Positions 1-63,946 are shown, numbered from the whole stretch's first letter. The stretch is 63,946 nucleotides of DNA, filler included, from Klebsormidium nitens (GCA_000708835.1; 7 parts of 7 records of this genome joined end to end with filler, not necessarily neighbours in it), one strand, 5' to 3'. The notes: generated from the sequence alone by a model not told the origin. Numbers and translations are program-made.

Positions 1-742
1 GAAAGCTAGCGCCGTTACACTTCGAACCTGGTTACGTTGACCATGGCTCCCTTAAGGATCAAGAAGCTTGGGTTTGGGCCCAACCCAAGATGGGCACAAA
101 AGCTGTCTGCAAAGGTGTTCAAAACAGACACCTTGAAGATGGTAAGGTTTACAGAAATAACCGGGTCAGGAAGCAGGAAAGCTTCGGGTTAAATGCAAAC
201 CCATGACGGGCATGACTTCGGTCGGAAACGTACTACGAACAAAGCCGGTAGACACAATCACTGGGCCTTTGGGAGGTGTCATAGAGGAGTCTCGCAAATG
301 TTGATCAGCATCAACGAATCGTAGAATCCAGATTGAAGTGCATGGGTGACAAGAAGTGTTGTGCAGGCAGCAGGACCTCCAGCAGATCTTTGCGTTTGAT
401 CTGGGAACACTGCATTCTCAATGGAGCAAGAGAATGTCATAGAAAAGTACCGCCACAAGCCCCGAACCTGTCAAAGGTCGTTGGCAAGGTGCGCATCAGC
501 TCCCTGCTTCCCCTAACATCAAAGGTGCACCTAAGATCCACAGGTCAGAAGGACCTGTCATCATGACATGTTGCTGGCTTTCTTCCGAGATGATTTAAGT
601 ACAACTGAGATATATTCCGAAGTAAAGTCAGCGAGAAAAACGGGAAACCCAGGTTGTTTTCAAAACGAGAGAAGATAACACGTCCTAGAAACGAGAACGA
701 TGAAACCGAAACGGGGAACGAACCAGAAAGCGAAGTACGCAC

Positions 743-2206
743 CTCCTCCAGATAGGGGGATCCAACTCATGCATGTACACTTTGAGTACGTAGTCCTGTT
801 TGTGTCTCAATTTGGCCTCTTTCCGTGCAGCCCGCAGCTCCGCATCTTTTCGCTCCGCCATCTGTCCAGCGAATGTGACGTCAGCACAGGGCGAGTGGGG
901 CATCAGCCCCAAACTAGCCGGGAACTAGGTGAAATCAAAGAAGATCCACCAAAGGAGGGGTCGATTTGCAGAATCGCAAGTAGCGTGGGTGCTCCATTCC
1001 TTCTCACTCTCAGTCCACAATGCCACCTGGCACCTCAGGCCGAGCGTAGGCGAAGTCGAGGACCGCCGTTCAAGGGGGTGGTGGAAACTGTGATTCTTAG
1101 ATCAGCATTTGAGTAAGAGGGCATCAGACAAGCCCACCAATGAATAGTTACATGGTCGAGCAACGAGAGAGGGGAGGAAAAAGCTCCGGTGATCCTTCAT
1201 CGACAGGGTGATTGAACCTGAGGGCGGCAATGCACTATTTGGAAACACAACCGTATGATCAGCTGGCTTTTGAACGTGGGTTCAAAAGCCAAAGGACCGG
1301 CAGGACTACGTTCGGCTCAAGATTTCATAGCCTGCAACATTGATTCCAGCTATTCGCCACAAGCAATCAATCAATGGTAGTTCGAAACAGATGCAAGTCG
1401 ACAATTGGCAGCAGGTATGCCTACTTTTTTGATGTCACTTCGGTACAACCGCGTTCTTTCACAAGTCACCGTCGAAACCCCTCTTCCAATATCACATGCG
1501 CAGCATCTTCCCCCCTATGATTCACGTAAAGGAGTCACCCTCAAAGGAAAGTCATCGCTTTTAAGGCATCACAGCTGTACTTGTGTCGGAAGCCCCACCT
1601 TTTTGCAAAACTGCACCTCGGGCGTGTCGCGCCCATGGTAGATCCCCTGCGCTCTCATTCTCCGCATTGTCTTAGCCATCATCAATTTCATCGACGCCCC
1701 GTCCTCCTCCTCCTCTCCCTCGTCTTCAAACTCATCAATCCCCCACGGCCCCGGAACTTTCAACGGCGTCTGCCAAGTGGCAGGGTTTTCCTCTCTGACA
1801 ACCCTCGGGACGGTGCTGATGTCATCACGGGGATCAATGTCAACGTACGGCCCACCGCGGTCCCGCCGGGGGACTGACGTTGGTCTTTCGCATTTCTGTG
1901 AGGGCGTTGCGCCGCCATCTTCTGCAGGGCCCCCTTTGCTCCCTGAGCCTGGGGCTGCAGTTGAGGGCCCTGTTTTTGAAGGCAGGTTCTTGGCGTCTTC
2001 CTTGGTTTGAGGATCCTGCGCCTCTTCATCATCTGTCTCCCAGCTTCCTTCCGAGCCGCCTTCTTCATTCTCACCACCTTCTCCTTCTGCGTCTGAGTCA
2101 TCCGACTGCGTCCGAATCCTCATCTGCACTCCCTGATGAGCAGGAGTCAGCATCAGTAAGTTCTGCCTTCTTACCTGGGACAATCGTCCCTGCTTTCATC
2201 ATCTGA
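743..2206 (-). CDS. Spliced gene (partial model): acidic low-complexity N-terminus plus pRiA4b-ORF3-like domain; continues toward position 1 and may be degenerate
   Basis: Exon 861-743 (cag|ATG...AG|gtgcgt) encodes YVLKVYMHELDPPIWR, resembling the YxLKIxLxxxxPPIWRR start of the pRiA4b ORF3 domain. The upstream acidic ORF 2183-1569 has a donor after DTPE and an apparent frameshift near 2110. A degraded PILGW motif lies near 70-100. Confidence 0.4.
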
Positions 2207-2898
2207 GACGTCCAGCTTGTCCCACTTTGAGTAGTCAACCATGTTGCCAAACCCCAAAGATGAAGCCGCAGGACCAGATGCGCAAGCTACCTTGCAAATG
2301 CCGTCAACTGGCCTGCGAACAATAAGATCCAGCAAGTGGAAGACGAAGATTGTCCTAAAACATACGGTACGTGCCCATCAGTATTTTAAAGTTTAACGAT
2401 CAGCATGGCGCTCTGTGCACAATGCTGCCTTGACTTGGATGCAGTCAGGAAAGGATCCATGATCGTGCAAGACATGTCCAGAATTGTGTCAAGCAGACCT
2501 CTTTAACCGGCTGTACCAGCGATGATTATGAAAGAAACGGCAGCAATTTTGGCGGAAACCGTCCCTTTCAGTGGCAGACTGGCGGTTTACCATGAACACT
2601 TGTATTGACACTACTGTATCACAGAGCTCCCAAATTTGTAGATCCGCAACCAGGATCTGCTGAGCCCTTGAAGTTGAACACTAGCCTCGGGCATGTTCAT
2701 GCAATCCCTTTCTTGCTTTCCCAGCAGGACTTCCCCTTCATGAGCAGACTTTTTGTGCAGTACAGTAGGTAGTTCAGCTTTTACTGCCAAAAGTTTCAGC
2801 TTGCGGAGGACCAAAGTGCCTGCTGACAGTCCAGTCCTCTGGTGTTGTATTGACGCCTTCTGTCAGCTCAGCATTGCCTCTGATATTGTTGGTACCTT

Positions 2899-4885
2899 AT
2901 GGCTGGAACCCCAGAAGCACACCCTTACCTGGATTCCCCAATACATGAGTATCTTGGGATCCAGTATCTGAAGACAACACCAGAGCTGGTGACAGCGCGC
3001 ATGAAAGTGACCGAGAGAAATCGCCAGCCAGATAATCTGTTGCATGGAGGTAGGCCAAAAAAGTCGATGTGCTTGAGAGTTGGAAGATCCGCGTTCATTG
3101 CTGCGACTTGTACTCTTGAACTATGAGTTGCTGAATGCTGTTTTGAATTGTCTTTTGCTTTGCTGATTTGGCTTGCAATTGCAGCATGCTGTGGCTCCTG
3201 AGTTCCTGAATTGAAATGATTCGTAGTGGCGTAGTGTGGGGAACAGGAGGCCTTGCTTAACCTTCAAAGTTGTGTCGGGAGGAGTATCCCAGCTTTTCCT
3301 TCTCCTGCTGCTAATGCTGGTAATTCTCACCAATGTACAGGAGTCTCTGTTCTTCTGGCAGAGGGCCTAGTCAGGTGAGCCTCTGAGCTTCCCTTCTCTC
3401 ATGCAACAAGCTGAGCTGTAAATGAAAGCTCAGTCTGTTCTTCGTTGAAGCTCGAAATGGATGCCGCCTGAAGATACTTCTTCAGGGCCTACTTGAGATA
3501 AAAAGCCTTCGTCTCAGACAAATATCTAATGCAGAGAGCACTTTACCAGGTTCCTGTAGTTCTGCATGCATCCACACCCAGATGCTGCCACCAACATTAC
3601 AAAGGTGGAAGCTTTTGATCAATTGAGACTGCATATCAACAGAGAAGCTAGCGTCCATCATTCTACATCAAACGCGGTCCTTCAATCCTATAACTAAAGG
3701 ACACCGCACCAAAACTACAGTCCCTGGAAGTTGGGCCACCATACTCTACAGGCAGGGAGCCTACTTAGCTCGCAAACTCTGATGTTCAAGTTCCACAAAG
3801 TCGTGCTACAATCTCAAGGCAGGCACTGTCTTCACCCGAGCTGATTGTTTTCTACATCTTGGTGCCTGCTTGGCGTAGGAGGTGCTCAGAAACGCTGAAC
3901 TTCCTGCTGTGCCTCTGACCGCAGCAAAACCAGGCCCCCCAGCCTCGGGTTAATCACTCCTCTCATATCACAAATTCAAAGGCTACAAGCTCTCCTTGCC
4001 CAGCCTCTCCTGACAAGTGTGTTGGGTGCAGTCGAGGGGCGCGTGCAACTGGTGCTCATGCGGTGGGTGTTGAGATCAACGCTAATCATGTGAGAGGCGC
4101 GCCTGTTGGGAGCACCGTCTACGCTGAGGGCCGACCCCTGAAGGCGGGCCGAAGCCTGCAGGTAACCCCTTCGTCGGTAGCGGAAGGTTTCGCAAAAATC
4201 GATTCAGTACAATGATGAGTGTGGTTATTGTTCAAACGAGACCATGGCCTGGCATGTCCAAACTGATCTGGTTGGCTCCACAATCGTCACTCGAAGTCAC
4301 GAGGTTCAACGATGTGGGGGTTCGTCACCTGGAGCTGAAAGTTGAATCCTTAGCCCCTTTCTATGAGAGGTTGTGGGACGTGCACTTTATTTGCATTGAA
4401 GACATCACAACTTCGAAACGGTCTGAAAGATGATTGGAAAGGGAGCAGCACTCTCGACGTTGTTCGTTCAAATGGTTTTGTGTCTATTCGAGATCCCTTT
4501 TATGCGAACACTCTTCTGGTCGCAAAACTGTCTGATGCATATCAGCAAGCGTCCCTGTCAGACCATAGTGAAGGTCTCGATACATACGCCTCGACATCCT
4601 CCTTCTGATGGCGCTTGTTGCCTTGCTCTTGATATCTTCAATCAGAAAGAATGTGCAGGATGATGTGCGTGCTCTTGCACTTGCCTTTTCAATCCTGACT
4701 CAAAACCGTTCTTGCAGGTGTGGGAAGTTCGTCTCTACATGGAGCCTCAGAATAAGGTAGACGACTCTGACATTGCCAAATTCGGAAAGCTCGTCTGCGT
4801 CTCCCGGTGTACCCTAGGAGTCAATTTGGGTCAGAAGCCTCCAAAAGAGGCACCTGAAATGTCGCATAAGCTCGCTAAGCTGTAA
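2899..4885 (+). CDS. DHNAT: Peroxisomal hotdog-fold 1,4-dihydroxy-2-naphthoyl-CoA thioesterase (PaaI-like), 4 exons
   Basis: Exons 2899-3049, 3341-3374, 4032-4161 and 4718-4885, all GT-AG and in phase. Motifs QPDNLLHGGVSVLLAE, VGVEINANHVR and SLQVWEVR; the C-terminus is AKL* (PTS1). Confidence 0.85.
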
Positions 4886-5797
4886 AGCCTGACCGTTGGT
4901 GCACTGACCCAAGTTGCAACAATGGTATCACTGTATGCACGCGCAGAACACGCTACAACTGAGAAAACATGGACGAACTATTGCTTGCAAATATTCGAAA
5001 AGTTACAAAGTCCATGTTTCTTGTACTCGCTGTTCGTTTGCTCTCCCCAAGTTGCTCTCACCGTGAGCTGGTGCCGAGCACCAGAGAACTACTCCGGCCA
5101 GATCGAAGTCTCAGTTCTTTCCACCATCTGGCGGTCATTTCTCGAGTCACCCATCAAAAATTGATTCAAAGCATGACTTGTAGCTTCGGTTCTCCGGATC
5201 AATATAAAAGCTACGATTCCCGAAATCATGGCGTTTTACAGTAATTTGCTGATGTATATATCACATGAGCTCTAGTGGCGGGTCCTACTCAATCCAGCTG
5301 GCACGCTATACATATGATGCTATTGCGTGCGCCGCGATGTAGACACACTGATGCCTTGCCCGCGCGGCCCCTCAGTGCACAATTAGGTGGAGCTTATAAG
5401 ACAATGTTGGATCGCGCAACCACAAGGATCATGGGACGGCGCAGCATCATGCATCACATTTAGCAATTGCGTGACAATCTGTCGCGTCCAGTGAACCGTC
5501 CAAGGAGAAAATGGATCTAGGAAGTACTTCGTCACTTGCAAGGATGTGCACGGAGTTTTTTAGGCAACCGGCTCATCCATTCACCAGACCGTTCTGTCCT
5601 GCTTGAAAAAACGTCAGATGGCGGCATTTGTTGCAATTCGAATATGTGTAAGCGCATCCTTCTCCCCCATCCTAGGTCTCACTGTGTCCTCAGGCCTATA
5701 TAACGTTTTGAAGCCCGATGAAAAAGCTTCTTATCCCCAGCCTTGCGACCCTTCGGCTAACCTACCGTCTTCTCCTCGTTCTGCTCAACTTTGCCTC

Positions 5798-7915
5798 CTA
5801 ACTCGGGCCAGACTTCTCAAGCTCGATAGCGGCACTTTTTTCAGCCTCGTTCATAATACCGTCTCTTCTTCCCTCTTCGTCCTTCTCAACTTCCACCTTT
5901 GCACCGCTACGTTCGCCCTCAGCAGTCAGCTTCTCCGGCCCCTGCCCGTCTTCCCTCCTTTCAGAACCCATCTCTTCATCCCGACGGCCCTTCTCCGCAT
6001 GCTGACTCTCACCAGTCCCGTCCGCTTCGCTCCGCACTCCTTCCTCACTTCCACCCCCAGTTTCGCCAGCAGAAGGAACCCCCACCTCTTCGCCTTCAGC
6101 CCCACTGTCCGCCGCCGTTGTCTCGCAACCCGCAGCTTCTCGCCCTTCTCCATGTTTCACATCCCCTTCAGGACCGTCCTCGTTTTCTTTCATTGCATCT
6201 AGTGCAATCACTTGCGAAAGAGCCCTCGCTTCGACCTTGGCAGCGTCCCCCTCTTCGACTAAGCCCGTCGCCACCAGCGAGTCCGCTATCTCACCGGCCG
6301 TCGACTTTTCCCCCCCGTTACTACCAACGTCGGCGTCTGCGCCCGCTCGTGTCATCCCCCCCTCTGCAACGAGTTCCTTCCCCACCCCTTCGGAATTCCC
6401 CACTGCATCGTTTCCGTCTGCAACAGCACCCGCTTGCATGCCCCGTTCATCGTCGGCTTCTCCCTCCCCGGCTCCCTCGAGATCCTTCAGTGCATCCGTG
6501 ATAGCCTTATCCTCATCTCCTTCTGCAGCGGCAGTGCCCGGTTTTTCTCCCCCGACCTGCTCCCCAGGGGCTGTCCCTGCCCCGTCCCCCTCGGTTCGTT
6601 CGACCGGGCCACCATCGTCCACCAGATCGACCTGCATCTCATCGACAGCGACCGGCCGTCCTTCTTCCGGCAGAGCCCCCTCTACCCCTTCATTCGGGCG
6701 TTCGGCTTCAGTAACTGGAGTTGGTGTGTCCGCATTGCGTGCCAACTCAAGCCCTGGGGCCTCCATTGTTTGTTGCGCCTCTTTCTCAGCCCGGGCTTGA
6801 GCGTTTACTATGTCCAGCTGGCAGAAGCAAAGGCGCCGATCATTCTCTGATCCTGGCTGGTGAATCTCTTCCTATGGCAGACGACATTGACAAACAGAGC
6901 GTGGTGCGCTGCTTGACAATAATTACTTGCTGCTGTTCAGGGCGTGTTAGGAACGTCCAGGTACTTAAAAAATCTGTAGATATGAGCACTGGAAAAACTC
7001 GCTCACAGATTTGCGTCACAGAAGGTGCTACACTGTTCAAATCTGAAAACGAGTATCTCAGACTGGTCCACCCTTTTTGCATCCACTGACTTGACTGAGC
7101 CAATCGAGCGGTTTGTTGATGCCACCTTTTTGAAGGCTTCCCTATGCCAGTTCCAAGAGTCCACAAGCTTTCTGCCGAGCGGTGTCCATGCAAGGGACTT
7201 ACCGGCAGGAATCGGTACTTGCGAGCAGGCAAGTCTTCGGGTTCATCTTCCCTGTCGCCTGCGAAATTGATTGTTGAATTAAGCTCGATTGCAAGCTTCT
7301 TCGATACTTGTCGGAATAGCATGCCTCTGTACGACCCATCTTTCAACAACAAGCATCGGAACCAACACAATATTGACAAGCAAACGTTCGAGCAGACTTC
7401 GATCACATTGAGCCTTGACACTTATCATAGATTATGCGCAAATGGTACGGCAGATCACCTTCTCCTTGCAAATATTGCAGCAACCTTCAGAGCAAAGGGG
7501 TGCAGCCCGGCTCTACATTCCTCACAGGATTTCATTCTACCAGAAACTATAACTTGGAAAAAAGCTTTCGCCCCCACCATGAACGACAGCGTCCAACAGC
7601 ATCATACTTGAGCAACACAATGGAAGTAACATTGATAAGCAGGAAGCAAGGGACCGCCCTATATGCTCGGTGCACTCGGTACCCAACTTCCAAAACCTCG
7701 AATCTGACGCCACCATTTGACGGCACTGCACAAGCTGCTAAGCAAGGCTGGCAAGCGGACGCACCTGAGACTGGCAGCCACTTGAACACTTGCAGCTTCT
7801 CCGAGGTACCCGACTTGGTCCATGTCTTCTGCCACTTTCGCACCCTCCCAGAGAATTGTACCGCTGGCCCATGCCGTGAGGATGACCGGCTGCCCATGCG
7901 TGTCGCTGTCTCCAT
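5798..7915 (-). CDS. BDH: BCL7-domain homolog (plant BDH-type SWI/SNF subunit) with long acidic tail, 3 exons
   Basis: Exons 7915-7765, 7258-7203 and 6817-5798 are phase-compatible. METATRMGSRSSSRHGPAVQFSGRVRKWQKTW...LQVFKWLPV matches the BCL7/BDH N-terminus; EDLPARKYRFLP matches the second plant BDH motif. Confidence 0.8.
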
Positions 7916-9120
7916 TTTGTCTGTCTAGTTTTCCTTCCGCTTGCTGCTTTGTGCTTACTAATATGTCCTCCTTGGTAGCACTACACTGAAGTTGTGGCTT
8001 TAGCCCCTTTGCTGCTGGCAGATCTCTGAGCAAGATCACTACTCTGCTCCTCGCTCTTCCACGAGGAAAGGATGAGCGAACGACCCCTCAAAGACTCGAA
8101 CACCCCCCTTCACCTGTGGACAGGAGTGGACACTTCTGATCCAACAACCACGAGGAAGACGAATGAGCACAGAAACTATCTACAGATCAGACGGGGAAAA
8201 GGCTCCACAAGTCACTCAGAATTGCTGTAGAAGTGCCTAAAGCGTCAATGCAAGCCCCTTATTCCACGGTCATGTTTGAGGCCGCCATAACTCTTGTATC
8301 CCACGTGATGTCCACTAATGGACGCGGCAGCCACACCTTCGCTGATCAGAAGAAAAGCCCTTCTGTTCTGATTGAGAAAGCGGTTCGAGTGGTCAAGGCT
8401 TCCTATCGCCGTGTTTTCCCACAGATTAGCGCCCCCCTTCTTACCAGCGAAGTAGGCAAAAAAAATTCCACAAATACAAGAACAAGCAGGTGACGGGCTG
8501 CTTTGCAGTTTATGCAGGTGATCAGTGAACCCCCAAACTTAAAGCGCTAGATTCACAATCTGGCATCCCCCTTCCATGCGCGACCATCCGGCGTCAATGC
8601 AGCGCCAGGTTTGAAAGTTGCGGTTTAGAGGCTAGAGGCTGCTTGTCCGATTTGAACTTCATGTGCCACTTGCCGCCCGATAGTTCATCTGAGCCGTCCG
8701 ATCTCATTAGGTTTACAGTAGCTTTAGATGGGTTACTACCGGTAGTCAGAGACAGTGTCTCTAGAGAGGGAGTGCATGCTGTTCATCCGTGCTGAACTGT
8801 TCATGAACAGCCTGCTGATCAACAGTGAAGGAGAGAAGTCGTGAAAGCAACAGCCAACAGGAGAAAACCTGTGAGTGGGGACGTCAGGAGGACACTGAGA
8901 ACATCCGGGTGCGTTGCTTGATTGTTTGCATCTGTCTGGCATCAGTGCAGGTTCCAGCACGCTGCAATGCCAGCAGAGTAGATTTGTTCAGTACAATTGC
9001 ATCACATTGGAACGCACACCACTCACATCCCACAAGTTGACAGAACTGATTTGCGAAACTTTGCTATACTTTAGTTCTGCCTTTGCCAGAGCTTAATACA
9101 GGTTCTTCCACTGATTTAGA

Positions 9121-12100
9121 ATGGCTGCGGGAGTTGCGATGGCCACGGTCGATGGCTTGCACGACGATCATGCTCCTACAGCAAACGTGAAGGCTGGGGA
9201 GCAGCGCATCCTAGATGGTATTACTGAGGTATGCCGCAGAGTACCACCTGGAGCGCACTGCATTGTCCTGTACTTCTGCATTGCCGCAAATTCAGGCCAA
9301 GTATATGGTTACGGATTACCACCATTGCAGCGAAGACCAACTTTTACTTCGAGTGTAAAAGGTGCTGTCACCAGCTGCTTACGCTACCCAGTGAGGCCTA
9401 CCGATCCAGAGCCAGAATACTAAAATGACAGTGGATAGTCATGCATTTTGTGAGACCGACGCACCCACTGAGCAGTTCTTAGCAAGTTCCTTCTTTCACA
9501 ATCACCACGGTCAAGGTGTACTACACATCAGGACCCAAACTGGGACAAAACCAGAATTATTTCGAAGACCAGCTCTATTGCAAAAGTCCGCTTCTGAATG
9601 ACCATATGGGCCGAAGAATTGGCTCCAGTTTACAACGTGAAGGCTCGCTTGTTCTGAGCACGATAAATCTGGACATAATCACAAGTGCCCTTCTTCAGCT
9701 TTCTTTCTCGCTTCCTGACTTGAAAAGTGGCCTTCAAACGTGTCTCAATTGTTTGTTCACGCAGATGGTTGGGAACACGCCATTGGTGCGCTTGAAGCGG
9801 CTGACGGAGGGCGCCTATGGCGAAGTGTTGGTCAAGCTGGAGTTCCAGAATCCTGCGGGAAAGCGTCAAGGATAGGTGGGACATCTAACCCCTGAATGTA
9901 TAAGCTTGGGTCATTTGGCATAGCGCAGATATCCAAGCTCCACTGTGTGAAGAAGCACTTAACATAACCATATAAAAGCAAGGGTTAGTGAGTTTTTCTT
10001 AAAGGTCCTCCCCCTGCGCGCCGATTGAGGAGCCTTCTCATCCAGTCTTAATCGGAATGAAAACACGCAAGCTGTGTTGCAACTTATTCCGACCTTTGCT
10101 CTTGAATCGATCAGACGCTCAGGAAGGGTACAAGCCTGGAGGGCTTCTTCCACCTGCATAGCAATAACAAAGAGCTGCATCTTTGCAGGATTGCAAAGGG
10201 CATGATCGAGGAAGCGGAGCAGAAAGGGGAGCTTATTCCTGGGAAAGTGAGGCTTTTTTATCGGAGGCTTTTTATCTGCAGCTACTTTGTTCCGCTTTCT
10301 GTTTGTATGGAGCATCCAGATTGGATCAAGCACTCTGGTAACATACAATAAGTACACAGGTGATGCTAGATATTTCCTACGAGTACATGGACTGTAACAT
10401 GTCCTGTTAAGGACGTTGTGCAAAGATTGTATTCATCCCAGCGATCCACTTTCTGCCGATTTCTGGCAGTCTAGAGGACCGGGGCAAGATGAAGAAGTGG
10501 CCTAACTTGGACATTCAATTTCCGGTTATCGAGAATGTTATTAGTTCATCATTTTCCAAGATGTGCTATCTCAACGTCATCTCATCATGATCTACTTTCA
10601 GAATCTGGTAGTGGGTTCACGGACGCGCTCCGAGCAGGTTCCAGAGAGTAAAACTACTCTCAGGATGCCTAATCTTCCAACTCTCGAAGGTTTGCGCCAG
10701 ACACTTTGCTCTTACGCAGGCTTCTCGCAAGGATAACGAGCAGGGTCAAAACTTGGGACATTTCATCTTTGTACTGGAAATTTAGTTGTCCCACGGTTGT
10801 GCAGTAGTCTTTCGTAATCTGGTGTGGAGGGCTTCTCGAAGGGACCTCTTGAATGGAGATACTTGTTTGTCGTTTCATGTTCGTAACTATCTTTCCGTTG
10901 TTTTGTTTCTCTTTCAAAAGGATAGAATGTCTCTGTGCTGCAGAGCGTGATTGTCGAGGGCACGAGCGGGAACACCGGCATCGGCTTCGCTGCGATGGCG
11001 TGCGCCAAGGGTTACCGGCTGATCCTCGTGATGCCAAACTCTGTCAGCCTCGAGCGGCGCTTCATCATTCGATCCTACGGAGCAGGTGAAGCCCTAGAAA
11101 TTCTCCTTTCCCTATCTTTCCTTTCGGTTGTGCCATTGAAGTTGCTTTCAGTTGCTTTTACTGAGATTAAGAAAGCTGATAAAGCCGGGGAGGGGAAAGG
11201 AGAAAGTCGAAGCCCGTTTTTTCAGTCGTTTGTGAGTATGCCACAATCGTTTGTGGGTGTGCCACAGCGACCCATTGGCCCACTTCGACGGTTTCTGGTC
11301 GCCGAGGCGTAACGGGTCTCAGGACGTCCTCTTTAACCGCCAAGGTTCGATGGTGACGGAGGTTGTGCGCAGACATACGGAACTGTTGGGTGTTCATAGG
11401 ACGCAGAACATTCAATCGGCACAAACTGAAAAGGGCGCTTTCAGCCGCGATCCGCTTAAAAGAGTCAGCGCTGTTGATGTCAGACGTTTCCTAAGACGCA
11501 TGATAATGGTTTGAGCGGGCTCTGGAAGTACAGAGCTGGTGCTGAATGACGTTACTTCGATGATGGTGTTAACGGACACTTTTGTCGACGCACAGAGTTG
11601 GTGTTGTGAGTTTTCTTGGACGATTGATATTGGTGTGAAAGGACTCTTGAAGTACAGAGCTGGTGCTGACGGGACAATACTTAGATGATGGTGTTAACGG
11701 GCTCTTTTGTCGCAGCGCAGAGCTGGTGTGTGAGACGTTTTCTTAGATGCATGATAATGGTGTGAACGGGCTCTCGATGCACCGAGCTGGTGCTGTTGGG
11801 CGTTTCTTAGACGCATGATGATGGTGTGAACGGGTTCTTGAAGTACAGAGCTGGTGCTGCCGGACGTTACTTAGTTAATGGTACGAACGGACTCTTTTGT
11901 CGACGCACAGCGTTGGTGCTGTTGGGCGTTTCTTTGACGCATGATGGTGGTGTGAACGGGCTCTTTCTTCGACGCACAGAAGCTGGTGCTGATGGATGTT
12001 TCTTAGACGCAGATAATGGTGTTAACGGGCTCCTTCTCTGAAGTACAGAGCTGGTGCTAACGGACGTTTCTAAAACACAAAACACTTGGTGTGAACAGAT

Positions 12101-15100
12101 TTGGTGCTGATGGACGTTTCTTAGACGCAGATGATGGTGTTAATCGGCTCTTTTTCCGACGCGCAGAGCTGGTGCTGATGGACGCCGCGGTAGGCATCAA
12201 GGGCATCCTGAAGAAGGCACGTGACCTGGCCAACGAGATCCCGCACGGGTGGTACTGCGACCAGTTCGACAACCATGCGAACCAACGGGTAAGAAGCACG
12301 TTGTCACGAGGGTCTCTAGAACAATCTTAGGCGCACTAGATGTTTTTCATATGCAAACCATGGAGAATCAGCTGCGGTAAGAAAAACGCCCTGAAAAGGA
12401 TTCTCCCCATTGCGCAGACTCACTATCACACCACGGGCCCCGAGATCTGGCGCGACACCGCCGGCAAGGTTGATTTCTTCGTGGCGGCTGTGGGAACGGG
12501 GGGAACGATCACGGGCGCCGGGCGGTACCTCAAGGAGCAGAACCCCGCCATCAAGGTCAGCTTTGAGCCCTTTCTGAGATTGCTAAAATCAAGGTTTCGG
12601 CGGGTCTGCTTCAACTTGCATTCCGGCGGCTTCCCTGTCTTTGCTCCAGGTTGTGTTTTGGCGGGACTCGTTCACCTGCTCCAAATCATGTTTCGGCGGA
12701 ATCCGTTTGTCTCCTCCAACTTGACTTTCGGCGGACTTCATTTACTTGATCCGAATCGTGTTTCGGCGGACTCCGTTCATCTGCGCCAAGGTGTGTTCCG
12801 GCGGCTCCTCGTCCACCTGGGCCATCCCATCTTTGATTCCAGATTGCTCTGAACCAGTTTCTTGAACGCGTGTCTCAGTGAAAATTGTGGCTGGAAAATC
12901 TCTTTCCCTTTCGGTAGCCTTAGCTCGTGGGCTTTTTGGCGGGAACCCTTTCGCTCTGTGTAATTTCCACGAGCAGGGTACCTTTTGCAATGAACTGAAC
13001 GAAGTGACACTTTGGAACGGCCTGGAAAAGCGACTGGACTTTACGATGCAGGAGCAGACTCTTATATCGAGCAGGTTGACGAAGCGTTCCGGACACAGAT
13101 CGCAGCAGCGTGAAAGCAGACTGTCGTTCCTTTCTCTTCGTCATCTGTATGCCCTTGATCCTCGTCCTTTTGTCTTGGTCTTCCGTCTTTCTCACCTCTT
13201 TCCGACCCGTTCGTCCTGGCCCGTTTGCTCCGCCCCCTTAAAGCATTCCCTCTTGTCTTAGGCCGCAAAAAGTCCTCCACGCATCGGTCACTACTGGGGA
13301 GAAGTAACTTCACCGGAGCTTTGTCAGGCTTGGGTTACATGCCTGTTTTAAATGGAGCGGATTAGCGCCTGGTATTGCCCGGTAACCAGTCTTGGATCAA
13401 AAGCAAAATCGTCACAAACCACCGTTGGTTATCGCCCTGTAACCGGTTCAGGAGCGAAATCGTCTCAAATCTCGTTGGTGATCGCCTCGTATGCAGTCTC
13501 GCGTAAAGAGCAAAAACGTCACAAATGTCGGGGCGGACGGGGACCGCTTATAAGTGCGCGAGCAGAACGTACGGCTAAAGGAAGAACGACTACGGGGGGG
13601 TTGTCGGGGAAGGTCAGCGGACGCTGCTCGGGCGTGGCGGCGTTACTGAGATGTTGGATCACACACAACCGTCATTGCTATCGAGTCTAAGGTGCCGGGT
13701 TGATGGGGTTATGAGAGGACGGTTAAGATACGACGGAATCACATCCTACTTTATAAATACAGAAAAGTAATAATCGCCGCTGAGTTATGGCATTGTTGCA
13801 GGTTGTGGCGGTGGAGCCTTCAGCCAGCCCGGTGCTGAGCGGCGGCAAGCCGGGGCCGCACAAGATTCAGGGGATGGGCGCGGGGATCCTCTCGCAGAAC
13901 ATGGACCAGCCGTTGTTCGACGAGATTATCCAGGTACGCGGTTGAGGTAAAATCCCTCACATCTATGGCAAACAGAACTCATCAAAGAATCAAACGTTTT
14001 TGCGGCATTCCCCGAAGAAGAGCGAAGCTATAAGACACTGCGCACTTTAAAGACATTCGATTAATGCTGTGGAGCAGAAATGAAAATAATCCTCTTATTA
14101 GGCCGTCAGCGATGAAAACAATGATAAACGCCGAAAGTGCTTGGTCCTTTGACACTCGTACAACAGGGAAGACTCGTTGCAGAGGGGAAGTGCCGCTTAG
14201 TGCAAGATTTACAGAACGGAGCGACCGTTAACTTCAGCTTCTGACGAGCTTGCAAGTTGTGGTGATCCACAAAGCACCGAATCGTGCGCAGTTCATTGTG
14301 TCCACATATGAGCGGTTGTCATTCGGAAGATGGTCGGTACCTAGCAAGTCTAGTGTTGAAGGGGCAAATGACCCGGAACCAGTCTGCACTGCGGTGTGCG
14401 ATCAATTCCCAGCCAAGTCGCCAAAGGTGATGTAGGGTACCTAGTCTTACAGGTTCCAAAGACTCCTGGTACTGCTTGCGCCTCCGCGTCAACGAGGCGG
14501 TGCTCGACCTCTCTCAATACACCACAGGGATCTCTCCTTAAAAACGTATTACCCCCGTTCATCTCTTCGAAGAAAGCTGATCGCAAACTTCCCACCGTGG
14601 CCGACGCCTTCCCTTCCGAAGAAGCGAGTCTCAGGATCTCCTATGCCTTGCAGGATATGTTCGTTAACGTTGGGGCGAAAATCGAAGCCCGTGAACCTCA
14701 AGCCTACGTTTCCACTGCTTTGCGGACTGAGTTCTTCAATCTTGTCGAGATTTAAGACTTGTTCAAGCCCATTTATCCACAGGTTGCTGACAGCGACGTT
14801 TTCGACATGGCCCGCGCCTTGGCTTCAAAAGAGGCGCTCCTGTCAGGGATCTCGGCGGGCGCCAACGTGCTTGCGGCGCTCCAGATCGCGCGGCGGCCCG
14901 AGAACAAGGGCAAGCTCATAGTGGTGAGGCGGACACCTTTAGCGGGTTTTCCGGCTGAGCGTTCTTGGCCAGACGTATAAGGAGCAACAGCGGCGCCAAA
15001 AGATGCTATTGAGCGATCCAGTCATCTGAATTGATCTCGGAGGGGCGTGGAGGCACGGGACATGATGTGGAGTTTAGGACAAGAGTGCAAAATTCTTGCG

Positions 15101-15416
15101 GGCGCAAGACGGATGCTCTGAACAATCACAGGGAAGCGAAGGGAAGAGATGGCTGGTCGAGTGATACGTCTGATTGCTCTCGGGTTTGTCGCTTGCAACA
15201 TGACCCGGCTACTCTTCTTGTAAAAGTTGTCCTCTCGGTTTATGTATGTAGGTTACCACCAGAATAAATTCGAACAGCTTTGCTTTTCCTGACATGTTTG
15301 CCCTTCTGCTTTTGCAGACTGTCATCCCTAGCGGGGGCGAACGCTACATCTCCACTGGGCTCTACGACCATCTCCGCGACGAATGCACAAACATGCCGCT
15401 CACTCCCCTGGAGTGA
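9121..15416 (+). CDS. OASTL: Cysteine synthase / O-acetylserine (thiol)lyase family, 9 exons; one-base frameshift in exon 2
   Basis: Exons 9121-9228, 9765-9875, 10189-10246, 10944-11085, 12167-12288, 12418-12555, 13802-13933, 14783-14923 and 15318-15416. Motifs VGNTPLV, NPAG-SVKDR (needs one A removed at 9860-9862), [23 protein letters not shown] and SGGERY. Confidence 0.92.
11500..12185. repeat. ~60-68 bp minisatellite, about 11 units, overlapping the acceptor of cysteine synthase exon 5
   Basis: The core cagAGCTGGTGCTG...GGACG recurs at ~11531, 11593, 11655, 11718, 11782 (ccg variant), 11846, 11908, 11977, 12046, 12096 and 12164. Confidence 0.9.
12590..12830. repeat. Degenerate ~33 bp tandem repeat in cysteine synthase intron 6
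   Basis: About 7 copies of a GT(T/G)T(T/C)CGGCGG-like core at regular spacing. Confidence 0.65.
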
Positions 15417-16816
15417 CCGTTGGCGAATGAAAGAATGTACGCCAAGGGCGTACGATTTTGTACGAGGGCGTTCTCGATCGGGTTGTAGGATCAGACAAAT
15501 TGTTTGAACTATTCGTTGATCAGTGAGCACAAAAAAGCCCTCTTTGGTACTAAGCTTGGCGGGAGTCTGCTTCAGGGTACACTTAGTCTTGCGGATTGTC
15601 AAATGACGGTTGGTGCGAAATTTACGAGACAAGCAGGGAAAACCAGAGTCGGGTTCGCTGTCGTTATTGCATTATACCTCCAGAGATAGCTAGAACAAGC
15701 GGCGGACTTCAGATCTAGTAAGCAACTTGAAGGGCGCTGCGCTACTGCAAACAATATGCTTTCCTAAAGTAGCACTGCCTCATGCTAGAAAGAGCTTACT
15801 TGCACTACATATGAGCGGCAGCTCGCTTGAGGACGAAGTCGGGGTCGTGTGTCTAATTAACGACCGTCGCCACGTTGAACTTGCAATGCACTCCGTGCAT
15901 CATCGATGCATATCCAACTTACGAGCCTGCGCCCCATGCAGCTCGGCAACTATGTACAATTGATCCGTCTGGCATGCCCTTCATGATCAGCATGTGCACC
16001 ACGAAGCTAGCTGATGCATGCAATTTGGCTGGTGAGCCTGCATGATCGAAGGGAGAATGGCGCGACGAAATAGCGAATAACACCATATCTAAGTTAGCAT
16101 CGATCCTACTGATGTATACATCGTATACTGTACTGCTTATATATATCATATTGAATTAGATCACCTTCGTGACTTTGGGCTATGACACCCACCGTCACAT
16201 ATGCGTCTGGCAGAAATCGAACCTAGAATCTATGTAATCGGTGTACTAAGCTCAAGCCTGGATTGAAACTTAGCTCCCGGCATCGCGCCGGCCCCCGCGG
16301 CACGGATTCGTCTCTGTTTTGCAAGCCGCGCCCACATGACAGTACTGATGCAGGCTTTACATGGACTGTCAGTGAATACTCTGGCATTTCCAATTGAGTC
16401 AGAAGCGACCGTAGACCCCGAAGGCAACCCAACTCTGCTTAATTCAAACACAAGGACTCGGTCCAAAATCGCAAGGTGACCTGCTTTGAAGTTATGCGGC
16501 CGCAAGATACGATTCGTCCATCAATATGAAAACCTATACATGTTCGCCATAAAGTTTGGCCTCTTCCTGGGCCCTAGTCTAACAATCTATGCATCCCGCA
16601 GAGGCCCCCAAACACTTTGTACAGTGAGAAAGTCCCGGCAACCGTCCTTCTAGACCACAAGCTGCTGTTTTATCTATATACAAAAGCAAGCAGTCTCCGT
16701 CTGCAAAACATGCACGTCCGTGGATCTTCTGAACTGATCTCTTCCATGTGGTCTACGTCAACTATATCTGCAAAGACTCAACTTCAGAGTGCGGCTACCC
16801 TCTCATCAACCCTAGC

Positions 16817-19662
16817 TCAGACACCCCCTCTGTCGCGCTTCGATTTCCGGCTGATGTCAGCATACGGGCCTCCCATAAGCTCGTGAACCTGCTCCCATAG
16901 CACCACCCCTGACCGCCGGCTTATGGTCCCCTCGGCTTGCTCGAGGCTCAGGGGGTGCGTGATGATGTCAGCGCTGCACGCCGCCAACTGCCAGGTTCCC
17001 TCACGAAGCTCCCGGGCCAATTGTCCCCGACCCCACCTGCGGGGAAAAAGGAAACTAGCTATGAGAGAGACAGAACCCGTGTCAAATATTAACGTCCGAC
17101 AGTGAAAGCGAAAGTTGGATTGTACCTGAGCGCGGAGCAGATGAAGTATGGCTGTGAGGTTCCAGTGTGCCTAAGCAATTAGTGAGACTGATTGTCCACG
17201 CCACTTTTATGTCAGTATGGATGGAACTGTATGCATGAGAGAGGACACACGAGGTGAGGCTCAGGGCCACAGGAAGGTTCTCCGATGATGAAGAAGGCCA
17301 AAGTTGTAGTTCGACAACATCTGTCGAGTCCATGCAAACTGCAGTGGCTACCTATATAGCCGTTTGGCTGTTGCGAAGAGTACCAGTACTTGACAACGCC
17401 AGGAAAGGTACATAGCAAGTTTGTCCGGTTATGAACACGAGCGAATTCTGTGACTCTTGCTATTGCAACTGGGAAAAATAACCTCTTTTCCACATACCCG
17501 GCGTAACCAACACAGAAGCGGAAGCTGGACGCTTTGGCCTTCCCAGCCGCGATGAGGTCCGAAAGACGCCAGCACGCTGCCGGCTCCCCGAAAAACACAC
17601 CAGGGACTACCTCCTCGAACCCCTCGACATTGGTCTCGCCCGAGACCGCGAAGATCTTGCCCTGGCTGATGGGGCCACCTAGGTAGACGCGCTCATTTCC
17701 AAAGCGCTTCTGAAAGGGCAGCGGGAGGCGCGGCACTTTTTCGAAAGTGAAGGGCATGGCGTGGTTCAGGATGATGCCGAATGTGCCCTGCGGAAGAGAA
17801 AGGGGGAGTGAGGGGAGCTCGAGGAAAAGTACTTGCATCTCTTGTGAAAGTTCCTTGCTTTGAAGGGAGAATGCAAGATTTCAAGTCGAAACAATCGAGT
17901 CAATGGAGAATGTGTCTTGCAGGGTGGGAAGACCGACGTCGCCTTCAGAGTCTCGTTCCAACACATCTTTCCACCATTAAATCCTAGTTTCAAACCCCAG
18001 GTGACACAACTACTTACCTCGTCTGAATGGTCAAGCACCAGAATGACGCTCCTGTCAAAGTAGTCGTCCCCGTCCAGGATCGTCGACGCCAGCAAGAGGC
18101 AGCCTTTCTCCGGCTCCTCGATCGCGTGCGCCCACTCCCGTCCCTGGATTCGGACGGCCTGTGGTGGCTCGTCGTCCGACGGGTCCGAAACGGACAGAGT
18201 CGTTGGGGCCGGGCTAGTCTGTGCTTTGGCCTGGTGTTCTTGCGCGACTAGCTGGGCGCGAAAGGTGCGCCAGTCGGCTTTGAGAATCGGGGGCGCGTCC
18301 TGTTGCAGAGTTAATTAGCGGTAAAATCTACGTTTTCATACTCTATGAATTTCAGACCAGATTTTGAGCTGGGGTACGAAGGGGTTCTCCAGGACCAGGC
18401 TGTGAGCTTTAGTGGCACAAGTGTAAGTAAGATGGCTGTGAATTACGAGAGTCCTTGCAAAGGAAGGAGCTCAAGCGACGAGAGTGGGCTAAGTGTGGCT
18501 GTTTTCCTGAATCTAGGAATATGGCTGCCAACAAGAGGAGGCGGCGCGCGACCGAAGTTGCACCACATTGAAGTTGCCTCCCATTTTGTGAAGTAGTCCT
18601 CTGAGAAGCAAGTCTCTAAGTTTAGTCCTCTACTTTGAAAAATAGTACAGTGTGGCTCCTTGCACAACCAAACAGAACTTACGCAAGCGCATGTGAGAAG
18701 AGGCTTCAAGAATGGGTAATATGAATTTAAAACCAAGAAGAGGACACTTGTCAGTGAAAGGGACAGTTTATGAGGGGAAGTTACCTCATCAGAAGCTGGC
18801 TCTGAGCCAGACCCCATGCGGCCCCCAGACTCCGCATCACTGTTGTCTTGCTTCGCAGCCGCACACCAATTTCTTCGTCGCTGACACCGTTCATGACCTA
18901 CAAGATGCAACAATGTACCACGTTCTTGCATGCCGGTGCAGCATGCCAAAGCAACTTGCAGTCTGCATTTCCTTGAGCCAATTGTTTCGAAGACAGTCTG
19001 CATCCTCCTCACCCAATTGCATCTTTCAATTCCGCAAAAGCCTAAGACTGGTTTGTGAGTTGCACATTAAGAATCAACGTACTACCATAGGAGCAGGTAA
19101 ATTCTACCAGGGGTTTTGAAGGTATGACTTTTGATGCATCTGTATCCTGCCTGGTTGAACGTGTACAACCATCTTTGACTTTCTACTTCAACCAGTATTT
19201 CTCTGTTCAACCAGCTGCTTAGCTCATACAAAAGGTTCTTTCACAGCAGAGCGCAAAATCACTTCATTCACAAGCAGTTCGACGCGCAGAATGAAGTCAA
19301 GGAGAGGCGAAAGCCCATTGAAAACAACAGTCCCATGTCAAGAGTATGTGTCTAAGCGGATTGTCCTTCCGAGCTGCTTAACTGCAATTCCAATTGAAAA
19401 TCTGCCCTGAACAGCTACAATTCGTTCATAGAGACATTGTACATGAAAAGGGATTGGTAGACCTTGCACCTCGTTCCAAGCGTTGCTGTTGAGACGCCTT
19501 TCGCATTGGCAGCTGCTGACTCCGCTGCCTGAACACCTTCCTGATAAGAGCTTCGCATTGCACTGAAGCACAACAGTCCTGCCCCTCCAGGCTTCTGTAC
19601 TCAATCAGTCGCCCTATTTGTCGCCCACAGTTGAACACAACTGATGAGGTCGCCATGCTCAT
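16817..19662 (-). CDS. DUF179 / AlgH-YqgE family protein, probably plastid-targeted
   Basis: Exons 18299-18018 (DWRTFRAQL, WAHAIEEPEKGCLLLAS, FDRSVILVLDH), 17787-17498 (GTFGIILN, VYLGGP, FRFCVGYAG) and 17036-16817 (WGRGQLARELREGTW). The N-terminal transit-peptide-like exons (from 19662 and ~18900-18785) are tentative. Confidence 0.85.
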
Positions 19663-20205
19663 TGAAGAACCCAGGAAAGCGCCTGAGCCACAACTTCCAG
19701 CTTTTAGTACCTAGTAGATTGTACTGCTGCACGAAAATCAGCTGGTTGACCTGCTGATTTTAAGAAATGCATGTGCTCAATGCCCTATGTGGCCTCCATC
19801 TGCGCCAATCTCTCAACAGGCGGCCAAATTCAAAGTTGCTTTCTTTTCAAAATTCAGTCTCAAGTTGAAGGAGTTCTTCCACTTCTTGCCTTCTTGCCTT
19901 CAGAGTATCAATATTCTACATATATGAGGTTGCGGAATTCTTAAATCCCTCAGTTTTTGCCACCTGAGTTCGCCCTGACTTCGACGGAGGCCTTCGACAG
20001 AAGAGTTCGAAGAAGCTTCTTTGACATGATATCAAATTGAAAAGTATATCGTGTAGCTGTTCTTGGCTCGACATCGAACGTTTTGATACTCGAAAGTTAG
20101 GATAACCGGTTGACGTACCGAACAATAGCCAAGCCGTTAAATACCATCTAGGTACAATTTACAAAGCTTCTACGCACTTCGGCTTCTTCACAACGGAGAC
20201 TCATA

Positions 20206-20903
20206 GGGTATTCGCACCTAACATTTTCCGGCTGATCTGTTCTTTTCTCGCGGGTTTCTTGCGAGTTCTCGTCGATTCTGGCCATTTCGGCCGCAAGAAA
20301 ACTGACAGGCAACTTTTTCTTGTGGCGGCTTTTCTTGCCGGTTCTTGTGTGATGCATAGCTTATGCAGTTCACCCGCGTATGGTCGACTTTGGATACCAT
20401 CGACGCCGTCCGATTGCCGTCCGGTGCTAAGATCGAAGCCATATCCAGCCGTTCGATCACAGCAATTGGGCCGGGCAGAAAAGACTTGAGCAGAGTACAG
20501 CCCGGTGCGAATAACCGGTCTTTTCTTGCCTGTTCTGGCTGTTTTCACAAGAAAAGCGGCAAGAAAAGATCCACAAGAAAAGTTGAAATCCTTTAGGTGC
20601 GAATAAGACTGGTGCGCCCTATTTCGGATGTTTTCGATTCCGGACGGGCAATGTTCGATCCGATTTTCGGACGGGTAAAACCAGGGTTTCACTCAGTGAA
20701 ATTGCAGTCGATTCGATACCGTTTTATTGCCAGATCGGAAAGTGGCCACGTCATCAAGCCGCGTTTCGATTTGCGAATAAAAAGCTATCGAACAGACTGC
20801 AGCTTCACAGAGTCAAACCCTGGGTTTACCCGTCCGAAAATCGGATCGAACATTGCCCGTCCGGAATCGAAAACATCCGAAATAGGGCGCACCAGTCTTA
20901 CCC
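20206..20903. mobile_element. Non-autonomous DNA transposon (MITE) with TA target duplication; outer element
   Basis: Left TIR GGGTATTCGCACCTAA (20206-20221). The right TIR TTAGGTGCGAATA...CCC is split by a second element. TA flanks at 20204-20205 and 20904-20905; internal inverted TTTTCTTG/CAAGAAAA motifs. Confidence 0.75.
20606..20898. mobile_element. Foldback MITE with 113 bp arms and TA target duplication; inner element
   Basis: Arms 20606-20718 and 20786-20898 are reverse complements (first 74 nt identical, 7 mismatches in total), with a 67 bp spacer. TA at 20604-20605 and 20899-20900. Confidence 0.88.
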
Positions 20904-21031
20904 TATCAGACTCAGAGTTCCTGCCTAGCCTGCTCAGTTGCTGTCGCCTACACGAATTTCTAGCGGGCATTCTTTGTCTCCATACATCCCTTTTTGCATT
21001 GTCATCTTAAAGTTACAGTGCCCCTTCTACC

Positions 21032-24022
21032 ATGGACCTTTTAGGAAGTTACGGCAGCGATGCGGAGAGCGATGCCTCCGATGACGAACAGCAACCTCCC
21101 CAGAATGCTGGTCGAGCCATCCTCACAGCACCTGATCCCAGCCCTACCGACTTTAACGAAGGCGCCCCCTCTCAAATCACAGGACTCACTAGAAAAGGTC
21201 TCTTTAGTGCGCTGCCTCCTCCTAGGGGCAAGAGCGACGGAATGCCTGAAGAAAAGTGGAGGAAGGAGGGAAGCAGGTGAGATGCCACAGTGTGACTTGC
21301 ATTGTTGCGTGCGGATGAATCTCAGCGCGGCTTGATGTTGTAAAACGGTTTTGCCTGAGAAAATTGGCACAACAGGACAGAAATAAATAGTTCCATCGAA
21401 GAACGATGTGCTAGTGGTATTAACTATGGTTTGACAAATGGAATGGCAGGGTCCCTCTTCTGCCGACGCTTGATGGCGCCACGCCATTTCAGCTTGAATT
21501 TAAATCTTGTGTTTCTTCCTGGCTCTTTGATCACGTTGAGGTGTTCGCAGGGAATGGCATTTGGTTTTCAAGTGTCTTGCTTTGACGGTGCCCTTTGTTC
21601 AGTGGACTAAGCAATCGCCAGAACAAAGACTCTAATCAGTTCAGGTGTCTCACCTGCTGCACTCTAGTAGAGAAGAAAAAGTGGTCTGTGCTGGAACAGC
21701 CAGAGAGTTTCCTTTCATGCGCCCCCGCCTACCTTTCTCTTTAGCCTTTTCTTTTGTACCACAGGTCACTCTTTGCTGCTCTACCGCCACCAAAGGCGTC
21801 CTTAGAGCGCCCCCCCATTGTGGATCTGCAAAGCGATCTGGCGCTAGGTACAACAAAGCCCCCGACATTGCTCCCCCCCAAAAGAGGCGTTGTGCAGTTC
21901 CGACCACCGATTGACACGTCGTATCTGACCAAGGCTGATGATCGAGATGAGGATACCTGGCAGCCTCCCAAGAAGAAGGTCAGGCGATTTTACCACTAGT
22001 GCCATCTTCCGTGTCTTCCTTCCTGGGATTTGCTTAGCCCGTGGAACTCGCACAAAAGTCGAACTTTAAGAGTTTCATTGTCTGGCTTCAGAGGACTTTA
22101 GATTTGGTCAAAGGAGACGGGCTAAATGTCTCTCGCTGTCTAAGGGCCAGTCGAAATCAAATACCTTTCCTGACTTGGTGGACAACTCTGAAAAAGAAGA
22201 CCTGGGTGGATGGCTTGTTTCTGCAGCAAACTTTGTAAAGACAAGCCTTGGAGTGAGAGATTTATTCCGTGTTGTCAGAGACCCACTGCTTACACGCCGT
22301 TTTTCGATTTTCAGGGACGGACGGCTGAGGTCGCGGACGAAGCGCCGGCAGAGAAGAAACCGACCAAGTCATCTTTCGCCTCCTTCTTGCCCCCGCCCAA
22401 AAACAGCTTGGGGGCTGGAAACATTCTGGGGGGAGGCGCCGTCGGCGGCCGAAAAATGGCCATGGACACGTCAATTGGTTCAGAGTCTCTTGATGAGGGC
22501 CCACGGATACAGCTGGACCCCATTGAAAAATCCACTCTGACTGGTGCGGCCGTAAATGGCTCAGCACCTGTGCGAGAAGACGGTGTCAGTGGAAACGGGG
22601 GGCTTGCAAAAGCAGGAACGGAAGAGTTGGGGTACCCTGCAAGTGAGGGTCATACTCAGGCTGGGTACGGAGCTGCCGCTGAGTCCAGCTATGCATCAAA
22701 CGGGGCTGGTCTGCCTCCGACATTCGAGCAACCCGGAGTCTCCTTCGGTTATCAGCAGCCGTACCAAGCAGGGACTTCGTACGACCCCTACGGTCAAAGT
22801 TACGTTGCGCCTCAGTATGGGGGGGCGAACACGTGGCAGCCCGACGGGCCGCCAGGTGGCGGCGTAGCAGCGCCCCCGGTGGACCTGCTCACAGCGAAGC
22901 TTATGGAAGAGGAGGCGCGGGCGATGAGGAGGGGCGGGGGGAGGGCGAGCGGGGCGCAAGTTGTCGAAGTAAGAGCTGAAACTCCTAACAAGTCGCACGA
23001 TTCTCTTGAGCACGTTTCTTCGAGGATAACAAAGTTGAAGGCTTTGTTATTCATGAATGTTCCCTCTAAGCAGACCCTGAGGACTACCGGCCACAGGCGC
23101 CAGGGAAAAGAGCCGGAAGCATTCTGCCTTCAATTCAACGAGACGTCGGGTGCCTTGTTCAAGGCTGTAATCTGACTTGTAGGTTGAAATGTAGTCTTTG
23201 CTTTGGTGGCATTTCTTCTGGTCGCCTTCTCGCTCACCTTTCTATTTCAACTGATCCCCAGAGGCTGTGACATCCTTGGTGTATTCATTCTGGCCTTTTA
23301 CAGGGGTTCGGAAGGAAGTGGCCGGATAGCTGGTCAATTGTAGCGCGGGATACGGTTCTGCCTTCTTTGCGCCGCCCGTCGAGCTCAGAGGTTTCAAAGC
23401 TTTGAGAACATTGTCACGGTGCACAGAGCTGCCCTTAAACAGTCCAATAAGTCGACTTCATATTCCAGTTCACATCAACGTTGCAATCCACTTTGTTATT
23501 ACAGGTATGAGCAATCAAGTCGGTTAGGTATTTCGATTCAACCTCGCATGCTTGAGAAACTTGATGATCCTTAAACTTACTGAGAACGACTTTCCAGATG
23601 TGTGTCATTTTTCCATCTGGAAAGTCTGCCAAAATATCATCCAGACGCTATCCAGAAGTGGAAAACTCGTGCATACCGACTGTGCTTAGCAATATGCGCA
23701 GCGCTCATCTTGGAATTCAGAGCGCTTATCCTAAAAGTTTGAGCGCCTATCCTGAAACATAAGCCTTGGTCTGCAGGTCAAGCAAGCGGATATTACCCCC
23801 GGCACGTACAGGCGGGAGGACATGCTCAAGACGTCGACATTTGGCCCACAAGCGCAGCCAGTGTCGAGCGCAAAGGACGCAGGGCCGGGGAAGATGGAGA
23901 GGCGGAAGCACCAGATCAGCTCGCTCTACGCCGACATGAAGAAGAAAGAGATGGAGATGGTGGACTCACGGGCTACGGGGATGCAGACGAAAGCGCAGAC
24001 GAAGGGGAAGTATGGGTGGTAA
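21032..24022 (+). CDS. PRCC: Proline-rich PRCC-family protein, 4 exons
   Basis: Exons 21032-21276, 21765-21978, 22315-22968 and 23777-24022. MDLLGSYGSD start, repeated LF(S/A)ALPPP motifs, and C-terminal RRKHQISSL...TKAQTKGKYGW*. Confidence 0.85.
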
Positions 24023-25231
24023 CCAATTGAAACGACATTCGCTTTTGCAAGTCAACTGGGCACTCGCGGGAAATGAGCCCCTTGAGAGCGTTGCTGACTC
24101 CATTATCGCTGTGTCAGTATGTTTGCAGCACTGAAGTGTACGCTCTTCTCTAACATCCAAGTATAAGCCTGCTTTCCATGTCACCTGACAAATCGTCTGC
24201 ACGAGCTTGTACAAAACATGCAACGTGACGTTCACCCATGCGGTTGATCCTATTCCGCATGGCAACCGATGCACGAAGAGTATGGCTCTCGGAAGTACCT
24301 AGAGCCAATTGTAAAGTCCCCATGCCGGATCCAGCATGCAGTCAGCATGCAGTCAAAAAGGGCTCAGTCGCAAGCGAGATTACATGCTACTCGTGACCGG
24401 CCGGGCGGCATGGTCGTTTGAGTTTGAAAGACTCCAATCTATCATGAATCGGAAGTTAGCCCGTATTCTTAACCGTCCGTCGGTCGACAGGCGGGTATAC
24501 ACAACTCCGACGGTTGTGGTTGAAGGACGGTTAAGCCTAGCTTGCTAGCTCTTAGCTTTTGCAACTCGTCGAGCCGAAATTACTTATGGTGCTGCGTGGC
24601 ACTAGCTGCATATCGCTCAGCTAGATCATTCCGATCATTCAAGTATAATCTGATTGAAACCGTGGGTTGAAGCATGCTTAACTGAGTGCATGAATTCGAC
24701 GGTAGTATATAAGCTAGCTGCTTTATATATTGCATGCCGCCGTACGTCGCCGACTCGTGCGACTTGAGCCATCACGCAAATTACAACGACACGGACCATG
24801 AGAGCCCCTGTCTATCACTCGCGGCTTGAGAGGATCATATATCAGAAAGCAATGATTCTATAGTATGATCGTTAGCTCTGCATTCACTCTAGCTAGCTTT
24901 AGTGCGGACCATCGATTCGAGTCAAGTCCCGCACTGAGCCATCATTGCTGGCCCAAATAACGGATCAGGTGTTGATACGCGCGCTGAATATTTAGACGCA
25001 TGTGAGGCATGGGCACGGACTTCAGAACCGGAATTTTGAGCGTTCAAAGGCGGCCGCCTCTTCTGGTAAATGCACCCAGATAAAATCAAGGCCTGAGGAC
25101 AGTAAAGTCTATCTCAATAAGGCGTGCTAATCACCTAATCACTGACAAGTGTTAGTACCTCAACTAGTCCAATATTTCGATGAATTAACGGTGTCTTTGA
25201 CAGCATATTACCTCGGTCCTTCATAATAACG

Positions 25232-28200
25232 TCAGGTCCGCCACCTAAGAACCCCAGCCTCGCTCACAGCTTTATCCGTTGCACCTTTTCTAGTACCGTT
25301 CGGCCTTATCCGGGGCGGCTTTATCAACAGCCGTGAGTACTCTGTCAGCAATGTCTTGACGTAAAGCTCCCACCGCCCGTTTGCTATAAAGCGGTTAAAG
25401 CTCGAAACTAAGTTCTCACTCATGGCGCGCATCTCGTCGTCGTGGTCAACGGCGTATTGGATCTTTTCCGGCAGGTCCGAGCTATCGGATGCGACCGGAA
25501 TATAATGCTTGTAAGGAACAAGAAACTCGTTGAAGTACTCAACGTAAGGGGTTTCAATTTTGAAGATAACGCAGCCCGTCGAGAGGAGCAAAATAAAGCG
25601 GGAGCTCCACGCGTTGCCGTCGATGTCAATGAGGAACTTGTGCTTGATGTAGTCGGGGTACTTGAACTGGGAGCCGCCTGTACCAGACGACGTCAGAGAG
25701 ACGTCATTAGATCCTCATCAGATTGTTCCATAGATTCACTTTTCATGGCGGACCAACGGCAATGAGCAACTGAAGTCGGGTAATATGTCCAAGTCAATTT
25801 CTGCTTCTCGCGCAGAAAAGTGGTCGAAGATGTTGCTGTGGTTCGCAGGCCGTAAGACTGCAAAGATGGACAACGTCGGAGGACGGCCCTCATGTAGAAA
25901 ACACATTCAAACAATTTAATCGACCTGCCTTTCCATGCTCTAGCTGGGGAGAAGGATTGTGCGGTCCAATGCACTGCCTTTAGTCCAAACTGCCCTTCAG
26001 GCGAAAGCGCTCTGCGGTTCGAGGACAGGTGGAAATCTTTTGTGCGTTGACCGCACGCACGATTAAACCGTCGTTAAGGACCTAAACCGAAGATTGTTAA
26101 CGAGAAAGGTTACCTGTGGGCAGCTCCCGTTCCATCGCGGCCCATGCCTCGTCGTGGCACTGCCCCGGGGCGCACGGCATCATCCGGGCGTCGACCAGGT
26201 CCGGGTAGTGCTTCGTCGTGTTCACCTGGAAATAAGAGGATGAACAATTCTTTTCATTTGTAAGAGGACAGCAGACTGGGCGAAAACATGGCCGGTCAGA
26301 AAGGGGTGTTTGGTTGGGAAATATTGGCCACGACGAGACGGCTACTCAGAGAGGGCGTCAACCAAGTCCGGGTAATGCTTCGTCGTGTTCACCTATGGAC
26401 GAGAGAGGTTGACCCAATTCTATCCACTTGTAAGACGACAACAGACTGGGCGATGATAGGGCAGATCTTAAGGGGTGTTTGGCTGGAAAAATAGTGGCCA
26501 CGACGAGACGGTTACGCAGAGAGGGCTTCGACAAGGTCCGGGTAGTGCTTGGTCGTATTCACCTAGGAGTAAAGGATGGCCCAATTATTTCACTTGTAAG
26601 AAGACGGCGGACTAGAAAAGCAGATTTGTCGAATGGTTGAGGAGCGAGTGCCTTGAGTAGAGCTGATCATGCTTGGTTGCCTTCACTTGGGGACGGGAAG
26701 ATGGCCACCTGAGGAGAGGGCGCGATAATGGCATATTGGGCGGTTATGAAATGCTTCAGTGGGTGCCTTGAGTAGAAATGGTCTTTTCCCCGTGCACTTG
26801 AAAACGTGACCGAACCGAAAGGGGTGTTTTGACTGGGAGAAACTGGGCCACGACGAGACGGCTACTCAGAGAGGGCGTCGGGTAGTGCTTGGTCGCGTTC
26901 ACCTGGGAAACAAGCGGGAGGCCAACTAAGGAGATGTGCGAGAATCCAACCTTTGAGCAAGTGGGCGCTTTGGGAACGTTTCTCGAATTGAATGGCCTGG
27001 ATTGATTGGGACGTATTCGATGAGGGAGCCAGATGAGAGTGGTCCAAGCCAACAAAGGACAAAAGCAAGTTCCTTAGATCGAGGGGCTCGATAAGAGGTC
27101 TCGTGTAGAAGAGAACTTGACTGACAAGATGAATCAGATGGAAACGAAAGCTTCACCGAGGATCTGTCAGTCCATTTGCACCAATCGGTACCACGGTCCC
27201 CGCGGCCCAAACCGCGGGCCTACTCCAACCAGCTGTAAACCAAAGCAACGCCCTACTTGCATCACCTCTTTCAGGGGCGCATTCTCACCAGCTGATAGCG
27301 CTGCTTTTGCTGGTAGTTCTCCCTGGTGTACAGGCCCCCCGTGGGGGATCCCCGCCAGATGGCCGGCGCGCCGATGCGCTCCTCCCACTTCTGAGCCTTG
27401 ACGGCCTCGAGATCCACGTCCTTCAACTGCACCAGTGTTCAGACAAAGAGTCATTGATCACTGAACACGACGGATCTGAGGTTAGGAATGTGCGATCTGA
27501 TCCGCTTAGATTCTTCCCGCAACACGCTGTTGGTAAGGCTTTCGGAACCGTGTTTGGACACTCGACCAAATGCTCAAAATCTCTGCATACAACGGACTTG
27601 AGGTTTGAGAACGTGCGACCACTCAGAACTTTTCAAAAGTACGCTGTTGGTAAAGCTTTCGACGCCGTGTGTGGACCAATCAGATGCGCCTCACAACTCC
27701 GCAAACACGTTATACGAGCGAGCGAAGAAGTAGACAGAAAGGCGGCGCTTGGAAAGGTGTTCCTTGAGCTGCGTGTGTTAGCTTGTCTGCCATGCCCCTT
27801 CTTTTGAATCGACCTTGGAACAGGAGCACGACATCTGAAAGATCGATCGACCGAGAAGGCCTGGCGCCATATTACATCCGGCCGACTCATTCAATCAGTC
27901 AACTGAACCATGCGGTATCCAAGTGTACCGGCCAACACCTCACCAGAACGATATGGAAAGATCTCAGCGCAACGGTATGGAAGATCCGCAGTCCACCAGC
28001 TTTTCAAAGGGCGTTAACAAGCCTGCATCTCCGAAGTAACGGCATGAGCAACTTCTGGCACCCACTGTGTGACGTGACCAAATCAACGAAGCTGATTAGC
28101 AACCTAGGCTTTTCCAAGGAATGCCAACCCTTACCTTTCCGTAATACTCCATGGTTGGGATCGGGATGTCGTAATGGCCCAGCGTCGACGCGTAGGTGAA

Positions 28201-30863
28201 TATCGGCGCCCCGCCGATGTGCTCGAAGCTGGCCGGGAGAAACGCTTGGTCCTCGGTGCAAACAATAATGTCGAGAAAGTCGGGCAGGCCGTGCATCTTT
28301 TCGATGTGGCGGAAGAGGGCCATCCAGTGCTGGATGCGCGGCGGGTAGTATACCTGTCGATGCAAACTTGGAAATTGAAAAGTTGGTTATGTTCTCCAGA
28401 AAGTGATGCACCATACAAGCGGATGAGGGAAGAGGGCCATCCAGTGCTGGATGCGCGGCGGATAGTACACTTGTCAATACAAAAGTTGAGGTTCTCAGAG
28501 CGGAGTTGGCTCCGTTCTCCAAACTCCGATGCACCCGCACAAACGGGAGAGGAAAGAGGGTAGTCCAGCGCTGAAGTGCGGAGCATAGTACACCTTTCAA
28601 CACAAGATTGATTCCGAAGCGGGTTTGACTTCGTTCTCCAGATTCCGGTACACCCGCACAAAGGGAAGAGGAAAGACGGCAATTCAGGGCTGAGTGTGCG
28701 GAGCAGAGTACACCTGTCAACAAAGACTGAGTTTCGAAGCGGAGGTGGCTCCATTTTCCAAAGAAAGGGAAGAGGAAAGAGGGCAGTCCAGTGTTATATG
28801 CGCGGCAGGCAAGGCACAAGTCACCATGGATCCAACGTGAATCTGAGGTACGGAAAGTGCGGACAGTATTCACTGTATTCTGCCGCTACTGTACCAATGA
28901 GTGCGTGATATCGTGATTCGTTTTCTGCAATCTCGGACATGATTAAGCTCAGAACGCTATTTGTAGCTGCTCTCGCCCACTTCTCATGTGGCCCAGGTCT
29001 GCCTGTATACAAAGTAACTCCCTTTGGGCTGTGAACAAGGTTTGGATTTGTATTAATCTTGGAAGAGAGGCGCAGGCTCGTTAGACCGCCAAGATCAATG
29101 AAAGCACTGTGCACATCCTCCAGCACTCAACCCCCTGACACCTGAGACACTTGATCCCATTTCCTCAATCTCACTCCGTAACCGAACCCGTAAACCCGGA
29201 TTGGGTGACTGCATTCCCGTCTTGGTCTTGAGCCATTTACTTGACCACCGTCGGCCCTTGCGCCCTGGTGCTGATTCATTTCTCAATTTAGCGACCCACA
29301 GACTCAGCAAGAGCAGACACAGACCAGCATAATCACTCAAAGTGCAAACCCCAAAGTAGTTTCATGCGCCCTCACCTTGGTCTTGAGCCACTCCTTAACC
29401 ACCGTCGGCTCCTGCAGCACGCCGTGAATCACTTGTATCCGTAGCGACCCGATGCCTTGCCCTTGCTGCAAAAACGCAAACACCTTGGACACTTGGTCCT
29501 GCGTGATCCCCCCGCCGTCGCTCCCGAAGCGCTCCCAGGGTCGCAGCCACCGCTTGGCAACGGTTTGCAAAGCTACGACGTCTGAATCCAGCATGCTCCT
29601 GGAGAGCAAGGAGGGAGGGTTATAATTTCTTAAAAGACGAAACTATTATCTATAAAGACATCAATTGTTATATCTTAGTTATCACTCATAATATCACACA
29701 GTCCGCTGTTCTCATCGAGGTGCCGCGGTTGTAAACATCAGCGTCGACTGAACTCTCAAGTTGCCCTTCAACTGGACTCCCAAGTTGCATTGTCCTGGAA
29801 AGGAAGGAGGGAGGGGTGATGATTGTCCGCTGTTCTCATCAACTTTGCAGCCAGTTCAGAGTTTGGTGTCGATTGGACTTTCAAGTTGCATCGTCCTGGA
29901 AAGGATGGGGAGAGGGTAATTGCCTTCCATAGTTCTCATCAAGGTGCAACCATTCCTGTCGTTGGTTTGTCAATGGCAATGTGCCTGGCTCTCCAGCCTC
30001 CTGTCTCTGGTCATAGAATACAGGGATTCTTCTCCTCCTGCTGAAACGCATTCACATGTCTTTCCTTTCTGAACCATGTGATCGATTCAAGAGCGCATCA
30101 GTCTGCAAGACTGCAGAAAGCTTTCACGCTTCCTCATGGAGGCGACTGAAAACCTGCAGGAGTCTTGTTTCGATCGCATTTTGCAATCCTTTGGTACATC
30201 TAATAATCAATGAGCCAAAAGCCAAAAGAACTGCCCGTATACGTCTTGACATGATCCAGCTCTGTGGAGCTAAAATGCTTCCGATGGAGCTTTCAATATG
30301 TGAAACTTAGCAAGAGGGGGCAAAATGAGGTCAGGATAGATTCCATTGAAGTGACATGCTTCCAAGCATTCCAATATGTTTCTTGGATAGTTGACCATTG
30401 GAGTGGTGTCACCGGCAGTGGTTGGCAAGATGCGGAGCACGCTGTCTAGACCAGACGTCCTGATCTACTTTTTAGTGGCTTCTTAGGATGACCCTCATCC
30501 TCTTACCAACACTCTCACACATCCACAGCTCTTGAAAAGTGAAGTGGTCAAGGACGGAATCCCCACTTGCAGACATGGATCTGACTTGTCAGATGAACCA
30601 CCATGACAAGATTCTCTCTTTATGCACCTTCCTGAGTAGAGATTTATATTACAAGCGACTCACCTTGTGGCTCTCAGATCATCGCTGCACGCGATCGCCA
30701 TATCGTTCCGCAGGGTCTGGAGCGTATAAACCCCTAGAAAGCATAGCCCACCTATCGCCAGCCCAAAGAAAACGCGCTGCATCGTTGCCCGATTGAAAGT
30801 CTGCTTTCTGATAGAACTGGCGGCTGCTCGCAACCCCCCACCCTGCTCCAATCCCCGCCCCAT
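25232..30863 (-). CDS. Glycosyltransferase family 90 (CAP10/POGLUT-like) type II membrane protein, 6 exons
   Basis: Exons ~30863-30664 (signal anchor VFFGLAIGGLCFLGVY), ~29598-29376, 28353-28135, 27426-27289 (KWEER..AIWRGSPTGG), 26225-26114 and 25677-25232 (KHKFLIDIDGNAWSSRF, LVPYKHYIPV, SDLPEKIQY). Confidence 0.85.
26190..26930. repeat. ~170 bp intronic tandem repeat containing copies of the GT90 exon 5 acceptor and first codons
   Basis: Minus-strand yag|GTGAA...CACTACCCG at 26225 (true), 26392, 26562 and 26902. Confidence 0.85.
28310..28810. repeat. ~120 bp intronic tandem repeat containing copies of the GT90 exon 3 acceptor and first codons
   Basis: Minus-strand GT(A/G)TAC... units start at 28353 (true), 28470, 28593 and 28713; divergence increases away from the exon. 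Confidence 0.85.
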
Positions 30864-31946
30864 CGTTCCACTGGCCTGCCGAAGTGGCTACTTGCTCACA
30901 AGGAACTAATCGATGTAACACACGAGCCCAGCATAAGATGGGTCGACAGAGCCGATCGTCCAAAAGTGTAGATGTGCGGTCCTAATCCAGGATCCTTGTA
31001 TTCTAGACAAAGTACGCAAGTCTGCGGTGCGTCTGGGGTGTCTAACTTAGCTAATTTGAAGTCTGGCCGACTCAAGAATCTTTCTTTATTCTGCAGTGTT
31101 CAAAACCCTAATCCAATTACCTTCAAAGAATATGACCGGGGTTCTCTGAGAAGGACAAAAGATCTTGGAGTCTGCGCTTTTTGGCACAACAGCGTCATGG
31201 TTTCCTGGCACTGTATACTTTTGACACCCCTCTATCTCGACACTTGGAGCGTCCTAGACGCTTCTACCCGCGCTGCAGCTCTACATCGATGGTGATCATT
31301 CACAGAGCGGCCGTTGGAAGAAACCACGAATTCTGACCACCCTCGGGTGAAAAGAGAGTATCTAAGCGAAACAAGCTTGCAAGCTGTTTTCATGCTGATG
31401 GCTCAAAAGTACTGATCTCTCCATGATATCTGAGACCGAAAACACGGCCTCTCGATCTGTATTTTCTGAAGACCCCACCAGCAAAGAGGATTCGCATCTG
31501 CCAGCAGCTCCTGATTCCCATTCGCCCTTCCTTTCAACATGAACTTGAAGTGCCGCAAGCACACTCTAGATCCATATAAACCCGGATCGATCGCCCTCAG
31601 GACTTGCTCCAGAAGAGAAGGCTGAATGGACAGGCGGCGGCCTGAGGCTAGACCCATGTCAGACCCATGTGTATCACCCCTTCCGCTTCATCCGGGATTC
31701 GCAAAGTGACAGCTAGGTAACGCCGTATCACAAACGCAGTCCCCGCGTTACGACGTCGAGACAATGATGAGGTCAATCATGCTGCCACCGGAATTCAAAT
31801 TACGGTCCGAAGGCGCATGCTTCCAAGTCATGGAAATTTGAGCTTATAAATCCAAAAACTGAAGCATTACTCCTCTGATCTCGGCGGTCTTTCTTTCTAT
31901 GGCTCATCTTTAGTATAATCTGTGAGGCCAGGTCGAAACCGCCGCT

Positions 31947-32046
31947 NNNNNNNNNNNNNNNNNNNNNNNNNNNNNNNNNNNNNNNNNNNNTTAATTAATT
32001 AANNNNNNNNNNNNNNNNNNNNNNNNNNNNNNNNNNNNNNNNNNNN
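31947..32046. other. Artificial contig spacer (N44-TTAATTAATTAA-N44)
   Basis: Six-frame stop linker flanked by 44 N on each side. Confidence 0.98.
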
Positions 32047-33827
32047 ATCTCACCCGGTATCGACTTTGTTCTGCTCCCAATCCAGGTGCTCCGGCATGTT
32101 GCTCCCCAGAATCAGCAGGTGCTTTGGCGGGACGGCGTCTTTCAGCTCCTCACAGCTCTGGATGGGCACTTCCTTCCTGCTCTCAAATGGACAGAACGGG
32201 CGGGCCACACGCACCTCATAGCTGTCCTCTAAATTAAAAGCACAGAAGGGCAGCTCCATTGTTGCAGCCGCAGTGTTCTCCTCTCCAGAAGAAACGTTGT
32301 GCGAGGCTGGGGTCTGAGGTAGGACCTTGACCTGGGTCTGCAGAAAAGGTTTGTAGGACTCAGAGTCTTGCGGAGCTGATGAACGACGCTTATATGTAAA
32401 GTGTCAGCTCGATTGGCTGAAAACAAAACAGATTCAATGGTAGCATCAGAAGTCAGCCTCCATAAGTTCAATGCAAAAGAGAGTGCGCTGGCTAAGAGCA
32501 AAACTTTGTACTTGTGTCGACCACAAGCTCAAGGAAAGCAAGAGCCTTTTTGTGCAACACCAGAGGTATGAACAAGAATACTCTGTTATATGCCAGGACC
32601 TTTTAGGCAACCTAGGAAGATACCGTGAGAGCATAAGCTACTGCAATGCTCAGATTCTTGAAGTTTGCAAATCTCATGATCACATCTTGAAAATGTTGTT
32701 GGCAAGTGAAGTTGGATGGACTCACACTCCAGGGAGCCACGCCGTATTCGCCCTCAAGCATAGGCCCTACATTGAAGTCCTACTCCTCAATCTTCTCTGT
32801 CTCAAAGACCTGAAACAACTTCTTGGTTTCAGGGTCTACACCTCGATCTTGGACAGTGGCCCTCTCCATCTTAAAGCTAAATTGGCGCTTATCAGGACTC
32901 AAATATCGTTCGTTGAGGACCAGAAACCGCCTGCGGACGCCTTTATCTCCAGGATCACCATCTCTGAAAGTGTTTGCTAGCTGTGCCGCACCTTTCTTCT
33001 CCTTCCTCTCGATGATCTCCTGAACCTGCTGAGCGATTGTGGCTTGCTGCGAAGGGCCTTGCCGAATTGAACGCCCAGTACTTGAAGCATTAGCTAGGCC
33101 GACTAGAGTGGGCGCATCAACAATTAGCCCGCTGGCGCCGCGTACGCCACTTTGCTGGGGTTGAGGGCCAGCCGCATCTGCAGAGTGACATCGAGAAGTA
33201 TGAAACTGATGGTGATAACCTCTCCATGTCTTGTTTCCCAGAACTTCAACAACAAATCTTAATACTATTTGCCTGGCGTACTCAGAACTACCAGAATCAT
33301 AATATTCGATTGTGACTCTATCTATAGTAGTACTTGGAAGTCAGCTTGCATCAACGCTCGCAATCATCCTCTGCAGCTACTCACCTGGACGCAAGGGTGA
33401 ATCAAGTGTGCGCAGGCAGGTACCTCTCACCTTCTTTTGGCTGGAAAATCTTGTTGATGATCCTCCCATCCTGCTTCCCAGCATACAGGTTGGTCAAGTC
33501 TGCTAGGCCTTTCTTGACAATGAAGTACCAAACTATGTTGTGCAGCAGCCAGAGCTTTATGCCGTGGTCCTCCTTGGCAGGAGACTCTAGGTTAGCTATT
33601 TTGAACATTGGACTGTTCAACAGAGTCTCAAAGTAGTGCCTTGCAGAAACATCGGAGCGTTTTTTCAAAGGGGAAGTAGTTTCCACTCCTGTGTCCTCAT
33701 TAGCCTGAGAGAGAGCTGTCCGGACAGCAGGGGTGGAGATCCCGGACTGGCTTGAAAAGCCCCCATGACTAAAGGAAGCTCTTGGCTGCAACGGAACCGC
33801 CGCCGCCACACGGCTTGCTTGAAACAT
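32047..33827 (-). pseudogene. Unidentified spliced gene with transit-peptide-like N-terminus and an in-frame TAG; cut by the contig end
   Basis: Exon from 33827 (MFQASRVAAAVPLQPRAS...KLWLLHNIVWYF). A continuous frame ~33058-32730 (VQEIIERKEKKGAAQLANTFRDGDPG...EKIEE*DFNVGP) has TAG at 32782-32780. A further exon ~32217-32053 ends at a gtgag donor. Confidence 0.45.
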
Positions 33828-35024
33828 GCTTTCTGCTGCCTACGTGCATGTATCTCACTAGAAGCTGATTGTGCACACCTGCTCTGTGCTTGGGAGGGCA
33901 GATGGCGGATCACCTCAGATCTCCCTTCAAAGCGCCATGCTTTCTGCACTACAGCTGCGTCCACACTGATCATGATGCATACGGTAACTTAGGTACGGTA
34001 TCAGGCTCTTCAGATTCAAATCAGCAGCCCGCCAAAACCAGCTTCCAGGCGAGCTTCGATTCGAAAGCATCACAGGGCTATGTAGTACCCCGTGTCAAGA
34101 ACGATGTCGAAAAAGGGTGCGCAATTTGTCACGGATTGCAGAAGTGAATCGGATTGCCACGATGCAAGAAATCTGTTACGGACCGTAAGACTACCGTAAG
34201 GAAATGGTACGCCGGTTTCCTCTGAGATTGTTGCGAGCATGGTCACAAGCCGACTCAAACCGGTCACGGCAAAATTTGGTCGGCGCGACGGCGACGTAAC
34301 GCACCGTGCTCAAATTTGTGACCGGATTTTATCGCTTTCGATACGGCCGAAACCCACCCTAGGTAGCTTGTGTATGCGATGCCTGGGCGGGCCTATAGTA
34401 TGTACCGTATGTGGCTAACAAGCCTGTATACTCAAGTTTCCGGAGCTAGAATTCTGTATAATTAATTGTGCAGCATGCTGCCAGCTATAGGCACTCTAAC
34501 TTTCGATCGATCGCTGATGGCGCCAGCCCGACACCTGCTTGTAGCCTAGCTTGAAGAAGTCCTGAACATTGCATGACAGTGCGGTCCGGTTCGGCCAGGT
34601 CCGGGTGGCGACCATATGCCGGGCTGCAGCTTTAGGCATATACTAATAGGCCCGCTTGCACGAGCGTAAGACGCGCTACACTGTACACTAAGCTATACGC
34701 ACATGTGCATCTCGTGACATCCAGCGAGTTGCTCGCCGATGGAAAAATATTGACCATGTATCTTGTAGCCTAAGCAAAGATCCCATTGCACTAGTTTACC
34801 CATTGCAACTTTCAGGCCAGTGAGGCCGGCATCTTCTCGAAACCAAGAATGAAGACGGGCTCTTCGTCAATCATTCCCGTAGCGAGGACTCGTGCCAACT
34901 GCATCCAAATACAACCTTGAACATGCTTTGTCGAGCAGCTAGACCACTGCTACACACCAGTTCAATTTGGATTCCACCTACCCCACCTGATGCCCTATAT
35001 TCTTTTGAGTGTAAGGTACATACC

Positions 35025-37191
35025 TCAGTCATCGTCGTCAAAGACGCTTCTCCGTTGTATCTGCAAACAAAGTGCTTCTGTGCATGAAGCAATCCACTGA
35101 AGCGCTTTCGAACGTTTGAGCCTACGAACTAGCCCATGACGAGGTCTTTAACTAGCCGTTTCAATGGCCCACGACTCACGTCTGCAATGTTATGACCACA
35201 AAAGCATCCTGGATCTCCAACCGGAAGTGTGTAAGAGTCAAAATAATGGATGACGTAGGAGCGAAGCAGTTGAAACGAAAAAAAATGTGCGTATGAGGCA
35301 ACTGACGGTACAAACAGATATCGAAAGTCAAGTCCTTACTGTGACCTTTGTACGGGTTTGCTGCTGCTCATTGATCTGCTCCAGGAGGGAGATCAATCGG
35401 TCCTCGGTCACCTGCATCAACGGCCAATCTTTGTCAAAGGTTGGATGATTCCTCGCCTTCCAAACGTGAGGAGGCCTGGCGTATCGGCCTGAGCGTCCGC
35501 TGATACACTGGCCCGTCGAGAACACGCCTTTGGAAACGCACTGGAGGTCGGGACCAGTTCGTCGCTGGTCCACCCTGTCCTGGAACCTCTGCCAAATCCA
35601 GACTGCGCATCTGTGAAAGCATCTCGAACGTTGCGACGACCGCTGCGTTCCTGTTAACCCCTTTCGAGCTGGGTCAAACAAAAACACCCTTTAAACAGGC
35701 AAGCGAGTCAGTGGCCTTATCTTGTTACATTCCTGACTGTAGAACTTTTGTTCCTTCCAGCAGCACCCAGTGTTCCTGATTTTGTTTTCGAAAGTACTTC
35801 GGCTACTAGCGCCGGCTTTTGATGCAAGTGGTGCATCGCCTGCCAGTCACCTCGCGTCTACTACAAAGAGTGGCCTGCAACTTCAAGATATCAACACCAC
35901 AGAGGAAAACCCAGAGTGACACGCAGCACCACAAGCGATGGCAGGGGGTAGCTGCGGAGCGCGACTTTCCGCAGCGGCATACCTTTTCAGTGATCTGTCC
36001 CATTTGCGCCATCCGGATGACGAGGTCCTCCACGCCGCGCGCTTTGTCTGGCTTCACCAGGGCGATGCGGGCAACTGGAGGGGGGAAGGTGAGGAAGAGT
36101 CGGGGGGGGGAAGAACCAACAGAGCTCGCCTTTGTAGGACCATGGCCGGCTCTTACAACCGATCGCTGAAGCGACCCCAGTGAGTTGAATTGATAGACAG
36201 CACACGCCATGAGGACTCCTCCATCCATGGCTTGATAAAGATAAGAACGGCTGAACGAGAACTTTCTAAAGAAGAGCAGTTCAGTCTACTCGGCTGGAAA
36301 AAAGTGAAATTGCAATGTAAGAGGTACTGCAAACGATACTCAATGTAGCCAGCCTGGTACTACCATCTCAAGTGTCAAGAAGTCCCACTTGCAATAACTT
36401 TATGCACTGGGAACTAACACATCCAGCAAACAAGTACACGAGAGACCCAAACCCGTGGAAGAGTTGGAACGAGACTCTTTTCCAGATTCTCCACATTGTC
36501 AACTCTCAGGAAAAGTACGGCCCGAAGTTCGACCAGCAAAGCAGAGACCAAAGACAACCTGCCACAAGGACAGATATATCAAGTGTCAAGTGTGGGGTCC
36601 ACTTACGGCGCGCTCTCGCTTCAGGGGACATGATCTGGGCCAGCATAGCCTGCCGCCGCTCCTCCTGCTCCCTGCACGCAACGCAGGATGCTCTCAAGAT
36701 TAGCAAAGCTGTCGCAGCGTGCAAGACCGCACTTGGCTTACGCTTTGCAGACATGACCTAGACAAAGACAGTGGGGCGGGCTCGTGACAAGGTTGGTCGC
36801 TGTCTGCCCCCCTCGGTGGTGAAGTAGGGCGACACCTGATCGCGCGTCCAAAAACACGCCAAAAGGTCTAGAACCCACCAGATCAACGATAAGGAAATCA
36901 TGTGCTCGGAAAGGCTGCGCTTTGTTTCCCTCTTTGCTGCGCAAGGCACCCCCGGAACAATCACCGGGCAACAGGCGTCCGCGAAGGAAGAGCTATCTTG
37001 ACTACCCCCAAAGCTTGAAACACAAGGAGACGCCATGCTCTCCCAGCCTGTTCCGCCCCTCACCTCTGCTGTTCCTCTGCTGCGCGCTGCTTCTCTGCAG
37101 TGGCCCCCCCGCCGCCGCCGCCGCGCTGCGCCATCATCTCTGCCATGCGCCGCTTCCGCAGGGCTTCTAGTTCCGGGTCATCATCCTGCAT
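35025..37191 (-). CDS. PDCD5: Programmed cell death protein 5 (dsDNA-binding domain), 5 exons
   Basis: Exons 37191-37064, 36671-36607, 36074-35983, 35411-35340 and 35060-35025. MQDDDPELEALRKRRMA...AMLAQIMSPEARARLARIALVKPDKARGVED...KVTEDRLISLLEQI...IQRRSVFDDDD*. Confidence 0.93.
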
Positions 37192-37290
37192 AGCAGGCGC
37201 ACCAAGAATTGAGTGCACACGAATGGGCGCCGGGCATCAGCAGAACACTGTGGCATCAACATTTGAAGGCAACAAATGTTGCCCAAGACC

Positions 37291-38135
37291 TCAACATCCT
37301 TGATCCACTCCAAAATGTCCTGCAGTGTGAGTGATATGGCGCTGGGACCTCTTTTGCCAGTAATTACTCCCATCGCATTCCCATACGAAAGGAGCGGGCG
37401 GAGGAGTTGATGCTTCTGCGCCACCCCACTCCCAGTTGCACGGAAGTGGTCCGAACAAGAAAACAGGCTTGACAGAAAGAGGTTGATGTATGCAAGCAAA
37501 AGGCCAACAACAAAAGATGATGTCTTCTTCAAACCTTTGTCTCATCTGTGGCCAGGGGTCCTTACAGAATTCAAATTCCTTCAAAGGAGAATTGGCCATG
37601 TCCCCTTCATACAGGCAGCTTGATAACATCTTTATTAGCGATTGATTGAGTCCATGGATGCCAGCGCCTGGGCATGTCTCCAGATGCAATGGGTGAAGCA
37701 ACTGAGACTGGCATCGGCGTCAGCTGGACAAGAAGGGGAAGCTGCTACCAGACGCTTGCGCGCTCAAGCAAACCCGAAGCTTGCTACGGAGTGTTACAAC
37801 CGACAGTGCACTTACCATGATGCTCAAGTTTTGTTGGAGCTTTCCTTGCTGCTTCTGAGCTTCCTTGTTTGTCCCTCAAGCTTGCCCTGCCCTTATCCCG
37901 GCAGCTGTTGGAATCCAATCCCTGTCCCGCCCCCTTGCACGGTCACAATGTGTAACTTCTTGGGCTCGGGCCTCCCCTGGCGCTTGCGCAGCAGCCTTAG
38001 GATGTTCTGCGTGACCTTGATGGTGCGCTGCGTCAGAAACGTGGACCACAGCAGGGCTGCGAGAACAAAGACGATGATTGTGACCCGAAACACCAGGTGC
38101 CGTCGAGTCATCTCCAACCACGGACAGCGCTGCAC
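37291..38135 (-). pseudogene. Possible type II membrane protein gene fragment, frame-disrupted
   Basis: ORF 38135-37893 has a hydrophobic anchor (VTIIVFVLAALLWSTFL). A shifted frame continues to a gtaagt donor near 37815. No family recognised. Confidence 0.25.
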
Positions 38136-39679
38136 TCCCTGGATGCAGGAGAGCCCGCAACTGAACCAAGCAAGGTCATGGCGAGAAGAGTTTCCAAGGA
38201 CAACAGATGTCTAGGCCCTAGGCCCCGAGGCTGAGGAGACGCGCTGCAATCTGCAAACGTGAGAACCGCCCAGCTGAACATGCGGGAAAATTTGCCGTTG
38301 TGGCGAGCCCATTTTTGACAGCCCTAACTTGAGCAGTCTGGCCCGGACTTTTCGCAAAACTTGGGTAATGAAGAGCGGTTTCGCAAGTGCCGTCTAAACC
38401 GCCGGTTTTGCGACGGCGGCCCTGATGCGGGCTGATAAGTGCTGGCCGGCCTGTTTCCACTCGTTCGAAACGAAGAAACGTCATCAGGCTGGAAGATCGC
38501 GAGCCACCGTTTGGCAAACCCAATTTTGAACCCATCAAAATGCTCCAGATGACATCCTGTTCGCCAGCAAGCCAAATGAAGTTCGGTATTAAGTTTGGGC
38601 CACTCACAGGACGCCACGTCATCCCCCTGGAAACTCAAATGTCTGATGTTGTGCGGGACGGTCGTACCGAGGGTCGAAACCTGAAGTCGGAGCCGGTACG
38701 GACCCAAGTGGTACCAATCCGTTTACCGGGCACTTGGAAGCAATGTACCCTAAGAAGGTTACTTAGGGAGAAAATATTTTCTTCTCCAAAATGTCAATTA
38801 CAAAGTACAATGGCCTTATATACATACATATTGGCAATTGGATCCTTTTCCCCCTCGGAAAAGGGGCGATTCTGGGCGATTCTGGCCGTCCAGATAAGCC
38901 TGAACTTCATTTGGTAGGCCCCTGTTTCGCGTGTCTTGTCTATCCAATCCCAACAGAGAGCCAAGGTGCCAGCTAATGATGCAGCTCGGCCCGTATCGGT
39001 ATCGACGGTCTTCTGTCATCCCATCGAAAGACGCGTTCGCCATACACCGTCCGATCACACTCTAGTTTCAGTGACCCGTCGATCCCAAGGAGCAATAATC
39101 GACGGCTCTAAAAGCCACTCCTGGGCTGTCCCCCGGGCACCCTCCCCCGACCGCTGCGGGGCCCAATTATCTAGAATAGTTCTCGCGATTCTAAGGTCCA
39201 ACAATTCAGTGCCCTCTGATCATGCCGTTGCCAAAGCATTCTAAAGAGAATCAGTCCTTTCGTATTAGAACCGGGCCTACGGTTACTGATTCTCAATGCT
39301 AGCCTAAGTCCAAGGTCAGAATATTTTTGCTATTAAGATTGGCCTGGAAACAATCGCAAGGTTGACACTGAGTCTCGCCCAGTGTCCCGGAGCGAGAGGC
39401 CAGCGTCTCTGCTACCGGGGTCGCGCTGCTTGGTGCAGGCTCCAGGTTCCCAAGAGTGTCAATCTTACGTGCAATCCCCGAGCACCTCAGTGCTCCCTAC
39501 GACAGGTTACACTGTCGTAGCAGCCCCATGCCTTTGATGGGTACGGGCTTATGAGAAGAGAACATGCATCAAGCGCTACCCAGCGCCTCATCTCTTTCCA
39601 ACGCCCTCGCTTGCTTGTCTTGATGGTGCTCGCCCGCACTGGGCTGCGCCGCCTGCCTGCTCCCCTGCTGTGCGGAGTC

Positions 39680-42600
39680 ATGGCGCTGCACGCCTCCTCC
39701 TTGGCGGCACGCCCAGCTCTACTTCCATCAGCTGTTGCTGCGAGCCCGGTGCATGCATGCAGCTCTGCTCGCCAGTGCTGCTGGCAACCTGTTGGCTTCC
39801 TGACACAGCCTGCACTGCCTCAGGTGAAGCTGCGCTCCTTGTAGCATTGAAACCCACTGGTCAGGAAGTTTCAGCCAGCTGCCAGTGAAGTCCTCGCAGT
39901 GTTCTGGCCTCAGCATTGATTGGTTTGGGAACTCAGAGAACGACCACCAATCAACATTGAATTGACACGCTGCGCTGTGAAACTCAAAGGCACCCCGTTG
40001 CAACCAGATAATTCCCCAAAATGTACAATCAGCAGCCCTCGATCTGCATATCCATGCTTTGGTGGAGCTACGGCGTCACATTTCAGCTCTGTTTCTGACC
40101 ACAAATTGTATGCAGCAAAGTCCTCGTCCTGGTGTGCAGGCCCCCCTGTGTTTGGCCCATGCTGCCCCCCACTCTGCAGGCCCTGGCTTGAGAGACACCA
40201 AGCTGTCCCCCCGCCTGGGCAACAGCTTGTGGGGCGCCAGGATGCAGGCTGGCAGCAGTGGCGGCGCGCACGCTGTGCGGCGCAGCAGTGGGGCCAGCGC
40301 GTCCACCAGCACCGCGCAGCTCAGCATTGAGCTGGTAAGGCCACGCAACCGACAAAGATGTCGTATGGCCAATCGATCCCCAGGTGGGATGGACGCTGGT
40401 CCAATTGCAGGAAAGTTGAAAGAACCACCCCGTTGGTGGTTTGTGCGAACTGGCGTCTCTCTCCAGATACAAGCATATTCCCCTCAAAGAGGTAGCGGTG
40501 TCACATTGCTATTGCCAGGGGCCCCAACGACTCTGGTCACCCTGACAAGTATGTTGCCGAGGCGGGCTGCATTGGTTCAAACACTCCCTTTCTGGTAGAG
40601 GCAACATCAAGGAAGTTGGCTGAGCGGTGGTGACGCCTTGGTTAAAGATTTTTTTGTAGTCCCACACTCTTGAGAGATCAGTAGCGATGAAAGTGCGTTG
40701 TGTCATGCTTGGGTGTCCAATTCACAATTGTCGCCCCAGGCAGGCTGTTCTAAATCACACGTCACAAAGAGTAGGAGATCTGGGGCCTCTTTGCCTCATC
40801 AATCTTTTGCCCCCCTGACCGGCGCCACCGTTCTGAAGCCCCTTCCTCTGTTAAGTAAGAGTAACGAGATGACCAGCCACTTCGCAAGCAGTCAGCCATG
40901 TTCCAGTTAGTCTATTGCGCTGCACAAGAGACGGCATTCAACACCTTTTGGATAGCCTCCGATCAAGCTTATCAAGAAAGTCGAAGAGGTCACTTGTGTT
41001 CCAAGGTGCTGCCGCTCCTTTCTCTGTTGTTCAGGAGCCACCTATCAGGGCCAGTAGGAGAGGTTGACAAGCTGGCTTTTGATCCTTCCTTGCGAACTTC
41101 CTTGCAGACATTCTCGCCCACGTTCCCCTGCTTTGGCAGGTACCGTGTCTGTCGGACAACTACGCCTACTTGTTGCACGACGCGGCCGCGGGCGTGACTG
41201 CGGTGGTGGACCCCTCGGAGGCCGCGCCGGTGCGGGCGGCCCTGCGTGCGCGGCAGCTGCAGCTGACGCACATCCTCAACACGCACCACCACTGGTGAGG
41301 CGCCCCCCACGGCAGGGCCAGCTGCCTGGACCAGCTCTTGCCTCACCATTCTGCTCCTCCTGGTGAAGTCACGAAGGGTTGGAAGACGGGTGAAAGAGAT
41401 TTCGAAGAAGTAGGCGGTGTTCAGAACAGGGGAACAGGGCCCGGCGAAAAGAGCAAGGTTTGTCAGCTCTGGAAGCGAGCTGTCCAACCATTTCGATGAG
41501 CCGCTAGAGATAAGGCCACGGAGTCTCGTTCAGAAAGAAGTCTTATATTCAAGATGAGAGTGACCATTCCGATGGCCTATGAGACCTTCCAACACACAGC
41601 TCAGCTTGACGCGTTTTACTCTGTGCAGGGACCACACGGGGGGGAACCTGGAACTGAAAAAGGAGTTTGGGGCACAGGTGAGTTTACAGCCCGCTGCTTG
41701 ACAAAGCGCTTCTTGATCCAGTTAATGGCGAATTTTCAAGCCGCAACTTGCCCGCTTCAATGTGGGTGCCACGATATGAGCTCGGTTCAAACATCGTCTT
41801 CAAGAGGATCAAGCTATTCCTCTGTTACTTTAGTTCGACCTACAGCGGTTGAATCAAGGCCGAAGCGTCGAGTTTGCCGCTGCCGATTGCTTGCTTTGTC
41901 AGAACCGTTCGTATCAAAAGTGTGCAGCCGCCAAGGTACTTTCGCTGTGGATTCTAGGGTCAATCGTGTCCTGTTTCGACCTCCCAGGTTGTGGGACCTG
42001 CAGCAGACAAGCAGCGGATACCAGGGATCGACGTAGCGCTAGCAGAGGGGGACACGTGGCAATTTGGCGGGCACGAGATGCACGTCTTCGACACGCCTGG
42101 TCACACTCGAGGTGCGCCAGCGTCGGCCCTGCGTCAGGCATCCGCTCAGTGCACAAAAGCTTGCTTTGGCAGAATCAATAAACTGCTCCTTCAAAGGGCT
42201 GTTCTGGTTTTGCAAACATTTGCAGCATGTCTGTTCTGACGCACAGTACTGGAGGCTGTGATAGGCCTGTGTGTGGCAGTAGGTGGTCAGTGCGCCGTCG
42301 TCCTGGCCCGTTGAAGGCCAATCTCAACTTGCTCTGGAGTTCTATTTGTCTTCGCTTGATGGACCGGAGCCGAGAAGAAAGGCAGGTCGCATCGGCTGTT
42401 GCTCGAAACGCCCTCTCCCATTGCTTGACGCCAGCTCGTGTCTTTGCTGTGGCCCAGGGCACGTCAGCTTCTACTTCCCAGGCAGCGAGGCCCTGTTCAC
42501 GGGCGACACGCTCTTCAGCCTGGGCTGCGGCAAGCTGTTCGAGGGCACGCCCCAGCAGGTCACCGGGGCCCCCTTCTCTCCTCCGACCGCACTGGCTATC

Positions 42601-44127
42601 AGGGCTCCTACGCCTTTCTTGAGGAGGACCCGCCATAACGAAACCTGATGCAAGATGCAGGAGTCACGTGTCGTCTGTCCTCGGTGATTCTGGCGATCTT
42701 GACGATCTAGAATTTCAGAACGATTTGCAATTGGTCGAAAGGCAGGTTCGAGTTGCTTGCTGCACTGATCCTGGCAGACCGCCGAAGTCACTTCTCCCAG
42801 CGGCCAGACGTTCCCCGGGCCGCCGCTCATTGTTGTTGCATTGCGGCTGCAGATGTGGGCGAGCCTGTCCAAGCTGGCGGCGCTGCCGGCGGCCACCAGG
42901 GTCTACTGCGGGTGAGCGCGACGCAGCTGCGGGAAACCGCGCCCTTGAGAGGTGCCGGATTGTCTTCAAATCATGGAAGGGGTTTCAGCTGTTCAATTCT
43001 CGGGCCCAGACTCTATGTGTCTGAAAACTGTCGGCCCTCAAAATCTATCTTGTGGCCGACTCCACGATTGGCAGCCTCGGTTCGCGTTTCAGATGTGCTC
43101 TGATCCCTCGGAAATCTAGGATGCACACCGTTGTTTCTACTGTGCCGGGATCGAAGTCAGGCAGGGGTCTGTCAATAGACCCGAGGATCAGCGGGGGGTA
43201 CTTGCTGCCAAATTTCCGTTGCTCACTTTCATATGCAGACCTTTTAAGTGGCTCCCCGGTCAACCTGATTGCAGCTGCGGTTTTCGTCAACGTCTCTTTA
43301 GAAGCCTCCCTGTAACTGTAGCCAGTGTTTGGCCACATTATCTCCCTGGTAAAGGCGGCAGATTTTCCCTTCAGAAGCGAACACGTGTCACGGCTTCGGC
43401 GATAAAGGACCGGCTTTGCTGACTGTGGGGCCCTGTTGTGGGTGCAGGCACGAGTACACGCAGTCCAATGCGCGGTTTGCGTGGGCAGTCGAGAGTGGCA
43501 ACGAGCGGCTCGCGCAGCGGAGCGACGAGATCGCGCGGCTCCGGAGTGAACGGAAGCCCACGGTGAGGTGCTTTACGTAGTCAGCATGCCACGGCAGCAG
43601 CGCAGCCCGGCCTTGCCTGGCTGCTGGCTGTGCGCTTGCATTTGAGTGGCCGTTGTTGGCTGCAGATTAGCGAAGCGACAATTTTTCTGTCAGCGGCATA
43701 GGTCGATCTCCTTGCCCTGCACACTTGGTGCTGCTTCTATGCCTCATGTGCACTCTAATGGTTGCCAGTGGGGGGTCCGGTCCTGCGAGCGGCTTCAAAG
43801 CGAAGTAGTGCTTGGAGAACGAGCAGGACCGACAGTTCCCTAAAACCGCGTGCACGGATCTGTGGAGAAGTTACATTCTGCTGAAACACTCTCCTTTTTT
43901 CGGCTTCAATCAATCTCAGAGTAAGAGACAGTTTTGTCGAAGGTGGTCTGACGGGTCCCGTGGTCCCCTCTTCTGTGCAGATCCCGACGACTCTGGGCCT
44001 TGAGTTGGCCACCAATCCGTTCCTCCGGCCCTCCAGCCAGGAGATCCGAGAGGCGGTCCGAGCCAAGCCGGATGCGTCCGACGCTGAAGTCTTTGCTGCT
44101 ATCCGGCGCAAAAAGGATTCGTTCTAG
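39680..44127 (+). CDS. GLX2: Hydroxyacylglutathione hydrolase (glyoxalase II), organellar, 9 exons
   Basis: Exons 39680-39823, 40140-40334, 41140-41294, 41629-41677, 41988-42111, 42458-42558, 42853-42911, 43448-43562 and 43981-44127. Motifs DNYAYL, THHHWDHTGG, TPGHTRGH, FTGDTLF..GCG, YCGHEYT and TNPFLR. Confidence 0.95.
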
Positions 44128-45791
44128 TTCTGGTCTAAAGTCGCAAGCACTTTGAAAAACGCTGGACACGTGCATCGTGTCAGATCCACCGGTGTGGCAT
44201 GACCCCTCCCGGTAACAGTCCCGGTAGAAGAGCAACAAAAGTACTTGGAGACAAGGAGCGCGTAGGAAAAAGCTCATAAGTCCACGAATGAAACGGTACA
44301 ACCAACAGGATTGTAACTATCAGTCTTAGTTGCACGCTACAACCGATTCTGGAAAGAATTCCAGTCTGCAATCGACACTGTTGTCCTATTGAAAGGAGTT
44401 GGATCCCTGCTCTTCCACTGTACACAAACGGAGTGGCTGGCTCGAATTGTTACTTTCAAACTCGATGCTTTACCTTTCGTGGATGATCTTTCCCATAGAG
44501 CCTTCTTGAACCGACTCCCGACAAGCTAACGGTCTAACGGTTTCTCCGAGCCGGCCCACTCTCTTCTGACGGCCAAGACGGGATGCCGCGGGCCCGGCGG
44601 GGCGCCAGAAGGTGACCAGCCGTCGACTTCCGGCAAAATTCGTCCATGCAGAACCCAAGACCTCCCTACGGTACCTGGAACAGAAGGTGAGTACGCACCG
44701 TGCACAGCAACTTACGGTTGCCGCCATGCCGGTGACTCGCGAGTCTGGTTAAGCGGCCGCCGCCTTTGGACAAGGTCGGCATATGACTCATACGGGTTTG
44801 TATCTTGAGGGCTCAAAACTGGGTACTCCGCCTTTCATATGATCGGCCTATTAAAGGAAGTACCGTAGGGCTTCCTAGCTGCTTTACGTTTACCTAGGTA
44901 CGTACACGTCTTTAGCTTCGGGCCAGCCCGGAGCCGTACTGTATATGCCCTCTCGTAAGTTGTAACAGGCCGCCGCTTTCAACCGGGTACTTCTGGTTCA
45001 GTCGGATCTGCATACGGAGAGTTTTGGTTCGCCCCGCTCTGAGCGGTGGCCGACTTTCGCGCCGGACCGTACGGTCACTGGCGGTCCCACGGTCGGTTCC
45101 TTTTGCGGACCTCTCGATCCAATCATTATCTGACAACACCGGGCACCTGTGCCCCAAATCAAATCCAGCATTGAGTCGGGGGATGTCGTGCTATGTCGTG
45201 CGATGAAATGCGCATACCCGCGAATCTGAGCACTCCCGCAAAGGTGGTCGGGGCATTGCGTGCGTACGGCCGCTCACCAATCTTCTTGGCGGCTTCCATG
45301 TGGCATCTGTTTGCGGGAGTCCGCGATCAATGCAGCTGAAGTATTCGTTGCTATACCGTCGGCGTAGGTAGTACAATCAAAGGGAGCGGCTGGTCAACCT
45401 CCAGTCGCATCCGGAGGTGACGGCCGGAGCGATTGCAGGTACCGTACCATTAAGTGCAAAGGCTTGTTCGAAAGGGATTGCTTCTCGAACGGCCGGTTCA
45501 GGGGAAACGTCTCAGGCTATCTTTCTGTTTCTGTTTGCCTTTTCACGTCTAGCATCTCTGGATTCGTCACCATTGTCCCATTGAAAAAGAATACGTTGGA
45601 GGGGACTCCCATGGCTGCCGTGAAGGCAGCCCAACCTTCCCCTGGTATGTACTGCAGTCCTTGTTGACTTGTGTTGAGTGGCTTAGCTGAGCTCCGGGCA
45701 TCAGTCAGACCATTACTTCGGTGCAGAACGCTGGAGAAGCGGCACTGTGCAGCCTTGCAAATCCAGCGGGTAGCAACCATCAGCTGCCATG

Positions 45792-45859
45792 AGGGTTTTA
45801 GGGTTTTAGGGTTTTAGGGTTTTAGGGTTTTAGGGTTTTAGGGTTTTAGGGTTTTAGGG
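45792..45859 (+). repeat. Telomeric repeat (TTTTAGGG)8 at the end of contig 2
   Basis: AGGG followed by 8 perfect TTTTAGGG units (45796-45859) running into the spacer; the G-rich strand points toward the contig end. Confidence 0.95.
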
Positions 45860-45959
45860 NNNNNNNNNNNNNNNNNNNNNNNNNNNNNNNNNNNNNNNNN
45901 NNNTTAATTAATTAANNNNNNNNNNNNNNNNNNNNNNNNNNNNNNNNNNNNNNNNNNNN
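45860..45959. other. Artificial contig spacer
   Basis: N44-TTAATTAATTAA-N44. Confidence 0.98.
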
Positions 45960-45980
45960 CATCTGACTTTTTTTTTGACG

Positions 45981-46087
45981 CCGTCGACGGATTCCGTCGA
46001 TTTGGCAAATTTGCAATCGACGGACCGTCGACGGAGCACCGACGGCGTCGACGGAAAGTTCCGGGGTGCCCAACTTCCCGTCGACGG
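45981..46087. repeat. Cluster of palindromic CCGTCGACGG motifs
   Basis: Perfect copies at 45981, 46025 and 46078; near-copies at 45994, 46017, 46039 and 46045. Confidence 0.85.
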
Positions 46088-46232
46088 AGCAAAAATTTGA
46101 CGGAACTCCGTTAGTGGCACTGCCGCGCGCGGCGCCAGTACTTGCGGCCGCGGCAGCACTGCCGCGCCAGCACCATGTGCACAGCAATGCCGCGCCAGTT
46201 CCACAACCAGATCTACTCGTTGGCCAAGTGGC

Positions 46233-47969
46233 ATGGCCGCCCCAGCGGAGAACCAGCAGAATGCTGCATCCCAGCAAATGCAAGACCCAATTGTGCAGGT
46301 CCAAGAGCCAGATCAGGGTAAAGATTCCCAGTCTGTGGCGTCAAACTTGGATGGAGCTGCCAATGCGGCCAAAGGCAAAAGGAAGAGGGTTGCAAAAGGG
46401 AAAAAAAATGTAGGTGAAGAAGGCAATCAGGAGCCTGCTTTCAAGTGGACCGACAATGGCATTGAAGCTTTGATTGACGCCTGGGGACGGAGGTATGCAC
46501 GTCTGAAAGGTGGAAACTTTACAGTCCACCATTGGGGGGGCGTTGCTGAAGATGTGAGTGCCTTAAGCGATTGTCAGGTCACAGCCCAGCAATGCCAAGA
46601 CAAGCTGGACGCACTCAAAAGGAAACACAAGAAAGCAAAAGAGGATAAGGGGAAAACAGGGTCCGACGGGAAGGTGGCCAAAGGGTGGAAGTGGTTTGAT
46701 CCTATGGACGACGTGATCGCAGGTCGGGCAAAGTCTGCGGGTGTCCCCGGTGCTGTGGATGCAGGCGTGCCAAAAGTCCACGCGGAGAAAGTGCAGATCA
46801 ACTCGGACGATGAGGGGGACCAGGAGGAAGAGAACGGGGAAGACATCCCGGAGAGAGTGCGCTCCGGCGAGCCGGAGCAGGATGATTGGGAGGCAGAAGA
46901 TGAGCGTCCGCAGAAGGATGGACCAGAGGCAAATGCAAAGGGCAAAGTCTCCGCTGGCAGGACCGCAGGGCGCAAGAGCAGTTTTGGCAAAGAGGAGGGC
47001 TCCGTATCAAGCCCCCGCAGCAAAGCAGCCAGTCTGCCTGGCGTGTCGGGGCAGCCTGTGGGCGGAACTGGCGGGAGGAAAGGACGCAAGTCAGGTGATG
47101 GGAGCCCACTTGGGAAGCTAGCTGGAGTGATGGGCAAGTTCACCGACGCAATGACACAGATCGAGCAAAGCCGGGGAGCAAGAGAGGAGAAGCGGCACCT
47201 GGATACGTTGNNNNNNNNNNNNNNNNNNNNNNNNNNNNNNNNNNNNNNNNNNNNNNNNNNNNNNNNNNNNNNNNNNNNNNNNNNNNNNNNNNNNNNNNNN
47301 NNNNNNNNNNNNNNNNNNNNNNNNNNNNNNNNNNNNNNNNNNNNNNNNNNNNNNNNNNNNNNNNNNNNNNNNNNNNNNNNNNNNNNNNNNNNNNNNNNNN
47401 NNNNNNNNNNNNNNNNNNNNNNNNNNNNNNNNNNNNNNNNNNNNNNNNNNNNNNNNNNNNNNNNNNNNNNNNNNNNNNNNNNNNNNNNNNNNNNNNNNNN
47501 NNNNNNNNNNNNNNNNNNNNNNNNNNNNNNNNNNNNNNNNNNNNNNNNNNNNNNNNNNNNNNNNNNNNNNNNNNNNNNNNNNNNNNNNNNNNNNNNNNNN
47601 NNNNNNNNNNNNNNNNNNNNNNNNNNNNNNNNNNNNNNNNNNNNNNNNNNNNNNNNNNNNNNNNNNNNNNNNNNNNNNNNNNNNNNNNNNNNNNNNNNNN
47701 NNNNNNNNNNNNNNNNNNNNNNNNNNNNNNNNNNNNNNNNNNNNNNNNNNNNNNNNNNNNNNNNNNNNNNNNNNNNNNNNNNNNNNNNNNNNNNNNNNNN
47801 NNNNNNNNNNNNNNNNNNNNNNNNNNNNNNNNNNNNNNNNNNNNNNNNNNNNNNNNNNNNNNNNNNNGAGTTCCAGCGGCAGAATCTGAGCTTCCAGCAA
47901 CAAGTGGCTTTGCAGACGCTGCAGCATCAAAAGACAATGGCTGAGATTGCTGCAAGGGCTGCAGCTTAG
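46233..47969 (+). CDS. Myb/SANT-like (trihelix-type) DNA-binding protein, PIF/Harbinger ORF1-like; interrupted by assembly gap 47211-47867
   Basis: KWTDNGIEALIDAW...HHWGGVAEDV...TAQQCQDKLDALKRKHKK...WKWFDPMDDV, followed by acidic and coiled-coil regions. Confidence 0.75.
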   Translation: MAAPAENQQNAASQQMQDPIVQVQEPDQGKDSQSVASNLDGAANAAKGKRKRVAKGKKNVGEEGNQEPAFKWTDNGIEALIDAWGRRYARLKGGNFTVHHWGGVAEDVSALSDCQVTAQQCQDKLDALKRKHKKAKEDKGKTGSDGKVAKGWKWFDPMDDVIAGRAKSAGVPGAVDAGVPKVHAEKVQINSDDEGDQEEENGEDIPERVRSGEPEQDDWEAEDERPQKDGPEANAKGKVSAGRTAGRKSSFGKEEGSVSSPRSKAASLPGVSGQPVGGTGGRKGRKSGDGSPLGKLAGVMGKFTDAMTQIEQSRGAREEKRHLDTLXXXXXXXXXXXXXXXXXXXXXXXXXXXXXXXXXXXXXXXXXXXXXXXXXXXXXXXXXXXXXXXXXXXXXXXXXXXXXXXXXXXXXXXXXXXXXXXXXXXXXXXXXXXXXXXXXXXXXXXXXXXXXXXXXXXXXXXXXXXXXXXXXXXXXXXXXXXXXXXXXXXXXXXXXXXXXXXXXXXXXXXXXXXXXXXXXXXXXXXXXXXXXXXXXXXXXXXXXXXEFQRQNLSFQQQVALQTLQHQKTMAEIAARAAA

Positions 47970-49992
47970 TAAGTGGAAGCTTTCCTTGGGGACTTGCCTG
48001 CGTTGCAATTCGTTGGTTAAAGTGGTACCTGTCATGTGGAGAAAATGTTGAAGGTTTCCATTGCGCTGATCTGATGTTCACAACCCCGCGCTCTTTGGAT
48101 TCAGAGCTTTCTACTATTCCACTTCGCGCTGACTGATCGAGGCATTTCGAATTGTTCATCTTGATCTTGATCAGACTAAAAACTTGGTGCTTCAATCAGA
48201 TTGAGATTAAGCATCTTTCTGAGATGAGTTTGAACTTTGTGAGCCTGGGTTTCTTGACCTTTTTGAAGGGTTTTTATGTGTTGCTTTTGCAAACAGCCAA
48301 ACAGTACTGACTGGGGGCTTACCTGTACAAAACCCGTGTGACGTTGCTTGTAACGTCAAGGTCTCTGAAGGGTGTTACATAAACAACCGTCCTGGATGTT
48401 TTACATTGAGACTTCAGGAGCAACCGGACCACACACTAAAGAAAGACTTGCAAAGGAAAGTCTCTATGTGCACTTGAGTTTCTGTTCAAGCTAACTCAGA
48501 TCTTAAGAACTTCCTTTCGGCTTTCTTTCTCAAAGCTCCTCACAAGATCGTCCATTTGTAGCAACACAGGCTACTTTCCGCCAACCGCCCCTGCGCCGCG
48601 GCCATTCAACGCCCCTTTAGGGGGTTTGAACCAGTTCCAGGCTGCGGGGTCTGTGCCCCCGGCATCCAGCACCGGGCCCTTAGGGAGCAACCCCGCCCCC
48701 CCGCCGTCCTTCAATGACGCCGCTACTGATGAGCATGCAACGAGCATGGGTCCTGGCGCTGCTGATGAGCCTGCAGCAGATGCTACTTGAACCAGGATTT
48801 GTGAGCATGACTAGTGAGCAAGACCTTCAGGCCTTTTGAGGGTCCACAAGTCAGGTCGAGTGGTGTGTTGTTATTCTCTTCCACCATCAAAATATGCTCG
48901 AGCCGTCCCCCGGCAAGTTGCTCGACTGTCTTTGGAACTCTCTTTTAGTATTTCATGTTTTGACTCCTTATTCTTGAGATCGTTTTCTTCAAATCTAGTC
49001 ATCCAGTGTGGATGCTTGACTGGACCATGAGCTCGGGTATTGAGGGTGCAACTCTAATTGACAAAGGTGCCACTTCGTTTTGCAGAGATATCAGTTGTCC
49101 ACTGTTCATAGTCGAGACGACCAGTCACTACAGAAGTTGCGCCCACCTGAACTTAGTATCTTATTTAAGCAGTCTTTATTCCGTGTAGGCAGTGCGATCA
49201 ATTTCATAGAGTTGTAATGTATCTGCAACTCAGTAACATTCCACACCATGTTATCAAGGCTACTGTAGTTTCAAACTTGTCGTTACTTGTATGATTGCTT
49301 GCGTGATACATGCACACATGCCATACGTACTTCTTAGATTGCAAAGGCCCGGCCGCCATGTACTATTACTTTACTTTCAAGATTCGATGGTTGCATACAT
49401 ATGCACGAATGCTTTGCATCGAATTAGTTAATCACGTTCACACTATAACCGTTCTTCAATAGGATGTATATTCCGAATGTTTATATGCTTAAAGCAATGC
49501 ACAGGGAGTGTATACAATACTGGATAAGTTTTATCACTGTGGCTATGAACAATCCGGCTTTGTGCTATATTGATAGCATTCAACAAACCATATCATCCAC
49601 CATTGGCAGTCAGATTTGGAATACAAGAATTCAGTCCTGTTTGCAAAGCTCGAAGTCTACATAGCCATGCGTCAGACGGCACTTTTTTGGGATCCTCGTG
49701 ACTAATACATAATCTGATTCCTACTAGCTTGTATACATAGAGTTGGTCTTCTCCACCACCGAGTATAAAACTTACGATGCATGATATCTGCATACATGTG
49801 TGCAAGCAAAAGAGTTCCACGTATACAGCCTGTGTATGTGGTACGAGTAATTACAATTTTGATTAGTTGCTCATCCGACGTGGCCCCGGGTGCATGGACA
49901 AGAATCTTCTCAAGACGTGTAATATGTTGGAGCCCACTTGCCGGCATTCGAATAGCAGGTGCGTAGACAAAGCAAGTTATATACAAGCACAA

Positions 49993-50092
49993 NNNNNNNN
50001 NNNNNNNNNNNNNNNNNNNNNNNNNNNNNNNNNNNNTTAATTAATTAANNNNNNNNNNNNNNNNNNNNNNNNNNNNNNNNNNNNNNNNNNNN
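49993..50092. other. Artificial contig spacer
   Basis: N44-TTAATTAATTAA-N44. Confidence 0.98.
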
Positions 50093-51418
50093 CTAGCAGA
50101 GCAGGAACAGGGGATCCGCAGCAGCACAGCTCTAGGGGCTAGTGCGCTGTTGTGTAAGCACTAAGACATTCTGTGTGGCTTTAAGGCAGGACGCCTTGTG
50201 ATATCTCAGGTATTGTTGCCCCCTCATTGCATGAGTGCTGTGTGACTACTGTCTCTACGCACAGTCTCCGCAGGAAGAATCCTCATGGCCATGATCAGGG
50301 AACTACCCTTATGATGGTATGACATGAGATGTGCCTCCCCGAGCACAAGTTTGTAAGTGCATTGCTTGTGTGAGTGATTGGATGAATGAATGATGAATGA
50401 AAGCTTCGCATATGAACTTGCAGCCTAAAAGTTGCTAAGAGCAAGTGGTATGGGACACTTGTGCATTTTCTGAGAGCTACTAGGTTCCGGAGAGCTGTGG
50501 TCTGAAAGGCACGCTACGTATACAAATTCCGCTGCGCAGGCGACTTGCTGCCGCTGAGCGCGCAGGCCTTAAGCTGGCCGCGTCGCTCCGCGCGCGCTAG
50601 TGCGCCGAAACTCGATCGCCCCTGCCACGTGGCACCTAAACCCCGAGAGTGGGCAGTGGCCAGAGAGGGGTGTTCTCTGGTATCAAAGGGAAAACAGGTC
50701 CTTTGTGAAAGAAGACCACTGAAAAGGTGCTCCCCTATTTCCCTGAGCTCCACTACAAGCTCCGGAGAAGGCTGAGCCCTTACAAAGAAACTGCAGGAAA
50801 GTTGCAACGAAGAGTGCAACCACAACAATCTTATCTGTGCAAGTGAATTTTACCTGGGGTACCGGAAGTTGAAACTCCTGGAGAGCCCCTTCGAACGGAA
50901 GGGTGCACCTAGAAGTACTCTCCCCGAAGAGAGAGACAGGAGAAAAGGGTCAGCTAGCCCCCTCCCGCAGAGAAAGTCTGCGGTAGAAGGAAAAAGCCAC
51001 CAGAAAATCGAAAGGTCAGTGAACGAGCCTCCGCAAAACTTCGTTTGCACCACGGGAAGAAGGCTGTTTGTGAGTGTTGAATTGTCTCTGCAGGTCTCGC
51101 CCCCAAGGTCACAGGACAGAGCTGCTCCGGAATTGAAGTGTGTTTCGTGAAGTCCCCAGAGAGGGTCACGAAGAAGAGCTGATTCACGGGAGTGAAGTGC
51201 CGCCAAGTGCACGCCTGGCCAAGAATGCAGGAAGGAGCTGACTACTCAACTCGAAGTGCCTCCGTCATCTGACGAAGTGAGAGCGGAATTGGGCTGACCA
51301 TAGCCAAGCTGAGCAGCAGGAGGCTGGCTCCGCAAGTTACGGAGAACATGACCCCGCACGAGGGAGTGCCGGACATGAGCGAAAGTCTGATTGGAATCAG
51401 AACTCGCAGAGGGACTTT

Positions 51419-51811
51419 TGTAACGATCGGCCGCACTACCACTGTGCTGCGCCAGGACTGGTGCGTGTGATCTCCCTCAGATCATGGATCAGTCCCGAAC
51501 GGAACTTCTCGATCTTGATCTGCTCATCCTGAACAAGGTGCACTACGATGACGATTTCAGCAACTCCACTACTTATATAGTGAAGTTCGACCGATTTTAA
51601 CCACAGTTCGTGATTTTCGAGGCTACACTGCTCGAATCATCACATTACCCCCAATTCAACCCCCTCAGGATTCAGGGAGAGCAGAAATCACCTGAGTTGC
51701 CCTGAGGGATTCGAGCCCACGACCCTTAGGTCAATGGAAAGCGTCATGAGACCGTCATGACGTCAGCCTCTGATACCAATGTAACGATCGGCCGCACTAC
51801 CACTGTGCTGC
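51419..51811 (-). mobile_element. TRIM-like miniature LTR retroelement: LTR, tRNA-iMet PBS, 135 bp internal region, PPT, LTR
   Basis: 32 identical nt at 51419-51450 and 51780-51811. Complete TG...CA LTR at 51419-51644. Minus-strand PBS TGGTATCAGAG (51778-51768), G-rich PPT-like tract (51666-51648) and TATATAA (51579-51573). The second LTR runs into gap 51812-51831. Confidence 0.8.
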
Positions 51812-52340
51812 NNNNNNNNNNNNNNNNNNNNTGGGCAATGACCGGAGGGGGGTGTTCTCTAGAGAATACAGCAGAAGTTGCCACTTGTTACAACAATTCA
51901 TGACTAAAGTCAAAGACCGTACGCGCGCCGCGACGGTTGACTCCCAGTATGTACACTACTGAGTAGTACCCGCACCGTCGATCGCCGTAGACTCCGGAAA
52001 TTTTAAAATTTTACGGCCGATGACTCAATTCACCGTCGCGGAGTGTACGCGCGGCCAAAAATTTGAGAACAGACTGTACTTTCTACCGCCGACGGTAGAG
52101 TGCCCGGTTGCACACTGTGCACGCCCAGCCCGCAGAATTGAACTTACTCAAGCTGTCAGACTGGGCCCGATCGGGCCAATGGTAGACAACATCCAGATAC
52201 GCCATATCTGGATGTTGTCTACCATTGGTCAAGGTACTGACCGGCGTCAGGTGCCGTACAGCGGTACCGACCACAGCGGCCGGTACCTGCTGAGCCTTAA
52301 GCGCAGGTTTGTACTGTCGCACGTCGACTGGGATGAAATG

Positions 52341-53285
52341 CTATGTAGGAAAAGCCGCTCCAAGAGGGTTGGCCCTGGTCTCTCCAAGTCGCCGTGCATC
52401 GCATGTTCTTCTTCCCAGCGCTGAACTCGCCGCCTCCTCCGGTGTCAGGGAGGAAAGAGGTGGAACAATGATTGTGGTGTCGCTTTCGTCGTCAGAAGCC
52501 TCCACAAGCGGGGGCATATCGTCATCATCCGACTCAATAGCCACCGCACTGTCTACCTCTCCCCCCCTGCGGTGGAGGGTTGAGTAAAGCGCCCAAGGGA
52601 GGGGCGCCGTGCCCTTCTCCGGGCTCTCGTGTATCAGGGGTATGAACCCCTCCGGTGCGCTCACTCCCGGCCCATCGTGTCGCCAGTTGACTTGGTACCG
52701 GAACTGCTCCCTCCAACTGTCGATGACGCCCCCGATGATCGTCCCGGCGTCCCACAGGATGATGTTCCCCACGAGGAAGTCGTAGGGCGCCTGGGTTACC
52801 ACTGCGCGAACACTGAGATAACTCAGCGCTGTCCTCTTCCCGGGGTTAAAGGTGAACTTGATCGGCTTCCGGATCACCCCAAACAGCTTGGTTGACTTCC
52901 CATCCGCCAGCCCCAGTCTCAGTGCGTCAGGACTTACGTCTTCTTCCCGCAGCCCCAGTTGAACGAGCCCCGGCCGGCCAATCAGAAGTGGCATGGCCCC
53001 GGTGTTTAGGATCGCGCTACCCTCTAGGGGCTTGCCGTTGACCCACAGTGCCTTTGCGCTAACCCGTACGGTGGGCGCGCGCACTCTATCCCGCTTCCGG
53101 TCCCCTCTGTGTGCCGGCAGGTTCTGAAGCTGCCGCATGAGGAACGCTCTCGTCTCCGGCTCAAGCAGGCCCAGAGAAACGTCTAACTCGTCCTGCCCGA
53201 GTGCCATGAACGCAAAAATGGCGGGGATTGGGGTAGCTCTGCTAACCCCGGGGGTGTGGCTAACCCCGGCCACTACATTGACCAT
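52341..53285 (-). pseudogene. Retrotransposon-type aspartyl protease region, degenerate
   Basis: AILNTGAMPLLIG (D-T-G-A motif with D replaced by N) plus the YDFLVGN flap-like motif. An in-frame TAA lies just upstream of the ORF, and no RT follows. Confidence 0.65.
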
Positions 53286-53433
53286 CCCGTTGTCAAAAAG
53301 CGCACTTTAACTAGGTACATTTCGGGGTCCCGAACTTTCCGCTGGCTGGGGCTGGCACCGTCCGATGAGTGCCACGTATAGGGACCGAGTCCAAGTCTGT
53401 CAGAATTGCACTTGTACACTGCGGCAGTACTTT

Positions 53434-53533
53434 NNNNNNNNNNNNNNNNNNNNNNNNNNNNNNNNNNNNNNNNNNNNTTAATTAATTAANNNNNNNNNNN
53501 NNNNNNNNNNNNNNNNNNNNNNNNNNNNNNNNN
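53434..53533. other. Artificial contig spacer
   Basis: N44-TTAATTAATTAA-N44. Confidence 0.98.
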
Positions 53534-54594
53534 ACATCTTGGAATAGTCTCTCCAATAGAGCTTTCAAACATTTGTAACGGCTCTTCGAAGGGTTGAACC
53601 GTACTAGATGAAGCGGCATCTTCACTACGTCCTTTAGCTTGCCAATGCGGTCCACCTCACACTCGACGGCGTAGTGTCTGTGATACGATTCGTCCACCTC
53701 GAGGATGACTACGTGAGAGTTGAATACGAAGACGTAGTCTGGACGTCGCACGCATGAGCTCTCGCGAGTGGACATCTGGCGTGCGCAAGGGAGCTCCTGG
53801 TCTGAGTACGACCAGGTCCAGCCCATCTTATCGAGCCATTTGGTCGTGTACGTCTCCCACTGCTTGAGGGCAGTCCCTGAACGGCACGAATAGCAGGCAC
53901 CGCCCTTGAAATGCACCGATTTCTCGGAGCAGACGATGCAGCGGTGTCCAAGTTGCCCACATCGTTTGCCCCCACCATGTGCAATGCAATAGTCAGTAGC
54001 CCCTGCCGCAAGCTTGGGGCAGCTAGCTTTTGCACACCGTTTGCCTCCGCCGTGTGCGATGCATAGATTGGTACCACCTTGCACCGACTTGGTGCAGTTT
54101 GCCTTGGCACACCGTTTGCCTCCACCGTGTGCCTTGCATTGGTGAGTTGGCGCGATCGCTGACTTGGTGCAGCCAGCCTCCGCACATCGTCTGCCTCCGC
54201 CGTGTGCGACGCAATGGTCAGTGCCGCCTTGCGCCGACTTGATGCACCCACGCTCAGCACACCGTTTGCCTCCGCCGTGTGCAATGCGGAATTCGGTGCC
54301 GCTTTGAGCTGACTTGGGGCAGCCAGTCTGCCCACACCGTTTGCCTCCGCCGTGTGCGACGCAATGGTCAGTGCCGCTTCGCGCCGACTTGGTGCACCCA
54401 CGCTCAGCACACCGTTTGCCTCCGCCGTGTGCAATGCAGAAATCGGTGCCGCGTTGAGCTAAATTCGGGCAGCCGGAATGCCCACACCCTTTGCCTCCAC
54501 CGTGAGCCTTGCAAAACTTCGAAGGCCATCGTTTGTACTTGGAACAGCTGCTCTGAGCGGACTCGTTGCGTTTCCGCTTGCGTGAGGTCTCCAT
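53534..54594 (-). CDS. Cys/His 25-aa repeat protein (WRKY19-like zinc-finger repeats) fused to CxxC motifs and a PD-(D/E)XK-like endonuclease; 3' truncated
   Basis: Seven full CxxxxCxxxAxxxTxxCxAHGGGxR-type repeats plus one partial; then CIVC...CYSC and RPDYVF...VILEVDESYH...CEVDR...LVRFNP. Confidence 0.8.
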
Positions 54595-54898
54595 AGTCGA
54601 CTAACCATATGCCGCACCGCCGTTGCCTTAAATAGGAGAGAAACATTGTTCACAACATAGACCTCAAAGAAAACACGGATTCCGTGAGGAACGAGAAGAA
54701 CGTCCACCGGCCCACGTCCTACGGCACTGTCATTGCCAGTGGGAAGGGCCCGCCCCCCCTCTACGGTTCGTCTGATCCAGCCGTGCGAGCAATGCTGGGC
54801 CGGATCCAACGAGGGGAAGGAACGAAAGCTTGAAGCCGGTTACCGCTTTCAGATCGCGTTCGCACCCATGACGTATATTTTGTATGTGAGTCGACGAT

Positions 54899-55336
54899 AT
54901 GGATCAGCTGACCTGGGTCTTGGCTCAAACCAGAGCTTATCTGTTGGCGTCTATCTCGGTCAAAGGCGTGGAAGACTTAGCCGTCACTTTAGACGTCTCC
55001 CATCTGGGGCTCTCTGCGGCGAGCATGGCCTGGCTGTGCGAGGTCCCGCATCGCCACGTCTGTTGCATGCCCATCATCGGCTATTGGACGTCGTACGTGG
55101 ACAAAGGGGTCATCACCTACTACCGAGGCGACCTGTCGCGCGCCTCGCGGTACGCCATGCACCTGCTCCGGCCGCCGGTGCACCACTATCTCCATGAGAC
55201 GGAGAGCGCCTTTGCGGTCTTGCTCGACGGTGACGGCAATCCCGTCTCTCGTAACACTCTGTATTTTCTGGATCTGGATGACAAACGGAACAGAAACGGG
55301 TCGTCGCGTACATGGGACCTGGGACGGTGGGCATGA
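54899..55336 (+). CDS. Hypothetical protein, 145 aa
   Basis: Intronless ORF with protein-like composition that fills the space between neighbours in a gene-dense block. Confidence 0.45.
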   Translation: MDQLTWVLAQTRAYLLASISVKGVEDLAVTLDVSHLGLSAASMAWLCEVPHRHVCCMPIIGYWTSYVDKGVITYYRGDLSRASRYAMHLLRPPVHHYLHETESAFAVLLDGDGNPVSRNTLYFLDLDDKRNRNGSSRTWDLGRWA

Positions 55337-55453
55337 CCAAGATCTGTTGAGGCGGTCGATACTCGAACTCCATAGCATGCGCCTGCCGTGAGGATGGACG
55401 GGTGCATACGGCCCACGAGAAGCACCCCACCAGATAGCGTGGTTTGAGACGCA

Positions 55454-56086
55454 TCATGGGCACATCGTGATGGTGTAAGACGGCGCGGATCCGCACGTCC
55501 GCACGGAGGTAGGGTCGTCGAAAGCGTAGGTGTAGGCGTCGGGGCAGAGCGTCTTGAAGTAGAGGGAGAGCTCGTTCGCAGGGCACGTCTCGGGCGTGCG
55601 GTGGTCCCCGGTGCAGCAGAACTCTGGCGCGGCGTACTTGCTGCAGGCGCTGAGGCACGGGGCGCCGTCGTACTCTACCAGATCGGCCGGGCACGCCGCC
55701 ACGTCGAACGCGCACTGGATCGTCGGGCAGTCGTCGGAGGACGGCACGATGCGCATGCCGGAGTCGAAGCCGTCCACGATGCTGATGTCGTAAAAGTCGT
55801 CGTTCGAGTCGTCGATGAAGAATTCCGCGAGAGTGTTGACTCGATCCTGGGTGGAGTTGTTCCGGATCCGGCCGCCCCATCCATGGGGGACGACGATCTG
55901 CGACGATTCGGCGCCGGGGGCTAAAATTCTCGAAGGAGACGCGTCTAGCAGCCCCCACGTGCCCTCGATGGCCCACGTCACCTCCGTCGAGCAGTTGTTG
56001 CGGACGGTGAGAATCCTGCCGGAGCACGACTTCGCGGTCATGAGGGCGAGGAGGATGCCGACGATCAGAGAGGAACGCACTGCCAT
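55454..56086 (-). CDS. Secreted thaumatin-like (PR-5) protein, intronless
   Basis: Hydrophobic signal peptide; motifs TVRNNC, WGGRI, TLAEF, FYDISIVDGF, CLSAC, FCCTG, CPDAYTYAFDD and TITMCP*. Confidence 0.92.
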   Translation of the reverse strand: MAVRSSLIVGILLALMTAKSCSGRILTVRNNCSTEVTWAIEGTWGLLDASPSRILAPGAESSQIVVPHGWGGRIRNNSTQDRVNTLAEFFIDDSNDDFYDISIVDGFDSGMRIVPSSDDCPTIQCAFDVAACPADLVEYDGAPCLSACSKYAAPEFCCTGDHRTPETCPANELSLYFKTLCPDAYTYAFDDPTSVRTCGSAPSYTITMCP

Positions 56087-56133
56087 GGCGCATATAGGAG
56101 AGTCGGCAAATTATCTGAGGCGACGAAGAGTCC

Positions 56134-57090
56134 TCAACGTAGATGGTCGGCCGGCCGGAAGGACTCGTTGAGCAAGCAGAAGCGCTCGATGGCACCCTTG
56201 AAACGACCGAAGTTGGCCGAAGGCGTCGCAACGAGGTCTTCCACCGTCTCGACGTCCCCTCCCGTCTCCTGAAAGAACTCCAAGCAGAGGAGACCCCTAG
56301 CGGAAGGACGATCCTCCTCCGGGCCTATGCAGGCTTCGATGAGGGCCCGCAGGTTTCGGTTCCGAACGAATTGCAACTCCTCCGGACGGGAGCCGTTCAA
56401 CACCTCGACGTACAGCTCGCTCACCGACTTCATCCGCCCGTACGGCTTCTTGAGCGTCGTGATCTGCAAGATCGTCATCCCCAGGGCGTACACGTCCGCC
56501 TTCAGCCCGTAAGACCCCCGCAGGACCTCGGGCGCCATGAACTCCGCGGTCCCCAGGATGGAAGCGTTCGACCTGGATTTGCTGGTCACGGTGGCGAACC
56601 CGAGGTCGCCCAGGGCGAGGTCGCCGGTGTAGTTGTTCACGAAGACGTTCCCCGCTTTGATGTCTCTGTGTGCCACCGAGTTGGGCAGTCCCTCGTGGAG
56701 GTAATCGACCGCCTCGCACAGCTGTTTCGCCCATTTCCTGATGACCGAGGGCACTTGCTTTCCGTGCTTGCGCAGGTAGACGTCGATCGAGGAGCCGTAG
56801 AGGTCGGTCACGAACACCATCTCCTCCGCACGGACGTCCGTCCAACTGGACACGAGCCGGACTATGTGTGGATGGTCCAGGCTCGTCATCACGGCGATCT
56901 CTTTGGCGATGTCGGCGGTCCCTCCAGGCTCCAGTCCCGACAGCCTCGCCTTGCACCAGGCCACCTCCCGGCCCTCGTGACGGTCGAATGCTCGAAATAC
57001 GGACTTGTTGGCCCCCGTCCCGATCCGCTCCCCCATGCACACGTACCTGTTGCTGGGGTCGACCCACCTGACGTCCATTTCGTACCACAC
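56134..57090 (-). CDS. WNK-family Ser/Thr kinase, kinase domain only, intronless
   Basis: IGTGANKSVF (Lys in the G-loop), EGREVAWC, HRDIKAGNVFVN, GDLG, GTAEFMAPE, ADVYALGM and KPY. Confidence 0.9.
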   Translation of the reverse strand: MWYEMDVRWVDPSNRYVCMGERIGTGANKSVFRAFDRHEGREVAWCKARLSGLEPGGTADIAKEIAVMTSLDHPHIVRLVSSWTDVRAEEMVFVTDLYGSSIDVYLRKHGKQVPSVIRKWAKQLCEAVDYLHEGLPNSVAHRDIKAGNVFVNNYTGDLALGDLGFATVTSKSRSNASILGTAEFMAPEVLRGSYGLKADVYALGMTILQITTLKKPYGRMKSVSELYVEVLNGSRPEELQFVRNRNLRALIEACIGPEEDRPSARGLLCLEFFQETGGDVETVEDLVATPSANFGRFKGAIERFCLLNESFRPADHLR

Positions 57091-57099
57091 ATGCGGATT

Positions 57100-57630
57100 T
57101 TACACTCCGGGCTTACGCGGGGCCGATTGGCTAGTTCCGAAGGCGCTCGTGGCGAGCCCGCGGTCGAGCGGCACGGGAAGGGTCGCCATGTCTTTCAGAT
57201 ACCGCACCTGCATGTCTATGTTCGTGACCACCATGGGGACGAGCTGTCCGAGGACGATCTCATCGAGCTGGCTCACCTGCTCCGCCACGTCGTACGCAGA
57301 ATACCTGCAATTCTCCTCGAACACCCGCATCATAGCCGCCACCATGTGCTCGTCGGACTGGCGGTCGATCCCGTACCCGGTCTTTTGCAGCACCCTCGAG
57401 TACAGCTGTCGCTGGAGCGACTCTATGTTGTCACGGCAGAAGAAAGCGAAGTGAATCTCGATGGGCTGGGTGCGCAGCACGTCGAAGATGTGTTGCTCCG
57501 CCAGCGTGGGCTCCCGCGTTGGCACGAAGTCGGAACCCCGTCGCAGCTCGACTCGCGGCGGCTCGAAAGGCAAGTTCGTCGAGGCAAACAGAACATCCGC
57601 CGGCGTGCGCCTCGCGTCCCTGGCCGCCAT
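57100..57630 (-). CDS. NCLDV minor capsid protein P8 / DUF5761-like
   Basis: FFCRDNIESLQRQLYSRV..KTGYGIDRQS...LDEIV...YLKDMATLPVPL matches, from memory, the FFSxxNIxxLQ...IDxQS...YLxDxxxLPxPL pattern of this giant-virus family. Confidence 0.75.
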   Translation of the reverse strand: MAARDARRTPADVLFASTNLPFEPPRVELRRGSDFVPTREPTLAEQHIFDVLRTQPIEIHFAFFCRDNIESLQRQLYSRVLQKTGYGIDRQSDEHMVAAMMRVFEENCRYSAYDVAEQVSQLDEIVLGQLVPMVVTNIDMQVRYLKDMATLPVPLDRGLATSAFGTSQSAPRKPGV

Positions 57631-57682
57631 CGCCAGACCTTCGTAAGATAAGCGGCCGGTTTTTTTCGCCGGGCCACGCGAC

Positions 57683-58420
57683 TCAGACGGGGGAGATGAG
57701 CTTGTTGAAGGACTCTGCCAAGACGTCCAACACCTGAGCGATGTAGGCCCTGCAGTCCAAGATGCAGACTATGGCGTGCCGTCTCTTCAGTACGGAGGCG
57801 ACGTCGCCCTTCTCGAAGGCCGCCAACTCCAGGGCGGTCAGCACGCCACCGATGTTCTCGCTGAGAGAGCAGAGCGCCTCTCGCAGCCGCCCGTTCAGCC
57901 TCAGCTGGAGACCGTACGACGCCGACAATCGAAGCATGAGGTCCGTGACGTCCAAGACGGCTCCTTCGTACGTCGAGCGGTGAGACCACGGACAGAATCG
58001 CGATAGATGCTTCGATCCCAGTCCGGCGCAGGCCTGGAGTCTCGACAAGCGCCGTATAAGCCCGTCGTTGCAGGATTCGATCCTGTGTCTCAGCAACACG
58101 TTCGAAGACTGCACGCTCAACAAGTCCTTCAGCTCGGGCTCGAATTCCTGGGCGTCCGGCACGAGCGCCGTGGTGAGGAGATCGTCGGCCGGAAGCGGAT
58201 CTAAGATGGCCACCACGGCCTCTTCCACCCCGTCCAAACGCCGATCCACCGTCTTGACGACTTCTTGACAGCGCTGTATCAGCACGCACCACGCGCTCGT
58301 GAGCGTCTCCACCTCCTTGGTAGTCAGAGCCATCCCGTGCTCGAAGCGGTCGTCGAAGTCGCTGTACTCTACACGCGACTCCTCGATGAGCTGCAGCAGG
58401 TCGAAGAGGTTGTCCATCAC
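57683..58420 (-). CDS. Hypothetical helical protein, 245 aa
   Basis: Intronless ORF with GC-ending codons, 16 bp from the RNase H stop and co-oriented with its neighbours. Confidence 0.6.
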   Translation of the reverse strand: MMDNLFDLLQLIEESRVEYSDFDDRFEHGMALTTKEVETLTSAWCVLIQRCQEVVKTVDRRLDGVEEAVVAILDPLPADDLLTTALVPDAQEFEPELKDLLSVQSSNVLLRHRIESCNDGLIRRLSRLQACAGLGSKHLSRFCPWSHRSTYEGAVLDVTDLMLRLSASYGLQLRLNGRLREALCSLSENIGGVLTALELAAFEKGDVASVLKRRHAIVCILDCRAYIAQVLDVLAESFNKLISPV

Positions 58421-58436
58421 CTTCCTAGTACCGTGA

Positions 58437-58800
58437 TTATTTCTGGCTCGTCGCGATCAAGGCAGCATTCGCGAGGGCATCCGCGGCGGCATTCTTGCTG
58501 CGTGGCACCCACTCCAGAGTGCATGACTGGAAGGACGACTTCAGGCGCCTCGCTTCGGCGTGCAACGGCACCAGGTTCGGCGCCTTTACCTTCCAGCGAC
58601 CATTCACTTGGCTCACGACCAGCAATGAGTCTCCGTACACATTCACGTGGGTCACCCCGTTCGCAGCGCACCAATCGAGGACCATCACCAGCCCGCCGTA
58701 CTCCGCCTCGTTATTGCTGCCCCTGTCCGACAGGAATATGGAGCCCTCGAACACGGTCAGACCGTCCGGATCTACGACCGTACCGCCGGCCCCGCACCTG
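58437..58800 (-). CDS. Ribonuclease HI (archaeal/actinobacterial-like type), 5' truncated by the contig end
   Basis: The frame is open to 58800 (GAGGTVVDPDG...). Motifs SNNEAEY, VYGDSLLVVSQVNGRWKVK and WVPRSKNAAADALAN. Confidence 0.9.
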
Positions 58801-58900
58801 NNNNNNNNNNNNNNNNNNNNNNNNNNNNNNNNNNNNNNNNNNNNTTAATTAATTAANNNNNNNNNNNNNNNNNNNNNNNNNNNNNNNNNNNNNNNNNNNN
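58801..58900. other. Artificial contig spacer
   Basis: N44-TTAATTAATTAA-N44. Confidence 0.98.
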
Positions 58901-59652
58901 TTGACTCCCGGACAATATGCTACGTGCTCCCATATTCTGAAAGAAACCTTTGCACTGACATCGGTGTGATATACCGGTAGGCTCTGCCCTTGAGGCGTAT
59001 GCTAGTCTGCAGTCTCCACCTGACGAGCTGCATGTGCCAGACGGTCAACCCCAAAAAAAGCAAAGCCTGAGCGAGTGCCGGAAAATAGGAAATGTAGCTC
59101 AAAATAAGTGTTACTTATAGTACTTCCGGACCTCGGTGAAGACGAAGCTGGCTGCACGAAGCTGACGGCCTTTAATAGCTGAAGGAATCAAGCGGACAAA
59201 TTCCGTCAGGTTGAACGCACTAGCTGCTGCATGCGAGGTGAGTCGCAGGTGTCCGTGACGCCCCGTACAGTTGTAGAGTCGCGGCACACAAAATCAAACG
59301 AATGCGGGGCTTCACTTGCAGTGGGGGGTCACATCAGCACAGTGGTGCCAACGCAAGCAGATTACAGTCAACAGGACAATGCTTCTGGCAGTCAGAGACC
59401 TGCTGACGCATACACATGGCATGAGCTTCAATTGCAGGAATACCTGATGCAATTCAGCCGAGTTTTGGGAAGGTGCTCAGATCAAAGCGGAAACGTACGT
59501 TTTCTGCAGCCACTACTTTAGCCGTCAGATGTCGACTTTGGGAGTCCTCAACTACGTCAACTAAGACCTTAGTACGATCAACTGGCAGGACAAGGCTTGG
59601 ACCGCACACTAGGACACTGAACCAACCGGACAGCCTTAAGCGGTTAGGGGCC

Positions 59653-60725
59653 CGCTATTTCGGTCCACAAGGGAGATTTCAAGTTCCGGGTTAGAAACGC
59701 GGTTTCCGATTTCCGGTCAAAACCCTACTGGGTCAGCGCGGCCACAGAATTTGCTAGCTGGACTAGAGTACTACTAAGGCTGACCGGACTGACTGACTGA
59801 CTACCTAACTGCAGTCGGTTGGGTTGCAAAGACATCCTAACCATCCAACCTGACTGACCTCCTAACCAAACTGCATTGAGCCCACCCCTGGCCTGACCGA
59901 CTGACCGCCTAACCGGTGCACTCTTGGCACCGATTAAATAGCCCGGTCAGAAAGGTACAAACGGTGGAGAGGGGGGGTAGGCGGGTGGGGGCCGAAGGCC
60001 GGGGTGGTCATGCTTGGGACACACCCCATAGACGATTTAAAGGTGAATATCATTTTTTTACACCAACAAGATCATTCCCGGGGGACGGGTGGGGTAGGCT
60101 TGGTGGTTAGGGTGGGTTCGGGTGCGGAGCGACTCTCTTATTATCCCGGTTAGGTGTTTTAGTTTGGCCGTTCCATCGTGTACTATAATATGGTAAATAC
60201 ATGGATACGGAATGCACAGAATAAAGTTATAACATATTAGCGGAATGAAGTTACAACTTACAGCTGTGGTCACCGGTAAAGGTGCACAGGGTACAGTCTT
60301 CTGTACATGCACGTAGTACCTACGGTATTGCCAGCGGTACCGTACGGTTCTTCCGATAGTCAGCCTGTCAGTCAGTCAGGCTAGTTAGGCTAATAGAGTT
60401 TTAATCGGGAGTCGGTCAGTCGGTTAGTCAGTCAGGCTGGTTAGGATTAGAGTATCCGCGAGCAGTCAGCCGGTCAGTCAGCCTGGCTAGTTAAGCCTAC
60501 ATGGAAACAGTCAGCGGGTCAGTCAGTCAGGTCGGTTAGTCCGCCGGGTGACTGAAGGTCTAGTCAGCCGGTCAGTCAGTCAGGCTGGTCAGGGCGGGGA
60601 CGGTCAAGGCAGCGGTCAGGCAGTCAGTCGGTCAGCCAGTGGTCTAGACAGTCCCGGAACAGTGGGTCACACAGTGGGTCACGGGAACGGAAAACTTGAA
60701 ATCTCCCCTGTGGACTAGATTAGCG
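59653..60725. mobile_element. Non-autonomous foldback-type element with terminal inverted repeats and inverted (TGAC)/(GTCA) arrays
   Basis: GTCCACAAGGGAGATTTCAAGTT (59663-59685) versus AACTTGAAATCTCCCCTGTGGAC (60693-60715), one mismatch. GACTGACT-rich left arm (~59760-59935) and AGTCAGTC-rich right arm (~60355-60645). No TSD recognised. Confidence 0.65.
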
Positions 60726-61104
60726 TGGCGGTATAGCAGCGGTGGACCGGCGCCCTTGAGAAAATGGCCCTTGCTATAAAAGGAGAAGCGTTTGTCGATC
60801 GATGCAAGTCCTAAGGAGTCACATTTTGTACCTGCCCGGCTAATAAGTCCTCGATGGAGAGAACAGCATCTCCTAGCGTAATTGCACACCGACAACAAGC
60901 AAGCAAGACACAGCATTCTCACAGTTCCACACCCTGCCTTGCTGTGTCTTGTTTGCTTGTTGTCGGCACGGCGATAGGACGACAGTCTGCTCCGTCCTCT
61001 TAGCGCCAGCTGCTGCGCTCGTGTAGACTAGTCACCAGCTCGTCAGCCCTTCTCCGCGTTGCTTCTCCTCAAAAGTCAATCCTTAAGAACCTTACAATTC
61101 CAAA

Positions 61105-61761
61105 ATGGCAGTCCGCATCGCTTCCGGCGGTGCGCTTCTGTTCGTCATAGCAGCACTGCCAGTGCTGGCTTTTGCGTTTGAAAGCCAAGGGGGAGGAAGA
61201 GCTGGGGGAAGCGGCACAGGGGGGGGGACGCAGATCGTCAGTTCCCTTTCTCCAGTCAGGGGGCTGCCAGCGCTAGCAATGGTACGTCAGGGGTAGGCCA
61301 GATTACCTCTGATCCGCTGCCCACTTTCCCCCCTAAGCCGGTTACAAACCCGTGCAACACCAACCCCATCCTCAAGGACGTGACCGGTGCCAAGTGCTTC
61401 GTTGTGTCTCTGGGGTCAATCCGATTGTGCAGGACTGAATTCGAAGGGGGACCCCCATCCCCACATCCTGTTGCTGGCACACGTGAACGAAAAGGGGCTC
61501 TACGTTGAGGACAAGCACGAATACTTTCCGTACCCGGCCTTTTCACCGCTTGTGTGCTGCCAGAAGTGCCGGAATGACCCGGACTGCGTCTACTGGAAAG
61601 TCGGCAAAAGCTCACACTCGGAGAATTGGCTCTGCATCACCATGTTGGGCGCGCAGTGCGCGAGCGGAGCTATCACGGGGTCGGCACCCCTCACTTCCGG
61701 CGACGACGTCCAAAACTATCTGCATGGATTCGACTGCCTCGCGGCGAAGAGCGTGCCCTGA
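61105..61761 (+). CDS. Small secreted Cys-rich protein with PAN/Apple-like motif; the model needs a frameshift in a G9 run
   Basis: Signal peptide MAVRIASGGALLFVIAALPVLAFA. One extra G at 61219-61227 would give a continuous Gly/Ser/Pro-rich linker. A probable short intron ends in tgcag; then CCQKCRNDPDCVYW. Confidence 0.5.
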
Positions 61762-62501
61762 AAGTGGCGGCACCTTCGAGCTGAATCGGAGAAGGTAAGC
61801 GAGCTAGGAACCAGTTGTTACCTTGCTTACCCGAGTCTTACTTCAAAACCTTTCTGTCTGATTGTTCCAAGTTGCGCGCTGAAGTCATCCTTATTCAAGG
61901 ACCTTCAAAGAGCTGCTGAAGTTGTTTAGCTTCCTCTCATAGCAAACCGGCCCGGGGTTGCTAGCATGGTGTTTCTGAAGATGCTTAATTGACTATGGTG
62001 AATCGACATTCTCAGCAAAGAGCCCAGCTGAGTTTTCTCTGTGGTTTGAAGAGCACCGGCAGACATTCTTGAGCTGTACGGTTTGAACGCTATTCCGTTT
62101 GGCAACGCTTGACTTCGATCCAAGGGCGCCGGCGTTGCTATAGCCTTTTTGAATATATGACGACGAGTTTTGCAGGATTCTCGAACATCGAGACCAGCTT
62201 GCGCTTGCAACTGAACCTTGCATCATGCGAAGGCCGAAACTTTTCGTGCTGTTTTCTTACAGGGCCGCCTGGCTGGACTTGAGGAGTAAGATACGTGTAC
62301 CGAATATTTTGACCATGGTAGAACCAGTGCACTTCCAAGTCTTATGCACGTTGGGCAAGAAATTACTGGAACGCTGCTATTTCTGCGGCTGATCACGCAC
62401 GGAATTGTTAAGGTGGTAAGACGGTATTCGACAGTGGGAGCATGTTCAAAACCCTAAAACTTGATGTACCTAGAGTTCATGGATTTGCAATCCGTTTTTC
62501 C

Positions 62502-62601
62502 NNNNNNNNNNNNNNNNNNNNNNNNNNNNNNNNNNNNNNNNNNNNTTAATTAATTAANNNNNNNNNNNNNNNNNNNNNNNNNNNNNNNNNNNNNNNNNNN
62601 N
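62502..62601. other. Artificial contig spacer
   Basis: N44-TTAATTAATTAA-N44. Confidence 0.98.
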
Positions 62602-63940
62602 TTCGGCTCGAATACAATCTGATCGTATTCTCGGCGCTTGGAACTGCTCTCCCAGAATCTGGCAACCTCTTTGCTCTTTCCAGACAGGCTTTCGAGCTGG
62701 AAATTCTTGCAGACCTCGAGGAAGTTGCGGCCGGACCGGTGGATGGTCTCCTCGGGCTCAAGCTTCCCACTTGCATCTCTCGAGTAGATCGTCTCCAGAT
62801 AGACTGCTTTTGTCGAGCGGACGACGGCAAAGTAATGGTTCATGGTACGCAAGACGAGATCGTGCAAGTCCATTTTTGCTCTTTTTGTTTGTTCGTCATC
62901 TTCTTTCTTCTTCTTTTTCTCTTCCCCTTCATCTGTGGACGGCTTGAAGGGAAGAATGTAGCTATCGCAAGTCCTGAAAAGTTCCCCGTCCACTCTCAGG
63001 GGCAAACACTCGGGCCAAAAGTGAATGCCTAGCAGTTGCTTTGACCGATCAATGCACCTTGGACTCAGACAACGGTACACGAGAATGCACCCGTTGCTCA
63101 AGATACTACACTGATTCGAATCGTGTTGGTGATCATTTAAGCAAGTTCGCACACCGTTCGTCCTGAACTTTAGGATTCGCCACCCATTAGAGGTCCTCTT
63201 CTCAATCCCGCTGAAAGTGCTAGTCTCGTCTTGCACTTTATCACGCAGCAATCTCTTGATCTCTCGAAGCGCACCCTCCAATCCAGAGAGGGCCTTCGTG
63301 TCTTGCACATGTTCAAGAGGTGTTGATGATATTGATGTTGACTTGTCAACAACATATGGGGTTGCATTCAAGTCATTCTTGCATGAACTGTGCTTTTTGA
63401 TGTCGTCGGTTGCACTTCGTTGAACGTGATCGTTGAGAAACTTTACGAGCCACGAAGGCATGTCTTGACATGCTTGAAAGCTGGCAGGCCCGTTGAGCCA
63501 TTTGTATATGTCGCAAGCTTGCCCTGATTGTTAACGTAGCTTGCAGGCTGAGCAAAAACGATTCCTCCACCGGCTCGACCGTCAATACCGTATCCGATGT
63601 TATCAACCTTGATGCCTGCAAAGTTACGGGTGCATCCGAGGCCGGGTGTAGCTGCCTTAAAGTAAAAATGATAGCCACCGGATCCTGATTGTGCCTTTAG
63701 TGTTTGAGGCTCACCATGTTCCTCGACAAGTCGGTTCCAGAGTTGGATCCCCGGTGATCTTCCATCTTTGCTGGACACATCAATATCGACCACAAAGATC
63801 ATACTGGGACGTGTCAAAATTGCCATGCCGTTGGCGTTCTTCCTTTCTTGCTTTGCTTTGTTGATAGAATGTTTCCACACCTCTGGGGTTGTGATATCTG
63901 CGTATTTGTATGGAAATTTGGCATCTTTCTTACCCTCCAT
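62602..63940 (-). pseudogene. Prim-Pol (bifunctional primase/polymerase) plus Zn motif plus start of an NrS-1/D5-like helicase; frameshifted and 3' truncated
   Basis: AILT...IFVVDIDV...SGSGGYHFYF...IDGRAGGGIVFAQPAS. Removing 2 nt at ~63505-63508 gives TYKWLNGPASFQACQDMPSWL, joining the two ORFs. Then CLNDHQHDSN...YRCLSPRC and FWESSSKRREYDQIVFEP. Confidence 0.8.
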
Positions 63941-63946
63941 TTTATT

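What the first reader, a model, noticed from the sequence alone, without database searches (positions are those of the whole stretch)
53534..58800. Giant-virus-like gene block combining a capsid component with captured host signalling and defence genes
Seen: seven intronless ORFs in 5.3 kb, six on one strand, gaps as short as 9-52 bp among the five right-hand genes, CpG-rich and visibly more GC-rich than the host contigs, whose genes are all multi-intron. Content: RNase HI, an orphan, a P8/DUF5761-like minor capsid protein, a WNK kinase, a thaumatin, a second orphan and a Cys-repeat nuclease. Knowledge: P8/DUF5761 is a Nucleocytoviricota virion family, and endogenous giant-virus segments occur in green algae. 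Inference: a fragment of an uncharacterised NCLDV of streptophyte algae, endogenous or co-sequenced, with an auxiliary module for host ion/osmotic signalling and wall glucans. This is the best candidate for a new system here.
Basis: partly seen in the sequence, partly recalled or inferred. Interest (0 to 1): 0.88.

Follow-up and report, generated by a model that had tools for sequence, protein, structure and literature searches.

The report
Giant-virus insert in Klebsormidium genome
This 5.3-kb piece is a gap-bounded contig of the published Klebsormidium nitens genome, and it belongs to the giant-virus-like DNA already reported in that alga. It carries a capsid protein gene next to a viral WNK-type kinase, a thaumatin-like protein and a probable mobile nuclease gene.

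Summary
Seven intronless genes fill 89% of 5,267 bp (GC 0.605, CpG o/e 1.13).

**Gene content**
- RNase H.
- A conserved orphan of 245 aa.
- A P8-like minor capsid protein (Pfam P8_CR, 79 bits; the only significant PDB match is the minor capsid protein P8 in entry 6ncl).
- A kinase-domain-only WNK-type kinase.
- A thaumatin-like protein.
- An orphan of 145 aa.
- A protein with seven WRKY19 zinc fingers and a PD-(D/E)XK-like C-terminal domain.

**Source.** The piece is 100% identical to Klebsormidium nitens NIES-2285 scaffold DF237884.1, positions 19439-24705, and lies between two assembly gaps.

**Viral context.** In metagenomic relatives (73-95% P8 identity) the same block sits within 10 kb of VLTF3, A22 resolvase and A32 ATPase. 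Other K. nitens scaffolds carry diverged copies.

**State of the genes.** No complete gene here is broken. dN/dS against a 93%-identical relative is 0.15-0.42.

**Verdict.** The giant-virus (NCLDV) origin and the streptophyte host are supported. NCLDV inserts in this genome were published in 2017, so the kind is known. Recent capture from the host is not shown:
- The kinase belongs to a conserved family of short viral-context kinases.
- The thaumatin's best named relatives share only 30-36% identity.

The apparently unreported details are the viral WNK-type family and the nuclease gene at a synteny break. Whether this scaffold is integrated into host DNA remains unproven.

The parts
58437..58800 (-). 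RNase H (RVT_3 type). Its 5' end is lost in the 1,093-N assembly gap. The full-length orthologue is 139 aa.
   Evidence: Pfam RVT_3 2e-24. Orthologues at 75-95% identity in L001-L006. The L006 orthologue's best solved relative is the RNase H domain of Rv2228c, E 1.8e-28. dN/dS 0.24.
57683..58420 (-). Conserved orphan of 245 aa, always immediately upstream of the P8 gene.
   Evidence: Present at 64-99% identity in all six relatives next to P8. No Pfam, PHROG or PDB match. dN/dS 0.33. The K. nitens model GAQ92165.1, named 'probable phosphoglycerate mutase', covers it.
57100..57630 (-). P8-like minor capsid protein, 176 aa.
   Evidence: Pfam P8_CR 3.3e-22, 79.2 bits, cut-off 26.9. A profile of six relatives hits only the chain named P8 in 6ncl/8h2i, E 8e-4, 173 aa. 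In BFVD, ranks 1-11 have prob 0.99-1.00: seven are named P8_CR proteins of NCLDVs, one is an uncharacterized chlorovirus protein and three carry no name. The model itself is weak (pLDDT 57). dN/dS 0.15.
56134..57078 (-). WNK-type serine/threonine kinase, kinase domain only. It is 314 aa from the ATG; the ORF listing starts it at a GTG at 57090.
   Evidence: Pkinase 5e-41. Best PDB hits are WNK3 and WNK1 at 2e-48, against 3e-26 for the first non-WNK kinase. Lys in the Gly loop in 17/17 family members and no Lys at the beta3 site in 17/17. HRD, Asn, the DLG Asp and APE are invariant; DLG Leu and Gly are kept in 16/17. dN/dS 0.20.
55454..56086 (-). Thaumatin-like protein of 210 aa with a hydrophobic N-terminus. 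It is an accessory gene of this sub-lineage.
   Evidence: Pfam Thaumatin 1.7e-36, profile positions 74-209 only. Best PDB hit is the thaumatin-like protein 2ahn, 3.9e-30. Present in L001, L006 and, at 58%, in L007; not found at E<=1e-4 on the parts of L002-L005 that were read. dN/dS 0.20.
54899..55336 (+). Orphan of 145 aa, the only plus-strand gene.
   Evidence: Orthologous ORFs in L001 and L006 at 83-91% identity, dN/dS 0.42, GC3 0.74. No family hit.
54595..54898 (.). Divergent intergenic spacer that contains the synteny break with the closest relatives.
   Evidence: DNA similarity to L001 and L006 (92.5-93%) ends at window 54910 and 54863 respectively.
53534..54594 (-). Seven WRKY19-type zinc fingers plus a C-terminal PD-(D/E)XK-like domain. 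It is probably a mobile nuclease gene. Its 3' end is lost in the 1,581-N gap, about 44 codons judging by P0155.
   Evidence: Zf_WRKY19 1e-43, 7 repeats. 75-nt tandem periodicity at 53958-54522. Absent at this place in L001 and L006. GC3 0.62. 59% identity to the 397-aa P0155 on a different viral-like contig. Invariant D, D-E and R in the C-domain, with alpha-beta-beta-beta-alpha-beta topology in the model. No significant fold or sequence match.

Best explanation
The piece is one sequence contig (positions 19439-24705) of scaffold DF237884.1 of the Klebsormidium nitens NIES-2285 genome assembly. It is a segment of one of the several giant-virus (Nucleocytoviricota, phycodnavirus-like) genome copies in that assembly. 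These copies are most likely integrated or latent viral DNA.

It has three layers:
1. A conserved viral backbone of RNase H, a 245-aa orphan, the P8-like capsid-cementing protein and a WNK-type kinase. In sister elements this backbone lies 5-9 kb from VLTF3, the A22 resolvase and the A32 packaging ATPase.
2. A sub-lineage insertion of a secreted thaumatin-like protein plus a small orphan, between the kinase and a histidine-kinase/receiver gene.
3. A WRKY19-zinc-finger protein with a restriction-endonuclease-like domain, inserted at the edge of that block. It behaves like a selfish, intragenomically mobile gene.

**Shown:** source, gene identities, synteny, intactness and purifying selection.

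**Inferred:**
- P8 sits under the capsid shell, as its PBCV-1 namesake does.
- The kinase is catalytically active and acts on host, or possibly viral, targets in the way WNK kinases act in ion and osmotic signalling.
- The thaumatin-like protein, with the GH17 glucanase on the same scaffold, deals with beta-1,3-glucan (callose) of the Klebsormidium wall at entry or exit.
For: - **Source.** 5,267/5,267 identity to DF237884.1, with N gaps of 1,093 and 1,581 on either side.
- **Capsid gene.** P8_CR at 79 bits, and a hit to the PDB chain named P8.
- **Viral context.** Relatives L002 and L003 carry VLTF3, A22 and A32 within 10 kb of the same RNase H-orphan-P8-kinase order.
- **Other copies in the same genome.** The A22 and A32 of L002 fall in 90% clusters with K. 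nitens proteins on a 137.7-kb scaffold. K. nitens scaffold DF237402.1 carries a 52%-identical WNK-type kinase among YqaJ, TBP, mRNA triphosphatase, TFIIB and DNA methylase genes.
- **Published record.** The same assembly has 5 DNA polymerase, 6 MCP, 6 ATPase and 5 VLTF3 genes, with polymerases 40-92% similar, placed with Phycodnaviridae (PMC5294986).
- **Selection.** dN/dS is 0.15-0.42 for six genes, and no gene in the piece has a stop or frameshift.
- **Thaumatin insertion.** In L005 and DF237402.1 the kinase is followed directly by the histidine-kinase/receiver gene. The thaumatin and the orphan therefore appear to be inserted in the window/L001/L006 lineage.
- **Nuclease gene.** It is absent at this site in the 93%-identical relatives and has lower GC3.
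- **Glucanase.** GH17 lies on the same scaffold.
Against: - No host junction is seen in the piece.
- The neighbouring scaffold contig with GC 0.47 and no viral similarity is linked only across a gap.
- Intact genes and undepleted CpG (1.13) would also fit free viral DNA in the culture.
- No core marker (MCP, PolB, A32, VLTF3) was seen on the part of this scaffold that I could read. Record positions 1-13587 were not read.
- The lineage placement rests on the 2017 paper, not on a tree made here.
- No tool here tested any of the inferred functions.
Confidence: 0.8

Rival explanations
1. Free or episomal giant-virus DNA that was co-sequenced with the Klebsormidium culture and never integrated. The scaffold would then be a fragment of a virion or replicating genome.
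For: - All complete genes are intact, dN/dS is 0.15-0.42, and CpG is not depleted.
- No host gene is seen in the 14 kb of scaffold read.
- The 2017 survey found viral-dominated contigs with a host juncture in only one of them.
Against: - Several diverged paralogous copies of the same genes occur in one assembly: the kinase at 52% on DF237402.1, and L002-type A22 and A32 on a 137.7-kb scaffold.
- The paper counts 5-6 copies of single-copy core genes at 40-92% similarity, which it judged incompatible with one contaminating genotype.
- The viral gene fraction of K. nitens is reported as strongly methylated (PMC12344493).
- The scaffold links the block to a contig with GC 0.47 and no viral similarity.
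Confidence: 0.15
2. Ordinary host genes of the alga: its own WNK kinase, PR-5/thaumatin and RNase H. On this view the P8-like gene is a single ancient transfer and there is no viral element.
For: The K. nitens annotation treats the region as spliced cellular genes, for example 'probable phosphoglycerate mutase'. WNK and thaumatin families are typical of plants.
Against: - Every gene is one uninterrupted ORF with spacers of 9-52 bp.
- The annotated models fuse unrelated ORFs (P8 with the kinase). This is the same artefact the 2017 paper described for this genome.
- The gene order is conserved next to VLTF3, A22 and A32 in relatives.
- The kinase lacks every WNK region outside the kinase domain.
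Confidence: 0.03
3. Contaminant DNA from a bacterium or another eukaryote, misassembled into the algal scaffold.
For: The block is short and gap-bounded, and its GC (0.605) differs from the next scaffold contig (0.47).
Against: - P8_CR is a Nucleocytoviricota virion family.
- No tRNA or Rfam family was found, and sigma-70-like promoter matches do not exceed the shuffled expectation (1 found against a mean of 1.2). Terminator-like hairpins were 6 against 3.4 +/- 1.6, a weak excess.
- Synteny resumes with viral-like relatives on the far side of the gap.
Confidence: 0.02

Closest known systems
NCLDV-like insertions of the Klebsormidium flaccidum/nitens NIES-2285 genome (Gallot-Lavallee & Blanc 2017, PMC5294986)
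   Same: It is the same assembly. It shows the same pattern of intronless, viral-dominated contigs, several diverged copies, accessory genes of plant-like families (expansin and cyclin there; WNK-type kinase, thaumatin and GH17 here), and the same fused-gene-model artefact.
   Different: That survey was anchored on five core markers. Scaffold DF237884.1 and its P8-WNK-thaumatin block were not found in any searchable paper. No core marker was seen on the part of the scaffold read here.
PBCV-1 (chlorovirus) minor capsid protein P8, PDB 6ncl / Pfam PF19065
   Same: It is a family member by Pfam gathering score. P8 is the only significant PDB hit, the length is nearly equal (176 against 173 aa), and the central region is helical.
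   Different: The similarity is distant: E 8e-4 to the solved chain and at most 31% identity to any BFVD entry. The terminal regions are not alignable.
Phaeoviruses (EsV-1 and brown-algal endogenous elements)
   Same: Phaeoviruses are large DNA viruses that exist as inserted copies. They carry a thaumatin-like gene and many histidine-kinase genes (PMC11890097). Relatives here carry a HisKA + receiver gene and, on L007, an EsV-1-7 Cys-repeat protein.
   Different: The host is a terrestrial streptophyte alga. The 2017 trees place the Klebsormidium core genes with 'Phycodnaviridae' rather than with the phaeovirus group. No phylogeny was made here.
Cellular WNK kinases (WNK1 and WNK3 structures)
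   Same: The catalytic lysine is displaced to the glycine loop, a non-lysine residue sits at the beta3 site, the DLG motif is present, and WNK kinases are the best solved relatives by more than 20 orders of magnitude.
   Different: Only the kinase domain is present (305-318 aa). The regulatory regions that follow it in cellular WNKs are missing. The genomic context is viral. Substrates and chloride sensitivity are unknown.

Membership tests
Nucleocytoviricota-derived genomic element (GEVE-like) | Encodes a virion protein family specific to the phylum | tested here: met
   P8_CR at 79.2 bits against a cut-off of 26.9. PDB chain P8 at E 8e-4. Named BFVD hits among the top 11 are P8_CR proteins of NCLDVs.
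Nucleocytoviricota-derived genomic element (GEVE-like) | Core genes (MCP, PolB, A32, VLTF3, D5) on the same element | tested here: inconclusive
   None lies in the 5.3-kb piece or in the 14 kb of scaffold read. VLTF3, A22 and A32 lie within 10 kb of the same block in L002 and L003. Scaffold positions 1-13587 were not read.
Nucleocytoviricota-derived genomic element (GEVE-like) | Dense, intronless coding unlike host genes | tested here: met
   89% coding, single ORFs, spacers of 9-52 bp. Host genes were not examined.
Nucleocytoviricota-derived genomic element (GEVE-like) | Physical junction with host chromosomal DNA | tested here: inconclusive
   The only link is across an N gap to a contig with GC 0.47 and no viral similarity.
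WNK kinase family | Catalytic Lys in the glycine loop and no Lys at the canonical beta3 position | tested here: met
   17/17 have Lys in the loop. The beta3 site is C, S, A or G in 17/17. The alignment to WNK3 agrees.
WNK kinase family | Regulatory regions C-terminal to the kinase domain | tested here: not met
   The protein ends about 30 residues after the kinase domain, and the whole viral-context family is 305-318 aa long. It works like a WNK kinase domain but is not a full WNK orthologue.
Thaumatin-like / PR-5 proteins | Thaumatin domain above the Pfam gathering score | tested here: met
   126.3 bits against a cut-off of 27.4, but only profile positions 74-209 match. PDB thaumatin-like protein 2ahn at 3.9e-30.
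Thaumatin-like / PR-5 proteins | Canonical cysteine framework (16 in long forms and 10 in short forms, from general knowledge) | tested here: inconclusive
   The precursor has 13 Cys. The pairing was not modelled.
PD-(D/E)XK (restriction-endonuclease-like) nucleases | alpha-beta-beta-beta-alpha-beta core with conserved acidic residues on strands 2 and 3 | tested here: met
   The AF2 model of P0155 has H245-257, E262-267, E283-290, E295-300, H310-324 and E328-333. D286, D301 and E302 are invariant and E299 is nearly invariant.
PD-(D/E)XK (restriction-endonuclease-like) nucleases | Significant sequence or structure match to a known member | tested here: not met
   The best Foldseek hit is an R2 retrotransposon protein at E 0.07. 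Pfam gives NERD at 0.19 and Hjc at 0.088. The PDB profile search found nothing relevant.

The most novel reading that the evidence does not exclude
The Klebsormidium elements and their 73-99%-identical environmental relatives may represent a still-circulating, latent (phaeovirus-style) giant-virus lineage of terrestrial streptophyte algae. On this reading its conserved kinase-domain-only WNK-type kinase is a virus-specific tool for taking over host ion and osmotic signalling, and the thaumatin/GH17 pair deals with the callose-rich wall. No virus of a streptophyte alga has been isolated as far as the papers read here say, and no paper in the searchable library combines WNK with Nucleocytoviricota.
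Probability: 0.25. Interest if true: 0.6.

Novelty: new member of a known kind. Interest (0 to 1): 0.35.

Why it matters
It pins an anonymous fragment to a named genome and scaffold. It also shows that part of the Klebsormidium nitens annotation there is wrong: a fused P8-kinase model, and a 'phosphoglycerate mutase' name given to a viral orphan.

It adds a non-core scaffold to the known set of giant-virus copies in this model streptophyte. The copy is intact and has evolved under purifying selection relative to environmental relatives, so this virus lineage was probably active recently.

The conserved WNK-type kinase family and the thaumatin/GH17 pair are concrete, testable candidates for how a giant virus handles a desiccation-tolerant, callose-walled alga close to the land-plant lineage.

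Tried and rejected
- **Exact look-up of the window's P8.** Not on record, because the K. nitens models are spliced fusions.
- **IMG/VR scans.** Two scans with P8 and with its alignment found nothing.
- **JGI metagenome scan with the thaumatin.** It gave only 32-41% relatives and did not recover the 99%-identical contig behind P0322.
- **Structure search of the nuclease-like protein.** No significant match. The PDB profile search also found nothing.
- **The 245-aa orphan.** No Pfam, PHROG or PDB hit, even with a seven-sequence profile.
- **The P8 model.** Confidence was low (pLDDT 57), so its BFVD hits serve only as agreement with Pfam and not for lineage.
- **Promoter motif hunt.** TCTCCTAT lies upstream of two genes but is not conserved in L006. 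I rejected it as evidence.
- **Bacterial-type signals, tRNA and Rfam.** No tRNA or Rfam match, and promoter-like sites at the shuffled expectation. Terminator-like hairpins were 6 against 3.4 +/- 1.6, which I did not treat as a signal.
- **Sample accessions and scaffold names.** Not found in papers.
- **Lineage tree.** Not made.

1. The WNK signature reported here comes only.
2. The tblastn table printed shows match bounds in relatives that bracket their frame breaks. I did not use them and give only counts.

Full report
**1. What is in the sequence**

The piece (window 53534-58800) has GC 0.605, CpG observed/expected 1.13 and 89% coding sequence. At this GC many long ORFs open in all frames, so I accepted a gene only if it had independent support. 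Seven genes pass.

| Window position | Strand | Gene | Main support |
|---|---|---|---|
| 58437-58800 | minus | RVT_3-type RNase H, cut at its 5' end | Pfam 2e-24 |
| 57683-58420 | minus | orphan, 245 aa | conserved in all relatives |
| 57100-57630 | minus | P8_CR protein, 176 aa | Pfam 3.3e-22, 79.2 bits, cut-off 26.9 |
| 56134-57078 | minus | protein kinase | Pkinase 5e-41 |
| 55454-56086 | minus | thaumatin-like protein, 210 aa | Pfam 1.7e-36 |
| 54899-55336 | plus | orphan, 145 aa | orthologues in L001 and L006 |
| 53534-54594 | minus | seven Zf_WRKY19 repeats plus a C-terminal domain, cut at its 3' end | Pfam 1e-43 |

Spacers among the five right-hand genes are 16, 52, 9 (or 21) and 47 bp. 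No tRNA or Rfam family was found. Sigma-70-like promoter matches do not exceed shuffles (1 against a mean of 1.2), and terminator-like hairpins show only a weak excess (6 against 3.4 +/- 1.6).

**2. Where it comes from**

The orphan245 orthologue on L006 falls in a 90%-identity cluster with Klebsormidium nitens protein GAQ92165.1. Fetching that gene's scaffold showed that the whole piece is 5,267/5,267 identical to K. nitens NIES-2285 assembly GCA_000708835.1, scaffold DF237884.1 (27,632 bp), positions 19439-24705.

- The piece's two edges are assembly gaps of 1,093 and 1,581 N.
- Beyond the larger gap the scaffold resumes similarity (92-95%) with the relatives L001 and L006. It then carries a GH17 glucanase (1.3e-48).
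- Beyond the smaller gap lies 1.8 kb of GC 0.47 with no similarity to any viral-like locus.
- The deposited gene models fuse separate ORFs: P8 with the kinase in a 438-aa model, and thaumatin inside an 823-aa model.
- One model is named 'probable phosphoglycerate mutase'. The likely reason is that the RNase H resembles the RNase H domain of Rv2228c.

**3. Evidence that it is giant-virus DNA**

- The P8 family assignment is above Pfam's cut-off. A profile of six relatives hits only the chain named P8 of PDB 6ncl (E 8e-4, 173 aa against 176 aa).
- A low-confidence model (pLDDT 57) still returns NCLDV P8_CR proteins among its top 11 BFVD hits (seven named as such, one uncharacterized chlorovirus protein, three unnamed). 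Identity is at most 31%.
- Five metagenomic proteins share 73-95% identity with the P8.
- Their contigs keep the order RNase H-orphan245-P8-kinase. In L002 (a 99-kb contig) and L003 this order lies within 10 kb of VLTF3, the A22 resolvase and the A32 ATPase.
- L001 and L006 are 92.5-93% identical in DNA to window 54863/54910-58800 and have the same six genes in the same order.
- L002's A22 and A32 cluster at 90% or more with K. nitens proteins on a 137.7-kb scaffold.
- K. nitens scaffold DF237402.1 carries a 52%-identical kinase next to YqaJ, TBP, mRNA triphosphatase, TFIIB and DNA methylase genes. It also shares two further genes with L006.
- This matches the published description of the assembly: 5-6 copies of each NCLDV core gene, polymerases 40-92% similar, contigs dominated by viral genes, one clear host juncture, 'Phycodnaviridae' placement, and fused gene models (PMC5294986).
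- Later papers cite Klebsormidium as a case of giant-virus endogenization and report methylation of its viral gene fraction.

**4. State of the genes**

No complete gene in the piece has a stop or a frameshift. Against L006, dN/dS values are as follows.

| Gene | dN/dS |
|---|---|
| P8 | 0.15 |
| kinase | 0.20 |
| thaumatin | 0.20 |
| RNase H | 0.24 |
| orphan245 | 0.33 |
| orphan145 | 0.42 |

Most of the roughly 7% divergence therefore accumulated under purifying selection. That is expected for replicating viruses or very recent insertions, not for old neutral relics.

In relatives, by count only:
- L001 has one stop in P8 and at least one frameshift in orphan245.
- L003's kinase has at least two frameshifts.
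- L002's kinase is truncated.
- L004 lacks the kinase.

Some of these breaks may be assembly errors.

**5. The individual genes**

*Kinase.*
- WNK3 and WNK1 are the best solved relatives (2e-48 against 3e-26 for the next family).
- In an alignment of 17 short relatives (41-94% identity), the glycine-loop lysine is present in 17/17.
- The canonical beta3 lysine is absent in 17/17, replaced by C, S, A or G.
- The HRD, Asn, DLG Asp and APE residues are invariant; DLG Leu and Gly are kept in 16/17.
- The proteins are kinase domain only (305-318 aa). Two of the three contexts I read are viral-like: the two 120-kb contigs L009/L010 and DF237402.1.
- It works like a WNK catalytic domain but fails the full-family test, because it has no regulatory tail.

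*Thaumatin-like protein.*
- The C-terminal two thirds match the family well (2ahn, 3.9e-30). The N-terminal third is divergent.
- It starts with a hydrophobic stretch and has 13 Cys.
- Its close relatives (59-92%) are all metagenomic. One sits on L007 with an EsV-1-7 Cys-repeat protein, a P11-like capsid protein and YqaJ.
- Its best named cellular relatives are Mucorales proteins at 30-36% identity. That search is word-limited and is not a phylogeny.
- In L005 and DF237402.1 the kinase is followed directly by the HisKA + receiver gene. The thaumatin and orphan145 therefore look like an insertion specific to the window/L001/L006 lineage.
- Thaumatin-like genes are already known in phaeoviruses and their endogenous copies.

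*WRKY19-finger protein.*
- DNA similarity to L001 and L006 stops in the spacer at 54863-54910, and the gene is absent from both at this site.
- Its GC3 is 0.62, against 0.79-0.87 for the backbone genes.
- 3,159 library representatives match the fingers. About fifteen of the best 150 hits share the full architecture.
- The closest of these (P0155, 59% identity, 397 aa) lies on another viral-like contig with ribonucleotide reductase, a helicase and a SET protein.
- The C-domain has invariant D, D-E and R residues. It models as alpha-beta-beta-beta-alpha-beta (pLDDT 78 overall).
- Nothing significant matches it in PDB or Pfam. The best leads are an R2 element protein at E 0.07, Hjc at 0.088 and NERD at 0.19.
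- I read it as a probable selfish nuclease gene. This is an inference.

**6. Interpretation and limits**

The giant-virus origin and the streptophyte association are well supported. Integration is likely, given the multiple diverged copies and the literature. It is not shown for this scaffold, so free viral DNA remains a 0.15 rival.

The functional readings are inferences from family knowledge. They cover capsid cementing, host osmotic and ion signalling, and callose wall handling together with GH17.

I could not read scaffold positions 1-13587, could not look up the 99%-identical contig behind P0322, and made no core-gene tree.

**7. Novelty**

The kind is known, both in general and for this genome. 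The new points are:
- the exact placement of the fragment;
- correction of the annotation;
- a conserved WNK-type kinase family in viral context, where a search for WNK together with Nucleocytoviricota found no paper;
- the nuclease gene at a synteny break.

Interest is modest.

**8. Slips**

A short WNK motif was recalled from memory in my early reasoning and was used nowhere. The table printed shows match bounds that bracket breaks in relatives, and I report only counts.

Noticed in passing
window 53534-54898: The WRKY19-finger/nuclease-like gene and its upstream spacer are absent at this site in the 93%-identical relatives. Its GC3 is clearly lower (0.62 against about 0.8), which suggests a recent insertion of a mobile gene. 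The far boundary is hidden in the 1,581-N gap.
   Followed up: partly
L012 3043-11061 (K. nitens DF237884.1 gene models): The deposited annotation fuses independent viral ORFs into spliced models: P8 with the kinase, and thaumatin with downstream sequence. It also names the RNase H tail plus orphan model 'probable phosphoglycerate mutase'.
   Followed up: yes
L012 1-1834: The scaffold contig beyond the 1,093-N gap has GC 0.47, no Pfam hit and no similarity to any viral-like locus. It may be host or repeat DNA and would be the nearest candidate for a junction.
   Followed up: partly
P0322 (JGI contig of 25,319 bp): An environmental protein is 99% identical to the window's 245-aa orphan, so a nearly identical element or alga exists in a metagenome. 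The contig could not be fetched because the look-ups were exhausted.
   Followed up: no
L012 12480-13754; L001 13346-14347; L004 5802-6773: A GH17 beta-1,3-glucanase gene recurs a few kb from the block in the K. nitens scaffold and in two relatives. It forms a possible functional pair with the thaumatin-like protein.
   Followed up: partly
L006 10265-11650; L005 3410-4525; L008 10891-14543: A HisKA + receiver (hybrid histidine-kinase-like) gene is the conserved neighbour of the WNK-type kinase. This recalls the many histidine kinases of phaeoviruses.
   Followed up: partly
window 54595-54601, 54889-54895, 54632-54639, 56094-56101: AGTCGAC lies directly before both divergent start codons of the 304-bp spacer. 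TCTCCTAT occurs only twice in the piece, both times just upstream of a gene start. Neither motif is conserved in L006, so both may be chance.
   Followed up: partly
L001 826-1200 and L006 2962-4558, 990-2588: L001 holds a second, partial RNase H copy at about 93% DNA identity. L006 has a run of short repeated ORFs and a 12-repeat Sel1 protein left of the block.
   Followed up: no
L009 and L010 (JGI contigs of 125 and 121 kb): Two near-identical long contigs from sister samples carry a 51%-identical WNK-type kinase among DNA methylase, AAA ATPase and HSP70 fragments. They probably represent a further related viral lineage.
   Followed up: no
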